Of a stretch of 64,000 nt of DNA, positions 1 through 64,000 are shown piece after piece. Origin of the DNA: an uncultured Bacteroidota bacterium (GTDB lineage Bacteria; Bacteroidota; Ignavibacteria; UBA10030; UBA6906); contig CAVOYH010000001.1 of NCBI GenBank assembly GCA_963700635.1, positions 96,001 through 160,000 on the forward strand. Reading direction: 5' to 3'. The notes below the pieces were generated by a model. That model did not search any database, had not been told where the DNA came from, and saw only the letters and a program-made list of their open reading frames with translations. A program made the position numbers and the translations under genes. Position 1 is the first letter of the stretch, and every line of letters starts with the position of its first letter.

Positions 1-1011
1 GGCAATGCCGTGGTTCCGTTGCATCGTGGTTGGAATCTTATCACCAATCCGTTCGCGCTTGATGTACCCTGGACGGCAGTGCAGTCGGTGAACGGACAGG
101 CTGCGCGCGAACCGCTCTGGAACTTCCTGGGGACGCAGGGATTCCAGATATCAACCATTCTGAAGACGTATGCCGGCTACTATTTCTATAATGTGGACAG
201 TGTTGCCACTCTGTTAATTCCTTACGCCGGCACGTCAGGAGTCCTGAAACAGGTGGACACCGCCTCCTCCGGCTCGTGGGCAGTGGGGATCAGGGTCTCG
301 ACGGATGCCTACACAGAATCTTCCGCCCGGCTGGGGATCATGTCCGAGGCTGAGGATGGATTGGACCGGTTCGACTACCACAAGCCGCGGACGATGGGCG
401 CCCTTCCGGGGGTGGTATTTAATCGCCCCGATCTGGACCCCGCCACACCAGCCTTTGTTACAGACATACGCAGGCAGGTGGGGAAAATCGCACGGTGGCC
501 GTTTGAGCTCCAGGCCTCCAGGGGAAAAGAGGTACGGTTGGAGTTTGCCGGTGTCGGCTCAGTGCCGACGGAACTGGAAATCTATCTTGTTGATGGAGCC
601 CGTGCGCGGTATGTCAATTTGAGAGAAGAGCAGACGTATGGTGTCATCCCGATCACCGATCGCTCGATGTTTACCGTCCTGATCGGCGGGCATGAGGCGG
701 TGACGGCAGAACTTGATGCCGTCATCCCGCACACGTTCGCTCTTGAACAAAATTTCCCCAATCCGTTCAATCCCACCACCACAATTCCTCTGTCAGTTCC
801 GGTGATGGGAGATGTGACTGTGAAAGTGTACAGCATCCTGGGTGAAGAAGTTCGGACCCTCCACAGCGGGGTGTTGGAGAGAGGACGTCACTGGTTAACG
901 TGGGACGGGCGGAATGATGCCGGCCGCATGGTGGCAACGGGTATGTATCTGACCCGCCTGACCACGCCTGTCGGCGGAAGCTTTATCATCAAAATGCTTC
1001 TGATGAAATAA
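1..1011 (+). CDS. Secreted protein with T9SS type A / FlgD-Ig-like C-terminal sorting domain, 5'-truncated
   Basis: Frame open from base 1; ends FALEQNFPNPFNPTTTI...VYSILGEEVRTL...WDGRNDAG..VATGMYL..KMLLMK. Confidence 0.85.
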   Translation, partial: GNAVVPLHRGWNLITNPFALDVPWTAVQSVNGQAAREPLWNFLGTQGFQISTILKTYAGYYFYNVDSVATLLIPYAGTSGVLKQVDTASSGSWAVGIRVSTDAYTESSARLGIMSEAEDGLDRFDYHKPRTMGALPGVVFNRPDLDPATPAFVTDIRRQVGKIARWPFELQASRGKEVRLEFAGVGSVPTELEIYLVDGARARYVNLREEQTYGVIPITDRSMFTVLIGGHEAVTAELDAVIPHTFALEQNFPNPFNPTTTIPLSVPVMGDVTVKVYSILGEEVRTLHSGVLERGRHWLTWDGRNDAGRMVATGMYLTRLTTPVGGSFIIKMLLMK

Positions 1012-1025
1012 GGTTCGGAGGTTTT

Positions 1026-1550
1026 ATGGGTGTGGTGAATTGTCGAAGAAGATTCCTGAGTTGTTTCCTTGCCGTGTTGCTGCTCGTGCAGGGTTTTCCG
1101 ATCTCCCTCCAGGCCGACGATACAACGATTGAGAATGTCCGGTTTGAGATACGGGGCGAACTCGTTAATGTGTTTTATGATCTTAACGCCCCCATTGACA
1201 AGGTCCATGAGGTACGATTGTATCTCAGGAGAGAAAGTGATATGTCATTTCTCTATCGTCCGATGAACACGACGGGCGATGTGGGAACCATCGTCATCCC
1301 CGGTATAGGTCGGCGGATTGTGTGGGATATTACGAAGGAGTTCCCGGCAGGTCCGGTCGGTGACGATTACTATTTTGTTCTGGAGGCAGAGGTTGCCGAA
1401 GTCGAGGGGACGAACCAATGGCTCTGGATCGGCGGAGGCGCGGCCCTGGTCGGCGGAGTTGTGGGCTTGCTCCTGATCAGCGGCGGATCCAAAGATACTC
1501 CCCCTCCGCCGGGAACGTCCGGCTTCCCGGATCCCCCGGGCAGACCGTAG
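1026..1550 (+). CDS. Hypothetical exported protein with C-terminal Gly-rich TM helix and Pro-rich tail
   Basis: Signal-peptide-like N-terminus, beta-rich core, WLWIGGGAALVGGVVGLLLISGG then PPPPGTSGFPDPPGRP. Confidence 0.75.
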   Translation: MGVVNCRRRFLSCFLAVLLLVQGFPISLQADDTTIENVRFEIRGELVNVFYDLNAPIDKVHEVRLYLRRESDMSFLYRPMNTTGDVGTIVIPGIGRRIVWDITKEFPAGPVGDDYYFVLEAEVAEVEGTNQWLWIGGGAALVGGVVGLLLISGGSKDTPPPPGTSGFPDPPGRP

Positions 1551-1588
1551 GGAGCATAATGATCATCGTACGAATGACGAGCGTCTGT

Positions 1589-2077
1589 ATGAAGAAAGTA
1601 TGTCTGGTGGGATGTTTGCTCCTGGCGGGTCTGGATCTCGGACTCGGACAGGTAGTCACCGGCCGCAGTGAAGCGGGAAAATTGTCCGTTACGGCGCTGG
1701 ATAGCGCAGACCTTCAGTCCGTGCTCAAGGTACGGATGGCAACGTATGATTATGAATTCACGGAGCCATCAGGTGATAATTTTCTCGAACCACGGGAGAC
1801 AGGACGGCTGCGTGTCGTGATCACGAACACGGGAAAGGTCGTGCTTCGCAATATCGTCGCACGTATTATCCCCCTTGCACCACCGACGGATATCAGCTTT
1901 AACGATTCCATCGATGTCGGAGAAATCCCTGTGAATGCAACGCGGTATGCAATATTCCATTTTACCGCAGCCGAAAACGTAAGTTCACAGATTCTGACGT
2001 TTCAGATTGACGTACGCGATCCCCAGGGGAGTATAGCAGATTCGCGGCTCTTTACTTTCCTCACACGAACACGATAA
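1589..2077 (+). CDS. Hypothetical exported protein, CARDB/Ig-like domain
   Basis: Start moved to MKKVCLVGCLLLAG (signal peptide, GLG/Q); SGDNFLEPRETGRLRVVITNTG motif typical of CARDB-like domains. Confidence 0.65.
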   Translation: MKKVCLVGCLLLAGLDLGLGQVVTGRSEAGKLSVTALDSADLQSVLKVRMATYDYEFTEPSGDNFLEPRETGRLRVVITNTGKVVLRNIVARIIPLAPPTDISFNDSIDVGEIPVNATRYAIFHFTAAENVSSQILTFQIDVRDPQGSIADSRLFTFLTRTR

Positions 2078-2533
2078 AGGGTTGTGGGCTTGAGATGCTG
2101 AAGCAGAAGTGCTTATGCTGAGGGGGGGAGGGTGCGGTCGCCAGCGGGATGGGGTTATGCGTGGGTGGTTTCTTCGATCCATTTGGCCGTAGCAGATCGC
2201 ATAGTCACATCACGTTCGTTTGCGAAACGAAGGAATAAGACCACAAGTCCGCACATCGAAACGTAACCAACTACCACCAGAGCGATTTCCACGATACCTC
2301 CTGCTTGGCCTACGTAAACACAATGTACACATATCCTGATTCAGATGGAACGAAAAAAATCTCTGCCTCTTGTGCCCGTCCTCCGGGTCGTTCCATGTTG
2401 TCATGACCATGTGTTACAACAAGTGTGCCGGTGGGTTGCCTGAGAGAAAAGTGAGGATTCCGACTCGTCTTCAGTGTTGGCAACCGGGCGACGGTCTCTC
2501 AGTGGATAGAGTGGGCAGTACGTTTCTACAAAT

Positions 2534-2565
2534 TTGACATTCATTCAATTTCTTTGCAATATGAT
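2534..2565 (+). promoter_or_regulatory. Candidate promoter of the EPS operon
   Basis: TTGACA at 2534 in an AT-rich patch; -10 ambiguous (CAATAT at 17 nt or TATGAT at 20 nt); GAGGTG RBS before 2612. Confidence 0.4.
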
Positions 2566-2611
2566 TTGAAATATGCACATTTTTGACATTGGATCAGGGA
2601 TGAGGTGAACG

Positions 2612-4942
2612 ATGAAGACACATGAATCACGCCGGAGCTCAGGGGGGGTGACGCAGGAACGGACGTTTCAGGAGTACCTCGCCGTCATGCTTCGAGGAAA
2701 GTGGATCATCGTCATTACGTTTTTCGTGGTGCTCCTGGCCACACTCTTGTTCACAAAACTTATGGACCCGGTGTACCAGGCGACGGCAAAGGTCCTCCTG
2801 AATCCTACCGAGCTCAGGGGCTCGTTGTTTCTGGATGCCGGACGTGCTGACGGGGTCAAGAACATCGTCCAGAATGAACTGGCGATCCTGGGCTCGCGGG
2901 CGTTGGCGGATTCTGTTGCTGAACGGCTCCGCCGCAAACGGTATCTTGCCGAGGGCAGCCCGGAGATGATTCCATCCGTAATACCCCCAGGCAACATGTC
3001 CACACCCGATAGTCTTGCCCCCCGCGAATTGGTGGCGGGGCGGGTGATCGGGGCCATCGAGTTTGATCCAGTCCGGGATTCGGATATTATTACCATAACG
3101 GCCCGGAGCAAGAACGCCCGGGAAGCGCAGATCCTCGCAAATATTTTTGCAGAGGGCTACCGGGACCGGAACATTTACATGAGCAGGGCGAAAACTCGGT
3201 CATTCCGTGAGTTTCTCGAGGCCCAGGCCAGGGAAAAACGCAAATCTCTGGAGGAAGTGGAGAATTCCCTGCAGGGATACATGGAGAACCAGGGGATTGT
3301 CTCTCTGGATGATGAGTCCAAACGGATGATCGATCAACTGGCTCAACTGGAAGCTCAACGGGACGCGACGGACATCAACCTGAAGGAATTGCAGAACATT
3401 CTGGCTTCCTATTTACAGCAGTTGCCGCAGCAGGAGACGAACGTGGCCCGTGTCGTGGGTGAAGCCAGTGACACCTACATCAAGCAGATGCAGGACCAAT
3501 TGGCCAAGCTGGAAGTGAATCGGGACATGACCGTTGTCCAGAATCCTTCCGCCACCGGACGCGAAATGCTCAACGAGCGGGTAAAAGAAATTGACCAGCA
3601 AATAGCGGCGTTGCGTCTCAAGCTTCAGCGGAGAACAGATGACTATCTTCGCACCCTGACGCCCGCACAGGGGGATGCCGCCGGCTACCTGAAGAATGTC
3701 AAGCAGAAAATAGTTGAAGCAGAGATCACCGTTCAGTCGCTGCAGGCAAAAAAGAACGCCCTCAATGAGGCAATCGCCGAGTACGAGAGAAAGTTCGACC
3801 GTATCCCCGCCAAAAGTGTGCAACTGGCGCGATTGCAGCGGTCCCGGCTGAGTAATGAAAAGCTCTACCTGATGGTTGAGGAAAAGTTTAATGAAGCCAA
3901 TATCACCGAGCAGTCAAATACCGGATATATTGAAATCATCGAGCGGGCGGCAGTCCCGTTCTCTCCTTCGAGTCCGAAGACGCTGGTAAACCTGATGCTT
4001 GGCTCTGTGATTGGACTGTTCCTCGGCGTGCTTCTGGCGTTTGTCAAGGAATACCTGGATGTGCGGGTACAGACGCCGGAAGAACTAAAACGGCGCGGGT
4101 TTGTTCCTTTTGCCCCAATCATGAACATGGACCCGGAAATTGAACGCCTGGGCAGGGGGGACAAGCTTACGGCAAAAGACAAAGCTGTCGACCCGCATCT
4201 GATCACACTGTCATTTCCTTTCTCTTCGATCGCGGAATCCTACCGGCAAATGCGGACGAATCTGCAATTTGCGAGAGTGGGAGAACCCCTGCGCACGTTA
4301 CTGGTGACAAGTCCTGCGCCCGGAGAGGGAAAATCGACCACGGCATGTAATCTGGCCATCGCGTTTGCACAAACAGGGAAGAGAGTCCTGCTTGTGGATG
4401 CCGATCTGCGCCGTCCGACGCTGGATGCGAAGTTCATGCTCAAGAAGGAACCGGGACTGACGGAGTTTGTGACGGGCAAACAGCCGTTGACTGCCGTCAT
4501 CCAGCATACGAAGGTCGAGAATCTCCATGCGATGTGCAGCGGTGAAATCCCTCCGAATCCCGCGGAACTCCTGGGATCAGAGGCGATGCGTGATATCATA
4601 GAGAAGATTTCCCGGCAGTATGATATCGTGGTCTTTGACTCATCCCCGATACTGGCGGTGACGGATGCCGCGGTTGTGTCGACCATGGTCGACGGGACGC
4701 TTGTGGTTGTTTCTGCCGGCAAGACACGCCTTCAGGATCTTGACCAGGCGACCGAACTGTTGGAAGGTGTCGGCGGGAAAGTGACAGGAGTTGTCTTGAA
4801 CAACTTCGATCCCCACCACGCATACGGCGTCTACCGTCAGGGCGGGCGGTACCGGTATTCGTACGGGCAAACATACGAGAACAAAGATCAGAACGGCGAA
4901 CAGGCCCCTGAGGCGAAACCACACGAGTCGGCGGCGGGGTGA
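2612..4942 (+). CDS. wzc: Wzc/GumC polysaccharide co-polymerase with BY tyrosine kinase
   Basis: Two TM helices flanking a coiled coil; Walker A PGEGKST, A' LLVDADLRRP, B VVFDSSP; Tyr-rich tail AYGVYRQGGRYRYSYGQTY. Confidence 0.95.
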   Translation: MKTHESRRSSGGVTQERTFQEYLAVMLRGKWIIVITFFVVLLATLLFTKLMDPVYQATAKVLLNPTELRGSLFLDAGRADGVKNIVQNELAILGSRALADSVAERLRRKRYLAEGSPEMIPSVIPPGNMSTPDSLAPRELVAGRVIGAIEFDPVRDSDIITITARSKNAREAQILANIFAEGYRDRNIYMSRAKTRSFREFLEAQAREKRKSLEEVENSLQGYMENQGIVSLDDESKRMIDQLAQLEAQRDATDINLKELQNILASYLQQLPQQETNVARVVGEASDTYIKQMQDQLAKLEVNRDMTVVQNPSATGREMLNERVKEIDQQIAALRLKLQRRTDDYLRTLTPAQGDAAGYLKNVKQKIVEAEITVQSLQAKKNALNEAIAEYERKFDRIPAKSVQLARLQRSRLSNEKLYLMVEEKFNEANITEQSNTGYIEIIERAAVPFSPSSPKTLVNLMLGSVIGLFLGVLLAFVKEYLDVRVQTPEELKRRGFVPFAPIMNMDPEIERLGRGDKLTAKDKAVDPHLITLSFPFSSIAESYRQMRTNLQFARVGEPLRTLLVTSPAPGEGKSTTACNLAIAFAQTGKRVLLVDADLRRPTLDAKFMLKKEPGLTEFVTGKQPLTAVIQHTKVENLHAMCSGEIPPNPAELLGSEAMRDIIEKISRQYDIVVFDSSPILAVTDAAVVSTMVDGTLVVVSAGKTRLQDLDQATELLEGVGGKVTGVVLNNFDPHHAYGVYRQGGRYRYSYGQTYENKDQNGEQAPEAKPHESAAG

Positions 4943-4974
4943 TGCATATTCGGAACCTACAAAGGAACATTCTC

Positions 4975-5484
4975 ATGTCGTTGCAAAAGGTTCTTCTCAC
5001 CCTTGGTGTCTTCACATGCGTTATGAGCGGCGTCGCTGTGGCGCAGATGGAGACCAATTTGGGTGCGTCACACTCGGGCGCTTCGTCGGCCGCATACTAT
5101 TATATTTCGAAGCCCGGAGAGATCACCATGTCGATCAATCTCTGGGGATATGTCCGGAATCCGGGCCGTTATGAAGTCCCGATTTCTACGGATTTGATCC
5201 AGCTCCTTTCGTACGCGGGCGGGCCGTTGGCTGACGCAGACCTTGGGTCCGTCAAAATCGCGCGTGCCGTCAGGAGGGATGATGCCATTCGAACGGTGGA
5301 ATACACCGTAAATCTACGGCACCTTGACAAACTGGATGAGAAGGCACGCGACATTGAACCGGGTGATACGATTTTTATAGAAGCTCCGTCGTTCACCATG
5401 CGCGACCTGTTCACTGTGTTGACCACGGCGGCAATCATTACGGCTGCGCTGGCAAACGCAGTCATCGCTGCCCGGGGGTTATAG
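4975..5484 (+). CDS. SLBB-domain polysaccharide export protein (short Wza-like)
   Basis: INLWGYVRNPGRYEV...LIQLLSYAGG...IEPGDTIFI; signal peptide; C-terminal hydrophobic helix; follows wzc. Confidence 0.85.
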   Translation: MSLQKVLLTLGVFTCVMSGVAVAQMETNLGASHSGASSAAYYYISKPGEITMSINLWGYVRNPGRYEVPISTDLIQLLSYAGGPLADADLGSVKIARAVRRDDAIRTVEYTVNLRHLDKLDEKARDIEPGDTIFIEAPSFTMRDLFTVLTTAAIITAALANAVIAARGL

Positions 5485-5795
5485 CATGTGGTGTGCATTA
5501 CCTTTCTTTTTCGGGGCACTGAGGGGTCGGATTCGGTGACATACCGGCCCCATGCCACGACCCCGCTCCCACTCTCTCACCCAACGCCACGGTCGCTCTA
5601 CACCAGGTCAGCCCGGAGGCCACGCGCACTGCCTCTGCTCTGCGGCTCGCCTCATTGCAGCTCTCCGTGCCCCATAACGCTGGATCCTTCCATGCGTCTC
5701 GTGTACGCGCAGGCTCATCCAGATTGTTCTGATATGCCCCGGGGAGACACGCATGGTGTTCCGGTACCCTTCGCACAACTGAGAGTCAGTGTACC

Positions 5796-7079
5796 ATGAA
5801 GACAAAACTCTCACTGTTCATGATGATCCAGATCTTTAACTCGGTTGCTGGAGCGCTCGCGACGATGGTGATACCGAGCGCCGAGCGCCTGATCCGGTTG
5901 GGCGTTTTCGGCGGCGACATGCTTATGGTGCTCCTTGCCTTGTCCGCGTTCTGGACCAGAAAGGATTTTTACGGCGTGCGCTATATGGCGCTGTTCATGC
6001 TCGTCTCCACGCTGACGTTTATTTATACCGCTGATCGCTTTGGATTTCCCGAACACCTGAACGGCCTTCGGGAAACGCTTTTTTTCTTCTCCTCGATCGT
6101 CGTCGCGCATGATCTGTATGAATCATACTTGCGTCCGCTCTTTGTGAAAGGGTTTACGATTTATCTTATTCTCTTCGCGATTCTCCAGACTCCCGTAGCA
6201 ATCGTGCAGTTTCTGAAATTCGGAGCCGGCGACCCGGTGGGGGGGACATACGGTACTGCGGGCGGGAGCGGCTATCTGTCCCAGTTGTTGTTTCTGATTT
6301 GCTTCTATCTGGTGGTCCGGTACGCTTCCCTGTCCGACGGCTCGAACTTCCGCATCATGCGTACCATGCTCGTGCTCCCCATTCTTATCCCCTGCGCACT
6401 GAATGAAACGAAGATCTCCTTCGTGCTTCTGGCCGGTTTTCTCGTCCTCCTGGTCACTTCACCCAGGAGGGTGTATCGCGCCATCCCCCTGATCCTGCTC
6501 GGGATTGGATTGATGTACACGCTCAACTATTTCTATACGGAAACGGTCACCGATACCACGACAACAGTATTCGATAAGGATTATATAGAAAAATATCTTC
6601 TTACGAATCCCACCGGAACCGGGGGCGATCTGCCCCGATTACAGCGGGTCGAAATCATGTTCCACATCATGAGGGATGACGTCGGATCATTCCTCCTGGG
6701 AATGGGATACGGCGTGCTCGGGGGTGGGAACATCATGAGCGTCTCCCGCCTCGGACGTTCCCTCTACTATCTTGTGACCGGTTCGCGTATTCTTTTCTTC
6801 CGGACCTGGATCCAGGGGGGGCTGCTCGCTACGCTTCTTGTTGCGGGGGTAATGTTTGCCTATCTGCGTTCCCGGGTAGAGAAATACTTCACCCTGCGGC
6901 AGTTCTCCTGGTTCCTCCTCTTCAGTCTGATCGTGGTTTGGGTATATGACGAGGCGGTGTTCGATCGCGTCTTCGCTCCAATCACGGCGTTTTTTATGAT
7001 GTGGATCCGTGCGGGAGGTCAGATGACCGAAGTTGATCCGACCCTGCTCCCCCTTGAGGAAGACGATGCCCATGCGTGA
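5796..7079 (+). CDS. Polytopic membrane protein, probable Wzy polymerase / O-antigen ligase family
   Basis: About 10-11 hydrophobic segments, periplasmic loop followed by FLLGMGYG; position in the operon. Confidence 0.7.
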   Translation: MKTKLSLFMMIQIFNSVAGALATMVIPSAERLIRLGVFGGDMLMVLLALSAFWTRKDFYGVRYMALFMLVSTLTFIYTADRFGFPEHLNGLRETLFFFSSIVVAHDLYESYLRPLFVKGFTIYLILFAILQTPVAIVQFLKFGAGDPVGGTYGTAGGSGYLSQLLFLICFYLVVRYASLSDGSNFRIMRTMLVLPILIPCALNETKISFVLLAGFLVLLVTSPRRVYRAIPLILLGIGLMYTLNYFYTETVTDTTTTVFDKDYIEKYLLTNPTGTGGDLPRLQRVEIMFHIMRDDVGSFLLGMGYGVLGGGNIMSVSRLGRSLYYLVTGSRILFFRTWIQGGLLATLLVAGVMFAYLRSRVEKYFTLRQFSWFLLFSLIVVWVYDEAVFDRVFAPITAFFMMWIRAGGQMTEVDPTLLPLEEDDAHA

Positions 7080-8166
7080 GACGGACCACGCACACCTTCT
7101 GATTGTCAGCCAGGACCAATTCGGCTACCTCACGGACACCTTCCAATACAGCAAGCATCTCCGGGAGCACTTCCAGGTCACCTATGTGGGCTGGCAGTAC
7201 GACCTTCCAGAGATCACGCTTGACCGCGTTGAGTGTATCCACATCTCCCGCGAAGGTGGAAAAATTCGGAGATATCTTGTTTTTCTCATCCGCGCGATGC
7301 GCATCGTGCGCGAGCGGCCAATGGACGTCCTCATGGTGGAATATTTCCCGCTTTGTGCATTGCTGCCGCTCTTCGGCGGAAAACGTGCACATATGGTCCT
7401 GGACATCAGAACGGGCTATGTCCGAAACAGTAATACGATACGCGTGTTGGCAAATGCGCTGATGACGTTCGAGAGCCTCTTCTTCAAGCACGTGACGGTG
7501 ATTTCCGACAGTCTGCGCCGTTTTCTCTGGATCAGCAAAAAAAAAGCCCGCATTGTGCCGCTGGGCGCCGACGAATGTGAATTTCCAGTCAAGGAATTCG
7601 ACTCCCTCCGGCTTTTTTATGTGGGATCGCTGGATTATCGCCACATCGATGAGACGGTGAAGGGCCTGGACATGTTTCTCCGCCGTCATCCGGACGCCCC
7701 CATCGAATCCTATGATATTGTAGGATTTGGCTCGCAGCAGGAAGAAAAGAGGTTGAAGGAGGCAATCCGGGGAGCATCATTGTCACCACGGATCGTTTTT
7801 CACGGGCGTATACCGAACAGGGATTTGACGCCCTTTCTGGAACGGTGTAATGTCGGAGTTGCATTTATTCCAGCGAAAGCGCATTATCAATGTCAGCCTG
7901 CAACGAAGGTTTTCGAGTATCTCCTCGCAGGAATGGTGGTTATAGCTACGCACACGTATGAAAATGCACGGGTCATCACTGCCAAAAACGGAGTGTTGAG
8001 CGACGACTCGGCCGAAGGATTCTGTCAGGGGCTTGAGAAGTTACTTGAACGCCTCCGGACATACGATAGCTCCCGCATCCGTTCCGACATCGGCGGATAT
8101 GCCTGGCATCGGATTGTGGCAGAGAACTTGCTGCCTTTTTTGACCGTATTACTACGACAACCATGA
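7072..8166 (+). CDS. Glycosyltransferase family 4
   Basis: GT-B motifs FYVGSL, FHGRIP, PATKVFEYLLAG; start overlaps the upstream gene end. Confidence 0.9.
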   Translation: MRETDHAHLLIVSQDQFGYLTDTFQYSKHLREHFQVTYVGWQYDLPEITLDRVECIHISREGGKIRRYLVFLIRAMRIVRERPMDVLMVEYFPLCALLPLFGGKRAHMVLDIRTGYVRNSNTIRVLANALMTFESLFFKHVTVISDSLRRFLWISKKKARIVPLGADECEFPVKEFDSLRLFYVGSLDYRHIDETVKGLDMFLRRHPDAPIESYDIVGFGSQQEEKRLKEAIRGASLSPRIVFHGRIPNRDLTPFLERCNVGVAFIPAKAHYQCQPATKVFEYLLAGMVVIATHTYENARVITAKNGVLSDDSAEGFCQGLEKLLERLRTYDSSRIRSDIGGYAWHRIVAENLLPFLTVLLRQP

Positions 8167-8176
8167 AGGAACCGGA

Positions 8177-9298
8177 ATGAGAATCCCCCCTGCTCGTATC
8201 CACTTTTCCGAGACAGATCGTGCAACCATCACCAAGGCAATTGATGAAGTCCTGTCGACAGGTCAGTTGACCCTCGGGAAATACGGCAAACAGCTTGAAG
8301 AAGAATTTGCCCGTTTTATCGGAACAAAACACGCTGTTGTGGTCAACAGCGGAACAAGTTCGATTCAGATTCCCATGCACGTCTATGACATTCGGGACAA
8401 AGAGGTCCTGATTCCGACCAACACGTTTTTTGCCACAGCACTCGGTGTTTTGCATGCCGGGGGCATTGTGAGATTTGTAGATTGTGATCCAGAGACGTTT
8501 TCGGTGGATATGGACAGCCTGCGGTCTCAGATCACAGAACGAACGGCTGGTGTGGTGGTAGTGCATATCGGCGGCATTGTCACACCCCACATGGCCGAAA
8601 TTCAGGAATTATGCACGAAACACAACCTTTTCCTCTTTGAGGATGCAGCACATGCCCACGGGAGCTCCTATGGGGGCCGCAATGCCGGAACGTTCGGTGA
8701 CTCCGCGTCATTTTCCTTCTATCCGACCAAAATCATTACCAGCGGTGAAGGGGGGATCATCGTCACAGACTCTGACAGGATGGATGAGGAATCGAGGCTT
8801 TACCGCGACCAGGGAAAGGCAACGTTTACTGCGAATATTCACAACAAGCTGGGGTACAACTGGCGCATGAGTGAGCCTCACGCCATCATCGGACTTCAGC
8901 ATTTCCGGCATCTTCCGGAGTTTATTGCGGAACGTAACCGTCTGGCCAGAGTTTATGACCGCGCGCTTCATGGGGTTCAGGGTGTGCAGGCACTCCGGCT
9001 CGCCAAGGGCAGCGTGTCGAACTACTATAAATACATCGCCATGCTGGATGAGCACATCGACCGGGCAAAACTCAAGAAAGTCCTTCGCGAAAAATTTGAT
9101 GTGGGTCTCAGCGGGGAGGTGTATGAACTTCCGGTGCACCTTCAGCCATACTTTGAAGGAAAATACAAACGGGGGGATCTCCCGAAGTCGGAATACCTCT
9201 GTGCACACCATATCTGTCTGCCGCTGTACGCGACGATGACGGATGCCGATGCGGAGTATGTCGTCGCAAGTCTGCGCGATGCTGTTGCTTTAGTCTGA
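8177..9298 (+). CDS. DegT/DnrJ/EryC1/StrS sugar aminotransferase
   Basis: VNSGTS, EDAAHAHG, SFYPTKIITSGEGG (PLP Lys), GYNWRM. Confidence 0.95.
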   Translation: MRIPPARIHFSETDRATITKAIDEVLSTGQLTLGKYGKQLEEEFARFIGTKHAVVVNSGTSSIQIPMHVYDIRDKEVLIPTNTFFATALGVLHAGGIVRFVDCDPETFSVDMDSLRSQITERTAGVVVVHIGGIVTPHMAEIQELCTKHNLFLFEDAAHAHGSSYGGRNAGTFGDSASFSFYPTKIITSGEGGIIVTDSDRMDEESRLYRDQGKATFTANIHNKLGYNWRMSEPHAIIGLQHFRHLPEFIAERNRLARVYDRALHGVQGVQALRLAKGSVSNYYKYIAMLDEHIDRAKLKKVLREKFDVGLSGEVYELPVHLQPYFEGKYKRGDLPKSEYLCAHHICLPLYATMTDADAEYVVASLRDAVALV

Positions 9299-9323
9299 CG
9301 TCGAAATTGAGGATAGGAATACT

Positions 9324-10244
9324 ATGAAGGTCATCATCACGGGTGGGTCGGGCTTTATAGGGTCGCATGTTGTTGATGAAGTGCTCGCTCTCGGGCACGA
9401 CGTCACCATTTATGATCTTGAAGCGCCCCATTACGGTCAGCCATGCTCCTATGTCAGGGGTGATACACGGGATATTGACCGGCTGGCCGCGACCGCGCGC
9501 GGGGCAGAGATTATCTACAATATTGCCGCCGAGGCAAACGTCAACAGATTCTTCGAAAGCCCTCTATATTCGAATGATATTACGGCTCAGGCAACGTTGT
9601 GCGTCCTCGAGGCGGCCCGGCGTGCGGGGAACGCGCGCGTGATCCTGGCCTCCACCGAGTGGATCTACGGATCGCTGGCAGCTGCAGGGGATGAACAGAT
9701 CACGGAAGATACTCCCTACGCACAGAATCCGGATCATCTCTACACCTCCTCCAAGATAGCGGCCGAGCTCTTCTGCAAGAACTACCATCGCCTGTACGCG
9801 GTGCCGTACACGATCATGCGTTTCGGCATTCCGTTCGGGGAGCGTGCGCGCCCTGAAACGGTGACGCCGATCTTCATACGGAAACTGTTACAGAACGAAA
9901 CGATCACGATTCATGGTGATGGGAGTCAGACGCGGCAATTTATCTATGTCCGGGATCTTGCCCGCGGAAACGCAGCCTGCATTCAACCGGCGGCGACCAA
10001 CGAGATTTTCAACATCAACGGGCGGGAACAGATCAGCGTAGTGCAAATTGTCCGGACGCTGGAAAGTATTCTCGGCAAAAAAGGACAGATTACGTTTGTG
10101 GACGACCGGATGGGGAATTTTAAGGGCCGGTTTATCTCATCGGAAAAAGCAAAACGCCTGCTCGGCTGGGAAACCCGGCTCGGGTATCGGGAAGCAATGG
10201 AACACTATGTCGAGTGGTACCTGAAGAATATGGTAAAGGGATAA
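9324..10244 (+). CDS. NAD-dependent epimerase/dehydratase (extended SDR)
   Basis: TGGSGFIG, YTSSK, GDGSQTRQFIYV. Confidence 0.93.
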   Translation: MKVIITGGSGFIGSHVVDEVLALGHDVTIYDLEAPHYGQPCSYVRGDTRDIDRLAATARGAEIIYNIAAEANVNRFFESPLYSNDITAQATLCVLEAARRAGNARVILASTEWIYGSLAAAGDEQITEDTPYAQNPDHLYTSSKIAAELFCKNYHRLYAVPYTIMRFGIPFGERARPETVTPIFIRKLLQNETITIHGDGSQTRQFIYVRDLARGNAACIQPAATNEIFNINGREQISVVQIVRTLESILGKKGQITFVDDRMGNFKGRFISSEKAKRLLGWETRLGYREAMEHYVEWYLKNMVKG

Positions 10245-10247
10245 AGT

Positions 10248-11624
10248 ATGACGCACGCATTGCCGCTTGTTGAACGCCACATGTCGATCAGGGAGGCTAT
10301 TCAGAAGATCGAACACACTCCATTTACGGTCGGATTCCTCATTAATGAACAGGACGTCTATCTGGGCGGTATATTCCTGAGTGATTTACGCCGGCTGCTC
10401 ATAAGCGGTGTAAACGCAGAAGCAGAGGTGGGAGCATATCCGGTAAAGTACACGTACCGGCTGGAAGAGTCTGCGAAGAACGACCGCACGCGGATCGATG
10501 CCTTGCTTGCGGACCTCCGTCTGCATGGGGTAACGTATGTCCCCGTCGTGTCATCTATCGGAGAAATTCAGGAGATCCTTTCCGCGGAGGATCTGACGTC
10601 CGCCCGGCCGTCGGCTCCACCGAAGTCACAGGGTGACAGCGATAAGCGTGTTCTGGTCGTTGGGGGCGCCGGATACCTGGGGAGCATCCTGAGCAGAAAA
10701 CTCCTGGCACGTGGCTACCGCGTTCGCGTGCTGGATAGTTTTATCTATGGCCGGAAATCGGTAGAAGAGCTGATCGGAAACGACCGGTGTGATATTGTGG
10801 AAGGTGATCTCCGCAACATTCACACGTGTGTAAGTGCGCTGGAAGGCGTCAACGCCGTGATCCTGCTGGCGGCAATCGTCGGCGACCCTGCCTCCAAAGT
10901 AAGGCCGACGGAAACAATTGAAACGAATGTGCTCGCCGCACAGGCCCTTGCATCCGCGGCGAAGCTCCAGCATATCAGCCGCTTCGTGTATGCGTCCACC
11001 TGCAGCGTGTACGGCGTCGGCACCGATCTGCTCGATGAGCAGGCATCCCTCAATCCGGTTTCACTTTATGCACGGACGAAGATTGCCTCGGAGGAGATCA
11101 TCCTGAAGATGGGGGATACGTATTTTGCGCCCACCATTCTCCGGATGGGTACGCTGTACGGGTATTCACCCCGGATGCGGTTTGACCTGGTCGTGAATAC
11201 GATGTCCATGAAGTCTTTTACGGACGGGAAAATCCTGGTCTACGGCGGAAAACAGTTTCGGCCATTATTGCATGTCAAAGATGCCGCCGATGTGTACGTG
11301 CGATGCGTTGAAACTGATCTCAAGAACGTCGGAAATCAGATCTTCAACGTCGGATCGAACGAACAAAACTACCAGATCGACGAAATTGCAGAACGGATCT
11401 CGGGGACGCTGGGGGGGATACCGATCCAGCGGGATAATACCAGCCTCGACGCCCGGGATTACCGCGTCTCTTTCGCGAAGGTCCGTGACACGCTGGGGTT
11501 TTCTCCGCAGGCGACTGTGGAAGAGGCCGCGCAGACCATTTTCGGCAGCCTTAAGGACGGGACGATCCGGAATCCCGCCCAGCGAATCTACTACAACCAC
11601 TATTTTGACGCGACGGAGGATTAG
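10248..11624 (+). CDS. CBS-like domain fused to NAD-dependent epimerase/dehydratase
   Basis: N-terminal SIREAIQKI...LGGIFLSDLRRLL; then VGGAGYLG, YARTK, RMRFDLVVN. Confidence 0.88.
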   Translation: MTHALPLVERHMSIREAIQKIEHTPFTVGFLINEQDVYLGGIFLSDLRRLLISGVNAEAEVGAYPVKYTYRLEESAKNDRTRIDALLADLRLHGVTYVPVVSSIGEIQEILSAEDLTSARPSAPPKSQGDSDKRVLVVGGAGYLGSILSRKLLARGYRVRVLDSFIYGRKSVEELIGNDRCDIVEGDLRNIHTCVSALEGVNAVILLAAIVGDPASKVRPTETIETNVLAAQALASAAKLQHISRFVYASTCSVYGVGTDLLDEQASLNPVSLYARTKIASEEIILKMGDTYFAPTILRMGTLYGYSPRMRFDLVVNTMSMKSFTDGKILVYGGKQFRPLLHVKDAADVYVRCVETDLKNVGNQIFNVGSNEQNYQIDEIAERISGTLGGIPIQRDNTSLDARDYRVSFAKVRDTLGFSPQATVEEAAQTIFGSLKDGTIRNPAQRIYYNHYFDATED

Positions 11625-11656
11625 CTGGGCCACCATCCACGACAACGGAATACACC

Positions 11657-12325
11657 ATGGCTCCCCTGATTCCCGCAGGCGTGCGTAATACCGCTCGTGA
11701 CGTCCGGCGCGTGCTCCGGCTGAGTCCGATGTATGCGGTTCTCAGGGAAATGCGCCGCCGCGGGGTGATGATTGACAGCTGTGATGTGCTGGAATGTTTT
11801 GCCTTCACGGGCGGGATGCACACCCTTGACTATGCGCGCAGCGTGCGGGGCCTTGAGCTCTGGGAAATCAACCCGGTGCATGAACCAATCCTCCGGAAAC
11901 GTTTCCCGGGCGCAGAGGTCCGGATTGTGGACACGTATGAAGAGGTGGCGCGCCGTGATCGCCGGTTTGATATGATTGTGATTGACAATTCGCCGGTACA
12001 TGGATCACACGTCGAACATTTTGATTTGTTTCCGGCTATGTTCCGTCTGATGCAGGATTCGTGTGTTGTGGTGCTGGACGTTATGCCGAACCTTCACGCC
12101 GGCGTGCGCCGGAGATACCCGGAATTCTTCTCTGAGAGTGTCCTGCGTACCCGTGCAGAATTCTATGGCGTGACTGACCCATACACGATCCCGGAGGCGG
12201 CACTCGTTGCCCCCTATGAAGCATGTGCCAGGCGCCAGGGATATGACGTCACCTGGTATTTTCTCCAGAAACGAAATCCAATTATCACCTATCTCGTGTT
12301 GTATGTTCAGCGGGGGCGCCGATGA
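11657..12325 (+). CDS. Hypothetical protein, class I SAM-dependent methyltransferase-like
   Basis: VLECFAFTGG (motif I-like), LWEIN, FDMIVID. Confidence 0.55.
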   Translation: MAPLIPAGVRNTARDVRRVLRLSPMYAVLREMRRRGVMIDSCDVLECFAFTGGMHTLDYARSVRGLELWEINPVHEPILRKRFPGAEVRIVDTYEEVARRDRRFDMIVIDNSPVHGSHVEHFDLFPAMFRLMQDSCVVVLDVMPNLHAGVRRRYPEFFSESVLRTRAEFYGVTDPYTIPEAALVAPYEACARRQGYDVTWYFLQKRNPIITYLVLYVQRGRR

Positions 12326-12381
12326 TGGGTATTCCGAGGTCACCGTTGCCTGACGATGTCAGGAACACTCCAGAGTAAGGC

Positions 12382-13515
12382 ATGCGAATACTGTTCCTGG
12401 TATCGTGCGTTACCGATCATGATGAGAAATTTGTGCGCAGCCTTTCGGCTGGCGGGCATGAGACCCGCATTTTTTCGTTTCATGCCCGTCGCGTGGCTGA
12501 CCATCTGGCATCTCTGCCCCATATTTCCGTGGAGGCCGTGCCCCTGCGCGTGGTGCCGCGGTTGCAGCGCTTACTTCCGCTTCACCTGCTTCCACGGTTA
12601 CGGTCGTGCATCAGAGAATTTCGCCCCGATGTGATCCATGCGGGCAATACATGGAATGAATCTTTCCTGGGCGCGCTCTCGGGATTTCATCCGCTTCTTG
12701 TGATGCCGTATGGTTCCGACGTTCTTCTGGATACGCAGCGGCATCCCTGGTTTGCCTTCGCGAACCGGAAAGTGTTCCGGTCGGCAGATTGGGTCACCTG
12801 CGACGCCGAACACGTGAAAAGAAAATTGATACACGACTTCGCCTATCCCGCCGATCGGATTACGGTTATACCCTGGGGTATCGATGTCGATGCGATCGCA
12901 CTCCGGAAAGGCGGCACCCGTGATGGGGTACGCGCAGGACTCGGGTGGCAGAAAGAGTTCGTCGTGATTATGACCCGCAACCACGAACCGGTGTACGGGA
13001 TTGATATGTTCATCCGGGCGATGGCGCAGGTCGTTTCTCAGCATCCGGGAGTACGGGTGATGATGATCGGCGGCGGGTCGCTGACGGAATCACTTCAGGC
13101 GCAGGCGCGGGCCGCCGGCATTTCCGGAGCGTTCCGGTGGACCGGAAAAATCCAGCGGGAGAAACTTCTCGAGTATCTCCACGCTGCGGACCTCTATGTT
13201 TCCACCTCACTAAGTGATGGCACCTCTGTATCACTTCTGGAGGCCATGGCAAGCGGACTCTCGACAGTCCTGACCGATGTCCCGTCAAACCTCGAGTGGA
13301 TCACGAGTGGCGAGAACGGAGAGATCGTTCCACGCGGTGATCATGATGCCCTGGCGCGGGCCATTCTCACGCTGGCCTCTTCGCCGGAGAAGAACACCGC
13401 CTACGGCAGGCGTAACCTGGCCATCGTGCGTGAACGGGGAGATTGGGCGGGGAATTTTCGCGATATCGAAACAATCTATTCAACTCTCAGCAGCCAGACG
13501 AGGCAACCCTCGTGA
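12382..13515 (+). CDS. Glycosyltransferase family 4
   Basis: PDVIHA, YGSD, ADLYVSTSLSDGTSVSLLEAMASG. Confidence 0.92.
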   Translation: MRILFLVSCVTDHDEKFVRSLSAGGHETRIFSFHARRVADHLASLPHISVEAVPLRVVPRLQRLLPLHLLPRLRSCIREFRPDVIHAGNTWNESFLGALSGFHPLLVMPYGSDVLLDTQRHPWFAFANRKVFRSADWVTCDAEHVKRKLIHDFAYPADRITVIPWGIDVDAIALRKGGTRDGVRAGLGWQKEFVVIMTRNHEPVYGIDMFIRAMAQVVSQHPGVRVMMIGGGSLTESLQAQARAAGISGAFRWTGKIQREKLLEYLHAADLYVSTSLSDGTSVSLLEAMASGLSTVLTDVPSNLEWITSGENGEIVPRGDHDALARAILTLASSPEKNTAYGRRNLAIVRERGDWAGNFRDIETIYSTLSSQTRQPS

Positions 13516-14693
13516 CGTATGTGCAGACACCGTACTGGAGTTCCCTTCAACGCCTGGATGCATGGCTTGTGCGAAATGACTACAAGGGGTACGACCCTTT
13601 TGACGGGCTATCATCATACCTGCGGCCGTTAACACTCTACAAAAAATTTCCCCAGCAGGTTCTTCAACAAGCCGTCCGCAGGAATCCCTGGAATCTTCGC
13701 CCTTTGCTGGGCATCAAACCCCACGTCAGCACGAAGGGGATGGGCTTCCTCGTGGGAGGGTACCTGCAGTTGTATCTCCTTACCCGCGAAGAACGGTTTC
13801 TTGAAAGGACCAGATGGGCGCTGGACTGGTTGATGAAGAACAATTCCAGGGGGTATTCAGGGTACTGCTGGGGAAACGCGTTTGACTATATCTCGCGTGG
13901 CTCCAATATCCCGAAATTCGCCCCGACCGTCGTGTGGAGCGGACTGATCGGGCATGAGTTTATCGAGGCCTATCGGGCCCTTAAGGACGAGCGTTATCTT
14001 GACGTCGCGCGAAGCATCGGCGAACACATTCTGAAAGATCTTCCCCGGTTCGCCGTCCCGAACGGGACATGTATCAGTTATGTCACGGATGACAAACTGG
14101 CCGTCCACAATGCCAACCTGATCGGCGCTCGTATGCTTGCAGAACTTTTTAAGGAGACCGGGGATTCCGCGCTGCGCGATGTCGCTACGGAGGCTGTGCG
14201 CTACAGCGCCCGTGCCCAGCTCGAGAACGGGGCCTGGTATTATGGCGAAGATCCGATGTATCACTGGATTGACAACTGGCACACGGCCTACAATCTTGAT
14301 GCGATTCTCGGCTACCAGCTTAACACGGGAAACACAGAATTCCAACCGGTGCTTGACAAAGGACTCCAGTTCTATGTGACGCACTTCTTCACCGATGAGG
14401 GAGGACCGAAATACTACTGGAACCGTGTGTACAAATATGATATCCAGAGCGCATCACAGAGTATTGATACGCTGACGCTGTTCAGCCGGGAATGGGGGAG
14501 GCCCGACTTGCTAGCCCTCGCCGAACGGGTGGCCACATGGACGATTCAGAACATGCAGGACCCGGAGGGATATTTCTACCTGTGGAAAAATCGCTGGATC
14601 ACCAATACCACGCCGACATTCCACTGGGGAGCAGCAACCATGTTCCACGCACTTGCACACCTACTACGAGAGAGGACATCCCGTGAACATTAG
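13512..14693 (+). CDS. (alpha/alpha)-toroid protein of capsule loci, function unknown
   Basis: GTGA-coupled start; YKGYDPFDGL, WGNAFD, VHNANL, QLENGAWYY, MQDPEGYFY helical-repeat pattern. Confidence 0.7.
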   Translation: MTYVQTPYWSSLQRLDAWLVRNDYKGYDPFDGLSSYLRPLTLYKKFPQQVLQQAVRRNPWNLRPLLGIKPHVSTKGMGFLVGGYLQLYLLTREERFLERTRWALDWLMKNNSRGYSGYCWGNAFDYISRGSNIPKFAPTVVWSGLIGHEFIEAYRALKDERYLDVARSIGEHILKDLPRFAVPNGTCISYVTDDKLAVHNANLIGARMLAELFKETGDSALRDVATEAVRYSARAQLENGAWYYGEDPMYHWIDNWHTAYNLDAILGYQLNTGNTEFQPVLDKGLQFYVTHFFTDEGGPKYYWNRVYKYDIQSASQSIDTLTLFSREWGRPDLLALAERVATWTIQNMQDPEGYFYLWKNRWITNTTPTFHWGAATMFHALAHLLRERTSREH

Positions 14694-15997
14694 CATTTTT
14701 GGTCTGGGTTATGTCGGGACGGTGTCCGCTGTCTGCCTCGCAAAACAGGGACACAAAGTGATCGGTGTTGACGCAAATCCGGTCAAAGTCGAACTGATCA
14801 ACCAGGGAACAACGCCCATTGTAGAACCCGGCGTTGATAGTCTCCTGCAGCAGGCGTTACACGAGCGGCGCCTCTCCGCGACAACCAACCTCACCGAAGC
14901 CGTCCAGCAGACGGATATCAGCTTAATTTGTGTCGGCACACCGAGCAGCGCGAACGGCAGCCTGAGCCTCGACCAGGTCATGCGTGTCGCCGAGCAGACG
15001 GGACAGGCCATTCGCCTGAAATCATCCTATCATGGAATCGTCATCCGGAGTACGGTACTTGCCTGGCACTGTGGACAAAGTTGCAGCACTCGTTGCCCGC
15101 GAATCAGGCAAACAAATGGGGAAAGACTTCGGAGTGGCGGATAATCCCGAGTTTCTTCGCGAAGGAACCTCTGTCTTTGATTTTGAAAATCCGCCGTACA
15201 CGGTGGTCGGTGGATCGGATGACACAATCGTCGGCATGCTCCGGGAGATGTATGCAGGTGTCAAGGCGCCGTTCCACTCTGTCCGGATCCGGGAAGCGGA
15301 AATCCTCAAGTATGCCTGCAATGCCTTTCATGCGGTCAAGGTCACGTTTGCCAATGAAATCGGGACCATCAGCAAGAAGCTGGGTATCGACAGCCATGTT
15401 GTCATGGACATGTTTGTGCAGGACACAAAACTGAATATCTCCCCCTATTACCTCAAGCCGGGCTTTGCGTTTGGAGGATCGTGTCTGCCGAAGGATGTTC
15501 GTGCGATCACCTATGAATCGCGCCGGCTGGACATCGCCACCCCACTGTTGAACTCTCTGATGCCGAGCAATCAGGCGCAGGTGCAACGCGTTATTGATTG
15601 GGTCGTGGCGACAAAACGGAAACGTATAGGCGTCCTTGGGCTGAGCTTCAAGCAGGATACGGACGATTTGCGGGAAAGCCCCATCGTGGACGTTGTGGAG
15701 GCCCTGATCGGCAAAGGCTTTGACCTTTCGATTTTTGACGCGAATGTCAATCTTGCCCGGCTGATAGGAGCCAACAAGAGCTATATTGAACAGGAAATTC
15801 CGCACGTTTCCTCGCTCATGAAGCAGAGCATGCAGGAAGTGCTGGACCATGCCGAAGTCATCCTCGTGGCAAATAAAGGCGCGGAGTTCAAAGATGTCGT
15901 ACGCATGGCAAAACCCGGACAGATGATCTATGATCTGGTCCGTATCACTGATGACGGAAAGACGATGCATGGACATTACGAAGGAATTTGCTGGTAA
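14683..15997 (+). pseudogene. algD: GDP-mannose 6-dehydrogenase (AlgD-like), one +1 frameshift near 15060 (possibly a sequence error)
   Basis: ISIFGLGYVG, ICVGTPS, RSTVL/PGT split across frames, FAFGGSCLPKD, C-terminal EGICW as in AlgD. Confidence 0.85.
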
Positions 15998-17186
15998 GCA
16001 CTGTGTGCTGGTAATCGAAAACGAAGCCGTTCCGTTCGACCGGCGTATGTGGAACATCGCCCATGCCCTGAAGGAATCAGGTGCCGTCGTAAGCGTTATC
16101 TGTCCGATTTTTGGGAAGGACAATGAACGCTTCACGGTGCTTGATGGCATTCGCATCCATAGGTACACGAACACCTTCGCCGACGGGTCGGTCGTGGGAT
16201 ATTTCCGCGAATATGGAGTCGCATTTGTAAAGACGGTATTCCTGCTGCACACACTGATGCTCCGGGGCCGCATTCATGTGGTCCATGTGGCCAATCCGCC
16301 GGACATCTTCTGGCCGCTTGCGATCTATCTCAAGCTGTTCGGTATCCGGTTCATTTTTGACGAGCACGATCTTTCTCCCGAAGCGTACCTGAGCCGGTTT
16401 GACAAGGACGAGAGCTCTGCGGGAATACTGTACACGCTGCAGCGCTGGTTTCAGCGTCTGTCGTACCGATTTGCCGATGGTATCATTTCAACCAACGAGA
16501 CGTATCGTGAGCGGGCAATTCAGACCAATCCGCGCAATGCCGCGAAGACATTTGTCGTACGGAATGGCCCCGATACCAGAACGTTTCGTCGCTGCCCTCC
16601 CAATGCAGAACTAAAAAAAGGACGGGCCTTCCTTGCTGCGTATATCGGCGTCATGGCTATCCAGGATGGAGTGGAATACGTCATCCGTGCGGTGGACGAG
16701 CTGGTGAACAAGCGCAACGTCAGGGATATCATGTTCTATCTCATCGGCAAAGGTGATGACTGGCCGCGGTTGAAGGAGATAGCAGAGGAGCGCGGAGTTG
16801 GAAAGGATATCGTATTCACCGGGAGAATTCCGGATGCCGAAGCGCTGGAGATCCTCTCCACGGCGGACGTCTGTCTCTCGCCCGATCCGTATAGTCCCCT
16901 GAATGAACTGTCAACGATGACCAAGATTATGGAATACATGTCGCTCGGAAAACCGATTGTGTCGTTTCATCTGAAGGAGAACAAATATTCTGCGGGGCCA
17001 TCGGCGTTGTATGTGGACAACAACAATCACGAGGCTTTTGCCGAAGGGATTCTGACCCTGCTCCATGATCCCGAACGGTCGCAGCGAATGGGCGAAGCGG
17101 GTGTCCGGCGTGTGACAGAAGAATTGTCATGGCAAAAGCAGGCACAACGCCTGCGCGCGGCGTACACATTCGTGCTATCGCGCTGA
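15969..17186 (+). CDS. Glycosyltransferase family 4
   Basis: ENEAVPFDRR, HVANPPD, FDEHDL, STMTKIMEYMSLGKPIV. Confidence 0.92.
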   Translation: MDITKEFAGKHCVLVIENEAVPFDRRMWNIAHALKESGAVVSVICPIFGKDNERFTVLDGIRIHRYTNTFADGSVVGYFREYGVAFVKTVFLLHTLMLRGRIHVVHVANPPDIFWPLAIYLKLFGIRFIFDEHDLSPEAYLSRFDKDESSAGILYTLQRWFQRLSYRFADGIISTNETYRERAIQTNPRNAAKTFVVRNGPDTRTFRRCPPNAELKKGRAFLAAYIGVMAIQDGVEYVIRAVDELVNKRNVRDIMFYLIGKGDDWPRLKEIAEERGVGKDIVFTGRIPDAEALEILSTADVCLSPDPYSPLNELSTMTKIMEYMSLGKPIVSFHLKENKYSAGPSALYVDNNNHEAFAEGILTLLHDPERSQRMGEAGVRRVTEELSWQKQAQRLRAAYTFVLSR

Positions 17187-18220
17187 TGCATACCATTCCC
17201 ATAGACCCTGTTGCCGATCAACGATGGTCTTCGTTCCTGGCATCAAACGATGAGGCGACGGTGTTTCACCATCCGGCGTGGATTAAGACGCTCATGCATT
17301 CGTACGGGTATGGCTCCGCCTCGCTCGCATGCGTCGGAGATGAGCAGATCCTCGGCGTGCTGCCCCTGCTTGAAATTCGAAGCCGGCTTACGGGAAAACG
17401 GGCCGTTGCGTTGCCATTTTCCGATTATGGGGGCGCGCTTGCTCAATCAGAGGCCGTGCATGACAAACTCCTCGACGCCGCCCTCGTCCTGCAGCGGGAG
17501 CGCGGCTGGAACTTTGTGGAACTTCGAAAACCACTCGTTCACCCCCTCGCAGATATCAGCGCCGCGTACAAGCGCCACGCCCTGCGCCTGGATGCTGACC
17601 CGGATCGGATGTACCGCTCCTTCGATAAGAGTCAAACGCAACGCTCTGTGACAAAATTTCTGAAGAGTGGGGCAATCGTGGAGCGCAGGACCGATCGTGA
17701 TGCGCTCCGGGCGTTTATGCGGCTGAACTACCAGACCCGCAGGAAGCACGGATTGCCTCCCCAGCCTGACCGGTTTTTTGAACAGGTTCAGAAGAATCTT
17801 CTCGATCCGAAGATGGGATTTGTGAGCCTCGCGCGCCGCGAGGGAACGGTGCTTGCGGGGTGCGTCTTCCTCGTGTCAAAGAATACCGTGTACTACAAGT
17901 TCGGGGCTTCTGACGAAGCGCACCTTTCACACCGCCCAAACCACGGCATTATGTGGGATGTCATTCAGTGGGCGGCTGCGGAAGGGTATGCCACACTGGA
18001 TTTCGGCCGGTCCGATCTCGATGGAGAGGGGTTGATCAAGTTTAAAAGGGGTTGGGGAACGGTCGAAACAGACCTGACCTATTCCCGCCTCGGGGGCCAG
18101 GGAAACAAGGGCGACAGAGCTGGCGGGGGCCTTCTGGAACGGACTAAACCACTGCTCCAGCATATGCCCATTCCGCTTCTGAAAATGATCGGAAACGTCA
18201 TGTATGAACATGTCGGATAA
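17186..18220 (+). CDS. FemAB-related GNAT family acyl/aminoacyl transferase
   Basis: TVFHHPAW, LPFSDYGG, LDFGRS..GLIKFKRGWG; TGATG overlap with the upstream gene. Confidence 0.85.
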   Translation: MHTIPIDPVADQRWSSFLASNDEATVFHHPAWIKTLMHSYGYGSASLACVGDEQILGVLPLLEIRSRLTGKRAVALPFSDYGGALAQSEAVHDKLLDAALVLQRERGWNFVELRKPLVHPLADISAAYKRHALRLDADPDRMYRSFDKSQTQRSVTKFLKSGAIVERRTDRDALRAFMRLNYQTRRKHGLPPQPDRFFEQVQKNLLDPKMGFVSLARREGTVLAGCVFLVSKNTVYYKFGASDEAHLSHRPNHGIMWDVIQWAAAEGYATLDFGRSDLDGEGLIKFKRGWGTVETDLTYSRLGGQGNKGDRAGGGLLERTKPLLQHMPIPLLKMIGNVMYEHVG

Positions 18221-19385
18221 ATCACGACCATCAGCAACCGGACGATCTCCTCTTCGGGATCTCCTCAAGATCGCTGAGGGTGTGCGCGAACCTGATGGTG
18301 TCACGACGGATCTCGGAGAATGGGTCTATGAACGATACGTCCGGGATGATCAGAGCTGGAAGCGCCGTTTGTACTATGCGCTGAAGCCTGTTATTCCACG
18401 GCCCATCCAGATCGCTCTGCGCCAACGGTATGTCGCCGTGCAGGCGTCCGCCACATTTCCTGCCTGGCCTATCGAACCGCTGCTGACCGTAAAAGTGGAA
18501 GAGTATCTCCGGGCAATCCTCTCGAACCATGGATGAAGTGCGGCACATCGCGTTCTGGCCTGACGCGTTGCGTTGCTGCGTTTGTGATCACACACGATGT
18601 TGAGTGGGATGCAGGATTACGCCGGGCTCCCGCGATTGCTGCGTTGGAACGGGAGCTGGGATTCACCTCATGCTGGAATCTTGTTCCTGAGCGATATCCC
18701 ATCGACTGGAGTATTGTGGATGAGCTCAGACAGGAGGGATTTGAGATCGGTCTGCACGGACTCAAACACGACGGGCGTTTGTTCCAGTCACACAAGGTCT
18801 TTGCCGAGCGCGTACACTCAATACATGCGTACGCACGGGAATGGGGCGTCGAGGGATTCCGGTCACCGTCAACCCTGCGCAATGCAGAGTGGATGACAGA
18901 GATGCAGATCGCGTACGACAGTTCCTTTCCCGATACTGATCCATACGAACCGCAACCCGGTGGGTGCTGCTCGATCTGGCCGTATTTCCTGGGTTCCATG
19001 GTGGAGCTGCCGCTGAGTCTCCCCCAGGATCACACGCTGTTTGAGATTCTCAAGCACGGTGACATCGCGGCATGGCAGAGGAAGGCGGAGTGGATTGGTG
19101 TTCACGGCGGCATAGCCATGCTGAATGTGCACCCGGACTACATGATGACCGATGAGCGTCTCTCGCTGTACAGGGACTTCCTCCAATACATGAAGGCACA
19201 GACCCGCATGTGGCATGTACAGCCGCGTGAAGCCGCCCGCTGGTGGCGCGATCGGCATGCATCAACTCTTCGTGCGGACGGGGGTAAGTACTCGCGTGGA
19301 AGGACCTGCTGCAGATCGGGCGGTGATGGTGCGCAGTTTTCTGAACGATGGATCTCTTGTCACCCAACCGGAACGTGCAGGGTGA
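18210..19385 (+). pseudogene. Polysaccharide deacetylase (CE4-like), three +1 frameshifts near 18528, 18574 and 19292 (possibly sequence errors)
   Basis: FPAWPIE / IAFWPDALR / FVITHDVE lie in three successive frames; EIGLHGLKH, GFRSP, YDSS, HPDY; C-terminus RVEGPAADRA in the shifted frame. Confidence 0.78.
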
Positions 19386-19472
19386 TGGTGCGCCTGCCTA
19401 CCGGATATGGACTGAAATGATATATGTACTTCGATACTCAACACCTGTACTCACGAACAAGTAGGATGACCT

Positions 19473-20579
19473 ATGATGCGCATACCGTTTCTTGACCTGA
19501 AAGCACAATATGCCACAATCAAGGAAGAAGTTCTTCCCGCGATCCACAATGTCCTCGACAATACTGCATACGTCCTGGGAAAGCCGGTTACGGAGTTTGA
19601 AGCTGCATTCGGACGGGAACACGGAGTGCAGTTTTGTTACGGGGTGAGCACCGGAACAGCCGGGAACCATATGGTCCTCTGGGCTCTTGGCGTCAAACCC
19701 GGCGACGAGGTTATAGTCCCCGCCAACACGTTCATTGCCACTGCCTGGGGCGCGACGTTGTGCGGTGCTACGCCGGTCTTTGTGGATTGTGAGGCGGAAA
19801 GTTACAACATCGATCCTGCAAAAGTCGAGGCCAGGATAACGGCCCGGACAAAGGCCATCGTTGCTGTCCACCTGTATGGTCAGCCGGCGGACATGGATTC
19901 GCTGAATGAGATCGCCAGGAAGCACAAGATCGCACTGGTGGAAGATTGTGCGCAATCACATTTTGCAGAGTATAAGGGCAAACGTACGGGGGGGCTTTCC
20001 GTCGCATCCTCCTATAGCTTCTACCCCGGCAAGAACCTTGGTGCGTACGGAGAGGGTGGCGCCGTTGCGACCAACGATCCCGCGCTTGCCAGGATTTTCA
20101 AGATGATCCGTGACCATGGTGCAGAAAAGAAGTACTATCACGAAATGCACGGTCACAACTACCGGATGGAGGGGATTCAGGGGGCTGTGCTGGGTGTCAA
20201 GCTGCGTCATCTGGGCTCATGGACAGAAGCGCGGAGAAAAAACGCGGCTCTGTACAACACCGCGCTGAAGGGCATCCCCGGAGTTGTTACGCCAAAGGAA
20301 ATGCCGTATGCAAAACATGTGTATCATCTGTATGTCATACGCGCGCCGCGTCGCGACGACCTGCAGAAGCATCTCGAGGCGAAAGGCGTCGCCACCGGTT
20401 TGCACTATCCCGTGCCGTTGCACGTACAAAACGCCTTCAAACATCTGGGCTACAAAGAAGGAGATTTTCCGGTCACCGAACAGGCGGCCGGAGAAATTCT
20501 TTCTCTCCCGATGTATCCGGAGCTGACGGAAGAACAGATACGGTATGTGGCCGGTGCAGTTCGGGAGTTTTATTCCTGA
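19473..20579 (+). CDS. DegT family aminotransferase (WbpE/PorR/FdtB-like)
   Basis: IPFLDLKAQY, VHLYGQ, EDCAQ, SFYPGKNLGAYGEGG, HVYHLY. Confidence 0.95.
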   Translation: MMRIPFLDLKAQYATIKEEVLPAIHNVLDNTAYVLGKPVTEFEAAFGREHGVQFCYGVSTGTAGNHMVLWALGVKPGDEVIVPANTFIATAWGATLCGATPVFVDCEAESYNIDPAKVEARITARTKAIVAVHLYGQPADMDSLNEIARKHKIALVEDCAQSHFAEYKGKRTGGLSVASSYSFYPGKNLGAYGEGGAVATNDPALARIFKMIRDHGAEKKYYHEMHGHNYRMEGIQGAVLGVKLRHLGSWTEARRKNAALYNTALKGIPGVVTPKEMPYAKHVYHLYVIRAPRRDDLQKHLEAKGVATGLHYPVPLHVQNAFKHLGYKEGDFPVTEQAAGEILSLPMYPELTEEQIRYVAGAVREFYS

Positions 20580-20612
20580 TCCTGCTTCCGTTGGAAGATA
20601 AAGGTTCTGACC

Positions 20613-20647
20613 ACCGCCTCCGGGTTTCTGACGGAGGCGGTTTTGTT
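20613..20647 (+). terminator. Intrinsic terminator
   Basis: 10-bp stem ACCGCCTCCG / CGGAGGCGGT followed by TTTGTT, 34 nt after the stop. Confidence 0.75.
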
Positions 20648-20842
20648 AAATCCTTGATGGACAAGAGTTTGTCCAGCCGGTTCTCTCCGGAGGGGATGAT
20701 GTGCGGTCAGAATCTACGCCGTTTTGTGCCAGGCTGGGTTTTGGGGTGCACATGAGCCTTCGTGATGCAGGACACGGCGGTAGGCTCTGGAGTTTTCTAC
20801 ATTATGCACACACGTTGAACAGTACACGCTACACCGTCCCAG

Positions 20843-20871
20843 TTGCATTTGGACACTCTTTTTTTTAACCT
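20843..20871 (+). promoter_or_regulatory. Sigma70-type promoter
   Basis: TTGCAT-17 nt-TAACCT upstream of the sugar transferase; T8 tract in the spacer. Confidence 0.55.
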
Positions 20872-20919
20872 TTATCTGGTCGCAAAAGGCCGGATTCTCC
20901 TCTCTAAGGGTACGAGACT

Positions 20920-22383
20920 ATGGTATCGTTTCGAAAGCGTGCAGCATACGCATACATACTTCCCGTCCTTGACTGGTTGACGATCGTCGCTGCTCTTTTT
21001 CTGGCCATTGTCCTGCGCGGTCGCGGGTTCGCCGGCGAATTTACCTTCATCGGCGCGCCGCTGGAGGGCGAGATCATTTTCCTCGTCGTGTTCAGTGCGG
21101 CGGCAACCCTTGTGTTCCGCTACCAGAGCCTCTACAAGGTCAACGTTTTTATCAGCGTCTCCGACCAGACGGTGCGCATAATCAAATCGTTGATCTACAC
21201 CATTGTCGGTCTCGCGCTGCTGGCGTTCTTTATCCGGGCTTCGTGGATCCTGGACAGCCGTCTGGCGATGATCTATTTTACGGTCATCTCTGCGCTCATG
21301 TTGACCATGGGTCGCGTTATTGTCTTCCGGAATATCTATCTCTGGCTCTCACGACGGAAAGTGTTCCATCGTAACGCGCTGATTGTCGGTTCAGGAGAGA
21401 ATGGCAAGAATCTGGCCATCAATCTTTTCTTGAATGATCACCTTGGTTTGAACCTCGTCGGGTTTCTGGATGACGATCTCCCGCTGGGGAAAGTGGTCTT
21501 CAACCGGGCCAAAGTGGTCGGCCGGGTTTCGGAACTGAAAGATATCGTCAAGGTCTTCGAAGTCCAGGAAGTGATCGTGAGCCTTGAAAACGTTGACCAC
21601 GGCAGGCTCATCAATGTGCTGGAAATTGCAACGATGACGGATGCGGTGGTGAAGATTTCTTCGCCGCTGTATGATGTTGTCCCGGCACGCCTCTTCATCG
21701 AGAAGTATGGCAATCTTCCGGTTGTGGGGATCTCCCAGTTTAACCCGAGTCCGTTCCTGGAAGGATACAAGCGGGTGTTTGACTCCATGCTCGCTGCGTT
21801 GGGTCTCCTGCTGCTCCTGCCCATGTTTGGAACCATCGCTCTGCTGATCAGACTGAATTCCCGCGGACCGATCTTTTTCGCACAGACCCGTATCGGGAAG
21901 AACGGGAAACCGTTCAAGTTCTACAAATTCCGGTCCATGACCGTGGGGAGTGATAAGGACAGGGACCGCGAAAAGATTGTTGTTGAATTCATGCAGACCA
22001 AAACGAAGGTCAAACCGGCGGCAAAGACCTCAACGAAGATCGTCAACGAATCGCGTGTGACACCGATCGGCCGTTTTCTCCGCAAGACGAGTCTTGACGA
22101 GTTGCCCCAGTTGTTTAATGTGCTAAAGGGCGACATGAGTCTCGTCGGGCCGCGACCCTGCCTCCCGTTCGAATGGGATCACTATGAAGAGTGGCACAAG
22201 CGCCGCCTGAGCGTGATGCCCGGTTGTACGGGCATGTGGCAGGTCGCCGGACGGAGCGTGGTGGGATTTGAAGACATGGTGGTTCTGGATCTGTACTACA
22301 TCCAGAATGCGTCCGTGCTGCTCGATTTTGGTCTCCTGCTCAAAACACTACCCGTGATGCTCTTCGGCTCCGGGGCCAAATAA
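20920..22383 (+). CDS. Polyprenyl-phosphate glycosylphosphotransferase (WcaJ/WbaP-type initiating sugar transferase)
   Basis: Four N-terminal TMs, VGFLDD domain, [35 protein letters not shown]. Confidence 0.95.
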
Positions 22384-22396
22384 GGAAACTTTCCTG

Positions 22397-23401
22397 ATGA
22401 AAATCGGTGTCGTAGGTTTTGGATACTGGGGACCGAATCTGGTCCGTAATTTCCAGGCAACCCCCTCAGTAGAGGGACTGGTCTGCTATGATGCTTCTGA
22501 AAAGCGGCTCGCCATTGCCAAACAGAAATTCCCTTCTCTGGAAGTGGCGAAAACATACGATGACCTCCTTGCGCGCAAGGATGTTACCGCAATTGCGATT
22601 GCAACACCGGTCTCCACGCATCATGCGCTCGGCATGAAAGCTCTCAACGCGGGAAAGCACCTCCTCCTGGAAAAGCCGATGGCGGAGAGCGTTGAGCAGT
22701 GTAAACAGTTGGTTGATCTTGCGGAAAAAAAGAAGCTGGTGCTCATGGTAGACCACACCTTCGTCTATACGGGCGCCGTCCGGAAAATCAAGGAACTTGT
22801 GGAGAACGGGCGTCTCGGCGAGATCATGTACTTCGATTCTGTGCGTGTGAATCTGGGGCTCTTCCAGCATGACACAAATGTTCTCTGGGATCTGGCGCCA
22901 CACGATCTGTCCATCATGGACTACATCATCGGGCTTGAACCGACCGGTGTCTCGGCCATCGGGGCTAAACATTTCAGCGACAAAGAGGATATTGCGTATA
23001 TCAGCGTGCTGTATGGAAACCAGCTGCTTGCGCATTTCCACGTCAACTGGATGTCCCCCGTTAAAGTCCGGAAGATCTTGATCGGCGGGAGCAAGCTGAT
23101 GGTGGTCTATGACGACATGGAGCCGAGCGAAAAAATCCGTGTCTATGATAAAGGAGTGGACATCAAAGAACGTGAGTCAATCTATAAAGTGCTTGTGCAG
23201 TACCGGACCGGCGACATGTGGGCTCCAAAGATCGACACGAATGAGGCGTTGAGCCTGATGGTGGGAGATTTTTTGGATGCCATCACATCGGGTAATCGCC
23301 CCACCACCGATGGGCGGTCCGGCATGAAGGTGGTCAAGATCCTGGAGGCAGCGCAGGCTTCGTTGGCGGCCCATGGTGCGATGATCTCCCTGTCGTCCTG
23401 A
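22397..23401 (+). CDS. Gfo/Idh/MocA oxidoreductase (candidate NDP-sugar 3-dehydrogenase)
   Basis: [28 protein letters not shown]. Confidence 0.92.
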
Positions 23402-23429
23402 ATCCCGTGATGCCCTGTCCCCACTACCG

Positions 23430-23915
23430 ATGGAGAAGAAACAGATGTCCTTTCAGAAGATAGCGCCCGACGTAAAGCTTGGAAAAGATGTGAAGGTGTA
23501 TGACTTCGTCAACATGTATGGATGCGAAATCGGCGACCGGACCAAAATCGGAACCTTTGTGGAGATTCAGAAGGGTGTGAAGATCGGTGCGGACTGCAAG
23601 GTTTCTTCACATACGTTTATCTGTGAAGGTGTCACCGTCGAGGATGGAGTGTTTGTCGGCCACAATGTTTCCTTCATTAACGACAAATACCCGCGCTCTA
23701 CAAATCCTGATGGCGCCATGCAGACAGAAGCGGATTGGGCCGTCGTGAAGACGCTCGTAAAAAAAGGTGCGTCGATTGGAACGAGCACGACGGTACTGTG
23801 TGGAGTGACTATCGGGGAAAACGCCATCGTTGGTGCCGGCAGCGTCATCACCAAGGATGTCCCGCCCAACTCGGTTGTTGCGGGTGTGCCGGCCCGTGTT
23901 ATCAGAAAAGTATAA
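23430..23915 (+). CDS. Hexapeptide-repeat N-acetyltransferase (WbpD/FdtC-like)
   Basis: Left-handed beta-helix repeats, [27 protein letters not shown]. Confidence 0.9.
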
Positions 23916-23947
23916 TCCATTCTCACACTCATCCGGGGAATCACCGC

Positions 23948-24724
23948 ATGAAGGTAGCAATCCTTGCCGGCGGCGTGGGGACGCGTTTGGTCGAAGAGAC
24001 CGAAGTAAAACCAAAACCCATGGTGGAAATCGGGGGGCGTCCGATCCTCTGGCATATCATGAAACATTATGCACACCATGATTTTAAGGAGTTTGTAATC
24101 GCCCTTGGCTATAAGGGCGAATATATCAAAAAATATATGGTGGACTACGCGAACTTGAATAGCAGCGCGTTGACGGTACAGATGAAGTCCGGGACTGTTG
24201 AAATCGACGGGAGCTCGCGGCCTGACTGGACGGTACAATTGGTGGACACCGGGATTTCCACGCTGACCGGCGGCCGGATTAAGAGGCTTCAACCGTATCT
24301 CGGCAACGAGACATTTATGCTCACCTGGGGAGACGGCGTTTCGGATATCAACCTCCATGAATTGTTGAAGTTCCATAAGGCACACGGGAAACTTGCCACG
24401 CTTACCGCCGTGCGCCCGCCGGCCCGGTTCGGCCATATGGTGTTTGATGGGGACAAGATCGTGGAGTTCCTGGAGAAGCCTCAGACCGGTGAAGGGTGGA
24501 TTAACGGGGCGTTTTTTGTCCTTGAACCGGGTATTTTTAAGTACATCCACGGCGATGAAACACAATGGGAACATGACCCGCTTGAACGCCTCGCGGCCGA
24601 CGGCCAGTTGATGGCGTACCGCCATTCGTCGTTCTGGCAGTGTATGGATACGTTACGCGACAAGAAACTGCTCGAAGACCTCTGGCAGCACGGCGGCGCA
24701 CCCTGGAAAGCCTGGAAGGATTGA
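23948..24724 (+). CDS. rfbF: Glucose-1-phosphate cytidylyltransferase
   Basis: ILAGGVGTRL.EET..KPKPMVEIG, VDTG..TLTGGRIKR, WINGAFFV, FWQCMDTLRD, APWK.W. Confidence 0.93.
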   Translation: MKVAILAGGVGTRLVEETEVKPKPMVEIGGRPILWHIMKHYAHHDFKEFVIALGYKGEYIKKYMVDYANLNSSALTVQMKSGTVEIDGSSRPDWTVQLVDTGISTLTGGRIKRLQPYLGNETFMLTWGDGVSDINLHELLKFHKAHGKLATLTAVRPPARFGHMVFDGDKIVEFLEKPQTGEGWINGAFFVLEPGIFKYIHGDETQWEHDPLERLAADGQLMAYRHSSFWQCMDTLRDKKLLEDLWQHGGAPWKAWKD

Positions 24725-24725
24725 T

Positions 24726-25757
24726 ATGCGCGTACTCGTTACCGGTCACCTTGGCTACATCGGAACCGTTATGGTTCCCATGCTTCTTGACGAGGGATTT
24801 GAGGTTGTCGGACTCGACAGCGATCTCTTTGAACGATCGACCTTCGGGGAAGGAATTGTTCCCGTCCCGCATATCAAAAAAGACGTGCGTGATGTGGAGA
24901 CGTCAGACCTCCGGGATTTTGACGCGGTCATCCACCTTGCCGGTCTCTCCAACGATCCTCTGGGCGATCTCAATCCGGACCTGACATTCGACATCAACCA
25001 TCTGGCCTCTGTCCGCCTGGCGGAACTTTCAAAACAGGCCGGGATCCGCCGCTTCGTGTTCTCTTCGTCGTGCAGCAACTATGGCGCCGGAGGGGAAGCG
25101 CTCCTCAATGAGCACTCCGCGTTTAACCCCGTTACACCCTACGGCATCTCCAAAGTCCGGGTGGAACAGGATGTCTCCAAGATGGCAGACAACTCCTTCA
25201 GTCCGACATTTCTTCGTAATGCAACCGCCTTTGGCGTGTCCCCGCGGTTGCGGTTTGACCTGGTGTTGAATAACCTTGCTGCGTGGGCGTTCACAACAGG
25301 CAAAGTGTTTATCAAGAGCGATGGTACACCCTGGCGGCCCATCGTCCATATTGCAGACATTTCCCGCGCCTTTATAGCCGTCCTGAAATCTCCCATCGAT
25401 CTTGTCCATAACCAGGCGTTCAACGTCGCGCGGAATGAAGACAACTACCGCATCCACGAACTGGCCGACATCGTGAAGGAGACGGTTCCCAACACGGTTA
25501 TCGAATACGCTAAAGACGCCGGACCGGATAAACGTTGCTACCGGGTGGACAGTTCCAAGATTATGAACACGCTGTCCTCCTTTAAGCCTGTCTGGGATGC
25601 CCGCAAGGGTGCCCGGGAACTGCTTGGGGCGTACAAAAAAGTCGGGCTCAAGCTGGATGATTTTGAAGGGCCCAAGTACAAACGGATCGACCATATCAAA
25701 ATGCTTATCAACTCCGGCCGCCTCGGTCCGGATCTACGCTGGACGACGTCATCCTGA
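24726..25757 (+). CDS. NAD-dependent epimerase/dehydratase (extended SDR)
   Basis: TGHLGYIG, HLAGLSNDP, YGISK, RLRFDLVLNN. Confidence 0.92.
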   Translation: MRVLVTGHLGYIGTVMVPMLLDEGFEVVGLDSDLFERSTFGEGIVPVPHIKKDVRDVETSDLRDFDAVIHLAGLSNDPLGDLNPDLTFDINHLASVRLAELSKQAGIRRFVFSSSCSNYGAGGEALLNEHSAFNPVTPYGISKVRVEQDVSKMADNSFSPTFLRNATAFGVSPRLRFDLVLNNLAAWAFTTGKVFIKSDGTPWRPIVHIADISRAFIAVLKSPIDLVHNQAFNVARNEDNYRIHELADIVKETVPNTVIEYAKDAGPDKRCYRVDSSKIMNTLSSFKPVWDARKGARELLGAYKKVGLKLDDFEGPKYKRIDHIKMLINSGRLGPDLRWTTSS

Positions 25758-25773
25758 ACAGGACTCTCCCATC

Positions 25774-27005
25774 ATGAAGACGAAGTATCCACCCTGCCGT
25801 TCCTGTGGCAAGAAAGATCTGCAGCTCATCATCTCGTTTGGCCGTACAGCCCTCGCAGATCGCCTGGTAACCCATGCCCAATTAGGGCTTCCGGAAATCA
25901 CCGCTCCGCTGGATCTGGTGTTCTGTCCTGCATGTTCGCTCGTGCAAATCACCGAATCCGTCTCGCCGGAGATCCTCTTCGGACCGGAATACCCGTACTT
26001 TTCGTCCGTATCGCCTTCGCTGCTACAGCACTTCCGCCAGAGCGCGGAGCACATTATCGAAAAAGGGGACTCAACAGCACGCACCTTGTCGTTGAAGCCG
26101 CCAGCAATGACGGCTACATGCTGAAAATTTTCCAGGAAAAGGGCATTCAGGTGCAGGGAATCGACCCGGCCCAGGCCCCTGCCCGCAAAGCTCAGGAAGA
26201 TGGAGTCCCCACGCTCATCACCTTCTTTGGAAAAGAGCTGGCGATGCGATTGCGCAGGGAGGAAGGAAAAGCGGCGGATGTGTTCCTTGCCAATAACGTG
26301 CTTGCGCACGTTCCGGATTTAAACGGCTTCGTTGAGGGGATAAAGATCATTCTCAAAGACGATGGTGTGGCCGTCATCGAATGCCCTTACCTGGTGGACC
26401 TTGTTGATCATTGCGAATTCGACACCATCTATCATCAACATCTTTGCTATTTTTCGGTCACCGCACTGAACAAACTTTTCCGCCGGCATGGGTTGTTTCT
26501 CAATGAGATCAAGCGAGTCCCGGTTCATGGCGGGACGATCAGGCTGTTCGTGGAACCCGTTGAGAGAGTCGGCAGGAGCGTCCAGTCTCTTCTGGCGATG
26601 GAGAAGAAGCGGAAAGTTGACAGGATGAGTTATTACCGCGACTTTGCTGCCCGCGTTGAAGCTATCAAGACGTCGGTTCTGGACATTCTTGAAGGGCTGA
26701 AACGTAAGGGCAAAACAGTTGCCTCCTACGGCGCGGCGGCAAAGGCAACAACAATGCTGGCCTACGTGGGACTGGACAAGCGACTCGTGGATTACGTTGT
26801 GGACCTGAATCCTTTCAAGCATGGAAAATACATGGGGGTGAATCATCTCCCCATCTACCCCCCGTCAAAACTGGCAGAGGATATGCCTGACTATGTGCTC
26901 ATCCTGGCGTGGAATTTTTCGGAAGAGATTATGCGCCAGCAGGATGTATATCGTAGCAAGGGGGGAAGGTTTATTGTTCCGATCCCCAAACCGAAGATAG
27001 TCTAA
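25774..27005 (+). pseudogene. NDP-sugar C-methyltransferase, one missing base in the A5G4 run at 26060-26068 (possibly a sequence error)
   Basis: Zn-site CRSCG/CPAC, YPYFSS, then in the -1 frame [36 protein letters not shown]. Confidence 0.85.
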
Positions 27006-27170
27006 TATTCCACGTTTGGCGAAATATAGCCATCCGGCTGGTATGAGATAAATTCCGGGGGTTGATTTCGCGCCATCTGGAGCATGTTCTGTTCTTTGCC
27101 ATGGGTACGACAATTGCTTATGCTTTTTGGTTAAGGGTATCTCCCGGGCTGTGTGACAGCCGTCACGTGT

Positions 27171-27199
27171 TTGACATTCGGCGTGTGGTATCTTATCTT
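27171..27199 (+). promoter_or_regulatory. Sigma70-type promoter
   Basis: TTGACA-17 nt-TATCTT upstream of the T9SS cargo cluster. Confidence 0.6.
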
Positions 27200-27254
27200 T
27201 ATTAACGAAAACACGCCGGAAATAACATTTTTTCTCAAGAGAAAGGCATAAGTC

Positions 27255-30200
27255 ATGGAAAGACTGTTCCAGCGGTTTCACGTACCCCTGGTCCTGGTGC
27301 TGGTATATGCAATGGCACTCACAAGCACGGCCTTTTCTGGTCCAACCACGTTCACCTCTGACGCATTCAACTCCCGTAATTTGCTCCGGCCACTCTGGTC
27401 ATTCACGGATCCCATCGGTGATGGTTCGCTCCGTATGCTGGGATACAAGACCGAGAGCGCACGGGTGCAGATTTCGGTCCCGGGTGGTTCAGAACATGAC
27501 CTCTGGACCCCGGCGTACAATGTCCCCAGAATCACGCAGGCATGTACGAACACCGATTTTACGGTCGAGGCGAAGTTCTTCTCCGGCCTGCAGGGCATTT
27601 CCTTCCAATCATATCAGGCACAGGGAATTGTCGTCGAACAGGATTCACTAAATTTGATTCGTTTTGACTTTACAACAGGTCACGACGTGGACAGCGTGAA
27701 AGCTTTCTCCGCTGTCTTTCTTAACGGGTTCAGCTCACCGTCAGTCAAAATCAACAACAAGCACTTCACGGGATATGGTGTTGCGCCGTTATGGTTGAGG
27801 GTGACACGTACGGGCAACATGTGGAAGATGTACTATTCGTTAAACGGTACGACGTTCACGCTGGCCGATAGTTTTGCACAGGCCCTCACGGTTACGAAGA
27901 TCGGGGCGTTTGCCGGTAATGCCGGTCCAAACCCTCTCCCGTTTACAGCGGATATCGACTATTTCTTCAACAATGACTCGCCCATTCTTCCTGAGGACGG
28001 TACCCCGGTCGCCGACAACCTCGGACCAATGATCTACAATGTCAACGCGGTGGTCAAACCGAATGCCATGGTGATCCGGTGGAAGACCGACGAACCCACG
28101 GACGGCGTTATCGAATGGGGATCGACTGCATCCTACGGAAATGTCCCTGTCTCTCATGGTGGCACCTATTTCGATCACCGTCTGATTGTGGCGGGTCTGA
28201 ACAGCATGAGTGAGTATCACTTCCGTGTTAAAGGAACCGATGACAGTCTCCGCACCAATGCATCCGGGGATTATGTGGTCAATTCTGGAAATTACGTCGA
28301 TGACGTACTGATGGTCTCGGATGATTTTGGAGGAACGACCGTCGATGCCGGGCTGTGGACTGCGGTAAACCCGCGCGGGGACGCATCGTTTACCGTGGCG
28401 GGCAAGAAACTCTCAATTGGAGTCGCCGGAGGGATTTCCCATGACGTGTGGACGGACGGATATTATGCGCCGCGGCTGATGCAGCAGGTGAAGAATAACG
28501 CGGATGTCTATGAGTTTACGGCGAAGTTCACCACGCCGCTCGTGGGTTCCGCCACGAATGTGATGATCCAGGGAATTGTTGTGGAGCAGGACACGAACAA
28601 TCTCCTGCGGGCGAACTTCAGTTATGACGGCAGCAACGTACGGATTTTCGTCGCCGGGTTCTACGATGGGCTTGCCTCGCCGGATGTGCTCGCCAATGAC
28701 GTCCTCACCGGTGCCACGTCAAACCTCTGGCTGCGCATGACCCAGGGAGGTGGAACGTTCAGGGTTTACTATTCGCTGAACGGCACCGTCTGGTCGTTCA
28801 TCCCGAGTTTTCCGCGCCCCTTGAATACGAAAAAGATCGGTGTGTTTGCCGGGAACGGTGGTTCGAGTCCGCAGGCATTCACCTGTTCTGTAGAGTACGT
28901 GGCTACCACGTTGCCGGCGAGACCCTACCTCGCACTCCCGCTGAACAATGCGGTGGATATCCCTACACCGCCAACAATGGTATGGGACACCACGGCATCC
29001 GCATCTCTGTATCGTCTTCAGCTTTCCACTGATGCCGGATTCGGGACTCTTGCCTACAACGATTCCACGATTGCCACCACCTCCAAACAGGTTGCGGGGC
29101 TCCTGAACACGACCCGGTACTACTGGCGCGTGCAGGGGAAGAACGCGGTGGGTGTCGGGCCTGTGTCCGCTGCGTTTACCTTTGTTACGGCCATCCCTGC
29201 GCCTGCGGTCCCGTTGGCGCTGGCGCCGGCTGACAATGCAACGGACGTGGATGTCGCTCCGACAATCCGCTGGACAAAACCTGCGGGTGCCACGAGTTAT
29301 CGGCTTCAAGTGGCCACGGACTCGCTTTTTGTCACGGGGATTGTTCTTAATGATTCGACTCTGACCGATACGGCACGCGTTGTCGCCGGCCTTACAAATC
29401 TGACAAAATATTACTGGCGCGTTAATGCAAAGAATGCGGGGGGAACCAGCGCATACACTGCAAAACGTGCTTTTACGACTATTTCTGCGATTCCAGCTGC
29501 TCCTGTACTTCTGACCCCGCCGAACAACGCGGTCAATCAGCAGGCCAACGTTCTGCTGCGCTGGAACCGCTCCAATGGCGCGCTCACATATCGGCTGCAG
29601 GTGGCGACCGATTCCACCTTTGGCTCGGGAGTGGTCTTTAACGATTCCACGCTTGCCGATACCGCACGTGCAATGTCAGCTCTTACCAACAGCACCCGGT
29701 ATTTCTGGCGCGTGAATGCAAAAAATGCCGCGGGTACAAGTTCGTACTCCACGGTGTGGGCGTTCACAACAATCGTCGCCAATCCGGGTATCCCTGTGCT
29801 GCTCTCCCCTGCTGACGGGGCGACGAATCAGGATCTCAGCCTTAAGTATCTATGGCGGAAGGTTTCGGGCGCGACGACGTATCGCTTGCAGGTTGCGTCG
29901 GATTCCACATTTGCAACGGGGATCGTGGTGAACGACTCAACGATCACGGATTCCACACGGACCGTGGGCGGGCTTGCGTTCAACATGAAATATTTCTGGC
30001 GTGTGAATTCCAAAAATATCGGAGGCACAAGTCCCTATTCTTCGGTATGGAACTTCCGGACCTTTGATGCCGATCCTGCCATCCCCAGACAGATTGCTCC
30101 GGCACAGGCGGCAACGGATCTGACCATTCCGGTATCGATCGTATGGACACGGCCGGCGGGCGCAACGTCATTTCAGCTCCAGGTGGCCACCGACTCCACA

Positions 30201-30941
30201 TTTGCGGGCGGATTTGTGGTGAATGACGCCGCCGTGGCTGACACCATGAAGATCGTATCAGGCCTGAACTACCTTACCACGTATTTCTGGCGCGTGAATG
30301 CAGACGCGGTGAGCGGAACATCGCCGTACTCGCCGACCAGGCGCTTCACAACAGGTATTCCGGCAGCCTCCGCGCCCGTACTGATTTATCCCTCTGACAT
30401 GGCACGTCAATCTACGGATAGCATGATCTTCATCTGGCGGAAGAGTCAGCCACTTGTTGACAAGTACTGGATTGATCTGGCGGTAGATTCGCTCTTCACG
30501 TTCGTTGTGAACGATCAAAATGTCACTGACACAACCAAGGTATTCAAGAATCTGCTCCCGAACCAGGGATACTTCTGGCGGGTGCGGGCACATAATCCGG
30601 GCGGGTGGGGGCCGTATAGCGTGGTGCGCAAGTTCACGCGTGATATCACGGACGTTGTCACAAGGCCCGAAACACCGACAGAATACCAGCTTTCTCAGAA
30701 CTATCCCAACCCATTCAATCCGGCAACGCAGATAGAATTTGCTGTGCCAAAAGAATCACGCGTCACACTTGAAGTGTATAACCTGCTCGGTCAGCGGGTC
30801 GTCACGCTCGTTGATGAGGTAATGGGCGCGGGATATCACGCGGTGAAATTCGAGGCGTCAGCTCTGCCGAGCGGGCTCTACCTCTATCGTATGGCCGCCG
30901 GCCAAACCAGCTTCATCCGGAAGATGATGTTGGTGAAATAG
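27255..30941 (+). CDS. T9SS cargo: two ConA-like (DUF1349-type) domains, PAP-type Fn3, six Fn3-like repeats, CTD
   Basis: Signal peptide; duplicated SDxF..W...HDLW..PR..Q..QGIVVEQD domain; LSQNYPNPFNP...RKMMLVK. Confidence 0.88.
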   Translation: MERLFQRFHVPLVLVLVYAMALTSTAFSGPTTFTSDAFNSRNLLRPLWSFTDPIGDGSLRMLGYKTESARVQISVPGGSEHDLWTPAYNVPRITQACTNTDFTVEAKFFSGLQGISFQSYQAQGIVVEQDSLNLIRFDFTTGHDVDSVKAFSAVFLNGFSSPSVKINNKHFTGYGVAPLWLRVTRTGNMWKMYYSLNGTTFTLADSFAQALTVTKIGAFAGNAGPNPLPFTADIDYFFNNDSPILPEDGTPVADNLGPMIYNVNAVVKPNAMVIRWKTDEPTDGVIEWGSTASYGNVPVSHGGTYFDHRLIVAGLNSMSEYHFRVKGTDDSLRTNASGDYVVNSGNYVDDVLMVSDDFGGTTVDAGLWTAVNPRGDASFTVAGKKLSIGVAGGISHDVWTDGYYAPRLMQQVKNNADVYEFTAKFTTPLVGSATNVMIQGIVVEQDTNNLLRANFSYDGSNVRIFVAGFYDGLASPDVLANDVLTGATSNLWLRMTQGGGTFRVYYSLNGTVWSFIPSFPRPLNTKKIGVFAGNGGSSPQAFTCSVEYVATTLPARPYLALPLNNAVDIPTPPTMVWDTTASASLYRLQLSTDAGFGTLAYNDSTIATTSKQVAGLLNTTRYYWRVQGKNAVGVGPVSAAFTFVTAIPAPAVPLALAPADNATDVDVAPTIRWTKPAGATSYRLQVATDSLFVTGIVLNDSTLTDTARVVAGLTNLTKYYWRVNAKNAGGTSAYTAKRAFTTISAIPAAPVLLTPPNNAVNQQANVLLRWNRSNGALTYRLQVATDSTFGSGVVFNDSTLADTARAMSALTNSTRYFWRVNAKNAAGTSSYSTVWAFTTIVANPGIPVLLSPADGATNQDLSLKYLWRKVSGATTYRLQVASDSTFATGIVVNDSTITDSTRTVGGLAFNMKYFWRVNSKNIGGTSPYSSVWNFRTFDADPAIPRQIAPAQAATDLTIPVSIVWTRPAGATSFQLQVATDSTFAGGFVVNDAAVADTMKIVSGLNYLTTYFWRVNADAVSGTSPYSPTRRFTTGIPAASAPVLIYPSDMARQSTDSMIFIWRKSQPLVDKYWIDLAVDSLFTFVVNDQNVTDTTKVFKNLLPNQGYFWRVRAHNPGGWGPYSVVRKFTRDITDVVTRPETPTEYQLSQNYPNPFNPATQIEFAVPKESRVTLEVYNLLGQRVVTLVDEVMGAGYHAVKFEASALPSGLYLYRMAAGQTSFIRKMMLVK
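28914..30640 (+). repeat. Six ~95-aa Fn3-like repeats (approximate bounds)
   Basis: P..P.L..P.N.A...W....A..Y.LQVATDS.F....NDST..DT....L.....Y.WRV.A.N..G...S....FTT. Confidence 0.85.
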
Positions 30942-31096
30942 TCTCCGCCGACCGTGGGGGATACACCGTATCCCCCCGCGCCGGATAATGCGCAGATGAC
31001 GGCGTAGACACCCCCCCGATGAGGGGGAGGGATCTGCGCCTTCGTCGCATCTGGGTTTATGGAACTCTGCACACACATTATGGAGCCCGAAACGGT

Positions 31097-34000
31097 ATGA
31101 AATCTGCCATGTTATCCGGCAACTGGCGCATGGTCATTGTCATCGCGCTGACCACATTGACCACAATGTCGGTATTGGGGCAATCACAATTTAAGGGTCC
31201 CGGACCGGGAGATGTGTACCGTGAGTACTCCCGAATCATGAAACCTACGGACGGTGAAGCATGGAGGGTGACCGATCCCAACATCAATCTGTCCGTCTAC
31301 CCTCAAGCGGCGGGATTCCTGCCCAACCCGACGATCACCATTCCGGTGAGCGATCTTCAGGGCGCAACCCGGGCTGAAGCAGTGATCACAATGTGGGGGG
31401 GGCATATCTCCACATACGGAAGGAAAGTCCGATTTAACGGAAACTCCTGGATCACTATTCCTGATATTGATGTCTCAAACGGCATTCCAGCAGGCCATCT
31501 GGGGATCAACTACATTCACCAGGTCATGGTCACCGTTCCGATTCCGCTGGCGCATCTCGGTGAGGGCACCAACACCTTCGAGGGGACGAATACCGGTCAA
31601 CTGGGAGGGCCGGATGGTTATGGGTTTGACTGGGGGCAGCATGGATGGTACGCCATGCTTGTCCGCGTGTACTACGCCGCGGGGAAGACCTACACAACGG
31701 GAAACATCGCTTCACCCGCAGCCGGCGCTACGTTTACAGACAATCCAACCGTTTCGGTCACCGTCAACGGTTCGGCAGACAGAGTGGACGTCCTTGCCTA
31801 TTATGATGGGTATGACACGGATGGCGACGGGATCTACCAGGAATACCACAGCGACTATCATATCCAGCTCACCGATACGCAGATGGAGATGCGCAACCAT
31901 GTGGGGACTGCCACCGGCGCCCCCTTTTCGGTTCCCTGGGATACGAAGTGGGTGCCGGATCAGGCTGCGGGAAGTATCAAACTTCTAGCACGCATCCGCA
32001 ATCCGAACGGCGTCTGGTATGTCACGCCCGAAGTCACCGGCTTGAGTCTCGGGCGGACCGGGAAATCGGTGAGATTATACAAACCGTTTGACACTCCTGA
32101 GCGCGCCTGGGGCCGGGGAGACCTTGATCCGGTGCGCATCAACGTAAATGTTCCGGGCGGAACCAACCTCTCCGATGCCACAGAAGCAGTGTACTTTAAT
32201 CGTACCTGGAACGGGCTGGATAACGTGCGTGAGCCGGGTGAAACACACTACCGCCGTCTGAACTCATGGGATGATCCGTCGGAGTACGGTGGTAATCACT
32301 ATTATTCGTTTGATATCAGATCGGTTCCAACGGGACAACTTCGTACAGGGAACAACGAGTTTTCATTCTACTCCCAAACCGTTGCCCATCATGGTATGGA
32401 AATTCTGTGGCCCGGGCCTGCACTGTCAGTGGCATACTCCGGAAGTTATGCCTCACCCGTGCCGGGCGGGGCAACGCTCGCTTCGCCTGCCAACAATGCT
32501 ACCGGTCAGGCGGTGACGCTGACGCTCCGCTGGCGTCCTGCGCCGGCCGCGACATCGTATGATCTGCAGGTTTCCGCGGATTCCACATTCGGGACGACGG
32601 TGGTTAACCTTAGCGGTGTGGCGGATACGAGTTCGGCGGTTGGTCCATTGTCAAATCTGACCCGATATTTCTGGCGTGTTCGTGGGAGAAATGCCGCAGG
32701 AACAGGAGCGTATTCCGGCTACTGGGCATTTAATACATTTGTTGCCCCTCCTACACTTGCATCGCCGGCGAACAACACTACGAATCAGGCTCCGACAGTT
32801 CCCTTCGTGTGGAGGATGTTGTCAGGTGCGACGTCCTACAGACTTCAAGTGGCGCTGAATGCCGGCTTTACGGTGGGGAACGTCGTAAAAGATACCACGC
32901 TTTCGGATACAACGCTCACACTAAGCGGATTGCAGTATAGCACTCCGTACTTCTGGCGGGTTGCAGCGCAGACCGCCACTGTCTGGGGGGATTACTCCCC
33001 GGCGTGGACATTCACAACAGCGCTTGCACCTGCGGGTATTCCGACGCAGCTCCTGCCGGCCAACAATGCCATTGACCTGCCCGTGGCTCTCACAATCCGA
33101 TGGCGAACTGCGAGTGGCGCTGCCCAGTACCACCTCCAGATGGGAACGGATTCCACGTTTGGATCGGGCATGATTGTTAATGATTCTACGCTCACCGACA
33201 CGGCACGAACGGTGAGTAGTCTCGCCTTCAACCAGCGTTATCACTGGCGGGTACGGGCGAAAAACGCCGGTGGATCCAGTGCATTCTCGCCGGTGTGGCA
33301 TTTCCGGACAGTGATGAGCGTCCCAACGGGTCCGGTTCTTCTGACTCCGCCTTTCGGTGCAATTGAGCAGCCGACTGCTGGGCTCATCTTTTCGTGGCTG
33401 CCGATTCCGGGAGCAACAATCTACACACTACAACTTGCAACTGACTCGACATTTACGTCGGGAATTGTAAAGAACGATACCACCATTACCGATACGACAC
33501 GCTCTATCACAGGCCTTGCGCAGAACACGAGGCACTTCTGGCGTGTTGCGGGGCGTAATGCGGGCGGGCCGGGGCCGTTCTCCTCCACGTGGAATTTTAC
33601 TACGTACATGCCAGTCCCCGGTGCCGTAACGCTGGTGAGTCCGGCCCATCTAGCGGTCATAGGAACGGACAGTGTGCGTTGCCTCTGGAATCCCCCCACA
33701 CCCCAGGCGACGCGGTACTGGTTTGAGGTCTCGGTCGATTCCACGTTTGGAGGATTTACCCTGACTGACTCAACCCTTACCGATACATCCAAGGTGGTGA
33801 AGCCCCTGATCAATAACACCATCTACTACTGGCGGGTCCGTGGCGGAACCGCCACGTCATGGGGTGCATTCTCCTCCAGTCGCCGGTTCTCCGTTCTGGT
33901 GACCTCCGTGGCGAATCCCCGGAGTGTACCCGAGGAATTTGTGTTGCAGCAGAACTATCCGAATCCGTTTAATCCGTCTACGGAGATCAGCTTCGGCATT

Positions 34001-34195
34001 CCAAAGGAAAGCCGTGTGCGCATCGAAGTGTACAATCTGCTCGGACAGCAGGTTGCGACCGTCCTGGACGGCATCCGGTCAGCAGGGTACCATACTGTCA
34101 GATTTGATGCCGGTGCGCTCACGAGCGGAATGTATATGTACCGGTTGACCTCCGGGGAGACATCGTTGTTCCGTAAGATGATGTTTGTGAAATAA
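31097..34195 (+). CDS. T9SS cargo: ~430-aa unrecognised head, five Fn3-like repeats, CTD
   Basis: Signal peptide ending VLG/Q; YFWRV repeats; LQQNYPNPFNP...RKMMFVK. Confidence 0.85.
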   Translation: MKSAMLSGNWRMVIVIALTTLTTMSVLGQSQFKGPGPGDVYREYSRIMKPTDGEAWRVTDPNINLSVYPQAAGFLPNPTITIPVSDLQGATRAEAVITMWGGHISTYGRKVRFNGNSWITIPDIDVSNGIPAGHLGINYIHQVMVTVPIPLAHLGEGTNTFEGTNTGQLGGPDGYGFDWGQHGWYAMLVRVYYAAGKTYTTGNIASPAAGATFTDNPTVSVTVNGSADRVDVLAYYDGYDTDGDGIYQEYHSDYHIQLTDTQMEMRNHVGTATGAPFSVPWDTKWVPDQAAGSIKLLARIRNPNGVWYVTPEVTGLSLGRTGKSVRLYKPFDTPERAWGRGDLDPVRINVNVPGGTNLSDATEAVYFNRTWNGLDNVREPGETHYRRLNSWDDPSEYGGNHYYSFDIRSVPTGQLRTGNNEFSFYSQTVAHHGMEILWPGPALSVAYSGSYASPVPGGATLASPANNATGQAVTLTLRWRPAPAATSYDLQVSADSTFGTTVVNLSGVADTSSAVGPLSNLTRYFWRVRGRNAAGTGAYSGYWAFNTFVAPPTLASPANNTTNQAPTVPFVWRMLSGATSYRLQVALNAGFTVGNVVKDTTLSDTTLTLSGLQYSTPYFWRVAAQTATVWGDYSPAWTFTTALAPAGIPTQLLPANNAIDLPVALTIRWRTASGAAQYHLQMGTDSTFGSGMIVNDSTLTDTARTVSSLAFNQRYHWRVRAKNAGGSSAFSPVWHFRTVMSVPTGPVLLTPPFGAIEQPTAGLIFSWLPIPGATIYTLQLATDSTFTSGIVKNDTTITDTTRSITGLAQNTRHFWRVAGRNAGGPGPFSSTWNFTTYMPVPGAVTLVSPAHLAVIGTDSVRCLWNPPTPQATRYWFEVSVDSTFGGFTLTDSTLTDTSKVVKPLINNTIYYWRVRGGTATSWGAFSSSRRFSVLVTSVANPRSVPEEFVLQQNYPNPFNPSTEISFGIPKESRVRIEVYNLLGQQVATVLDGIRSAGYHTVRFDAGALTSGMYMYRLTSGETSLFRKMMFVK
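32462..33900 (+). repeat. Five Fn3-like repeats (approximate bounds)
   Basis: Same consensus as 28914-30640. Confidence 0.8.
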
Positions 34196-34428
34196 CGGTG
34201 GGTGGAACCCCCGGCCCGGCGGGATGTGCAATCCGGTGAGGCATGGTTGTTGTGAATCATATGCGGTGAAGTGAATACTGCAGCTTGCAATGTGGGGAAC
34301 ATCGTTCCAGTATGAGCCTCTGGATACTGTATTCCACACTGTGAGCTGCAGGCATGTTTACGGGTGCCCATTGCTTCCGACATGAAGGAGAATGTCCCGT
34401 ACCAGTTGGAGGCGGAGGGGGAAACCCC

Positions 34429-34580
34429 GGTCAGATTATCCGGAATCTGGTCAACGTGATGAAGCTTCCCGGGCAGTGAACGTGACGCCGGGCACAGAAC
34501 GAGTGACCGGCGGAACGTACTATTACAGAATCAGAAGTGGCAAGTTTATTGATGCTAAAATGGGTATTTTACTCCGGTAG
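34429..34580 (+). pseudogene. Degenerate T9SS CTD fragment
   Basis: GQIIRNLVN..KLPG in one frame, then GGTYYYRIRSGKFIDAKMGILLR-stop in the next. Confidence 0.55.
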
Positions 34581-34612
34581 ATCACCTATCACACCTGAAA
34601 GGACCGTTTTGT

Positions 34613-37564
34613 ATGCGTCCCAGCAACTGGGTAGTCCGCACGTCAATCCCCGCGTCCCTGGGGATACTGATGGCGACAATTTTTATGGTCACGGTATTGG
34701 TCCCCCGGGCGGATGCCGGCGGACCCTGGTGGAACGATACCTGGAAATACCGTGTGCGACTGACGGTGGGCGCCGCGGGATATGCCAGGTTCGACAAGGT
34801 CGCGGAGGCGCCGGTGAACTTCACCCAATTGCTGACGGCGCTGGGCAAATCCGGTTCGCTTGACCTAAACTCCCTCCGTGTTATCGAGACGAATGCTGCC
34901 GGAACAATTCTCTTTACCTCGGTCCCATTCCAGTTTGACAGGGATGCAGATTTTGATGCCGCTACCAGGGCGTCGGGAACCATGGTTGTCCTTCTGAGCG
35001 GCACAACCACCTCCTCTTCTGAACGATACTTTGATGTGTACTTCACAGTCACAGGGGGGGCGTTTACTCCTCCCGTCTTTGATCAAATCGTCGGGATCGA
35101 GGAGAATGCCTGGGACATGGGGCAGGCAGCCTACCGGATCGACGGCCCCGGCGTTTCCCTCTACTATCAAACTCAGGCCGGGGCGTTCTCCAGCGTGGTA
35201 GATGCGGACTATAATGACTGGGTAGACTGGAACTTTACCGACGGACCGGGTGGAACCTATCGCGGGATACCCAACGCGGTCGTGCCGGAGTCTTTTTTTC
35301 ATCCCGGCGCGCTTAATGCGCTGAGTACCGTAACGTCCAAAGGACCGCTGAAGGTCACGGTCAGGACCAGCACTTCTGATGGAAAGTGGGAAGCACGGTG
35401 GGAGTTCTATTCCCGCTATGCGACCATGACGATGGTGAAAAAGGACCATCCGTTCTGGTTTCTCTACGAGGGGGTGCCCGGCGGCACTCTCGACGGGAGC
35501 GACGATTTTATGCTTCGTGCAAACGGAACAAAGACCCAGCTGTACGAACCCTGGAGTTCGGATCTCTCCGGCGATGAGTGGGTGTACTTCAGCGATCCGG
35601 GAACTCGGCGTTCGTTATTCTTTGCACATCATGATGACGATGCGCTCCTCGAATCGTATTATAACTACAACGACAGCATGACCGTATTCGGATTCGGGCG
35701 TAGTAATGATCCCCTCGAAGCTATGATGTCAACCGTTCCGAATCAGTTTACCTTCGGGTTTATCAATGATACGTCTTTTGTCCGCTGCAGGGATTCCATC
35801 ACATCTGCGTATAAGCTTCTCTCGGTGACCCTTGGAAGTCCGGAAGAGCCCGGTCCCGCCGTACCGGTTCTTCTTCTGCCGAATGACGGCGGAAGCGGTG
35901 CCGCAATACCGGTTCAGTTCCGCTGGCGCGCTGCGGAACGCGCAACGTCTTACCGCCTTCAGGTATCAACGTCAAGCGGCTTTGCCGGGGGGATGGTTTT
36001 TGATGATTCTACGTTGACGGATACGACAGCGAATATCAGCACACTATCCGGGAAAACGCTGTACTACTGGAGAGTCAGCGCAAGGAATTCATCCGGCAGC
36101 AGTGCATACTCATCACCGTGGTCGTTTCAGACCGGTCTGAATGTCCCGGTTCTGCTCACGCCCGCACATGGTGCAACAGGCCGGCAACAACCCCTTCAAC
36201 TCATCTGGTCGTCAGTGAGTGGGGCCCTGGCCTATCATGTCCAGGTGAGCACTGAACCAGGATTCACCTCGGGGCTGATCCTTGACGATGCAGCCGTCGT
36301 TGATACACAGCGTACCATTTCGGGATTGGCCGGCTCGACACTATACTACTGGCGCGCAGCGGCACGTGATGCAGGGGGAGACGGCCCCTACGCGCCGGCG
36401 AGAACATTTACGACAGCTGTGCCTTCGCCCGGACTGATCAGTCCTGCCGACAATGCGTCCGATGTGCCACTCGCGTTGGTGCTCGTGTGGTCCTCCATGC
36501 CTGCCGCCACCTTCTATCATGTCCAGGTGTCCACTGATCCCGATTTCGCCGGTGGCATTGCGCTGGATGACGCATCTGTGACAGACACGAGCCGTCTGGT
36601 GATGGGACTATCGCAGAGCACCCGCTACTACTGGCGGGTGAGCGCGGGTGAGTCGGGAGGGGAAGGTCCGTTCTCCATCGCGCGAACATTCTCGACTGTA
36701 TTCCCCGCGCCTGTGCTCCTGACTCCCAATGCGGGCGCAACGGCGCAACCGGTTAATCTGACATTCCGCTGGAACCGCGTACCCGGCGCAGTACGGTATC
36801 ATTTCCAGCTTGCGACAGACACACTGTTTACCGTTCTTATAAAGAACGACACAACCATCACGGACAGTGTTCGGCTGGTGAACGGGCTGACAAATACCAC
36901 CTGGTACTACTGGCGGGTAAAAGCAAGCAGTGCCACCACATCCGGTCCGTTCTCATTACGGCGGAGCTTCCGGACCATAGGTGTGCTGCCCCCGGCAGTG
37001 ACACTCCTTGACCCTGTGGAAGATTCCAGTTTCCCTCCGGACAGTGTCCGTTGCAGATGGGCGAGTGTACAACCGTCAACCCGCTACTGGTTAGAGCTGG
37101 GCATGGACTCTCTGTTCGCCTTGCGTATCGTTGATTCAACGTTAACGGATACCACGAAGGTGGTTCGCTCGCTCCTTGCGGGAAGGACATACTGGTGGAA
37201 AGTGCGTGGTGGTACTGCTGAAGGATGGGGGCCACTCAGCAGCACCCGGAGATTTACACTGACGGTGACAGGGGTGGTGCGTGATGAATCGCCCGCACCC
37301 GGATCGTATGCGCTGGATCAGAATTTTCCGAATCCGTTTAATCCATCGACAATTATCCCGTTCGCGCTCCCTTCGGCCGGTTTTGTGCGCCTCGAAGTCT
37401 TCACGACCCTGGGTGAGAGCGTTGCCTTGCTTGTAAACGAGCAGTACGCAGCGGGCCATCATGAAGCCCGGTTTACAACCGGAGGCCTGGCCAGCGGGAC
37501 GTACTTCTACCGGTTGAGCGTGAACGGTTTGGTCTTTACAAGACCCATGATACTCCTCCGGTAA
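34613..37564 (+). CDS. T9SS cargo: DUF2341-like N-terminus, beta-rich domain, five Fn3-like repeats, CTD
   Basis: WWNDTWKYRVRLTV..NSLRVIE..YFDVYF; YYWRV repeats; LDQNFPNPFNP...MILLR. Confidence 0.85.
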   Translation: MRPSNWVVRTSIPASLGILMATIFMVTVLVPRADAGGPWWNDTWKYRVRLTVGAAGYARFDKVAEAPVNFTQLLTALGKSGSLDLNSLRVIETNAAGTILFTSVPFQFDRDADFDAATRASGTMVVLLSGTTTSSSERYFDVYFTVTGGAFTPPVFDQIVGIEENAWDMGQAAYRIDGPGVSLYYQTQAGAFSSVVDADYNDWVDWNFTDGPGGTYRGIPNAVVPESFFHPGALNALSTVTSKGPLKVTVRTSTSDGKWEARWEFYSRYATMTMVKKDHPFWFLYEGVPGGTLDGSDDFMLRANGTKTQLYEPWSSDLSGDEWVYFSDPGTRRSLFFAHHDDDALLESYYNYNDSMTVFGFGRSNDPLEAMMSTVPNQFTFGFINDTSFVRCRDSITSAYKLLSVTLGSPEEPGPAVPVLLLPNDGGSGAAIPVQFRWRAAERATSYRLQVSTSSGFAGGMVFDDSTLTDTTANISTLSGKTLYYWRVSARNSSGSSAYSSPWSFQTGLNVPVLLTPAHGATGRQQPLQLIWSSVSGALAYHVQVSTEPGFTSGLILDDAAVVDTQRTISGLAGSTLYYWRAAARDAGGDGPYAPARTFTTAVPSPGLISPADNASDVPLALVLVWSSMPAATFYHVQVSTDPDFAGGIALDDASVTDTSRLVMGLSQSTRYYWRVSAGESGGEGPFSIARTFSTVFPAPVLLTPNAGATAQPVNLTFRWNRVPGAVRYHFQLATDTLFTVLIKNDTTITDSVRLVNGLTNTTWYYWRVKASSATTSGPFSLRRSFRTIGVLPPAVTLLDPVEDSSFPPDSVRCRWASVQPSTRYWLELGMDSLFALRIVDSTLTDTTKVVRSLLAGRTYWWKVRGGTAEGWGPLSSTRRFTLTVTGVVRDESPAPGSYALDQNFPNPFNPSTIIPFALPSAGFVRLEVFTTLGESVALLVNEQYAAGHHEARFTTGGLASGTYFYRLSVNGLVFTRPMILLR
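35855..37265 (+). repeat. Five Fn3-like repeats (approximate bounds)
   Basis: Same consensus as 28914-30640. Confidence 0.8.
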
Positions 37565-37586
37565 CAGAAGAAAAAGGATTTCACGT

Positions 37587-38552
37587 ATGCCACGTGTCAG
37601 TATCGGACTTCCCGTCTATAATGGTGAACAATATCTCGACGAGACATTACGCTCGCTGCTCGCGCAATCGTATCGGGATTTTGAGATTATCATTTCGGAC
37701 AACGGATCAACCGATGACACGCAGGATATCTGCCGGCGTTATGCCGGGCAGGACAACCGGATCCGGTACTACCGTGAGACGGAGAATCAGGGGGCGTCCT
37801 GGAATTATAACCGCGTTGTACACCTGGCAACGGGAGAGTATTTCAAATGGGCGGCGCATGACGACCTGATCACCCCCGACTACCTCGAAAGATGCGTCGC
37901 TGTGCTTGACTCGGACCCCGAGGTTGTGCTATGCTGTACCGACGATCAGGATATCAACGAGGAGGGTCGCCCGGTCGATGCACGGCGACACAGCCACATT
38001 CCGGGCAGCGCACGGGGAAGTGCTCCCCGTGCCTCGCTCCGGTTCCGGCGATTGATCCGGGACGATTATGATTGCGAACAGGTGTTCGGGCTCTTCCGGC
38101 TGGCGGTATTGAGGAAAACGAAGTTGATCCTCAGTTATACCGACTCCGACCGGACGCTTCTGGCGGAAACAGGGCTGTATGGTCGACTATTCGAAATCCC
38201 GGAGCCACTTTTCCTTCACCGCCAGCATCCCGGTTCATCCTGTAAAGCAAACCCGATTACCTCCGGTTGGCATGAACGGGTCAGCTGGTTTGATCCCCGT
38301 CTTTCCGGAAAGGCTCTTTTTTCCCGCTGGAGGCAGATCCGCGAACACCTGGTGGCCATTGCCCGTTCGCCGATCAGTTATACGGAAAAAGCCGCCTGTC
38401 TTTTCTGGCTGATCGTATACCAGCGCGGCCGCATCGTTCCCCTCGTGAGGGAAATTGTCGTCGGCGTTAAGCTTATCCTGTTTCCACCCGCCCCGCCACA
38501 TGCAGCTTTAGCGGGTGCGCCAACGGACAGCGCTGGAGACCGGGATGCCTGA
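37587..38552 (+). CDS. Glycosyltransferase family 2
   Basis: VSIGLPVYNG, ISDNGSTD, YFKWAAHDD. Confidence 0.93.
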   Translation: MPRVSIGLPVYNGEQYLDETLRSLLAQSYRDFEIIISDNGSTDDTQDICRRYAGQDNRIRYYRETENQGASWNYNRVVHLATGEYFKWAAHDDLITPDYLERCVAVLDSDPEVVLCCTDDQDINEEGRPVDARRHSHIPGSARGSAPRASLRFRRLIRDDYDCEQVFGLFRLAVLRKTKLILSYTDSDRTLLAETGLYGRLFEIPEPLFLHRQHPGSSCKANPITSGWHERVSWFDPRLSGKALFSRWRQIREHLVAIARSPISYTEKAACLFWLIVYQRGRIVPLVREIVVGVKLILFPPAPPHAALAGAPTDSAGDRDA

Positions 38553-38580
38553 CATACACGGGCGAGGAATGGTTTAGCGT

Positions 38581-39525
38581 ATGGAGGCAGAGTCAATACG
38601 TTTCAGCATCGTCATCCCCACCTACAACAGGGCGCAGCTCATAGGCAGAGCGGTGGCCTGCGCTCTTCAGCAGACGATACCCTGCCATGAGGTCTTTGTC
38701 GTGGACGATGGCTCCACCGACAACACACTGGAAGTTGTCCGCAATACTGATCTACGCGTAAAGGTGATTCCCCTTGACCACGGAGGGCCTTCGCGCGCCC
38801 GTAACCGTGGGGTGGCGCTCGCTTCAGGCGATTGGATCGCCTTTCTTGATTCGGATGACCTCTGGCACCCTGACTACCTTGAGCGTATGGCCCGTGCGAT
38901 CCGTGAAACCCGGGGGGAAGCCGCCGTCTATTTTTCAGATGTTGAATATGAGCAGGGGAGTTCACGGGTGATGTACTGGTCAGACTGCAAGTTTTCCTCC
39001 GGACGCCCGGTGAAACTTTATCGTGATGCGTCCTCTCTTGCGATGATGGGCACGCACCCTATGGTGATTCCGTTCAGCATCTTCCGGAAAGAAGCATATC
39101 TCCGCCACGGAGGACTCTGGGAGGAGCTCTGGTCGGCCGAAGACACACACCTGTTCATCAAGATGGGGCTGCGGGAGTCGTTCTGTGCCGTGGCCGGGTC
39201 GGGAGGGGTGGTGACTGCGGACGAACGGGATCCGGAAAACAGGCTTACAGTGGCCTTCGATACGGGGACGATCAAACGATGGCGAGGGATGGTGAAAATG
39301 TACAGGGATCTTCTTGAGCGCACCCCGACGCTCTCCATCCCACAGCGAGCAGAACTTCGCAATCGCCTCGCCCACAGCTACTGGCGCATCTCACGCCTTT
39401 CTTGGCTGGAGGGAAAATACATTGACGCACTCGATGGGTTTGTCGCTTCTCTCCGCATCGACCCCCGTGTTATTCCCGGAGCATTCCGCAGGACGATCAT
39501 GCGTCCCGCGGGCCTGAAGAACTAG
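38581..39525 (+). CDS. Glycosyltransferase family 2
   Basis: SIVIPTYNR, VDDGSTD, ARNRG, AFLDSDD, AED. Confidence 0.93.
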   Translation: MEAESIRFSIVIPTYNRAQLIGRAVACALQQTIPCHEVFVVDDGSTDNTLEVVRNTDLRVKVIPLDHGGPSRARNRGVALASGDWIAFLDSDDLWHPDYLERMARAIRETRGEAAVYFSDVEYEQGSSRVMYWSDCKFSSGRPVKLYRDASSLAMMGTHPMVIPFSIFRKEAYLRHGGLWEELWSAEDTHLFIKMGLRESFCAVAGSGGVVTADERDPENRLTVAFDTGTIKRWRGMVKMYRDLLERTPTLSIPQRAELRNRLAHSYWRISRLSWLEGKYIDALDGFVASLRIDPRVIPGAFRRTIMRPAGLKN

Positions 39526-40501
39526 AAATCAAATCACTCCCGGTAATGGTGTATCGAATCCGCTTTTCGAATCCTTTTCCCTCTGGCAGATTTCCAATCA
39601 ATCCCTTTGTCATGTGGTAGGTGACCAGGGCGATTGACCGGATGTAGAGAAGTATTTTTTTCGGTCCTTTCCACGCAGCCAGTCCCACCAGGGTCAGAGT
39701 GTAGAGGGCAGCGACAATCGCTGCGACGGTGTGCCATCCCAGGAAAAGGCCTACAAGAATTGCAGCAGGCGTTCCTACTACCACACCTTGCTGGGCAAAT
39801 ACCGGCGCCGTTGCGCGAATGAGACGGCGTGCAAGGTCGCTTCCGGGGTAGCGTCTCAGAATCTGACCCGTGCCGGCAAAGTACCTGGCCTTTTGGTCTA
39901 CTTGCCGCGAGTCTTTAGGTTTGTCAACATGGTACGCCATGGGTGTCGCTATACGTTTCAGCGTATACCCCCCCGTAAGAAGCCGGTACCCGAGTTCAAT
40001 TTCTTCCTCCCCCTTGATATACGGATTGAAGGTGCCACATTGCTCGAGGGCTGCCCTGCGGTACAGGGCGGAAATATTGATCCCCTTGATCTCACCGAGC
40101 GGGAAGTCATCGGGATGACGCTGTGAAGGCTCTTCGCCCGGGTACACGAAAAAGATCCGGCCCGCCACGCCGGCGAGCGAACTGTCACGCATTTCTTCAA
40201 GGCTCTTTTTCAGCCAGCCCCTCATGAGGATCATGTCGCCGTCGAGGAAGAACAAAAACTCCCCCTTGCTGAGAAGCGTGCCGATGTATCTTCCGGCTGC
40301 AGGCGAGAGAAGCGGGCTTGGTTCGAGGTGAATGATACGAACAGGGAAGGAGCTGGCAAGGGCAACCGTCCGGTCCGTGGAAGCAGAATTAACGAGGAGA
40401 ATTTCCGCGTCCAGATTCTCCAGTTCTTCCACCAGAACCGCCAGATTCCGGGCGATAGTGGACTCTTCGTTCCGTGCAATTATTACAATGCTGATTTCCA
40501 T
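39497..40501 (-). CDS. Glycosyltransferase family 2 with C-terminal TM helices
   Basis: SIVIIARNE, SASTD, FFLDGD, GEE; hydrophobic C-terminal segments. Confidence 0.9.
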   Translation of the reverse strand: MEISIVIIARNEESTIARNLAVLVEELENLDAEILLVNSASTDRTVALASSFPVRIIHLEPSPLLSPAAGRYIGTLLSKGEFLFFLDGDMILMRGWLKKSLEEMRDSSLAGVAGRIFFVYPGEEPSQRHPDDFPLGEIKGINISALYRRAALEQCGTFNPYIKGEEEIELGYRLLTGGYTLKRIATPMAYHVDKPKDSRQVDQKARYFAGTGQILRRYPGSDLARRLIRATAPVFAQQGVVVGTPAAILVGLFLGWHTVAAIVAALYTLTLVGLAAWKGPKKILLYIRSIALVTYHMTKGLIGNLPEGKGFEKRIRYTITGSDLISSSSGPRDA

Positions 40502-40544
40502 CGAATCCCGGTATCAGAAGGGGTGGTTTGAGCAACGAACCGGA

Positions 40545-40575
40545 CAAAGATAGCCAATCCGGTCAAGAAACGCAA
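40545..40575 (-). promoter_or_regulatory. Candidate promoter of the minus-strand GT2
   Basis: TTGCGT-17 nt-TATCTTTG on the minus strand; also fits the Bacteroidota TAnnTTTG element. Confidence 0.5.
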
Positions 40576-40741
40576 CGAAACCGACCCTGATCATTTTTCA
40601 CTTTTCTCCCAAAATGTGTATATTGTCACTTGATCCTGTACCGGATGTGTGATCCCCGGCACACCGGAAGATAGCCAAAGCAGCTATGTTAGATGAACCG
40701 AGGTTCATCTGCCCACAGTATTTCCAACAACGGAGGATTCC

Positions 40742-43700
40742 ATGCGAATCCGCTACTTGTCTCGTGCGGTATCAATCGTGAGCGTGATCCTGCTTTTTGT
40801 TGCCCCGGCTCAAGCTCAACTCGATCATTTTCTCGTCGAGGCTGCGGGTGGTGGATCCATTGGCACCCAGCGTGCCACCGAGTCGTTCTCCGTGAAGATA
40901 ACGGCACAGCGTTCCGACAACTCGACGGACACGGCTTTTACGGGAAAAGTACTAATGACCTCAACCGGAATTCTTACGGCAGGAGGTGATTCCACCGCGG
41001 CGTTCGTCGCGGGCGTGCTCACTTCCCATGCTGTCACGGTGGGCAATACCGGAACATTCACACTGACTGCGACAAGGGATGCTGCCACCGGGACAAGTGT
41101 TTCCTTTCCGGTTGTCGCATTTACGTCGGATGATTTTAACCATTTTAATCTTAAGACAGGCATATGGACGTTCACCGATCCTCTGGGCGATGTAACACTG
41201 GGGTTAACGGGGACGGGCACCTCCAATGCGCGTCTGGCACTTACGGTCCCGGCTGGAGTCGAGCACGATCTCTGGACCGGGAAAAACACCGCGCCCAGGG
41301 TCCTTCAGGATACGGAGAACAGCGACTTTGTTATTCAGACAAAGTTTGATTCAGGTCTTCTTTCCGCATATCAGATTCAAGGGATCATAGTCCAGCAGGA
41401 TCTCAACAACCTGATGCGCATTGATTTGAGCAGCGGAGGGACATACATATACGTGTACGCGGCCAGTACGGCGGACGGGTTTGTCACGCAGCCGACGACA
41501 CAGCTATCCCCTGTGCTTGTTGCGACAAACGGAACCGCACCACTCTGGCTGCGGGTCACGAGGACAGCGAATGATTGGGCGGTTGCCACATCCCTCAACG
41601 GGGTGACCTTTACCACGCACAGCTCGTTTTCTCTTGCGATGACGGTGACCAAAGTCGGTCTGTTTGCAGGCAACGCGCGGGAAGGGATCAGCGCTATTCC
41701 CGGCTTCACCATGCTGGCCGACTATTTCTTTGATAACGCCCTTCCGGTGTCCCCTGAAGATGGCGGCGCCGTGATAGACAACCTTTCGCCGCTGGTGTAC
41801 AACGTTTCTTCACTCGCCGGCGGGACGGCGATCCGGGTGACATGGAAGACCGACGAGCGTTCCAAGAGTCAGCTGGAATACGGTACGACCACCTCATATG
41901 GCGGTGTGGTCATCGACGATACACTGCGCACATCCCATACTCTCCAGATCAACGGACTCGCCAGCTCGACGAACTATCACTTCCGTATCCTCGCCGCAGA
42001 CAGTCTCAACCAGACAACGACCACCGGCGACTATGAAAAGGCCACGGGTGTGCCATCAGTGCCGAACATGACCATCTGGCACGGATTAAATCAGGTATTC
42101 GGCAAAATCGGGACACCACAGCGGTGGGTAAATATTCTCGGAAACGTCACGGATCCAATCGGCATTGACTCCCTCTACTACCGGTTGAACGGCGGGGCGC
42201 CGGTGCTTCTGTCACGCGGGCCGGATCTGCGTCGTTTGCAGAACGCCGGTGACTTCAACATCGATCTGGGATATGCGGCCCTGAATGCAGGGCCGAACAC
42301 GGTCTCCGTGCGCGCCAGGAACCTGTTCGGAGACGTCAAGGATACAACCATTACCGTGTTTGATAGCAGCGGTACCGTTTGGGCCCTGCCATATCGTGCA
42401 GGATGGGGATCTCCGACGAGCCTGAAAGATTCTGTTCAGGTTGTTGATGGAAAATGGGAGATTATTGGAGGAAAGGCGCGGGCAACCGAACGGGGGTACG
42501 ACCGGTGTTTCGCCATCGGTGACACAACGTGGCAGGACTACGTCGTGACCACCAAGCTCACCGTTTACGGGCTTGATTCCAGCTCGACAGGCTTTGATCC
42601 TCCGAGTTCGGGCCCCGCTGTGGGGATCCTCATGCGGTGGACAGGCCACACCACAATGCCGATTGGTGGACAGCCTCTGGCGGGATACCTTCCTCTTGGT
42701 GCGCTGGGCTGGATTCACTGGACAAGTCCATCCTCGAGCAGATGGGAAATCCTCGGAAACAACCTGACCGAGGAAGCCATCGTTTCAAATCCGATCTTAC
42801 AGTTTGGGACCTCGTATTATTTCAAATTCCAGGTGCAGACGATTACCGGTCAGGGTGGGTACTATCGCTTCAAAGTCTGGAAGGCTATTGATCCAGAACC
42901 GGCCGAATGGTTGCTGAATGCACAGGAAGGGCTCACCGATCCGCAGTTCGGGTCGGTGTTGATCGTCGCGCACCATGTCACGGTGGACATTGATGAAGTC
43001 CGTGTCACGGCAATTCCGACCGATGTCAATCCGCCGGTTATCAGTCTGATCGCAAGTGAGACCGCCGCAACATCTGCGTACATTACCTGGAGAACCGACG
43101 AACCTGCGAATGCCCGGGTTGCCTACGGCCTTACCAGTGCGTACGGGGACACCGCAATGGTGGGCACGGCGCTCCGGCTGACTCATGGTGTTCCGATTAC
43201 CGGCCTGAATCCGAATACGACATATCATTACAAGGTTCTCTCTGCAGACGCGACCGGGAATCTGGGAACATCCAGCGATGCGACGTTTATGACCGGGTCT
43301 CCCGCTGTGGCCACGACGCTGCTTACTGACGAACTGAACACGACCTCGCTCAATAGCATGTGGACCTTCACTGCCGGAGTCGGAGATGAAAGTTACTCCA
43401 CTCCGGACACCGTCGTGCAGTTGATCGTTCCGTCCGGCGTGGAGCATGACCTCTGGACATCGGGGTACAGAGTGCCGAGGATCATGCAGAACACAAACAA
43501 TACGGACTTTGAAGTCGAAGTAAAATGGAATTCCGGGATTTACGGCACCTCGTCAGCATACCGGCTGCAGGGGATCGTTGTGGAACAGGATCCCAACGAT
43601 CTGATCCGGTTTGATTTCACTTCAAGCCCGACCGCCATGCGAATTTATGCAGCGGCGTTCAATAACGGGTTTGTCCTGGATTCCATCAAGGCGAAAATTG

Positions 43701-44578
43701 ATTCAGCCATAGCGGGTGCGGGCTCCGCGCCGATATGGCTGAGGGTGAAAAGAGAGGGAAATATCTGGACGCAGTCGTATTCGTATGACGGAACAGACTG
43801 GGTTGTGGCCGGCGTGTTCCATCACGCGCTGACCGTCTCGAAGGTCGGAGTGTTCGCGGGGAATGCAGGGGGGAGCCCACCGCAGCACACCGGCATTGTC
43901 GACTATTTCCGGACAGACGGTGCGACGGTCAACATTCGCGCCCTCTTGCAGGGGCCGTATATGACAACCGGGGATACCATGCGAACAAATCTGACCGCGT
44001 TCCTGCCGAAGAAAAACCCGTATGGCGTAGCCCCCTGGAATTATACGGGGGGAGACAGCGTTCAGACTATACCGTCAGGGGTCGTTGACTGGGTCCTGGT
44101 AAGTCTCAGGACCGGACAGGACGCGACCACCGGCGTGGATACGATTGCGGCGTTTCTGAAGAAGGATGGTTCGGTTGTGGGTCTCGACGGGAACAGTCTT
44201 GTTCGATTCCCGGGTGTGAAGTTCGGCAGCTACTACGTCGTGTTGCGCCACAGGAACCACCTCGCCATCATGTCGGCCAACTCACTCCCCCTCAACGGGT
44301 CGTCTGTGCTTTACGATTTCACGATGGCTCAATCAAAAGCATTTTCGGGAGGGAGTGACGGAATGAAACTGGTGGGATCCAGATACACACTTTTTGCCGG
44401 CAATGGCAACGGCGATGGTGTGGTGAATGCCACCGACCGCAACACTGTCTGGCGGATCCAGAACGGCCTCCTCAACGGATACTATGCCGGCGATTTTAAC
44501 CTGGACGCTGTGGTGAATGCCACAGATAGAAATTTGTTCTGGCGAATCAATAATGGCACGCTGTCACAGGTTCCGTAA
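40742..44578 (+). CDS. Large secreted protein: Ig-like, two ConA-like (DUF1349-type) and PAP-Fn3 domains, C-terminal dockerin-like module, no T9SS CTD
   Basis: Signal peptide AQA/Q; shares the HDLW/QGIIVQQD domain with 27255; ends with duplicated GNGNGDGVVNATD / GDFNLDAVVNATD loops. Confidence 0.85.
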   Translation: MRIRYLSRAVSIVSVILLFVAPAQAQLDHFLVEAAGGGSIGTQRATESFSVKITAQRSDNSTDTAFTGKVLMTSTGILTAGGDSTAAFVAGVLTSHAVTVGNTGTFTLTATRDAATGTSVSFPVVAFTSDDFNHFNLKTGIWTFTDPLGDVTLGLTGTGTSNARLALTVPAGVEHDLWTGKNTAPRVLQDTENSDFVIQTKFDSGLLSAYQIQGIIVQQDLNNLMRIDLSSGGTYIYVYAASTADGFVTQPTTQLSPVLVATNGTAPLWLRVTRTANDWAVATSLNGVTFTTHSSFSLAMTVTKVGLFAGNAREGISAIPGFTMLADYFFDNALPVSPEDGGAVIDNLSPLVYNVSSLAGGTAIRVTWKTDERSKSQLEYGTTTSYGGVVIDDTLRTSHTLQINGLASSTNYHFRILAADSLNQTTTTGDYEKATGVPSVPNMTIWHGLNQVFGKIGTPQRWVNILGNVTDPIGIDSLYYRLNGGAPVLLSRGPDLRRLQNAGDFNIDLGYAALNAGPNTVSVRARNLFGDVKDTTITVFDSSGTVWALPYRAGWGSPTSLKDSVQVVDGKWEIIGGKARATERGYDRCFAIGDTTWQDYVVTTKLTVYGLDSSSTGFDPPSSGPAVGILMRWTGHTTMPIGGQPLAGYLPLGALGWIHWTSPSSSRWEILGNNLTEEAIVSNPILQFGTSYYFKFQVQTITGQGGYYRFKVWKAIDPEPAEWLLNAQEGLTDPQFGSVLIVAHHVTVDIDEVRVTAIPTDVNPPVISLIASETAATSAYITWRTDEPANARVAYGLTSAYGDTAMVGTALRLTHGVPITGLNPNTTYHYKVLSADATGNLGTSSDATFMTGSPAVATTLLTDELNTTSLNSMWTFTAGVGDESYSTPDTVVQLIVPSGVEHDLWTSGYRVPRIMQNTNNTDFEVEVKWNSGIYGTSSAYRLQGIVVEQDPNDLIRFDFTSSPTAMRIYAAAFNNGFVLDSIKAKIDSAIAGAGSAPIWLRVKREGNIWTQSYSYDGTDWVVAGVFHHALTVSKVGVFAGNAGGSPPQHTGIVDYFRTDGATVNIRALLQGPYMTTGDTMRTNLTAFLPKKNPYGVAPWNYTGGDSVQTIPSGVVDWVLVSLRTGQDATTGVDTIAAFLKKDGSVVGLDGNSLVRFPGVKFGSYYVVLRHRNHLAIMSANSLPLNGSSVLYDFTMAQSKAFSGGSDGMKLVGSRYTLFAGNGNGDGVVNATDRNTVWRIQNGLLNGYYAGDFNLDAVVNATDRNLFWRINNGTLSQVP

Positions 44579-44629
44579 ACCTGGCGAGACAGAACGAGCA
44601 GAAAAATAATTCATAACCCACTAAACCAC

Positions 44630-45733
44630 ATGAGGTACACAATGTCGCGGTTCTCGAAATGTCTACTCCTTCTGGGCGTGCTTGGGCTCATGGTGCACGC
44701 CGGATTTGCCCAGACCTTCGACCTGCAGTTTGTCGTGATGGAGAACGACGGGACGAATTACGACGTCAAAATCCAGATCAAAGCAAACGGTTCCACGTTT
44801 GCCATGGGTACGAGCAACATGATATTTGAATTTAATGATGCCGCCCTCAGCTCTCCGTCGGTGCTGACAGCACACAATTTCAGCGGGGGAGCGTATCAAT
44901 CTCTTAACATCAACGGGACGGGTAATGCTCGATCCGTGAATATCGAATTGAACAGCGCTGGTACTGGCACGACGGTCTCGACGGGCTACATGGATGTGGC
45001 CACGATCCGGTTCACGACTGTGGACCCCGGAGGGAACTCTGATCTCGTGTGGAATCGTGGAGCATCCGTGATATTCATGGATGATGAGAATACAATCGTA
45101 CCGGCTGGAACATTAAACAACCTGGATACTTCGCCCCTCCCGATCCAGCTTGCGTCTTTCACTGCATCGCTCCCGCAGCAATCCGGTGCCGTTCTGCTGA
45201 TGTGGTCGACGGTCTCGGAGATCGATAACTTCGGTTTTGAGGTTCAGAAGTCGCAGGACAACACGGAAAACTGGCAGACGATCGAAAACAGTTTTGTGCC
45301 GGGCAACGGAACAACCATTGAGCCGCAATCGTACAGCTTCACCGATGCCACCGCCACCCCCGGCGTCTGGTACTACCGGTTGAAACAGATCGACCGGGAC
45401 GGGACTATCCACTACAGCGAAAGTATCCGTCCCGGAGGCGTCACCGGCGTGGATGGCCGTCCGCTCCCGACAAGTTTTGCGCTCGACCAGAACTACCCGA
45501 ATCCGTTTAACCCGGCAACCACAATAGAGTTTGCCGTTCCGAAAGAAACACATGTTACGCTTGAGGTCTATAATCTGCTCGGACAACGGATTGCCATTCT
45601 TGTGGATGACGTCCGGCCCGCCGGTTACTATGCACAACGGTTCGATGCGAGCGCGCTTGGAACCGGACTGTATTTCTACCGCCTCAGCACCGGGGAGGTT
45701 TCCTTCCTGAAGAAAATGCTGTTGGTGAAATAG
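44630..45733 (+). CDS. Small T9SS cargo: cohesin-like domain, PIxL-type Fn3-like domain, CTD
   Basis: Signal peptide GFA/Q; YDVKIQIK..SNMIFEFNDAAL..VATIRF; PIQLASFTA..WSTVSE.DNFGFEVQKS..YYRLKQID; LDQNYPNPFNP. Confidence 0.85.
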   Translation: MRYTMSRFSKCLLLLGVLGLMVHAGFAQTFDLQFVVMENDGTNYDVKIQIKANGSTFAMGTSNMIFEFNDAALSSPSVLTAHNFSGGAYQSLNINGTGNARSVNIELNSAGTGTTVSTGYMDVATIRFTTVDPGGNSDLVWNRGASVIFMDDENTIVPAGTLNNLDTSPLPIQLASFTASLPQQSGAVLLMWSTVSEIDNFGFEVQKSQDNTENWQTIENSFVPGNGTTIEPQSYSFTDATATPGVWYYRLKQIDRDGTIHYSESIRPGGVTGVDGRPLPTSFALDQNYPNPFNPATTIEFAVPKETHVTLEVYNLLGQRIAILVDDVRPAGYYAQRFDASALGTGLYFYRLSTGEVSFLKKMLLVK

Positions 45734-45784
45734 TACCCGGGTGACGCAATCGGAGATCTGAAGGAGAAAACGTTTCACGGGACC

Positions 45785-47236
45785 ATGCTGATGGGCGGGG
45801 TGAATATTACACTCCGCCTCATCACGATGGTTTCCAGCGTATTGCTCATGAACGTCCTCGATGTCGATGATTTTGGCATCGTGGGCGCGGCAATGATCGT
45901 GCTCTATACCACGAACCTGTTTGCGGGTCTGGGGCTGAGTTTCGCGCTGATCCAGAGTCAGGCTCCCCGCGGACAGGTGGCCTACCAGTCGTTTGTGGTG
46001 ACCGCGATCGCGGGCACCGTGCTGTGTCTGCTTATCCTCCTCAATGTTCACCCCCTCGCGCTGCTCCTCGGCAAAGGCGCAATTGCGCCGATCCTCGCCT
46101 GGCTGGCTCCCCTGGTGTTTATCGGCGGATTGGCGATGGTTCCGGAAGCTCTTCTGCAGAAACAGATGCTCTTCTCCAGGATCAGCCTGATTGTCATCAT
46201 CACCGAGCTGGTGTATGTGGGGCTCGCCCTTGGCCTGGCGTATACCGGATTCGGGCTCTGGAGCCTCGTGTACGCTGCGCTCACCAAGTCCATTCTCACG
46301 CTCATCCTCGACTGGATACTCACCCCCGGGTGGGAGTGGATCACGCCGGGCCCCTGGGACCGGAAGCTGATGAAGAGGCTTCTCTCTTTCGGTCTGCAAT
46401 CCACCGGTGGCGGTGTGACGACGTATGTGTATTCGTTTATTGACATCTTCACGATCACCCGATGGCTGGGCACGGTGCAGCTCGGCTACTATCAGAAATC
46501 GTTCGACTTCACCAGTCGTACTGTAGACGGACTCAACAACGTCATCAGCGCGGTGTTACTGCCTTCGTATGCTCAGATTCAGTCGGAGCCAGAACGGCTC
46601 TCCCGTGCCTACTTGAAGAGCCTGCGTCTGATCTCGTTCATTATCGTCCCGGTCACGATGGGCATGCTCATCGTGGCGTCGGAGATGGTGGACACCTTTC
46701 TGACGGATCAATGGACTCCCATGGTTGCGCCGTTTCAGGTCCTCTGTGTGGTAGGGCTGGTAAAACCTCTCTCGGCCACCACTTCGGTGCTTTTCACCTC
46801 AACCGGACATCCTGGCTACAACTTCCGCGCCGGTCTGGTGGTGATCATGGCGCTTGTGCCCATGATTGTGCTGCTGCTTCCATACGGCATCGTGGGCGTT
46901 GCGTTGGCCGTTCTTGTGGCCCAGGTGGTTGGATTCGGCTTTAATATGTTCCAGGTGACAAAACTTTTGGACCACACGGCGTCCCGCATGCCGGCCGCGA
47001 TCGCGCCGTCACTCCTCGCCTCCGGTTTGATGATGCTGGTTGTGGTCCTGCTAAAAGCACCCCTGCAATCGCTCGCCGGTGGCGCACATACACCATGGTC
47101 CCTTGGCAGCCTCGTTCTCTTGGGGACGGTCATGTACCTCGTCACGCTTACCCTTTTGCAACGATCCTTTGTGCTGGAGGTTGTTGATCTTGCATTCAAA
47201 CGGTTCCGGTCCAGGGATTCCAAAACTATCAAGTGA
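45785..47236 (+). CDS. wzx: Wzx flippase (WzxC-like); true start probably ~45741-45758
   Basis: LDVDDFG, GLSFALIQ, G.GLWSLV, LG.VQLGYY, LLPSYAQIQ; about 12 TMs. Confidence 0.9.
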   Translation: MLMGGVNITLRLITMVSSVLLMNVLDVDDFGIVGAAMIVLYTTNLFAGLGLSFALIQSQAPRGQVAYQSFVVTAIAGTVLCLLILLNVHPLALLLGKGAIAPILAWLAPLVFIGGLAMVPEALLQKQMLFSRISLIVIITELVYVGLALGLAYTGFGLWSLVYAALTKSILTLILDWILTPGWEWITPGPWDRKLMKRLLSFGLQSTGGGVTTYVYSFIDIFTITRWLGTVQLGYYQKSFDFTSRTVDGLNNVISAVLLPSYAQIQSEPERLSRAYLKSLRLISFIIVPVTMGMLIVASEMVDTFLTDQWTPMVAPFQVLCVVGLVKPLSATTSVLFTSTGHPGYNFRAGLVVIMALVPMIVLLLPYGIVGVALAVLVAQVVGFGFNMFQVTKLLDHTASRMPAAIAPSLLASGLMMLVVVLLKAPLQSLAGGAHTPWSLGSLVLLGTVMYLVTLTLLQRSFVLEVVDLAFKRFRSRDSKTIK

Positions 47237-47253
47237 GGAAGAGGAATGTTCGC

Positions 47254-48447
47254 ATGAATCAGACATTAAGGAAGAACTGCCCGGGTTGCGGCAAAGACGC
47301 GATGTCCGCTTTTTATGAAATGCGGGGGGTGCCGGTAAACAGCGTCCTCCTTCTTCCAACACGTGAAGAAGCAATGGGATTTCCCAAAGGGGACATTGTG
47401 CTCGGGTTCTGCGGGGAGTGCGGTTTTATCTCGAATCTTGCTTTTGACCCGACAGAGCAGGAATATTCCGCCCGCTATGAAGCGACCCAGGGATATTCCT
47501 CTACGTTCACGTCTTTTCATAAGGGACTGGCGCAACGTCTGATTGATCAGTTTGATCTGCGAAACAAGACGCTCATCGAGATCGGGTGTGACAAGGGTGA
47601 CTTCCTGACTATGTTGTGCGAACTCGGGAACAATACCGGCATTGGATTTGACCCCGCTTATGTCCCCGATCGTATCCCAAGTCCGGCGAGGGACCGGATG
47701 ACATTTATCGCCGACTTCTACGGGGAACAGTACGCGCAGTATGTTGCGGATTTTGTCTGCTGCAAAATGACACTTGAACATATCCCCACCGTCTCGGATT
47801 TTATGAAGACTGTTCGGCGGTCCATCGGCAATCGCTCGGACACCATTGTCTTCTTCCAGATTCCCGAAGTCCGCCGGATTCTCCGTGAAGTTGCATTCTG
47901 GGACATCTATTACGAACATTGTTCGTATTTCAGCATGGGTTCTCTTGCACGTCTTTTCCGCAAGACAGGATTTGACGTCATGGGTCTGGGGATCGAGTAC
48001 GACGATCAGTATCTGATGATCGAGGCCCGCCCGGGCACCGGTAGCGGACTGGCTCCCCTGCAGGAGGAGGATGATCTGGATGCTCTCAGGCAGGATGTCT
48101 CCTTCTTTACCAGCACCCTGGAAACAACGCTGGAGCGATGGCAACGCCGGCTGAGAGACATCAAGGCCGGCGGTCGCCGTGCGGTGATCTGGGGAGGCGG
48201 CTCAAAAGGGGTCGCGTTCCTGACCCGGCTGGATATTATGAACGAAATCCAGTACGCCGTCGACATCAACCCCCATAAATCCGGGACTTTTATGGCCGGC
48301 ACCGGACAGGAGATTGTCAGTCCGGACTTTCTTCGGACGTATCGCCCCGATCTTATCATCGTCATGAATCCGATTTATATTCCCGAAATCACGGCCGAAC
48401 TGACCCGATTGGGAGTGAGCGCCGAAATCCTGCCCATTACGGCGTGA
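47254..48447 (+). CDS. NDP-sugar C-methyltransferase-like protein
   Basis: CPGCG, CGECG, EIGCDKGDFL, DIYYEH, WGGGSKG, VDINP. Confidence 0.85.
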   Translation: MNQTLRKNCPGCGKDAMSAFYEMRGVPVNSVLLLPTREEAMGFPKGDIVLGFCGECGFISNLAFDPTEQEYSARYEATQGYSSTFTSFHKGLAQRLIDQFDLRNKTLIEIGCDKGDFLTMLCELGNNTGIGFDPAYVPDRIPSPARDRMTFIADFYGEQYAQYVADFVCCKMTLEHIPTVSDFMKTVRRSIGNRSDTIVFFQIPEVRRILREVAFWDIYYEHCSYFSMGSLARLFRKTGFDVMGLGIEYDDQYLMIEARPGTGSGLAPLQEEDDLDALRQDVSFFTSTLETTLERWQRRLRDIKAGGRRAVIWGGGSKGVAFLTRLDIMNEIQYAVDINPHKSGTFMAGTGQEIVSPDFLRTYRPDLIIVMNPIYIPEITAELTRLGVSAEILPITA

Positions 48448-48454
48448 GCATTCC

Positions 48455-49654
48455 ATGACCCAACTTCCTTCCGACCGCCCGATGCCGTGTACTGCCTGTG
48501 GTACCGCGACAGTCAAATCTTTCGTTGAGATCCGGGATGTACCGGTTCACTGTAATCTGCTCTGGCCGACTCATGAATCTGCATTGACTGCTCCCCGGGG
48601 TGATATCACCCTTGGATTCTGCACAACGTGCGGCCACGTCTTCAATACGGCCTTTGATCCGGTTTTGATGGAGTACACTCAGGCCTATGAGAACTCTTTA
48701 CATTTCTCTCCGCGCTTTCAGCAATACGCGGACGCTCTTGCCCGCCGGCTTATTGATCGGTATGGCATCCGGGGAAAAGATGTGATTGATGTGGGTTGCG
48801 GCAAAGGGGATTTCCTTGCGATGGTCTGTGAGCACGGAAACAACCGCGGATTCGGGTTTGATCCGAGTTATGTGCCCGAACACATGGCTCCGGACAAGGC
48901 GGCCAGAATGACGATCATACAGGATTTCTATTCGCCGGAGTACGCCAGCACAAAAGCGGATCTTATCAGTTGCCGGCACGTGCTGGAGCACATCCAGTAT
49001 CCCCGTCAATTCGTCGATAATGTACGGGCAGCGGTGGGTGACAGGCACTCCACCGTGGTGTTCTTCGAGGTCCCCAATGTGCTCTATACGCTGAAGGACC
49101 TTGGCATATGGGACCTTATCTATGAACACTGTTCGTATTTTTCAGTTCCCTCCCTTCGGGAAGTTTTCCGGGCCAGCGGTTTTGCCGTCAAGGAACTTCA
49201 CGAATTATACGAAGGACAATTTCTTGGGATTGACTCTTTTGCCTCTCCTGTATCCCAGCAAGGTCTTGACGACGCCACGCCTGATGATGTGCGCTTGATG
49301 GGAACATTTGTTCAGAGATTTGCGGCGGAGTATGCGGGAAAGGTCGGTGTATGGGGAAAGCGACTCGCACAGTGGAAAGAGAAGAATGCGAAGGTGGCGG
49401 TGTGGGGTGGTGGGTCGAAAGGGGTGACGTTCCTCAATGTGCTTCGCCCGGGACCGACAGTCGGGTGTATGGTTGACATCAATCCCCGCAAACAGGGGAT
49501 GTTCGTTGCCGGAACCGGCCAGCAGATCGTACCTCCCGAATATCTCCAATCCTACAAGCCGGACGTTGTGGTCATCATGAATCCGGTCTATCGCGAGGAA
49601 ATCAACGGCCTGCTTTCAAATATGGGCTTAGCCCCGGCGCTTGAGCTGGCGTGA
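48455..49654 (+). CDS. NDP-sugar C-methyltransferase-like protein (tandem paralog)
   Basis: CTACG, CTTCG, DVGCGKGDFL, DLIYEH, WGGGSKG, VDINP. Confidence 0.87.
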   Translation: MTQLPSDRPMPCTACGTATVKSFVEIRDVPVHCNLLWPTHESALTAPRGDITLGFCTTCGHVFNTAFDPVLMEYTQAYENSLHFSPRFQQYADALARRLIDRYGIRGKDVIDVGCGKGDFLAMVCEHGNNRGFGFDPSYVPEHMAPDKAARMTIIQDFYSPEYASTKADLISCRHVLEHIQYPRQFVDNVRAAVGDRHSTVVFFEVPNVLYTLKDLGIWDLIYEHCSYFSVPSLREVFRASGFAVKELHELYEGQFLGIDSFASPVSQQGLDDATPDDVRLMGTFVQRFAAEYAGKVGVWGKRLAQWKEKNAKVAVWGGGSKGVTFLNVLRPGPTVGCMVDINPRKQGMFVAGTGQQIVPPEYLQSYKPDVVVIMNPVYREEINGLLSNMGLAPALELA

Positions 49655-49688
49655 ACGTTGCCTGAAGCAATGAGCGACCCGGATTGTG

Positions 49689-50780
49689 TTAGATGTTTGT
49701 TATCTGCTGAAGATGTTCCCAGAGGACTCTGGCGACTACCTCTAACGAGTGCCCGCCTGCTGTTTTCTGCCCGCCTGCAGTGATCCTCTCAAAGAGCGAT
49801 CTGTTGTTCCGGAGAGCCGCTACATTCCTCACGAATGAGTCCGAATCGGGCGTCACGAGGCAATTGTGTCCATCCGACAGATCGTAATGTTCGACGATCG
49901 ACAGAACGGGTGTACCTGTTCCCCAGGCATCGCCGATCAGTCCCCACCCATATCGTCGGGCCGGAGAGAATACGAACAGTGACCGCCGGAGCAGCGCCAT
50001 TGCTTCCTGACGGGAACATCGCGGAAGCACCGTCACCCGGTTCCCAAAGTGTTCCTGCAGAGTCTTTATCGTGCGTTCACCCTCTTCATCCACAGCCGGT
50101 CCGACAAGCTGGATTCTGAAATCCGGATGTGCATGAAGGAGCGCGGAATAGACCGTGAGTAACTGACCTGCGCCTTTTCCCTTACTCAGCGAACCGATAT
50201 ATGCCGAAAAACTCAAGTTCCGGTCGTTGAAGGAAGCTGCCGGACCCGGGTCGGGATGGGGCCACGGCAAATACCGCAATCCCGGATACGCGCGCCAGGA
50301 AGGGAGCCTCTGCTCCACGGGATTTGAAACAAGGATTGCCGAACACGAGGCATGAAGGTACGTCCTTCCCGCCCATCCTGTCACCGACCTCAGCAACGGT
50401 ATACCCCCGTGATACCGCCTCCGCAGAAACACCAGATCGTCAAGGAAATACTCATTGTGGAGGATCACCGGAGCACCAGTTCTCCTGCGCAAGGCCCTTG
50501 CGATCGGCATGTTCTCTGTGACCGCACAGTAGATGATGTCCGGTCTGAATGCACTCCCACGTTCGAGCACCTCCCGGTCGGCGCTGAAGCGGGGGAATCG
50601 ATAGATGCTCAACCGTCCCCGGGATTCGGTGGTCTCACCGGATTCGTGGGCCTTGAGGACATCGTGACTTCCGGCAAGAACAGCACACTCGACGTCGTGG
50701 GTCGCGCACAGGTGCTCCCAGAGCATTGCCATCTCGTTGATGCGCACATCAAATGCAGGGTACAGCGCGAGGATACGCAT
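49689..50780 (-). CDS. Divergent GT-B (family 4-like) glycosyltransferase
   Basis: RPDIIY, YIGSLSKGKG, GLIGDAWGTGTPV. Confidence 0.75.
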   Translation of the reverse strand: MRILALYPAFDVRINEMAMLWEHLCATHDVECAVLAGSHDVLKAHESGETTESRGRLSIYRFPRFSADREVLERGSAFRPDIIYCAVTENMPIARALRRRTGAPVILHNEYFLDDLVFLRRRYHGGIPLLRSVTGWAGRTYLHASCSAILVSNPVEQRLPSWRAYPGLRYLPWPHPDPGPAASFNDRNLSFSAYIGSLSKGKGAGQLLTVYSALLHAHPDFRIQLVGPAVDEEGERTIKTLQEHFGNRVTVLPRCSRQEAMALLRRSLFVFSPARRYGWGLIGDAWGTGTPVLSIVEHYDLSDGHNCLVTPDSDSFVRNVAALRNNRSLFERITAGGQKTAGGHSLEVVARVLWEHLQQITNI

Positions 50781-50912
50781 GATTATGCCGATCGCGTGAA
50801 AGAATACAATGCGACTTTCGTGAAGAGTCGCGCCGAGCTAATGCGCCCCCTGCTACTCTCCGCATGACGATGAGAGTTGCCACGCGGACCATCCGCACGG
50901 GATGGTTCCATT

Positions 50913-52040
50913 CTAGGGAGTAGCGAGTGCTTCTTTGTAGATCAGTTGCAGTTTCTGTGCGTACAGAACAGGTGAATGCTCTTCCAGTATCCGCTGCAGC
51001 GCAAGGATTCCCTTTGCCCGGATGCGTGACCGGTCTCTTATACACTCTTTCAGAATTCCATACACTCCTTCCTGAATCTTCTCGGATGCCAGGCGGCGCT
51101 CCCCGACGGTGGCCCGGAGAGCCTGTCCGCCCTGATCTGTCGGGAGGGAAATCATCCAGCCGGCGGCGTCGCTGTTGATTTCGGGGAGAGTACACACATT
51201 GGTTGAAATTACCGGTGCTCCTGCAGCCTGCGCTTCAAGCACGGTAAATCCGTAGGTGTCGTCATAGGTCGGAAGAAGAGCGATATGTGATCGTCTGAAC
51301 AGATCCAGGACTGTAGCATTTGGCAGATTCTGGTGAAGCTGCACATGCGGTGCGAGAGAGCGGATTGTTTGTAGCGCTGCGTCGGCTTCTTCTTTTGTCG
51401 AGTGCGATGCATAGTCACCCCACCCCAGATTCGAGACAATATGGAGTCTGACCGGCGCGCCTTCAGACAGTAGCTGAGCAAAGGCCGCCAGAATCTCCTT
51501 TCCTCCTTTTCGAAAAAAGTCTCGTCCGACGAAGGTACAGGTAACGAGGTCGTCATGCAACATCTTTTGTTCATAGGTATCGATGAGTGGAGCCTGGGGA
51601 GGGTGGATGACACAGAGGCGCCGCATAATCTCGTCGCTCAGCGTGGATTCGGATTCGAGCAAGCTACGCTGTGCGTCTTGCGCGAAACGACTCATGGCAA
51701 TGATCTTTTTGCAGCTCGGGTTTGCCAGAAGCTTCATACCGAACGCCGAGCGCGGATTCCATCGTGGCAGATAATGTTCGAACGAAACCACCCAGGGAGT
51801 CTGCGAGCAACTCAAGGTGTTGACAATATGCAGAAGATCAACCCGATTCGCCCCGAGATCACAATGTATACAATTGAAAAAAGATGTCGCAGAGGAGGCG
51901 TGAAGGAGTCTGCGGAGCAGGAAATTCGCCACGTTACACAGATCGTACGTACGCACAAACGTCACGTCATCCAGTGCAATATTTCCGATGATGCGCTGTT
52001 CTACATAGCCGAGTCCTTGAATCCCTACGGTTAAGTGCAT
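50913..52040 (-). CDS. Glycosyltransferase family 4
   Basis: FVGRDFFRKGG, LLPTYDDTYGFTVLEAQAAGAPVI; start placed at MHLTVG. Confidence 0.88.
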   Translation of the reverse strand: MHLTVGIQGLGYVEQRIIGNIALDDVTFVRTYDLCNVANFLLRRLLHASSATSFFNCIHCDLGANRVDLLHIVNTLSCSQTPWVVSFEHYLPRWNPRSAFGMKLLANPSCKKIIAMSRFAQDAQRSLLESESTLSDEIMRRLCVIHPPQAPLIDTYEQKMLHDDLVTCTFVGRDFFRKGGKEILAAFAQLLSEGAPVRLHIVSNLGWGDYASHSTKEEADAALQTIRSLAPHVQLHQNLPNATVLDLFRRSHIALLPTYDDTYGFTVLEAQAAGAPVISTNVCTLPEINSDAAGWMISLPTDQGGQALRATVGERRLASEKIQEGVYGILKECIRDRSRIRAKGILALQRILEEHSPVLYAQKLQLIYKEALATP

Positions 52041-52460
52041 GGAAGAAAGAGGAATGCTCCGTGTCGGTTGTTGCGAGAGAACTTTAGGTTCAAAAAAATA
52101 TACACCTGTGATGGGTAAAAAGCAATGCGCCATGGCAAACCCAAACGTCTCGCTTGAAAGGGAGTGGCGGCCCACGGCACGAGAGGCGGTCAGACAAACG
52201 CCGCGGGGATGCAGCGGCGCGGGGAGAGACGAGAATGCTTTGGGGAGTCCAACTGTCACCCATCACTGCGCCGGACATTGATTTGTAGAATTCGTTTCAC
52301 CTTTTGTCACCGCGCACTCCGTGAAACTGTTAAGAAGACACATTGTACATGCGAATACGGTGCGCATTCGACAATTCCGTCATCGGTGGAAGCCCCCTGC
52401 ATATTGGCACCTCGTGTGACCTACGATACACACGAAGTTGACTCTCTATGGAGGATATGT

Positions 52461-55400
52461 ATGCGTTCTGGCAATGCTGCGCTGGTCTGTGGGCTCTGTA
52501 TCGTGTGGAATTGTTCCTTATTGGGACGGACATTTGTCGTGGCCCCGGGGGGAAATGACAGTCAGGTCGGAAGCCTTACGGCCCCCTGGCGTACGCTAGC
52601 CAAGGCGAATTCCTCCCTGGCTTCCGGTGACACGGTTCTCGTGCGGGGTGGCACGTACCATGAACGGATCGTACCGGCCCGATCCGGTTCAAACGGCTCA
52701 CCCATTGTTTACCGATCCTTCCCGGGCGAGCTGGTCGTCGTGGACGGTCCCGATGACACAGACATAAACCTTGTCACGGTGAGCAAAAGTTGGATCGTTA
52801 TCGAAGGATTCACATTCCGTAATCAGGACTATTTTGATCTGCCGATGAATTCAGATTACTGGGTGGTTCTTGACGGAACACACATCGTGTTCCGTTATAA
52901 CCGGCTCATCGCTGACGGCGACGTCTTTTCAAATATATATGTGCGTAATGCCGCGTCGCGGGGGATCGCCGAGACCGGACAATACAACACGATCGAGCAT
53001 TGTTTTGTGCGTGGTTTATCCTTCGGCATCGTTATCGCAGGTTCGTCTCCTCGATTCACCCTGCTGCGCTACGACACCGTTTACGCCAGCGGCCAGAATA
53101 ACATCGATGTGGGTGCGACCGGAGACGGCACAACTGCCTATCATGGTACCTTGATCGAATATTGTGTGCTGGATACGTCGATTATTGAAGACAATATTCA
53201 ATTCGAACCGGACTATGGAGACCCCACCTCGACGTTGCACAATCGAGGGACCATTATCCGCCACACGATCATGGGCAATGCAGCCGAAAACGCAATCGAC
53301 CTCAAAGGCGCCGGACATACGATCATCGAAAACAATCTGATCTACAGTTCCAGTGGTGATGATGATGGCCCTCTCGGCGGACACGATGTCGGAAGCGGCG
53401 GAGGTGTGACCGCAAACGCGAATACGCCGACCCGGAATACCATTGTCCGGAGGAATGTGATCTGGGATCATTCCACAGGGTTGGATATGGCGGAAGGGGA
53501 TCACTACTTCAACAACACCATCCTCAATAACCGGCGGACATGGCAGGGCCCGAACCAGTCAGGTACGTCGCATGTCGCATTGCGTGCGTTTAGCTACCCG
53601 AACACTAAGAGGGCATTCCTGAACAACATCGTTGCCGGTCAACAAAACGGTGGTGTCTTCGAATGGCTGATGGATTGGGGAGGCAAATTCCATCTTGACA
53701 ACAATCTCTACTATGACACCGGCGCACCGGCGCGATTTATACACCGGAAAAATGGTTCATTGATCACCACGGTAGGCCTGAATAGCTGGAAGAGTGAACT
53801 TTCAACATATGCGGGTTACGGGTACATGCAGGGGAAGGATGTTTCTGCCCTTGAGGCGGACCCCGGCTTTCTCAATGCGCCCATTCAAGCGGTCGGGTAT
53901 GATCCGTCATGGAATTTTGGTCTCAAAAGCTCCTCTCCAGCCATTGATGCCGGTCGCGCACTGACGTTTGCCACCGGCGCAGGAACAGCAAGCACGAGTC
54001 TCGCCGTGGATGACGCCTATTTCTTCTGCGATGGCTTCGGCATTACCGATGGTGATGAGATAAGGATCGGTGGTGATGTTCCCGTGCGCATCCTTGTGAT
54101 CGACTACGGCCGTAACATTCTCACTCTCGGCGAACCCCGGAGCTGGTCCGCCGGTGCCGGGGTGCATCTCTCGTACAACGGCAACGCCCCTGATATCGGT
54201 GCTCTGGAGTCCGGTACATCAGGTCCGCTCCCGTCCCCGCCGGGGATCATCAACCTGTACGCTCCGGTTGACGGGATCCGCGATCTACCACTCCAGTCAT
54301 TCTTGAGCTGGATCCCGGTAGCCGGTGTCCTTTCCTATCATGTGGAGGTTTCCCTCACAACCTCCTTCGGCAGCAAGGCGCTCGATGTGTACGGGGTGAC
54401 GGGTACCTCTCTTCCGATCACCTCTCTTGCCGGCAGCACGACGTATTACTGGAGGGTGCGTGGAGCCAATCGGGGTGGATTTGGAGCATGGTCGGCAGCA
54501 CGATCGTTTACGACAGTTGTGACCTCTGGCAGTAGCGGGAAAGATGGACCTGAACTCCTGCAGAACGGCGATTTCGAGAACGGGTCACAGGGATGGACTT
54601 TCTTTACCAGCGGAACCGGTGGGTTTTCTACGAGGGGACCGGCCTTTAAGGGGTCGTCCGCCGGACGTATCACGATAACATCTGCAGGCAACAATATTCA
54701 GCTCTACCAGGCGGGAATCACCCTCTCCGCGGATTCATACTATCGTTTGACCTTCACTGCATATTCTTCAACAGGTCATGACCTCGCGGTCGGGCTAATG
54801 CAACACGGGCCACCGTACTCGGATTATGGATTATGGACACGCCGGGTCAGTCTGGAAACAAACTGGCGAACATACAATGTGTACCTGCGGACCTCCAATT
54901 TTGCTGGAACCGTGGATGACGGCCGGCTGCAATTCTGGTTCCCGGAGTTTGCTGAAGCCGGGGACGAGTACTGGCTCGACGACATCACCTTTCAGCAGAT
55001 TGATGTGCCACCGCTTCCGGGAAGTTCTCAATTCCTGATTCCCGCTCCCGGAGCCATTGAACAACCAAACATCCTCACCCTTCACTGGGCAGCAGTTGAT
55101 GGCGCAGACGGGTATCTGGTGCAACTCGCAACGGACCCCCTGTTCGTTCAGATGGTATGCGATTCAGTGATTAACGATACGTTGTTGACCGTGGGACCGC
55201 TTGAATCATCGACCTGCTACTACAGGCGCATCCGTGCATTGAATGTGGGAGGGTCCGGACCTCTTAGTCCATATTGTTCCTTTTCGACGATTGTGGCGAA
55301 GACCAGCATTGACCTTACCAGAAATAAGCCCAACCAGGTCAATCTGGAACAGAATTTTCCGAATCCGTTCAATCCGTCGACCGTGGTGCGGTATTCTCTG

Positions 55401-55595
55401 CCCCGGCAAACATATGTGACGCTCACCGTGTACAACGCGCTTGGGGTGGAAGTTGCGGTACTGGAGCAGGGAGAACGTTCATCCGGGGAGCACGTAGTGC
55501 CCTTCGAAGCAAGGGGTCTGGCGAGCGGGGCATACTTCTATACGCTTGCTGTGGATGGCGCGGTGGAAACCAGGAAAATGTTGTTGTTGCGATAA
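52461..55595 (+). CDS. T9SS cargo: right-handed beta-helix (pectin-lyase fold), Fn3, CBM4/9-like, Fn3, CTD
   Basis: GGAGGA RBS; VAPGGNDS..GS..APWRTL..GDTVLVRGGTYHE; LLQNGDFENG; LEQNFPNPFNP. Confidence 0.88.
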   Translation: MRSGNAALVCGLCIVWNCSLLGRTFVVAPGGNDSQVGSLTAPWRTLAKANSSLASGDTVLVRGGTYHERIVPARSGSNGSPIVYRSFPGELVVVDGPDDTDINLVTVSKSWIVIEGFTFRNQDYFDLPMNSDYWVVLDGTHIVFRYNRLIADGDVFSNIYVRNAASRGIAETGQYNTIEHCFVRGLSFGIVIAGSSPRFTLLRYDTVYASGQNNIDVGATGDGTTAYHGTLIEYCVLDTSIIEDNIQFEPDYGDPTSTLHNRGTIIRHTIMGNAAENAIDLKGAGHTIIENNLIYSSSGDDDGPLGGHDVGSGGGVTANANTPTRNTIVRRNVIWDHSTGLDMAEGDHYFNNTILNNRRTWQGPNQSGTSHVALRAFSYPNTKRAFLNNIVAGQQNGGVFEWLMDWGGKFHLDNNLYYDTGAPARFIHRKNGSLITTVGLNSWKSELSTYAGYGYMQGKDVSALEADPGFLNAPIQAVGYDPSWNFGLKSSSPAIDAGRALTFATGAGTASTSLAVDDAYFFCDGFGITDGDEIRIGGDVPVRILVIDYGRNILTLGEPRSWSAGAGVHLSYNGNAPDIGALESGTSGPLPSPPGIINLYAPVDGIRDLPLQSFLSWIPVAGVLSYHVEVSLTTSFGSKALDVYGVTGTSLPITSLAGSTTYYWRVRGANRGGFGAWSAARSFTTVVTSGSSGKDGPELLQNGDFENGSQGWTFFTSGTGGFSTRGPAFKGSSAGRITITSAGNNIQLYQAGITLSADSYYRLTFTAYSSTGHDLAVGLMQHGPPYSDYGLWTRRVSLETNWRTYNVYLRTSNFAGTVDDGRLQFWFPEFAEAGDEYWLDDITFQQIDVPPLPGSSQFLIPAPGAIEQPNILTLHWAAVDGADGYLVQLATDPLFVQMVCDSVINDTLLTVGPLESSTCYYRRIRALNVGGSGPLSPYCSFSTIVAKTSIDLTRNKPNQVNLEQNFPNPFNPSTVVRYSLPRQTYVTLTVYNALGVEVAVLEQGERSSGEHVVPFEARGLASGAYFYTLAVDGAVETRKMLLLR

Positions 55596-55606
55596 CGTGC
55601 GCGCAC

Positions 55607-55635
55607 TTGCATACGAGCTGCCCTCCGGCTACATT
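55607..55635 (+). promoter_or_regulatory. Sigma70-type promoter
   Basis: TTGCAT-17 nt-TACATT. Confidence 0.5.
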
Positions 55636-55672
55636 ATGACAATTGTCGCCTGTCGATGTAGCCGGAGTCAGA

Positions 55673-57175
55673 ATGGCTGATCTATCGCTGGTTCAAAAGG
55701 TTCTTTACGGGACCCTGGTTCTCCTTGGTTTTTCATTCTGGTTTTTCGTCGGATATCCGTTCGCGAACCATAATGAATCGTTCGTCATGGTGCCGCAGCT
55801 TGAGGAGATGGATCTCGGTGGGGTCCTGACAGAACGCGTCTACCCTGTCGCAAACTATCGCCCCCTGGGTCAGGCCATTATGTGGGCCGGATACCACCTG
55901 GGGGGAAGAACCGTTTTCAGTGTGCAGATCTTCAACTACGTTGTCGCTGTGGCCGCCTGGCTTGTGATGTTCTTCGCTTTGCGTGAGCGGAGGGTCATGG
56001 GCTATGTGGCGCTCATTGTCGGGGGCGTCCTCTTTTCCGGATACATCTATCTGTTCCATCTTCATGGCGTTTTCTATAGCCCGCTCCTTCTTCTGGTTGC
56101 TCTCTTGTTTTTTCTCGAAACGCGGACGATCACGGCCGGGCGGTTATGGACGGTTGTCCTGGCCGCGCTTGTGGCAGCGCTGTTTCACCCGTATGCTCTG
56201 CCTGTCTTTCTTGCAGCACTCGCCGGATTCTACATCGAGCGGCCCTCGGAGTTCCGGCCCTTCGGCCGGGTCCTCGTTGGATCGATTGCCGGCGCGCTCG
56301 TGCTCATTGTTGTCCTTGTGATCATCCCGCGCCATGAAAGTGTCATGACCACACGAGAGATGCTTGCCGGCCTTGTGACGTCGTATCAGATGGTGGAAGT
56401 CAACAGCGCCGTGTCGGCCGTGGTGGCCCTGCTTGTAATGCTCACCGCGTTGAGCTACCCCGTTGGACCGGGGGTGCGCTGGATCGCACTGGGTGTTGCC
56501 CTTGCGGGCGTCATTGCCGCAAGTATGTGGGGACTGCCCATCCTCTTTATATGGATTGGAGTTTCGATAGTAAAGACCGTCCTGAATAGGAAATGGTGGC
56601 TGTGTTTCGTCATCGCTGGTACGGCAATGTTGCCGGCACCCGCGGCGACCGGGTCTCCAACATATGCGATATTTGTGATCATGGCATGCACCGGAGGTCT
56701 GGCTCTGGCATGGCAGGAAGCAGAAGAACGTATTCTGGTGTGGGGGGATCGTCTTGCCGCCTTGACGATCGTCGTTGCTCTCCTCCTTCTCATCCTCCTT
56801 CGTAGCGGGGTCCAGGTGCCGGTTCTGTCTCGTGTGGCCCATCCGATCGTTGCAGAACGGGAAAAGACGGTCCAACTCGAAGAAATCGTCCGGTGGCTCG
56901 TCCACTCTGAGTATGCCCGGTATGAACCTGTTCTCGTCCGGGTATCAAGCAATCCGCGTGAAGCATCCGATGCGGTCGATCGGACAAACCGGCCTCCCAC
57001 CAGCCAGGAGTACCTGTCCAAATACGCGCGCAGCCGACGGCATGGTGAGGCTCTCCCGGGAAAAATCGTGCTTGTGGGATTTGGAGGGGAGGATGTGCCC
57101 GGGGGAACGCTGCTTCATACAGTCGAAGCTCCAGATGCGGGTCAGGCGCGCGTCTTTCTACCTCCCCAGAGGTAG
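55673..57175 (+). CDS. Polytopic membrane protein, possibly a GT-C fold glycosyltransferase
   Basis: TM, then loop with NHNE and NYRPLG, about 11 more TMs, soluble C-terminal domain. Confidence 0.6.
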   Translation: MADLSLVQKVLYGTLVLLGFSFWFFVGYPFANHNESFVMVPQLEEMDLGGVLTERVYPVANYRPLGQAIMWAGYHLGGRTVFSVQIFNYVVAVAAWLVMFFALRERRVMGYVALIVGGVLFSGYIYLFHLHGVFYSPLLLLVALLFFLETRTITAGRLWTVVLAALVAALFHPYALPVFLAALAGFYIERPSEFRPFGRVLVGSIAGALVLIVVLVIIPRHESVMTTREMLAGLVTSYQMVEVNSAVSAVVALLVMLTALSYPVGPGVRWIALGVALAGVIAASMWGLPILFIWIGVSIVKTVLNRKWWLCFVIAGTAMLPAPAATGSPTYAIFVIMACTGGLALAWQEAEERILVWGDRLAALTIVVALLLLILLRSGVQVPVLSRVAHPIVAEREKTVQLEEIVRWLVHSEYARYEPVLVRVSSNPREASDAVDRTNRPPTSQEYLSKYARSRRHGEALPGKIVLVGFGGEDVPGGTLLHTVEAPDAGQARVFLPPQR

Positions 57176-57204
57176 GGGACGCGGCCATCACGCCCGAGGG
57201 GCGG

Positions 57205-57233
57205 TTGCATTTGACTGCCCCTGCAGGTATATT
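57205..57233 (+). promoter_or_regulatory. Sigma70-type promoter
   Basis: TTGCAT-17 nt-TATATT. Confidence 0.55.
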
Positions 57234-57307
57234 ATACAAAATTGATCCGGTTTTGTTGAGGGAAACTACGTCTGCACGCGGCTTTCAATACGCGTTTCTA
57301 TAGCCTT

Positions 57308-59164
57308 TTGCCCCTTTTCTCCATCATAACGTCCATCCTGCTTGGGTTCTCCTGCAAAGAGATCCCACTGCAAGAAGGGGTGGCATCGGTATGGGCGGTG
57401 GATGAGAGCGAGAAAGTGAAACAGGAAGACCTGAATCACCGGGCAAAAAACAATCCGCGGAACCGGGTGTGGGATGGGACCACTATCCGGATTTTCGGAG
57501 CCCGAAATGAAATTGTGGGATTCCAGATCATCCTCGAAGCCGGGGGTGCTGGGGCCTCCGCCGTGGATGTGAAATTGGATAGCCTTGCCGGCGACGGATT
57601 TGTTATTACAAACGAACCGGCAACCGGCGATCCTTTTGATTTTCGGGGGAAACGAATAGAACGGTTCACCCAGAGTTATGTTCATGTTGGGGAGCGGAGC
57701 GATTGGTGGATTGCTGGGGCCCGCCCGCTACCTGATGATGTTCACACCGGTTGGATACCCGATGCGCTGGTTCCAATTGAGGTGCAGGGGACCTTCGCCA
57801 ATGGCAGCGGGGGAGCCCCTTTTTCCATTGGAGCCTCAAGAAACCAGGGGGTGTGGATCGACATCACAATCCCACGTGAAGCGCCGAAGGGGTTGTATCG
57901 CGGGTTCGTAAAGGTGGTGGAAGAGTCCCGGGTAACCTATACCATCCCGGTGGAACTGCGTGTGTATGGTTTTTTGATCCCTGACACGACGCATCTCAAA
58001 AATCATTTTTTCTGGGGGTACCCGACCATATCATCGCGTCACGGAATTGCAAACAATACGCCCGAATACTGGGAGGTTTTTCACGCCTACGCGAAGGTGT
58101 TTCACCGTCACCGGCTCGACCTTATTGACGGTGGGCGGACGCTGAAAGAGTTCTCCCAGCACCTGGCAGGGTACTATACCGGCACTCAGTTTACGGCCCG
58201 TTCCGGGTACGCGGGCCCCGGTGTCGGTGTGGGGAATCAGACCTACAGTATCGGAACCTATGACCAGCCATCCGACGGATGGCGTTCGGGCTTCTGGCCT
58301 GATACTCCGGAGGCCTGGGGACAGGCTGCGGATGCGTGGGAGCAATGGTTTCGCGATCATGCTCCATCAGTGGTGCGTTACAAGTACCTTGAAGATGAAC
58401 CACCCTATGCGCACTGGGGAGATGTAAAACAACGAGCGACATGGATACGAAGCGGAAGAGGTGTGGGAAGGTTCCTGGGAACCCTCGTGACAACCAGAAT
58501 AGGTCCGGAGTTGTTTGGAGCAATATCATTCTGGATGACCGGTGGTCATGCCGGATGGCGCGACAGTGGTGGAACGACGGGGTTCGATGTGCACGTTGTG
58601 CGTGACCGCAAGGCCGCTGGTGAGTATGTAGGGTTCTACAACGGGCAACGACCGTCGTATGGCGATCCGGTACCCCTCGATAATTTTGCCACGGATGCGC
58701 GGGTTAATCCGTGGATTGCGTGGAAGTACGGTGCCGACCAGTACTTTCTCTGGGAAACTGCATACTATGCAGGAACATCGCTCAACGCCTGGAATGCCGG
58801 CGTTTCGGGATCTCTTGTGTATACAGGTGAAGACCGGAAGTTCCCGCGGGAGAATCGTGGACTTCGTGGTCCCGTGACCTCGATTCGTATGAAGAACCTC
58901 CGGCGCGGTTTTCAGGACTTCGAGTACCTCTGGCTCGCACGCCATGCGGGTGAGGATACACGGGCAATCGTCGATGCCGTGGTGCCCGCGGCATTTAATG
59001 ATTACAACGGTTCATCGTTTACCAATCAGAGTGATCAACCTCTCTGGGCTGATAAAGGGTATCTGTACGAGGATGCCCGGCGCACGCTGGCAGACCTCCT
59101 GGAAAAGGCTGCATCACGGGGGCAGAATCCCAAGCGGAATCCGACACGTGTGAAGGCGCATTGA
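57308..59164 (+). CDS. DUF4091 / GH123-like glycoside hydrolase, probable lipoprotein
   Basis: GARNEIVGFQI, IPDALVP, LEDEP, SIRMKNLRRGFQDFEYL; LLGFS/C lipobox-like; start uncertain. Confidence 0.78.
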   Translation: MPLFSIITSILLGFSCKEIPLQEGVASVWAVDESEKVKQEDLNHRAKNNPRNRVWDGTTIRIFGARNEIVGFQIILEAGGAGASAVDVKLDSLAGDGFVITNEPATGDPFDFRGKRIERFTQSYVHVGERSDWWIAGARPLPDDVHTGWIPDALVPIEVQGTFANGSGGAPFSIGASRNQGVWIDITIPREAPKGLYRGFVKVVEESRVTYTIPVELRVYGFLIPDTTHLKNHFFWGYPTISSRHGIANNTPEYWEVFHAYAKVFHRHRLDLIDGGRTLKEFSQHLAGYYTGTQFTARSGYAGPGVGVGNQTYSIGTYDQPSDGWRSGFWPDTPEAWGQAADAWEQWFRDHAPSVVRYKYLEDEPPYAHWGDVKQRATWIRSGRGVGRFLGTLVTTRIGPELFGAISFWMTGGHAGWRDSGGTTGFDVHVVRDRKAAGEYVGFYNGQRPSYGDPVPLDNFATDARVNPWIAWKYGADQYFLWETAYYAGTSLNAWNAGVSGSLVYTGEDRKFPRENRGLRGPVTSIRMKNLRRGFQDFEYLWLARHAGEDTRAIVDAVVPAAFNDYNGSSFTNQSDQPLWADKGYLYEDARRTLADLLEKAASRGQNPKRNPTRVKAH

Positions 59165-59181
59165 TAATGGGAAGGTGTCGT

Positions 59182-62100
59182 ATGCGATTAGTCTCTCCTC
59201 TTTTGTTGATGTTCGTTCTGGTGGTCTTTCCTGCCGGCACTCTCCTCAGTCGCGCTGTTTTTGTCGCGACAAACGGAAATGACTCCGCTCCGGGGACTCT
59301 GACCAGCCCCTGGAGGACGCTCTCCCGGGCAGGTTCGGGGATGCAGCCCGGCGACACTGTGTATGTGCGTGGTGGCACGTATTCCGAACGGTTTGTCCCC
59401 TCCAACAGCGGATCGCCCGGGAACCCGATCGTCTACCGATCCTACCCGAATGAACTTGTGGTCATCAACGGTCCACCCGATAACGATCTGACCGTGATGG
59501 CGATCTATCCGAGTTATGTCGTCATCGAAGGATTCACGATCAAGAATCAAAACTACTTCCGCGCGCCGGGAAAAACTACGTATTGGGTTGCCCTGGAAGG
59601 GAACGGAATCATCTTTCGGAAGAACCGGGTCTTCATAGAGGGCGACCCTTTTTTTAATATTTATACGCTTGATGCGGCGTCCCGCGGGATTGTGGTGGCC
59701 GGGCGAAACATCATCGTTGAACAATGTTACGTGCGTGGCCAGGTTTTCGGGATTGTGATCGCCGGGTCATCTCCGCGGTATGCTATCATTCGCAACGATA
59801 CCGTACATGCCAACGGACAGAACAATATCGACGTTGGCGCCTCCGACGACGGAACAACCGCGTACCACGGCACACTGATTGAATCCTGCATTCTTGACAC
59901 CTCGTTTGTCGAAGACAATATTCAGTTCGAGCCGGACTACGGGGATCAGAAAAGCACATCGTACAACCGGGGAACGATCATCCGCAATTGTGTGATGGGC
60001 AACGCAGCAGAAAATGCGATTGATCTCAAGGGGGCGGGACATACGATCATCGAAAACAGTTTTATCTACGGTTCCAGTGGTGATGACGACGGGCCACTCG
60101 GGGGACACGATGTGGGCAGTGGAGCCGGAATCGAGACCAGCCCTGTCGTGCCCACGCGGTTTACCATCGTACGCGGTAATGTCATCTGGGATCACTCCAG
60201 CGGCTTTACGATGGCAGAGGGAGATCACTATACAAACAACACGATCCTGAATAACCGGAGAACCTGGCAGGGTCCAAATCAGACGGATCAAAACCACACA
60301 GGTTTCAGGGCGTGGAATTACCCAGGGGTGAAGAGGGCATTTGTGAATAATATTGTGGGTGCGATGCCGACTGGCAGCGTTCTGGACTGGCTGATGGATT
60401 GGGGAGATAAGTTTCTTCTGGACAACAATCTGTATTTCGAAAGCACGGGTCTGGTACAATTTCAACACCGCGTAAACGGAAGCATCGTCAGTGTGCGGGG
60501 GCTTCAGGCATGGCGTTCGGCACTGACCTCGTACGGCGGCTATGGGTATCTTGCGGGAAAAGATCAGAACAGTCTCGAAGCGGATCCGCAGTTCGTGAAT
60601 GTCCCGCAGTATCCGTTCGGGTATGATCCCGCCTGGAATTTTGGCGTGCGTGCAACATCTCCCGCAATTGATGCCGGACGATACGCAACCGTGGCCGCTT
60701 CGGGCGGGGCCAACAGCACGTCGATGGTTGTGGACGACGCTTATTTTTTCTGCGACGGATTCGGAATCACTGATGGAGATCTAATAAAGATCGGCCCCAC
60801 GGCACCGGTGCGGATTACCGGGATTAATTACTCGACAAACACCCTCACGCTCGCAGCCCCACGATCGTGGAACACGGGTGAAGGCGTCCACCTGGCTTTT
60901 GACGGCGCCATGCCCGACATCGGCGCTGTTGAGTACAATTCCGGTTCGATCCAGCCCCCGGAAGCGCCCACGCTCACTGGGCCGGCAGACGCGGCCCAGG
61001 ATGTCTCGCTCAACCCGGTGCTCTCATGGACCAGCGCGAACAATGCGGCCTCGTACGAACTGCATGTCTCTACTTCGGGAACCTTCACTCCTCTCTTCGT
61101 TGCCCGCAGTGGAATTTCGGCTCCCACCTACACCGTGGGGGGACTCGCAGCGAATACGACATATTTTTGGCGCGTCCGCTCGGCCAACGGCGGTGGGACG
61201 AGTGCGTGGACGCAGGCACGATCATTCACGACAGTCCGCCTGGATTCCACTCCCGCTCCACCCGCGCTCAGTGCGCCACTCAATGGATCGACAGGGATCA
61301 GCACCAATCCCTTGCTGTCATGGACAGCAGTACCGGGAGCCGTGTCGTATCGCGTGCAAATGGACCGCACCGGGAATTTTACTTCACTCTCAGTCGACCG
61401 ATCAGGTATCACCGGGCCGTCGGTCATCATTGACGGCTTGACCGGCGACGCGACATACTACTGGAGGGTGAACGCCACCTCCGCCATCGGGACAAGTCAG
61501 TTTTCGGCGGTCTACCGGTTCACGACCTTTGCCCTGCCGCCGACTTTGAGCGCAAACCTCGTGGCAAACCCCAACTTTGAAAACGGCACGTCGGATTGGT
61601 CATTTGTCTCAAATGGGGCAGGTGGGTTTACCGTCAATGCGCCGGGATACCGCAAGGCCACATCGGCCAAAGTGTACCTCACACAATCTGGTCCCACGAT
61701 CCTATTGTACCAGAACAACCTTGTCCTGAGCCCGGATTCCATGTACCGTCTGAGCTTTGCGGCGTTTTCGACTACGGGACATGACATGGAAGTGTCACTC
61801 CTGAAGTCCGAGTCACCATTCACTTCGTACGGGCTCGATGCCGAACGCGTGAATCTGACGACGGGATGGAATGTATTCCTCCTGAACATTGAACCCCATA
61901 ATTTTTTCACTCCGGTGAACGATGTCCAGCTCCGGTTTTCGTTTGGAAAATATGGGGTTGCCGGTGATGTGTTCTCTCTGGACAACGTCCGACTCGTTGC
62001 CGTGAATGCCGGGACGCCTCTTCCCCCGGAATTTTTGCCGGTGGATTTTTACCTGGAGGAAAACTACCCGAATCCATTTAATCCCTCCACAACTATCAGG

Positions 62101-62304
62101 TACTCCATTCCGGTTGACACGCGCGTGCTGCTGAAGGTGTATAATCTGTTAGGCCAGGAAATCGCCACACTCGTGGATGAGTTCAAGAAGATCGGTGTGT
62201 ATGAAGCAGGACTGGACATGACAGGATATGCCAGCGGGATGTACGTCTATACCTTCCGTGCCGGAGATTTCCGCCAGACCCGTAAGCTGCTCTTCATCAA
62301 ATAA
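59182..62304 (+). CDS. T9SS cargo: beta-helix, two Fn3, CBM4/9-like, CTD (paralog of 52461)
   Basis: VATNGNDSAPGT..SPWRTL; shared EDNIQFEPDYGD, ENAIDLKGAGHT; NLVANPNFENG; LEENYPNPFNP. Confidence 0.88.
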   Translation: MRLVSPLLLMFVLVVFPAGTLLSRAVFVATNGNDSAPGTLTSPWRTLSRAGSGMQPGDTVYVRGGTYSERFVPSNSGSPGNPIVYRSYPNELVVINGPPDNDLTVMAIYPSYVVIEGFTIKNQNYFRAPGKTTYWVALEGNGIIFRKNRVFIEGDPFFNIYTLDAASRGIVVAGRNIIVEQCYVRGQVFGIVIAGSSPRYAIIRNDTVHANGQNNIDVGASDDGTTAYHGTLIESCILDTSFVEDNIQFEPDYGDQKSTSYNRGTIIRNCVMGNAAENAIDLKGAGHTIIENSFIYGSSGDDDGPLGGHDVGSGAGIETSPVVPTRFTIVRGNVIWDHSSGFTMAEGDHYTNNTILNNRRTWQGPNQTDQNHTGFRAWNYPGVKRAFVNNIVGAMPTGSVLDWLMDWGDKFLLDNNLYFESTGLVQFQHRVNGSIVSVRGLQAWRSALTSYGGYGYLAGKDQNSLEADPQFVNVPQYPFGYDPAWNFGVRATSPAIDAGRYATVAASGGANSTSMVVDDAYFFCDGFGITDGDLIKIGPTAPVRITGINYSTNTLTLAAPRSWNTGEGVHLAFDGAMPDIGAVEYNSGSIQPPEAPTLTGPADAAQDVSLNPVLSWTSANNAASYELHVSTSGTFTPLFVARSGISAPTYTVGGLAANTTYFWRVRSANGGGTSAWTQARSFTTVRLDSTPAPPALSAPLNGSTGISTNPLLSWTAVPGAVSYRVQMDRTGNFTSLSVDRSGITGPSVIIDGLTGDATYYWRVNATSAIGTSQFSAVYRFTTFALPPTLSANLVANPNFENGTSDWSFVSNGAGGFTVNAPGYRKATSAKVYLTQSGPTILLYQNNLVLSPDSMYRLSFAAFSTTGHDMEVSLLKSESPFTSYGLDAERVNLTTGWNVFLLNIEPHNFFTPVNDVQLRFSFGKYGVAGDVFSLDNVRLVAVNAGTPLPPEFLPVDFYLEENYPNPFNPSTTIRYSIPVDTRVLLKVYNLLGQEIATLVDEFKKIGVYEAGLDMTGYASGMYVYTFRAGDFRQTRKLLFIK

Positions 62305-62344
62305 TGTGTTGTCTGCCCGGCTGTCACCGAATCCCGTAGAATAC

Positions 62345-62381
62345 AAAAGGCACGGAGCTCAAAAAACTCCGTGCCTTCGTT
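62345..62381. terminator. Bidirectional intrinsic terminator
   Basis: 11-bp stem AAGGCACGGAG / CTCCGTGCCTT between convergent genes. Confidence 0.75.
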
Positions 62382-62417
62382 CTTAGACTACATCTGTGGA
62401 CAGAATCGCAGGTCCGA

Positions 62418-63683
62418 TCAGATGCCGTATCCGATGTTCAACCCGAACAAGTTTGCGCTGCTTTTGTACGTACCGGGGAATGTGTTCTGGTCAGCCGCGC
62501 TGACGGTACGGTCATTGAAGATAATCAACTGGTAAGCAACGTCCACCGACCAGGATCCCGCGAACTTGTATCCGAGACCGATTGTACCTTCCAGTCTGCT
62601 TGCATCCGGCAGCAAAGGTTCAACGGTCTTAGCCGGTTGCCCGGTGGCGTCGTAAATGAATCCGAGGCGGAAGGAAAGGTCATTATGCCGGTATTCCCCG
62701 CCAAGGCGGAGCATGTACGTGTCTTTCCAGTTTTTGCCGGTTTTTGATGAAGCCTGAAGCGGCTTACCCGTCAACGGGAAAGTTGGACCATTGGGCAAGT
62801 CGACGCCCAGGGAATCGTAGGAGGACCAGCCGATCCACTGGTAGTCGGCCTCGATGGTCAGGTCGTTCGACAGATCGTAGGAGATCCCCACAAAAAACTG
62901 ATTCGGGGTTTTGATGGTTGTTTTTCCGGTACCTCCGGGGAAAAACGTCGCGAGTGCCTGTGTATTGGTGAACGCCGCTGTTCCTTCATAGTCGATTTTG
63001 GTAGAATGGCGGTACGAAGCGCCGATCGACATTGCCGGTACGGGCTTGTAAATGGCGCCGAAATTGAAACTCACGCCGTTTCCTGATGCGTCAAGGGCGA
63101 CGTTTCCATTCGTGGCTGAGGGTGTCGGCGGTGCGAGACTTGAATAGGTAGGGATCTTGTAGGAAAGTTCCACCTTTGAAAACGTATAGCTCATTCCTGC
63201 TCCGACCATAAAACAATCGCTCACCTGATAGGCGATCGTCGGGTTGACGGACACATTCTGAAGGTCTGTCTTGACGGCGGCGAATCGACCATCCCACCCT
63301 TCCGGCCATTCGGTACCGAGCCCGAATGGTGCAAAAAGTCCCACCCCGAACGATAATCCGTTCTCCATTCCATACGCGAGATAGACGCTCGGGATCACAA
63401 AGGTCTGGCTCACCATGTCCGTGGCCTTGCCGGCCGGGCTGGTGAAGGTCGTTTTCGGCAGGATCATCGTCCCTCCGACGTATGCGCCGAATCCCTTCTG
63501 ATAGGTTAGTCCCGCGGGGTTAAAATACATCGCGGAAAGGTCGCTGGCACGCGCCGCAAAGGCCCCCCCCTGAGCCATTGCACGGGCACCCTGTTCGTTG
63601 AGTTGAAACCCGCTCGCAAAAGCCAGGTCAAATGTCAGCACTGCGAGCAGTGCGAACAGACCGAAAATTCGAGCAATGGACAT
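62418..63683 (-). CDS. fadL: FadL/OmpP1/TodX outer-membrane transport protein
   Basis: AFA/SGFQLNEQGARAMAQGGA, YFNPAGL, APFGL.T.W, NPTIAYQ, LPD..R; beta-barrel C-terminus. Confidence 0.9.
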   Translation of the reverse strand: MSIARIFGLFALLAVLTFDLAFASGFQLNEQGARAMAQGGAFAARASDLSAMYFNPAGLTYQKGFGAYVGGTMILPKTTFTSPAGKATDMVSQTFVIPSVYLAYGMENGLSFGVGLFAPFGLGTEWPEGWDGRFAAVKTDLQNVSVNPTIAYQVSDCFMVGAGMSYTFSKVELSYKIPTYSSLAPPTPSATNGNVALDASGNGVSFNFGAIYKPVPAMSIGASYRHSTKIDYEGTAAFTNTQALATFFPGGTGKTTIKTPNQFFVGISYDLSNDLTIEADYQWIGWSSYDSLGVDLPNGPTFPLTGKPLQASSKTGKNWKDTYMLRLGGEYRHNDLSFRLGFIYDATGQPAKTVEPLLPDASRLEGTIGLGYKFAGSWSVDVAYQLIIFNDRTVSAADQNTFPGTYKSSANLFGLNIGYGI

Positions 63684-64000
63684 TGGTGTTCCTTCTGTGT
63701 GTGAGAGAATGTACCGCGTGAGATGACTTTGGCCTGTTACCCGGAGCGGGAGCTGGTTCCTGTGATGGTCTGTCGAAGGGTAATCGAGCAAACCTACACA
63801 AAGTGCTTTTGAGAAGCACCAAAAAAGTTCCGTAAGTCAAAAATATTTTATTCTCACTGTTGAATTTTTCAACACCTATTTATGGTAGGATTTTCGAACA
63901 CTTCTGGCTATCTTTCGTATACTATTAGAAGACGAAAGCGACATAACTATGCAAAATCAGGGTCAAAATTTGACATTTCAGCGGATTGGAGTGGCCATCC

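Follow-up and report, generated by a model that had tools for sequence, protein, structure and literature searches.

A passenger gene with a predicted dockerin beside a gene with a predicted cohesin fold and a type IX secretion C-terminal domain: a candidate carrier pair in an uncultured Bacteroidota bacterium

A 64,000-nt stretch of DNA from an uncultured Bacteroidota bacterium (Ignavibacteria; UBA10030; UBA6906), referred to hereafter as the window, was characterized (assembly GCA_963700635.1, contig CAVOYH010000001.1, positions 96,001-160,000 of the forward strand; window position 1 is contig position 96,001). The surroundings were those of a Wzc/Wzx/WcaJ-type polysaccharide cluster. Six ORFs in the window were at least 900 aa long, and five of them ended in a type A C-terminal domain (CTD) of the T9SS (type IX secretion system); PF18962 scored above its cut-off in three of these and below it in two (E 0.0025 and 0.0007). 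The sixth, the passenger gene, matched none of the PF18962, PF13585 and TIGR04183 profiles, so that a type A or type B CTD was rejected; the initial annotation was right to single it out as the only protein of more than 900 aa without a CTD. The coordinates confirmed that a gap of 51 nt separates it from a 367-aa gene, here called the carrier (Table 1). The five large CTD proteins (27255-37564, 52164-55595 and 59161-62304) stood on Fn3 stalks within the polysaccharide cluster, and two of them carried beta-helix and CBM4/9 domains. Three minus-strand glycosyltransferase genes (39497-40501 and 49689-52259) lay amid the plus-strand cluster, and the UDP-glucose dehydrogenase and C-methyltransferase genes (14653-15997 and 25597-27005) were apparently split by frameshifts.

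Table 1. Features of the passenger and carrier genes (window positions).
Feature	Position	Strand	Description
Passenger gene	40742..44578	+	1278 aa; signal peptide, two DUF1349 (ConA-like), two Fn3/PAP_N stretches, C-terminal X module-dockerin (XDoc), without CTD
Putative Sec signal peptide of passenger (AQA↓Q)	40742..40816	+	by eye from sequence
X module	43925..44389	+	beta domain of ~155 aa; LQGPY, VVDW and HRNHL motifs
Dockerin, two Ca-loop/helix repeats	44390..44575	+	loops at 44402 and 44492; PF00404 E 0.05
Carrier/anchor gene	44630..45733	+	367 aa; conserved start probably 44642
Putative Sec signal peptide of carrier (GFA↓Q)	44630..44710	+	by eye from sequence
Cohesin-fold domain	44711..45136	+	142 aa; structure model
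Spacer beta domain (LPIQL...W.T.SE.NN.GF)	45137..45433	+	weakly Fn3-like
T-G-V	45443..45451	+	fits PorU cleavage motif T/E/D/N↓G/A/S
Type A T9SS C-terminal domain	45467..45733	+	PF18962, TIGR04183

A profile search found no catalytic family among the domains of the passenger. Its ConA-like and Fn3 domains, with no catalytic family beside them, suggest a glycan-binding protein of the cell surface. Over 330 aa, its N-terminal part shared 44% identity with the gene at 27255, a paralogue within the locus that bears a CTD. Towards the C-terminus, the LLQGPY, PWNY.G, VVDWVLVSLR and HRNHL motifs listed in the initial annotation were all present, as were the two loops and the doubled 15-mer, of which there were exactly two copies, one at 44419 and the other at 44509, against a mean of 0.01 in shuffles. 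No Pfam family matched the X module.

The two calcium loops of the dockerin lay 30 aa apart and were each followed by a helix in the model (169-179 and 199-209), giving a duplicated Ca-loop/helix. The first residue of loop 1 was Asn; in an alignment of 91 relatives, at least 90% had Asp there. The PF00404 score was 14.2 bits, below the cut-off of 22.9, and a relative (L037) exceeded it with 26.7. The top five PDB sequence matches of the region were all dockerin-type chains (best E 6e-4), and another homologue (P0123) fell into Atlas clusters with 15-19% PF00404. Of 10 positions compared between the two repeats, 8 were identical, which suggests a dual binding mode. In the predicted structure, a beta module was packed on the C-terminal dockerin, overall as in the XDocII dyad of CipA. 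As for a type C CTD (cl41395), the fold of this region matched XDoc instead. The dockerin proposed in the initial annotation is thus supported, and the passenger is predicted to end in a whole X module-dockerin dyad rather than in a dockerin alone.

The carrier had the attributes of a T9SS type A substrate, a signal peptide (by eye) and a C-terminal match to PF18962 (38.7 bits, cut-off 27) and TIGR04183 (39.9, cut-off 23). Its second ATG (44642, Met5) was the start kept among homologues. The model of its N-terminal domain, a nine-stranded jelly-roll beta-sandwich of ~140 aa, matched cohesins. The cohesin profile PF00963 matched neither the carrier nor anything else in its genome; it did match some relatives at the same position (L084 with 25.3 bits, L071 weakly). 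The cohesin-like domain and the CTD of the initial annotation are thereby borne out, the former by the model and the latter by profiles. Its Fn3-like spacer fared less well: the best PDB match was titin (E 0.002), and fn3 was matched by one of 11 members. Spacers of this type were common ahead of CTDs across the host genome. The T-G-V following the spacer was kept in 71-90 of 100 homologues, and it conforms to the cleavage motif that the accessible text of PMC10202324 gives for PorU.

The complex of XDoc and cohesin was modelled with a score of 0.65 as compared with 0.44 for the best control. The margin of +0.21 barely passed the +0.20 mark; 116 of 157 solved pairs and 2 of 215 mismatched pairs attained this mark, which applies only roughly here. 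At least 98% of contacts agreed between runs, and the pLDDT of the partner was 95. On the dockerin side, the contacts involved the end of helix 1 together with, in repeat 2, positions 10, 11, 13-15 and 18; on the cohesin side, they fell on the strands numbered here 3, 5, 6 and 8. Cohesins bind dockerins on the 8-3-6-5 face, and we take the modelled arrangement to be that of type I cohesin-dockerin complexes. Because solved complexes of this kind exist, the narrow pass may reflect mere likeness to them. The binding foreseen in the initial annotation was thus predicted, if narrowly, and the predicted XDoc of the passenger likely binds the predicted cohesin of the carrier.

The pairing recurred elsewhere. 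A cohesin query matched 14 of the 251 genomes of the host's class. Directly upstream of the match, an XDoc or dockerin ORF ended in 12 of the 13 cohesin-positive genomes other than the host, across 6 families; the exception was a weak match within a 6,543-aa ORF. The passengers at these loci were mutually unrelated, save within the same genus and in two further pairs. XDoc itself was found in 72 of the 251 genomes, and a small gene with a signal peptide, a beta domain and a CTD came next in 24 of the best 30 loci, one of which was cut by a contig end. Among those of the 30 that lay outside model building, 16 of 21 had a small CTD gene downstream. In the host genome, taken as a control, any small CTD gene followed 6 of 114 CTD genes, and a cohesin-like one followed none. 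The adjacency expected by the initial annotation is conserved at these loci.

Co-variation was assessed in 52 linked pairs, of which 18 were dropped and 34 had all four domains delimited. The similarity of dockerins tracked that of the partner N-domain (rho 0.63, partial 0.62) and not that of the spacer (0.07), whereas X module similarity was tied more closely to the spacer (0.42) than to the N-domain (0.18). With kin collapsed to 19 pairs, dockerin and N-domain still correlated (rho 0.53), and the partial value was reached by none of 2000 permutations. The dockerin and the cohesin are DNA neighbours between conserved flanks, so block exchange explains the co-variation as well as co-evolution does. 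Passengers that do not sit just ahead of a carrier are of help here: in three genomes their dockerins shared 77, 89 and 89% identity with the dockerin of a linked passenger, and their X modules 48, 52 and 57%; this comparison was completed in 3 of 9 cases, and recent paralogy or conversion could also give its result.

These data bear on the view that the two proteins have no functional interaction; the dockerin would then be degenerate or a module that binds calcium, and inherited linkage would account for the adjacency. Such a view would accommodate the sub-threshold PF00404 score, the Asn in loop 1, the one complex control at 0.44 and the ability of linkage to mimic co-variation. It appears highly improbable, given that adjacency outlasts the replacement of passengers, that distant passengers keep the dockerin type while the X module diverges, and that the predicted interface involves the recognition positions, as well as the face used in solved complexes.

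XDoc also occurs outside the host's class. A second class, presumably Bacteroidia, had it in 52 of 401 sampled genomes, and the family comprised 12,735 clusters at 50% identity (E up to 0.001). In a wider sample of 79 loci (from the best 80 of 618), there were 104 XDoc ORFs; 7 left no room downstream and 2 were internal, leaving 95 evaluable. The next gene encoded a cohesin/spacer/CTD protein in 27 cases (two of them unrelated CTD proteins) and another XDoc protein in 11, with something else or nothing in 57, as counted by a script that overlooks a few visible carriers (e.g. L085 and L098). Passengers outnumbered carriers in many genomes, and most were unlinked; one genome had 15 XDoc genes against 3 carrier-like genes (single query). 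Five XDoc-rich genomes picked for the absence of adjacent carriers all had PF00963 cohesins, and four of them had cohesin-plus-CTD ORFs and, likewise, multi-cohesin proteins with a terminal XDoc. Thus the two-part system of the initial annotation holds as a recurrent pairing and fails as a strict two-gene pair, while the T9SS/EPS-locus setting proved incidental.

The host genome had three single-cohesin-like carriers and two XDoc genes. The second XDoc gene (L001 3483-8156; G000:C5:293482-298155) was spread over several ORFs, through frameshifts or assembly errors. It lay inside another polysaccharide cluster and was followed by an MFS transporter; its dockerin was 77% identical to that of the window. 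The other two cohesin-like/spacer/CTD genes (G000:C3:326685-328010 and C2:40715-42082) belonged to other subtypes; no XDoc lay upstream of either, and no dockerin to match them was found in the assembly. A cellulosome, with a multi-cohesin scaffoldin and dockerin-bearing plant-wall enzymes, was rejected for the host, whose carriers are single-cohesin-like and whose window passenger has no cellulase family; multi-cohesin XDoc scaffolds were present in other genomes.

The host encoded SprA, PorU and PorV. GldM, sought as a mark of the GldLM/PorLM motor, was not matched by TIGR03517 in the host genome, nor in the controls. According to the accessible text of PMC9251779, T9SS exports folded proteins from the periplasm. 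The passenger and the carrier would both reach the periplasm via Sec, where calcium-dependent docking of XDoc onto the carrier cohesin would precede export. The carrier CTD would then lead the docked pair out via SprA/PorV. PorU may cut the carrier at T↓G and remove the CTD, whereupon the carrier would be joined to surface lipid, or the pair released; a joined carrier would hold the passenger on the cell surface. XDoc would act as an in-trans CTD substitute, one carrier type serving several passengers of the same dockerin type. We give about even credence to this reading, in which the carrier lends its CTD to a passenger that docks in the periplasm, is exported with it through T9SS and is held at the surface. 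It draws on the observed domain layout, missing CTD, recurring adjacency and T9SS genes, and on the predicted folds and interface. Against it count the thin margin of the complex model, the lack of any published case of T9SS hitchhiking among the literature searched, the low share (27 of 95) of terminal XDoc genes with a cohesin/spacer/CTD gene next, the few proteins that join XDoc and a CTD, block exchange as a sufficient source of the co-variation, the host's secretin, its two carriers that lack a matching dockerin, and the failure of TIGR03517 to find GldM, although it found none in the controls either. Because the predicted plug and socket folds are adjacent and the pairing recurs in many genomes of the Bacteroidota group, untagged proteins are likely exported and displayed by clipping onto tagged carriers.

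The fold, binding and co-variation results would fit equally well if the pair binds and the passenger crosses the outer membrane alone, with XDoc as a new T9SS signal or by type II secretion or the like, and docks outside onto a carrier that is an anchor only, as SdbA or ScaE are. XDoc occupies the position of a CTD, and divergent CTD types exist, type B needing more than 200 residues (PMC10202324, accessible text). Many passengers are unlinked to a carrier; the host has one secretin, and G242 has a secretin as well. Three XDoc-rich Bacteroidia genomes were searched and yielded no secretin, which makes type II secretion unlikely as a general alternative. We regard export of the passenger by itself as unlikely, though by no means negligible. 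The bound passenger might instead stay behind, working in the periplasm, or the cohesin-CTD protein might be a folding or timing partner exported alone. No sequence feature proves an extracellular location, and some passengers, with PF07995 dehydrogenase or PF01522 deacetylase domains, could act in the periplasm. Such retention seems improbable: the paralogue in the locus bears a CTD, the other passengers include long proteins with PKD/Ig/SprB repeats and multi-cohesin scaffolds, and a passenger bound tightly to its exported partner would need to dissociate from it.

In Clostridium thermocellum, the X-module-type II dockerin of CipA binds single-cohesin anchors, SdbA being a cohesin with SLH, and in Ruminococcus flavefaciens ScaE is a single cohesin with a sortase signal (2zf9). 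CipA and SdbA (structures 3kcp, 5g5d and 2b59) share with the pair described here a C-terminal X-dockerin dyad of the same predicted overall fold and a small partner in which a single cohesin is joined to a tail that anchors it to the cell, here the T9SS CTD. ScaE likewise bears a single cohesin on a tail for covalent attachment by a sortase-like enzyme, as PorU is described in the accessible text of PMC10202324, but its cohesin type and sorting signal are different and the organism is Gram-positive. In Ca. Stygibacter (Cloacimonadota), a diderm, a cellulosome-like complex of a CTD-bearing cohesin scaffold and dockerin-bearing enzymes was inferred from genomes only (PMC8542988). There, the scaffold is a 3,755-aa multi-cohesin protein recognised by InterPro, and the accessible part of the report gives no X-module family, adjacent single-cohesin carrier or enzyme export mechanism. 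In Chlorobium chlorochromatii, the adjacent genes Cag_2038 and Cag_2037 encode a C-terminal dockerin and then an N-terminal cohesin, whose interaction was modelled (bioRxiv 10.64898/2026.03.19.712371); the available text, however, proposes type I secretion with the dockerin protein as holder and does not mention a CTD. As in Tat hitchhiker export and peroxisomal piggyback import, a signal-less folded protein would travel with a signal-bearing partner, although those routes use other translocases and membranes (PMC9251779, accessible text). T9SS substrates that have a type B CTD and a neighbouring PorP/SprF gene also lack a type A CTD and need a partner gene, but the partner in their case is a barrel of the outer membrane, and they carry a CTD themselves (PMC10202324, accessible text).

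Neither the XDoc family nor T9SS hitchhiking was found described in the accessible main-text literature, mostly outside subscription papers (including PMC10202324, PMC6487960, PMC12484212, PMC13487519, PMC11557425 and PMC5831590). Of the novelty supposed in the initial annotation, the hitchhiking part stands within this literature, while cohesin-plus-CTD anchoring in a diderm has once been inferred (PMC8542988, accessible text). The XDoc/cohesin-CTD kit is widespread, was not found in print as a family, and is a variant of cohesin-dockerin anchoring with the T9SS CTD as anchor. With slightly less than even confidence, we propose that XDoc is a module for T9SS targeting that acts in trans and has gone unrecognised, and that thousands of CTD-less proteins of the Bacteroidota group are exported on cohesin-CTD carriers; several orthogonal dockerin/cohesin types would be exchanged as a cassette of DNA flanked by the conserved X and spacer domains, and multi-cohesin adaptors would build cellulosome-like surface trees in a diderm. 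At present a CTD in cis both defines T9SS cargo and serves to predict it. Should carriers lend their CTD, the secretome would gain a large family that lacks annotation and escapes current predictors, by hitchhiking through the SprA translocon; cellulosome-type anchoring would have been rebuilt upon outer-membrane sorting, and the natural dockerin/cohesin types would be a new source of orthogonal surface-display pairs. Even if the carrier is an anchor only, a widespread domain without a Pfam family is named.

Several loci departed from the simple order. Conserved multi-cohesin, Ig and XDoc proteins of ~800 aa (L153, L155, L156 and L158, in G251-G254) lay directly 3' of a large cohesin-plus-CTD gene and appear adaptor-scaffoldin-like, with the gene order reversed. 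In G029, five clustered XDoc genes (L026-L029) had near-identical dockerins with small CTD genes interspersed, and elsewhere a 1797-aa passenger with two internal cohesins was followed by two carriers. Gene chains at L169, L170, L172 and L173, with two dockerin types and cohesin-like N-domains, suggest a docking hierarchy. One divergent carrier family occurred in both classes and followed a dockerin type bearing an insertion; that it has a cohesin fold is a lead only. In a locus labelled Acidobacteriota (L144), a carrier ending in a type A CTD was accompanied by two XDoc genes, and the locus's likeness to the G248 loci points to a binning error or transfer. XDoc and CTD were joined on one protein in a few cases (L163, P0246 and probably P0128). 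XDoc was internal in L088, L133 and P0137, followed by a long C-terminal domain ending SVRC[IL]K[DN], and basic low-complexity tails of 48-69 aa extended beyond it in L078, L079, P0144, P0204 and P0235.
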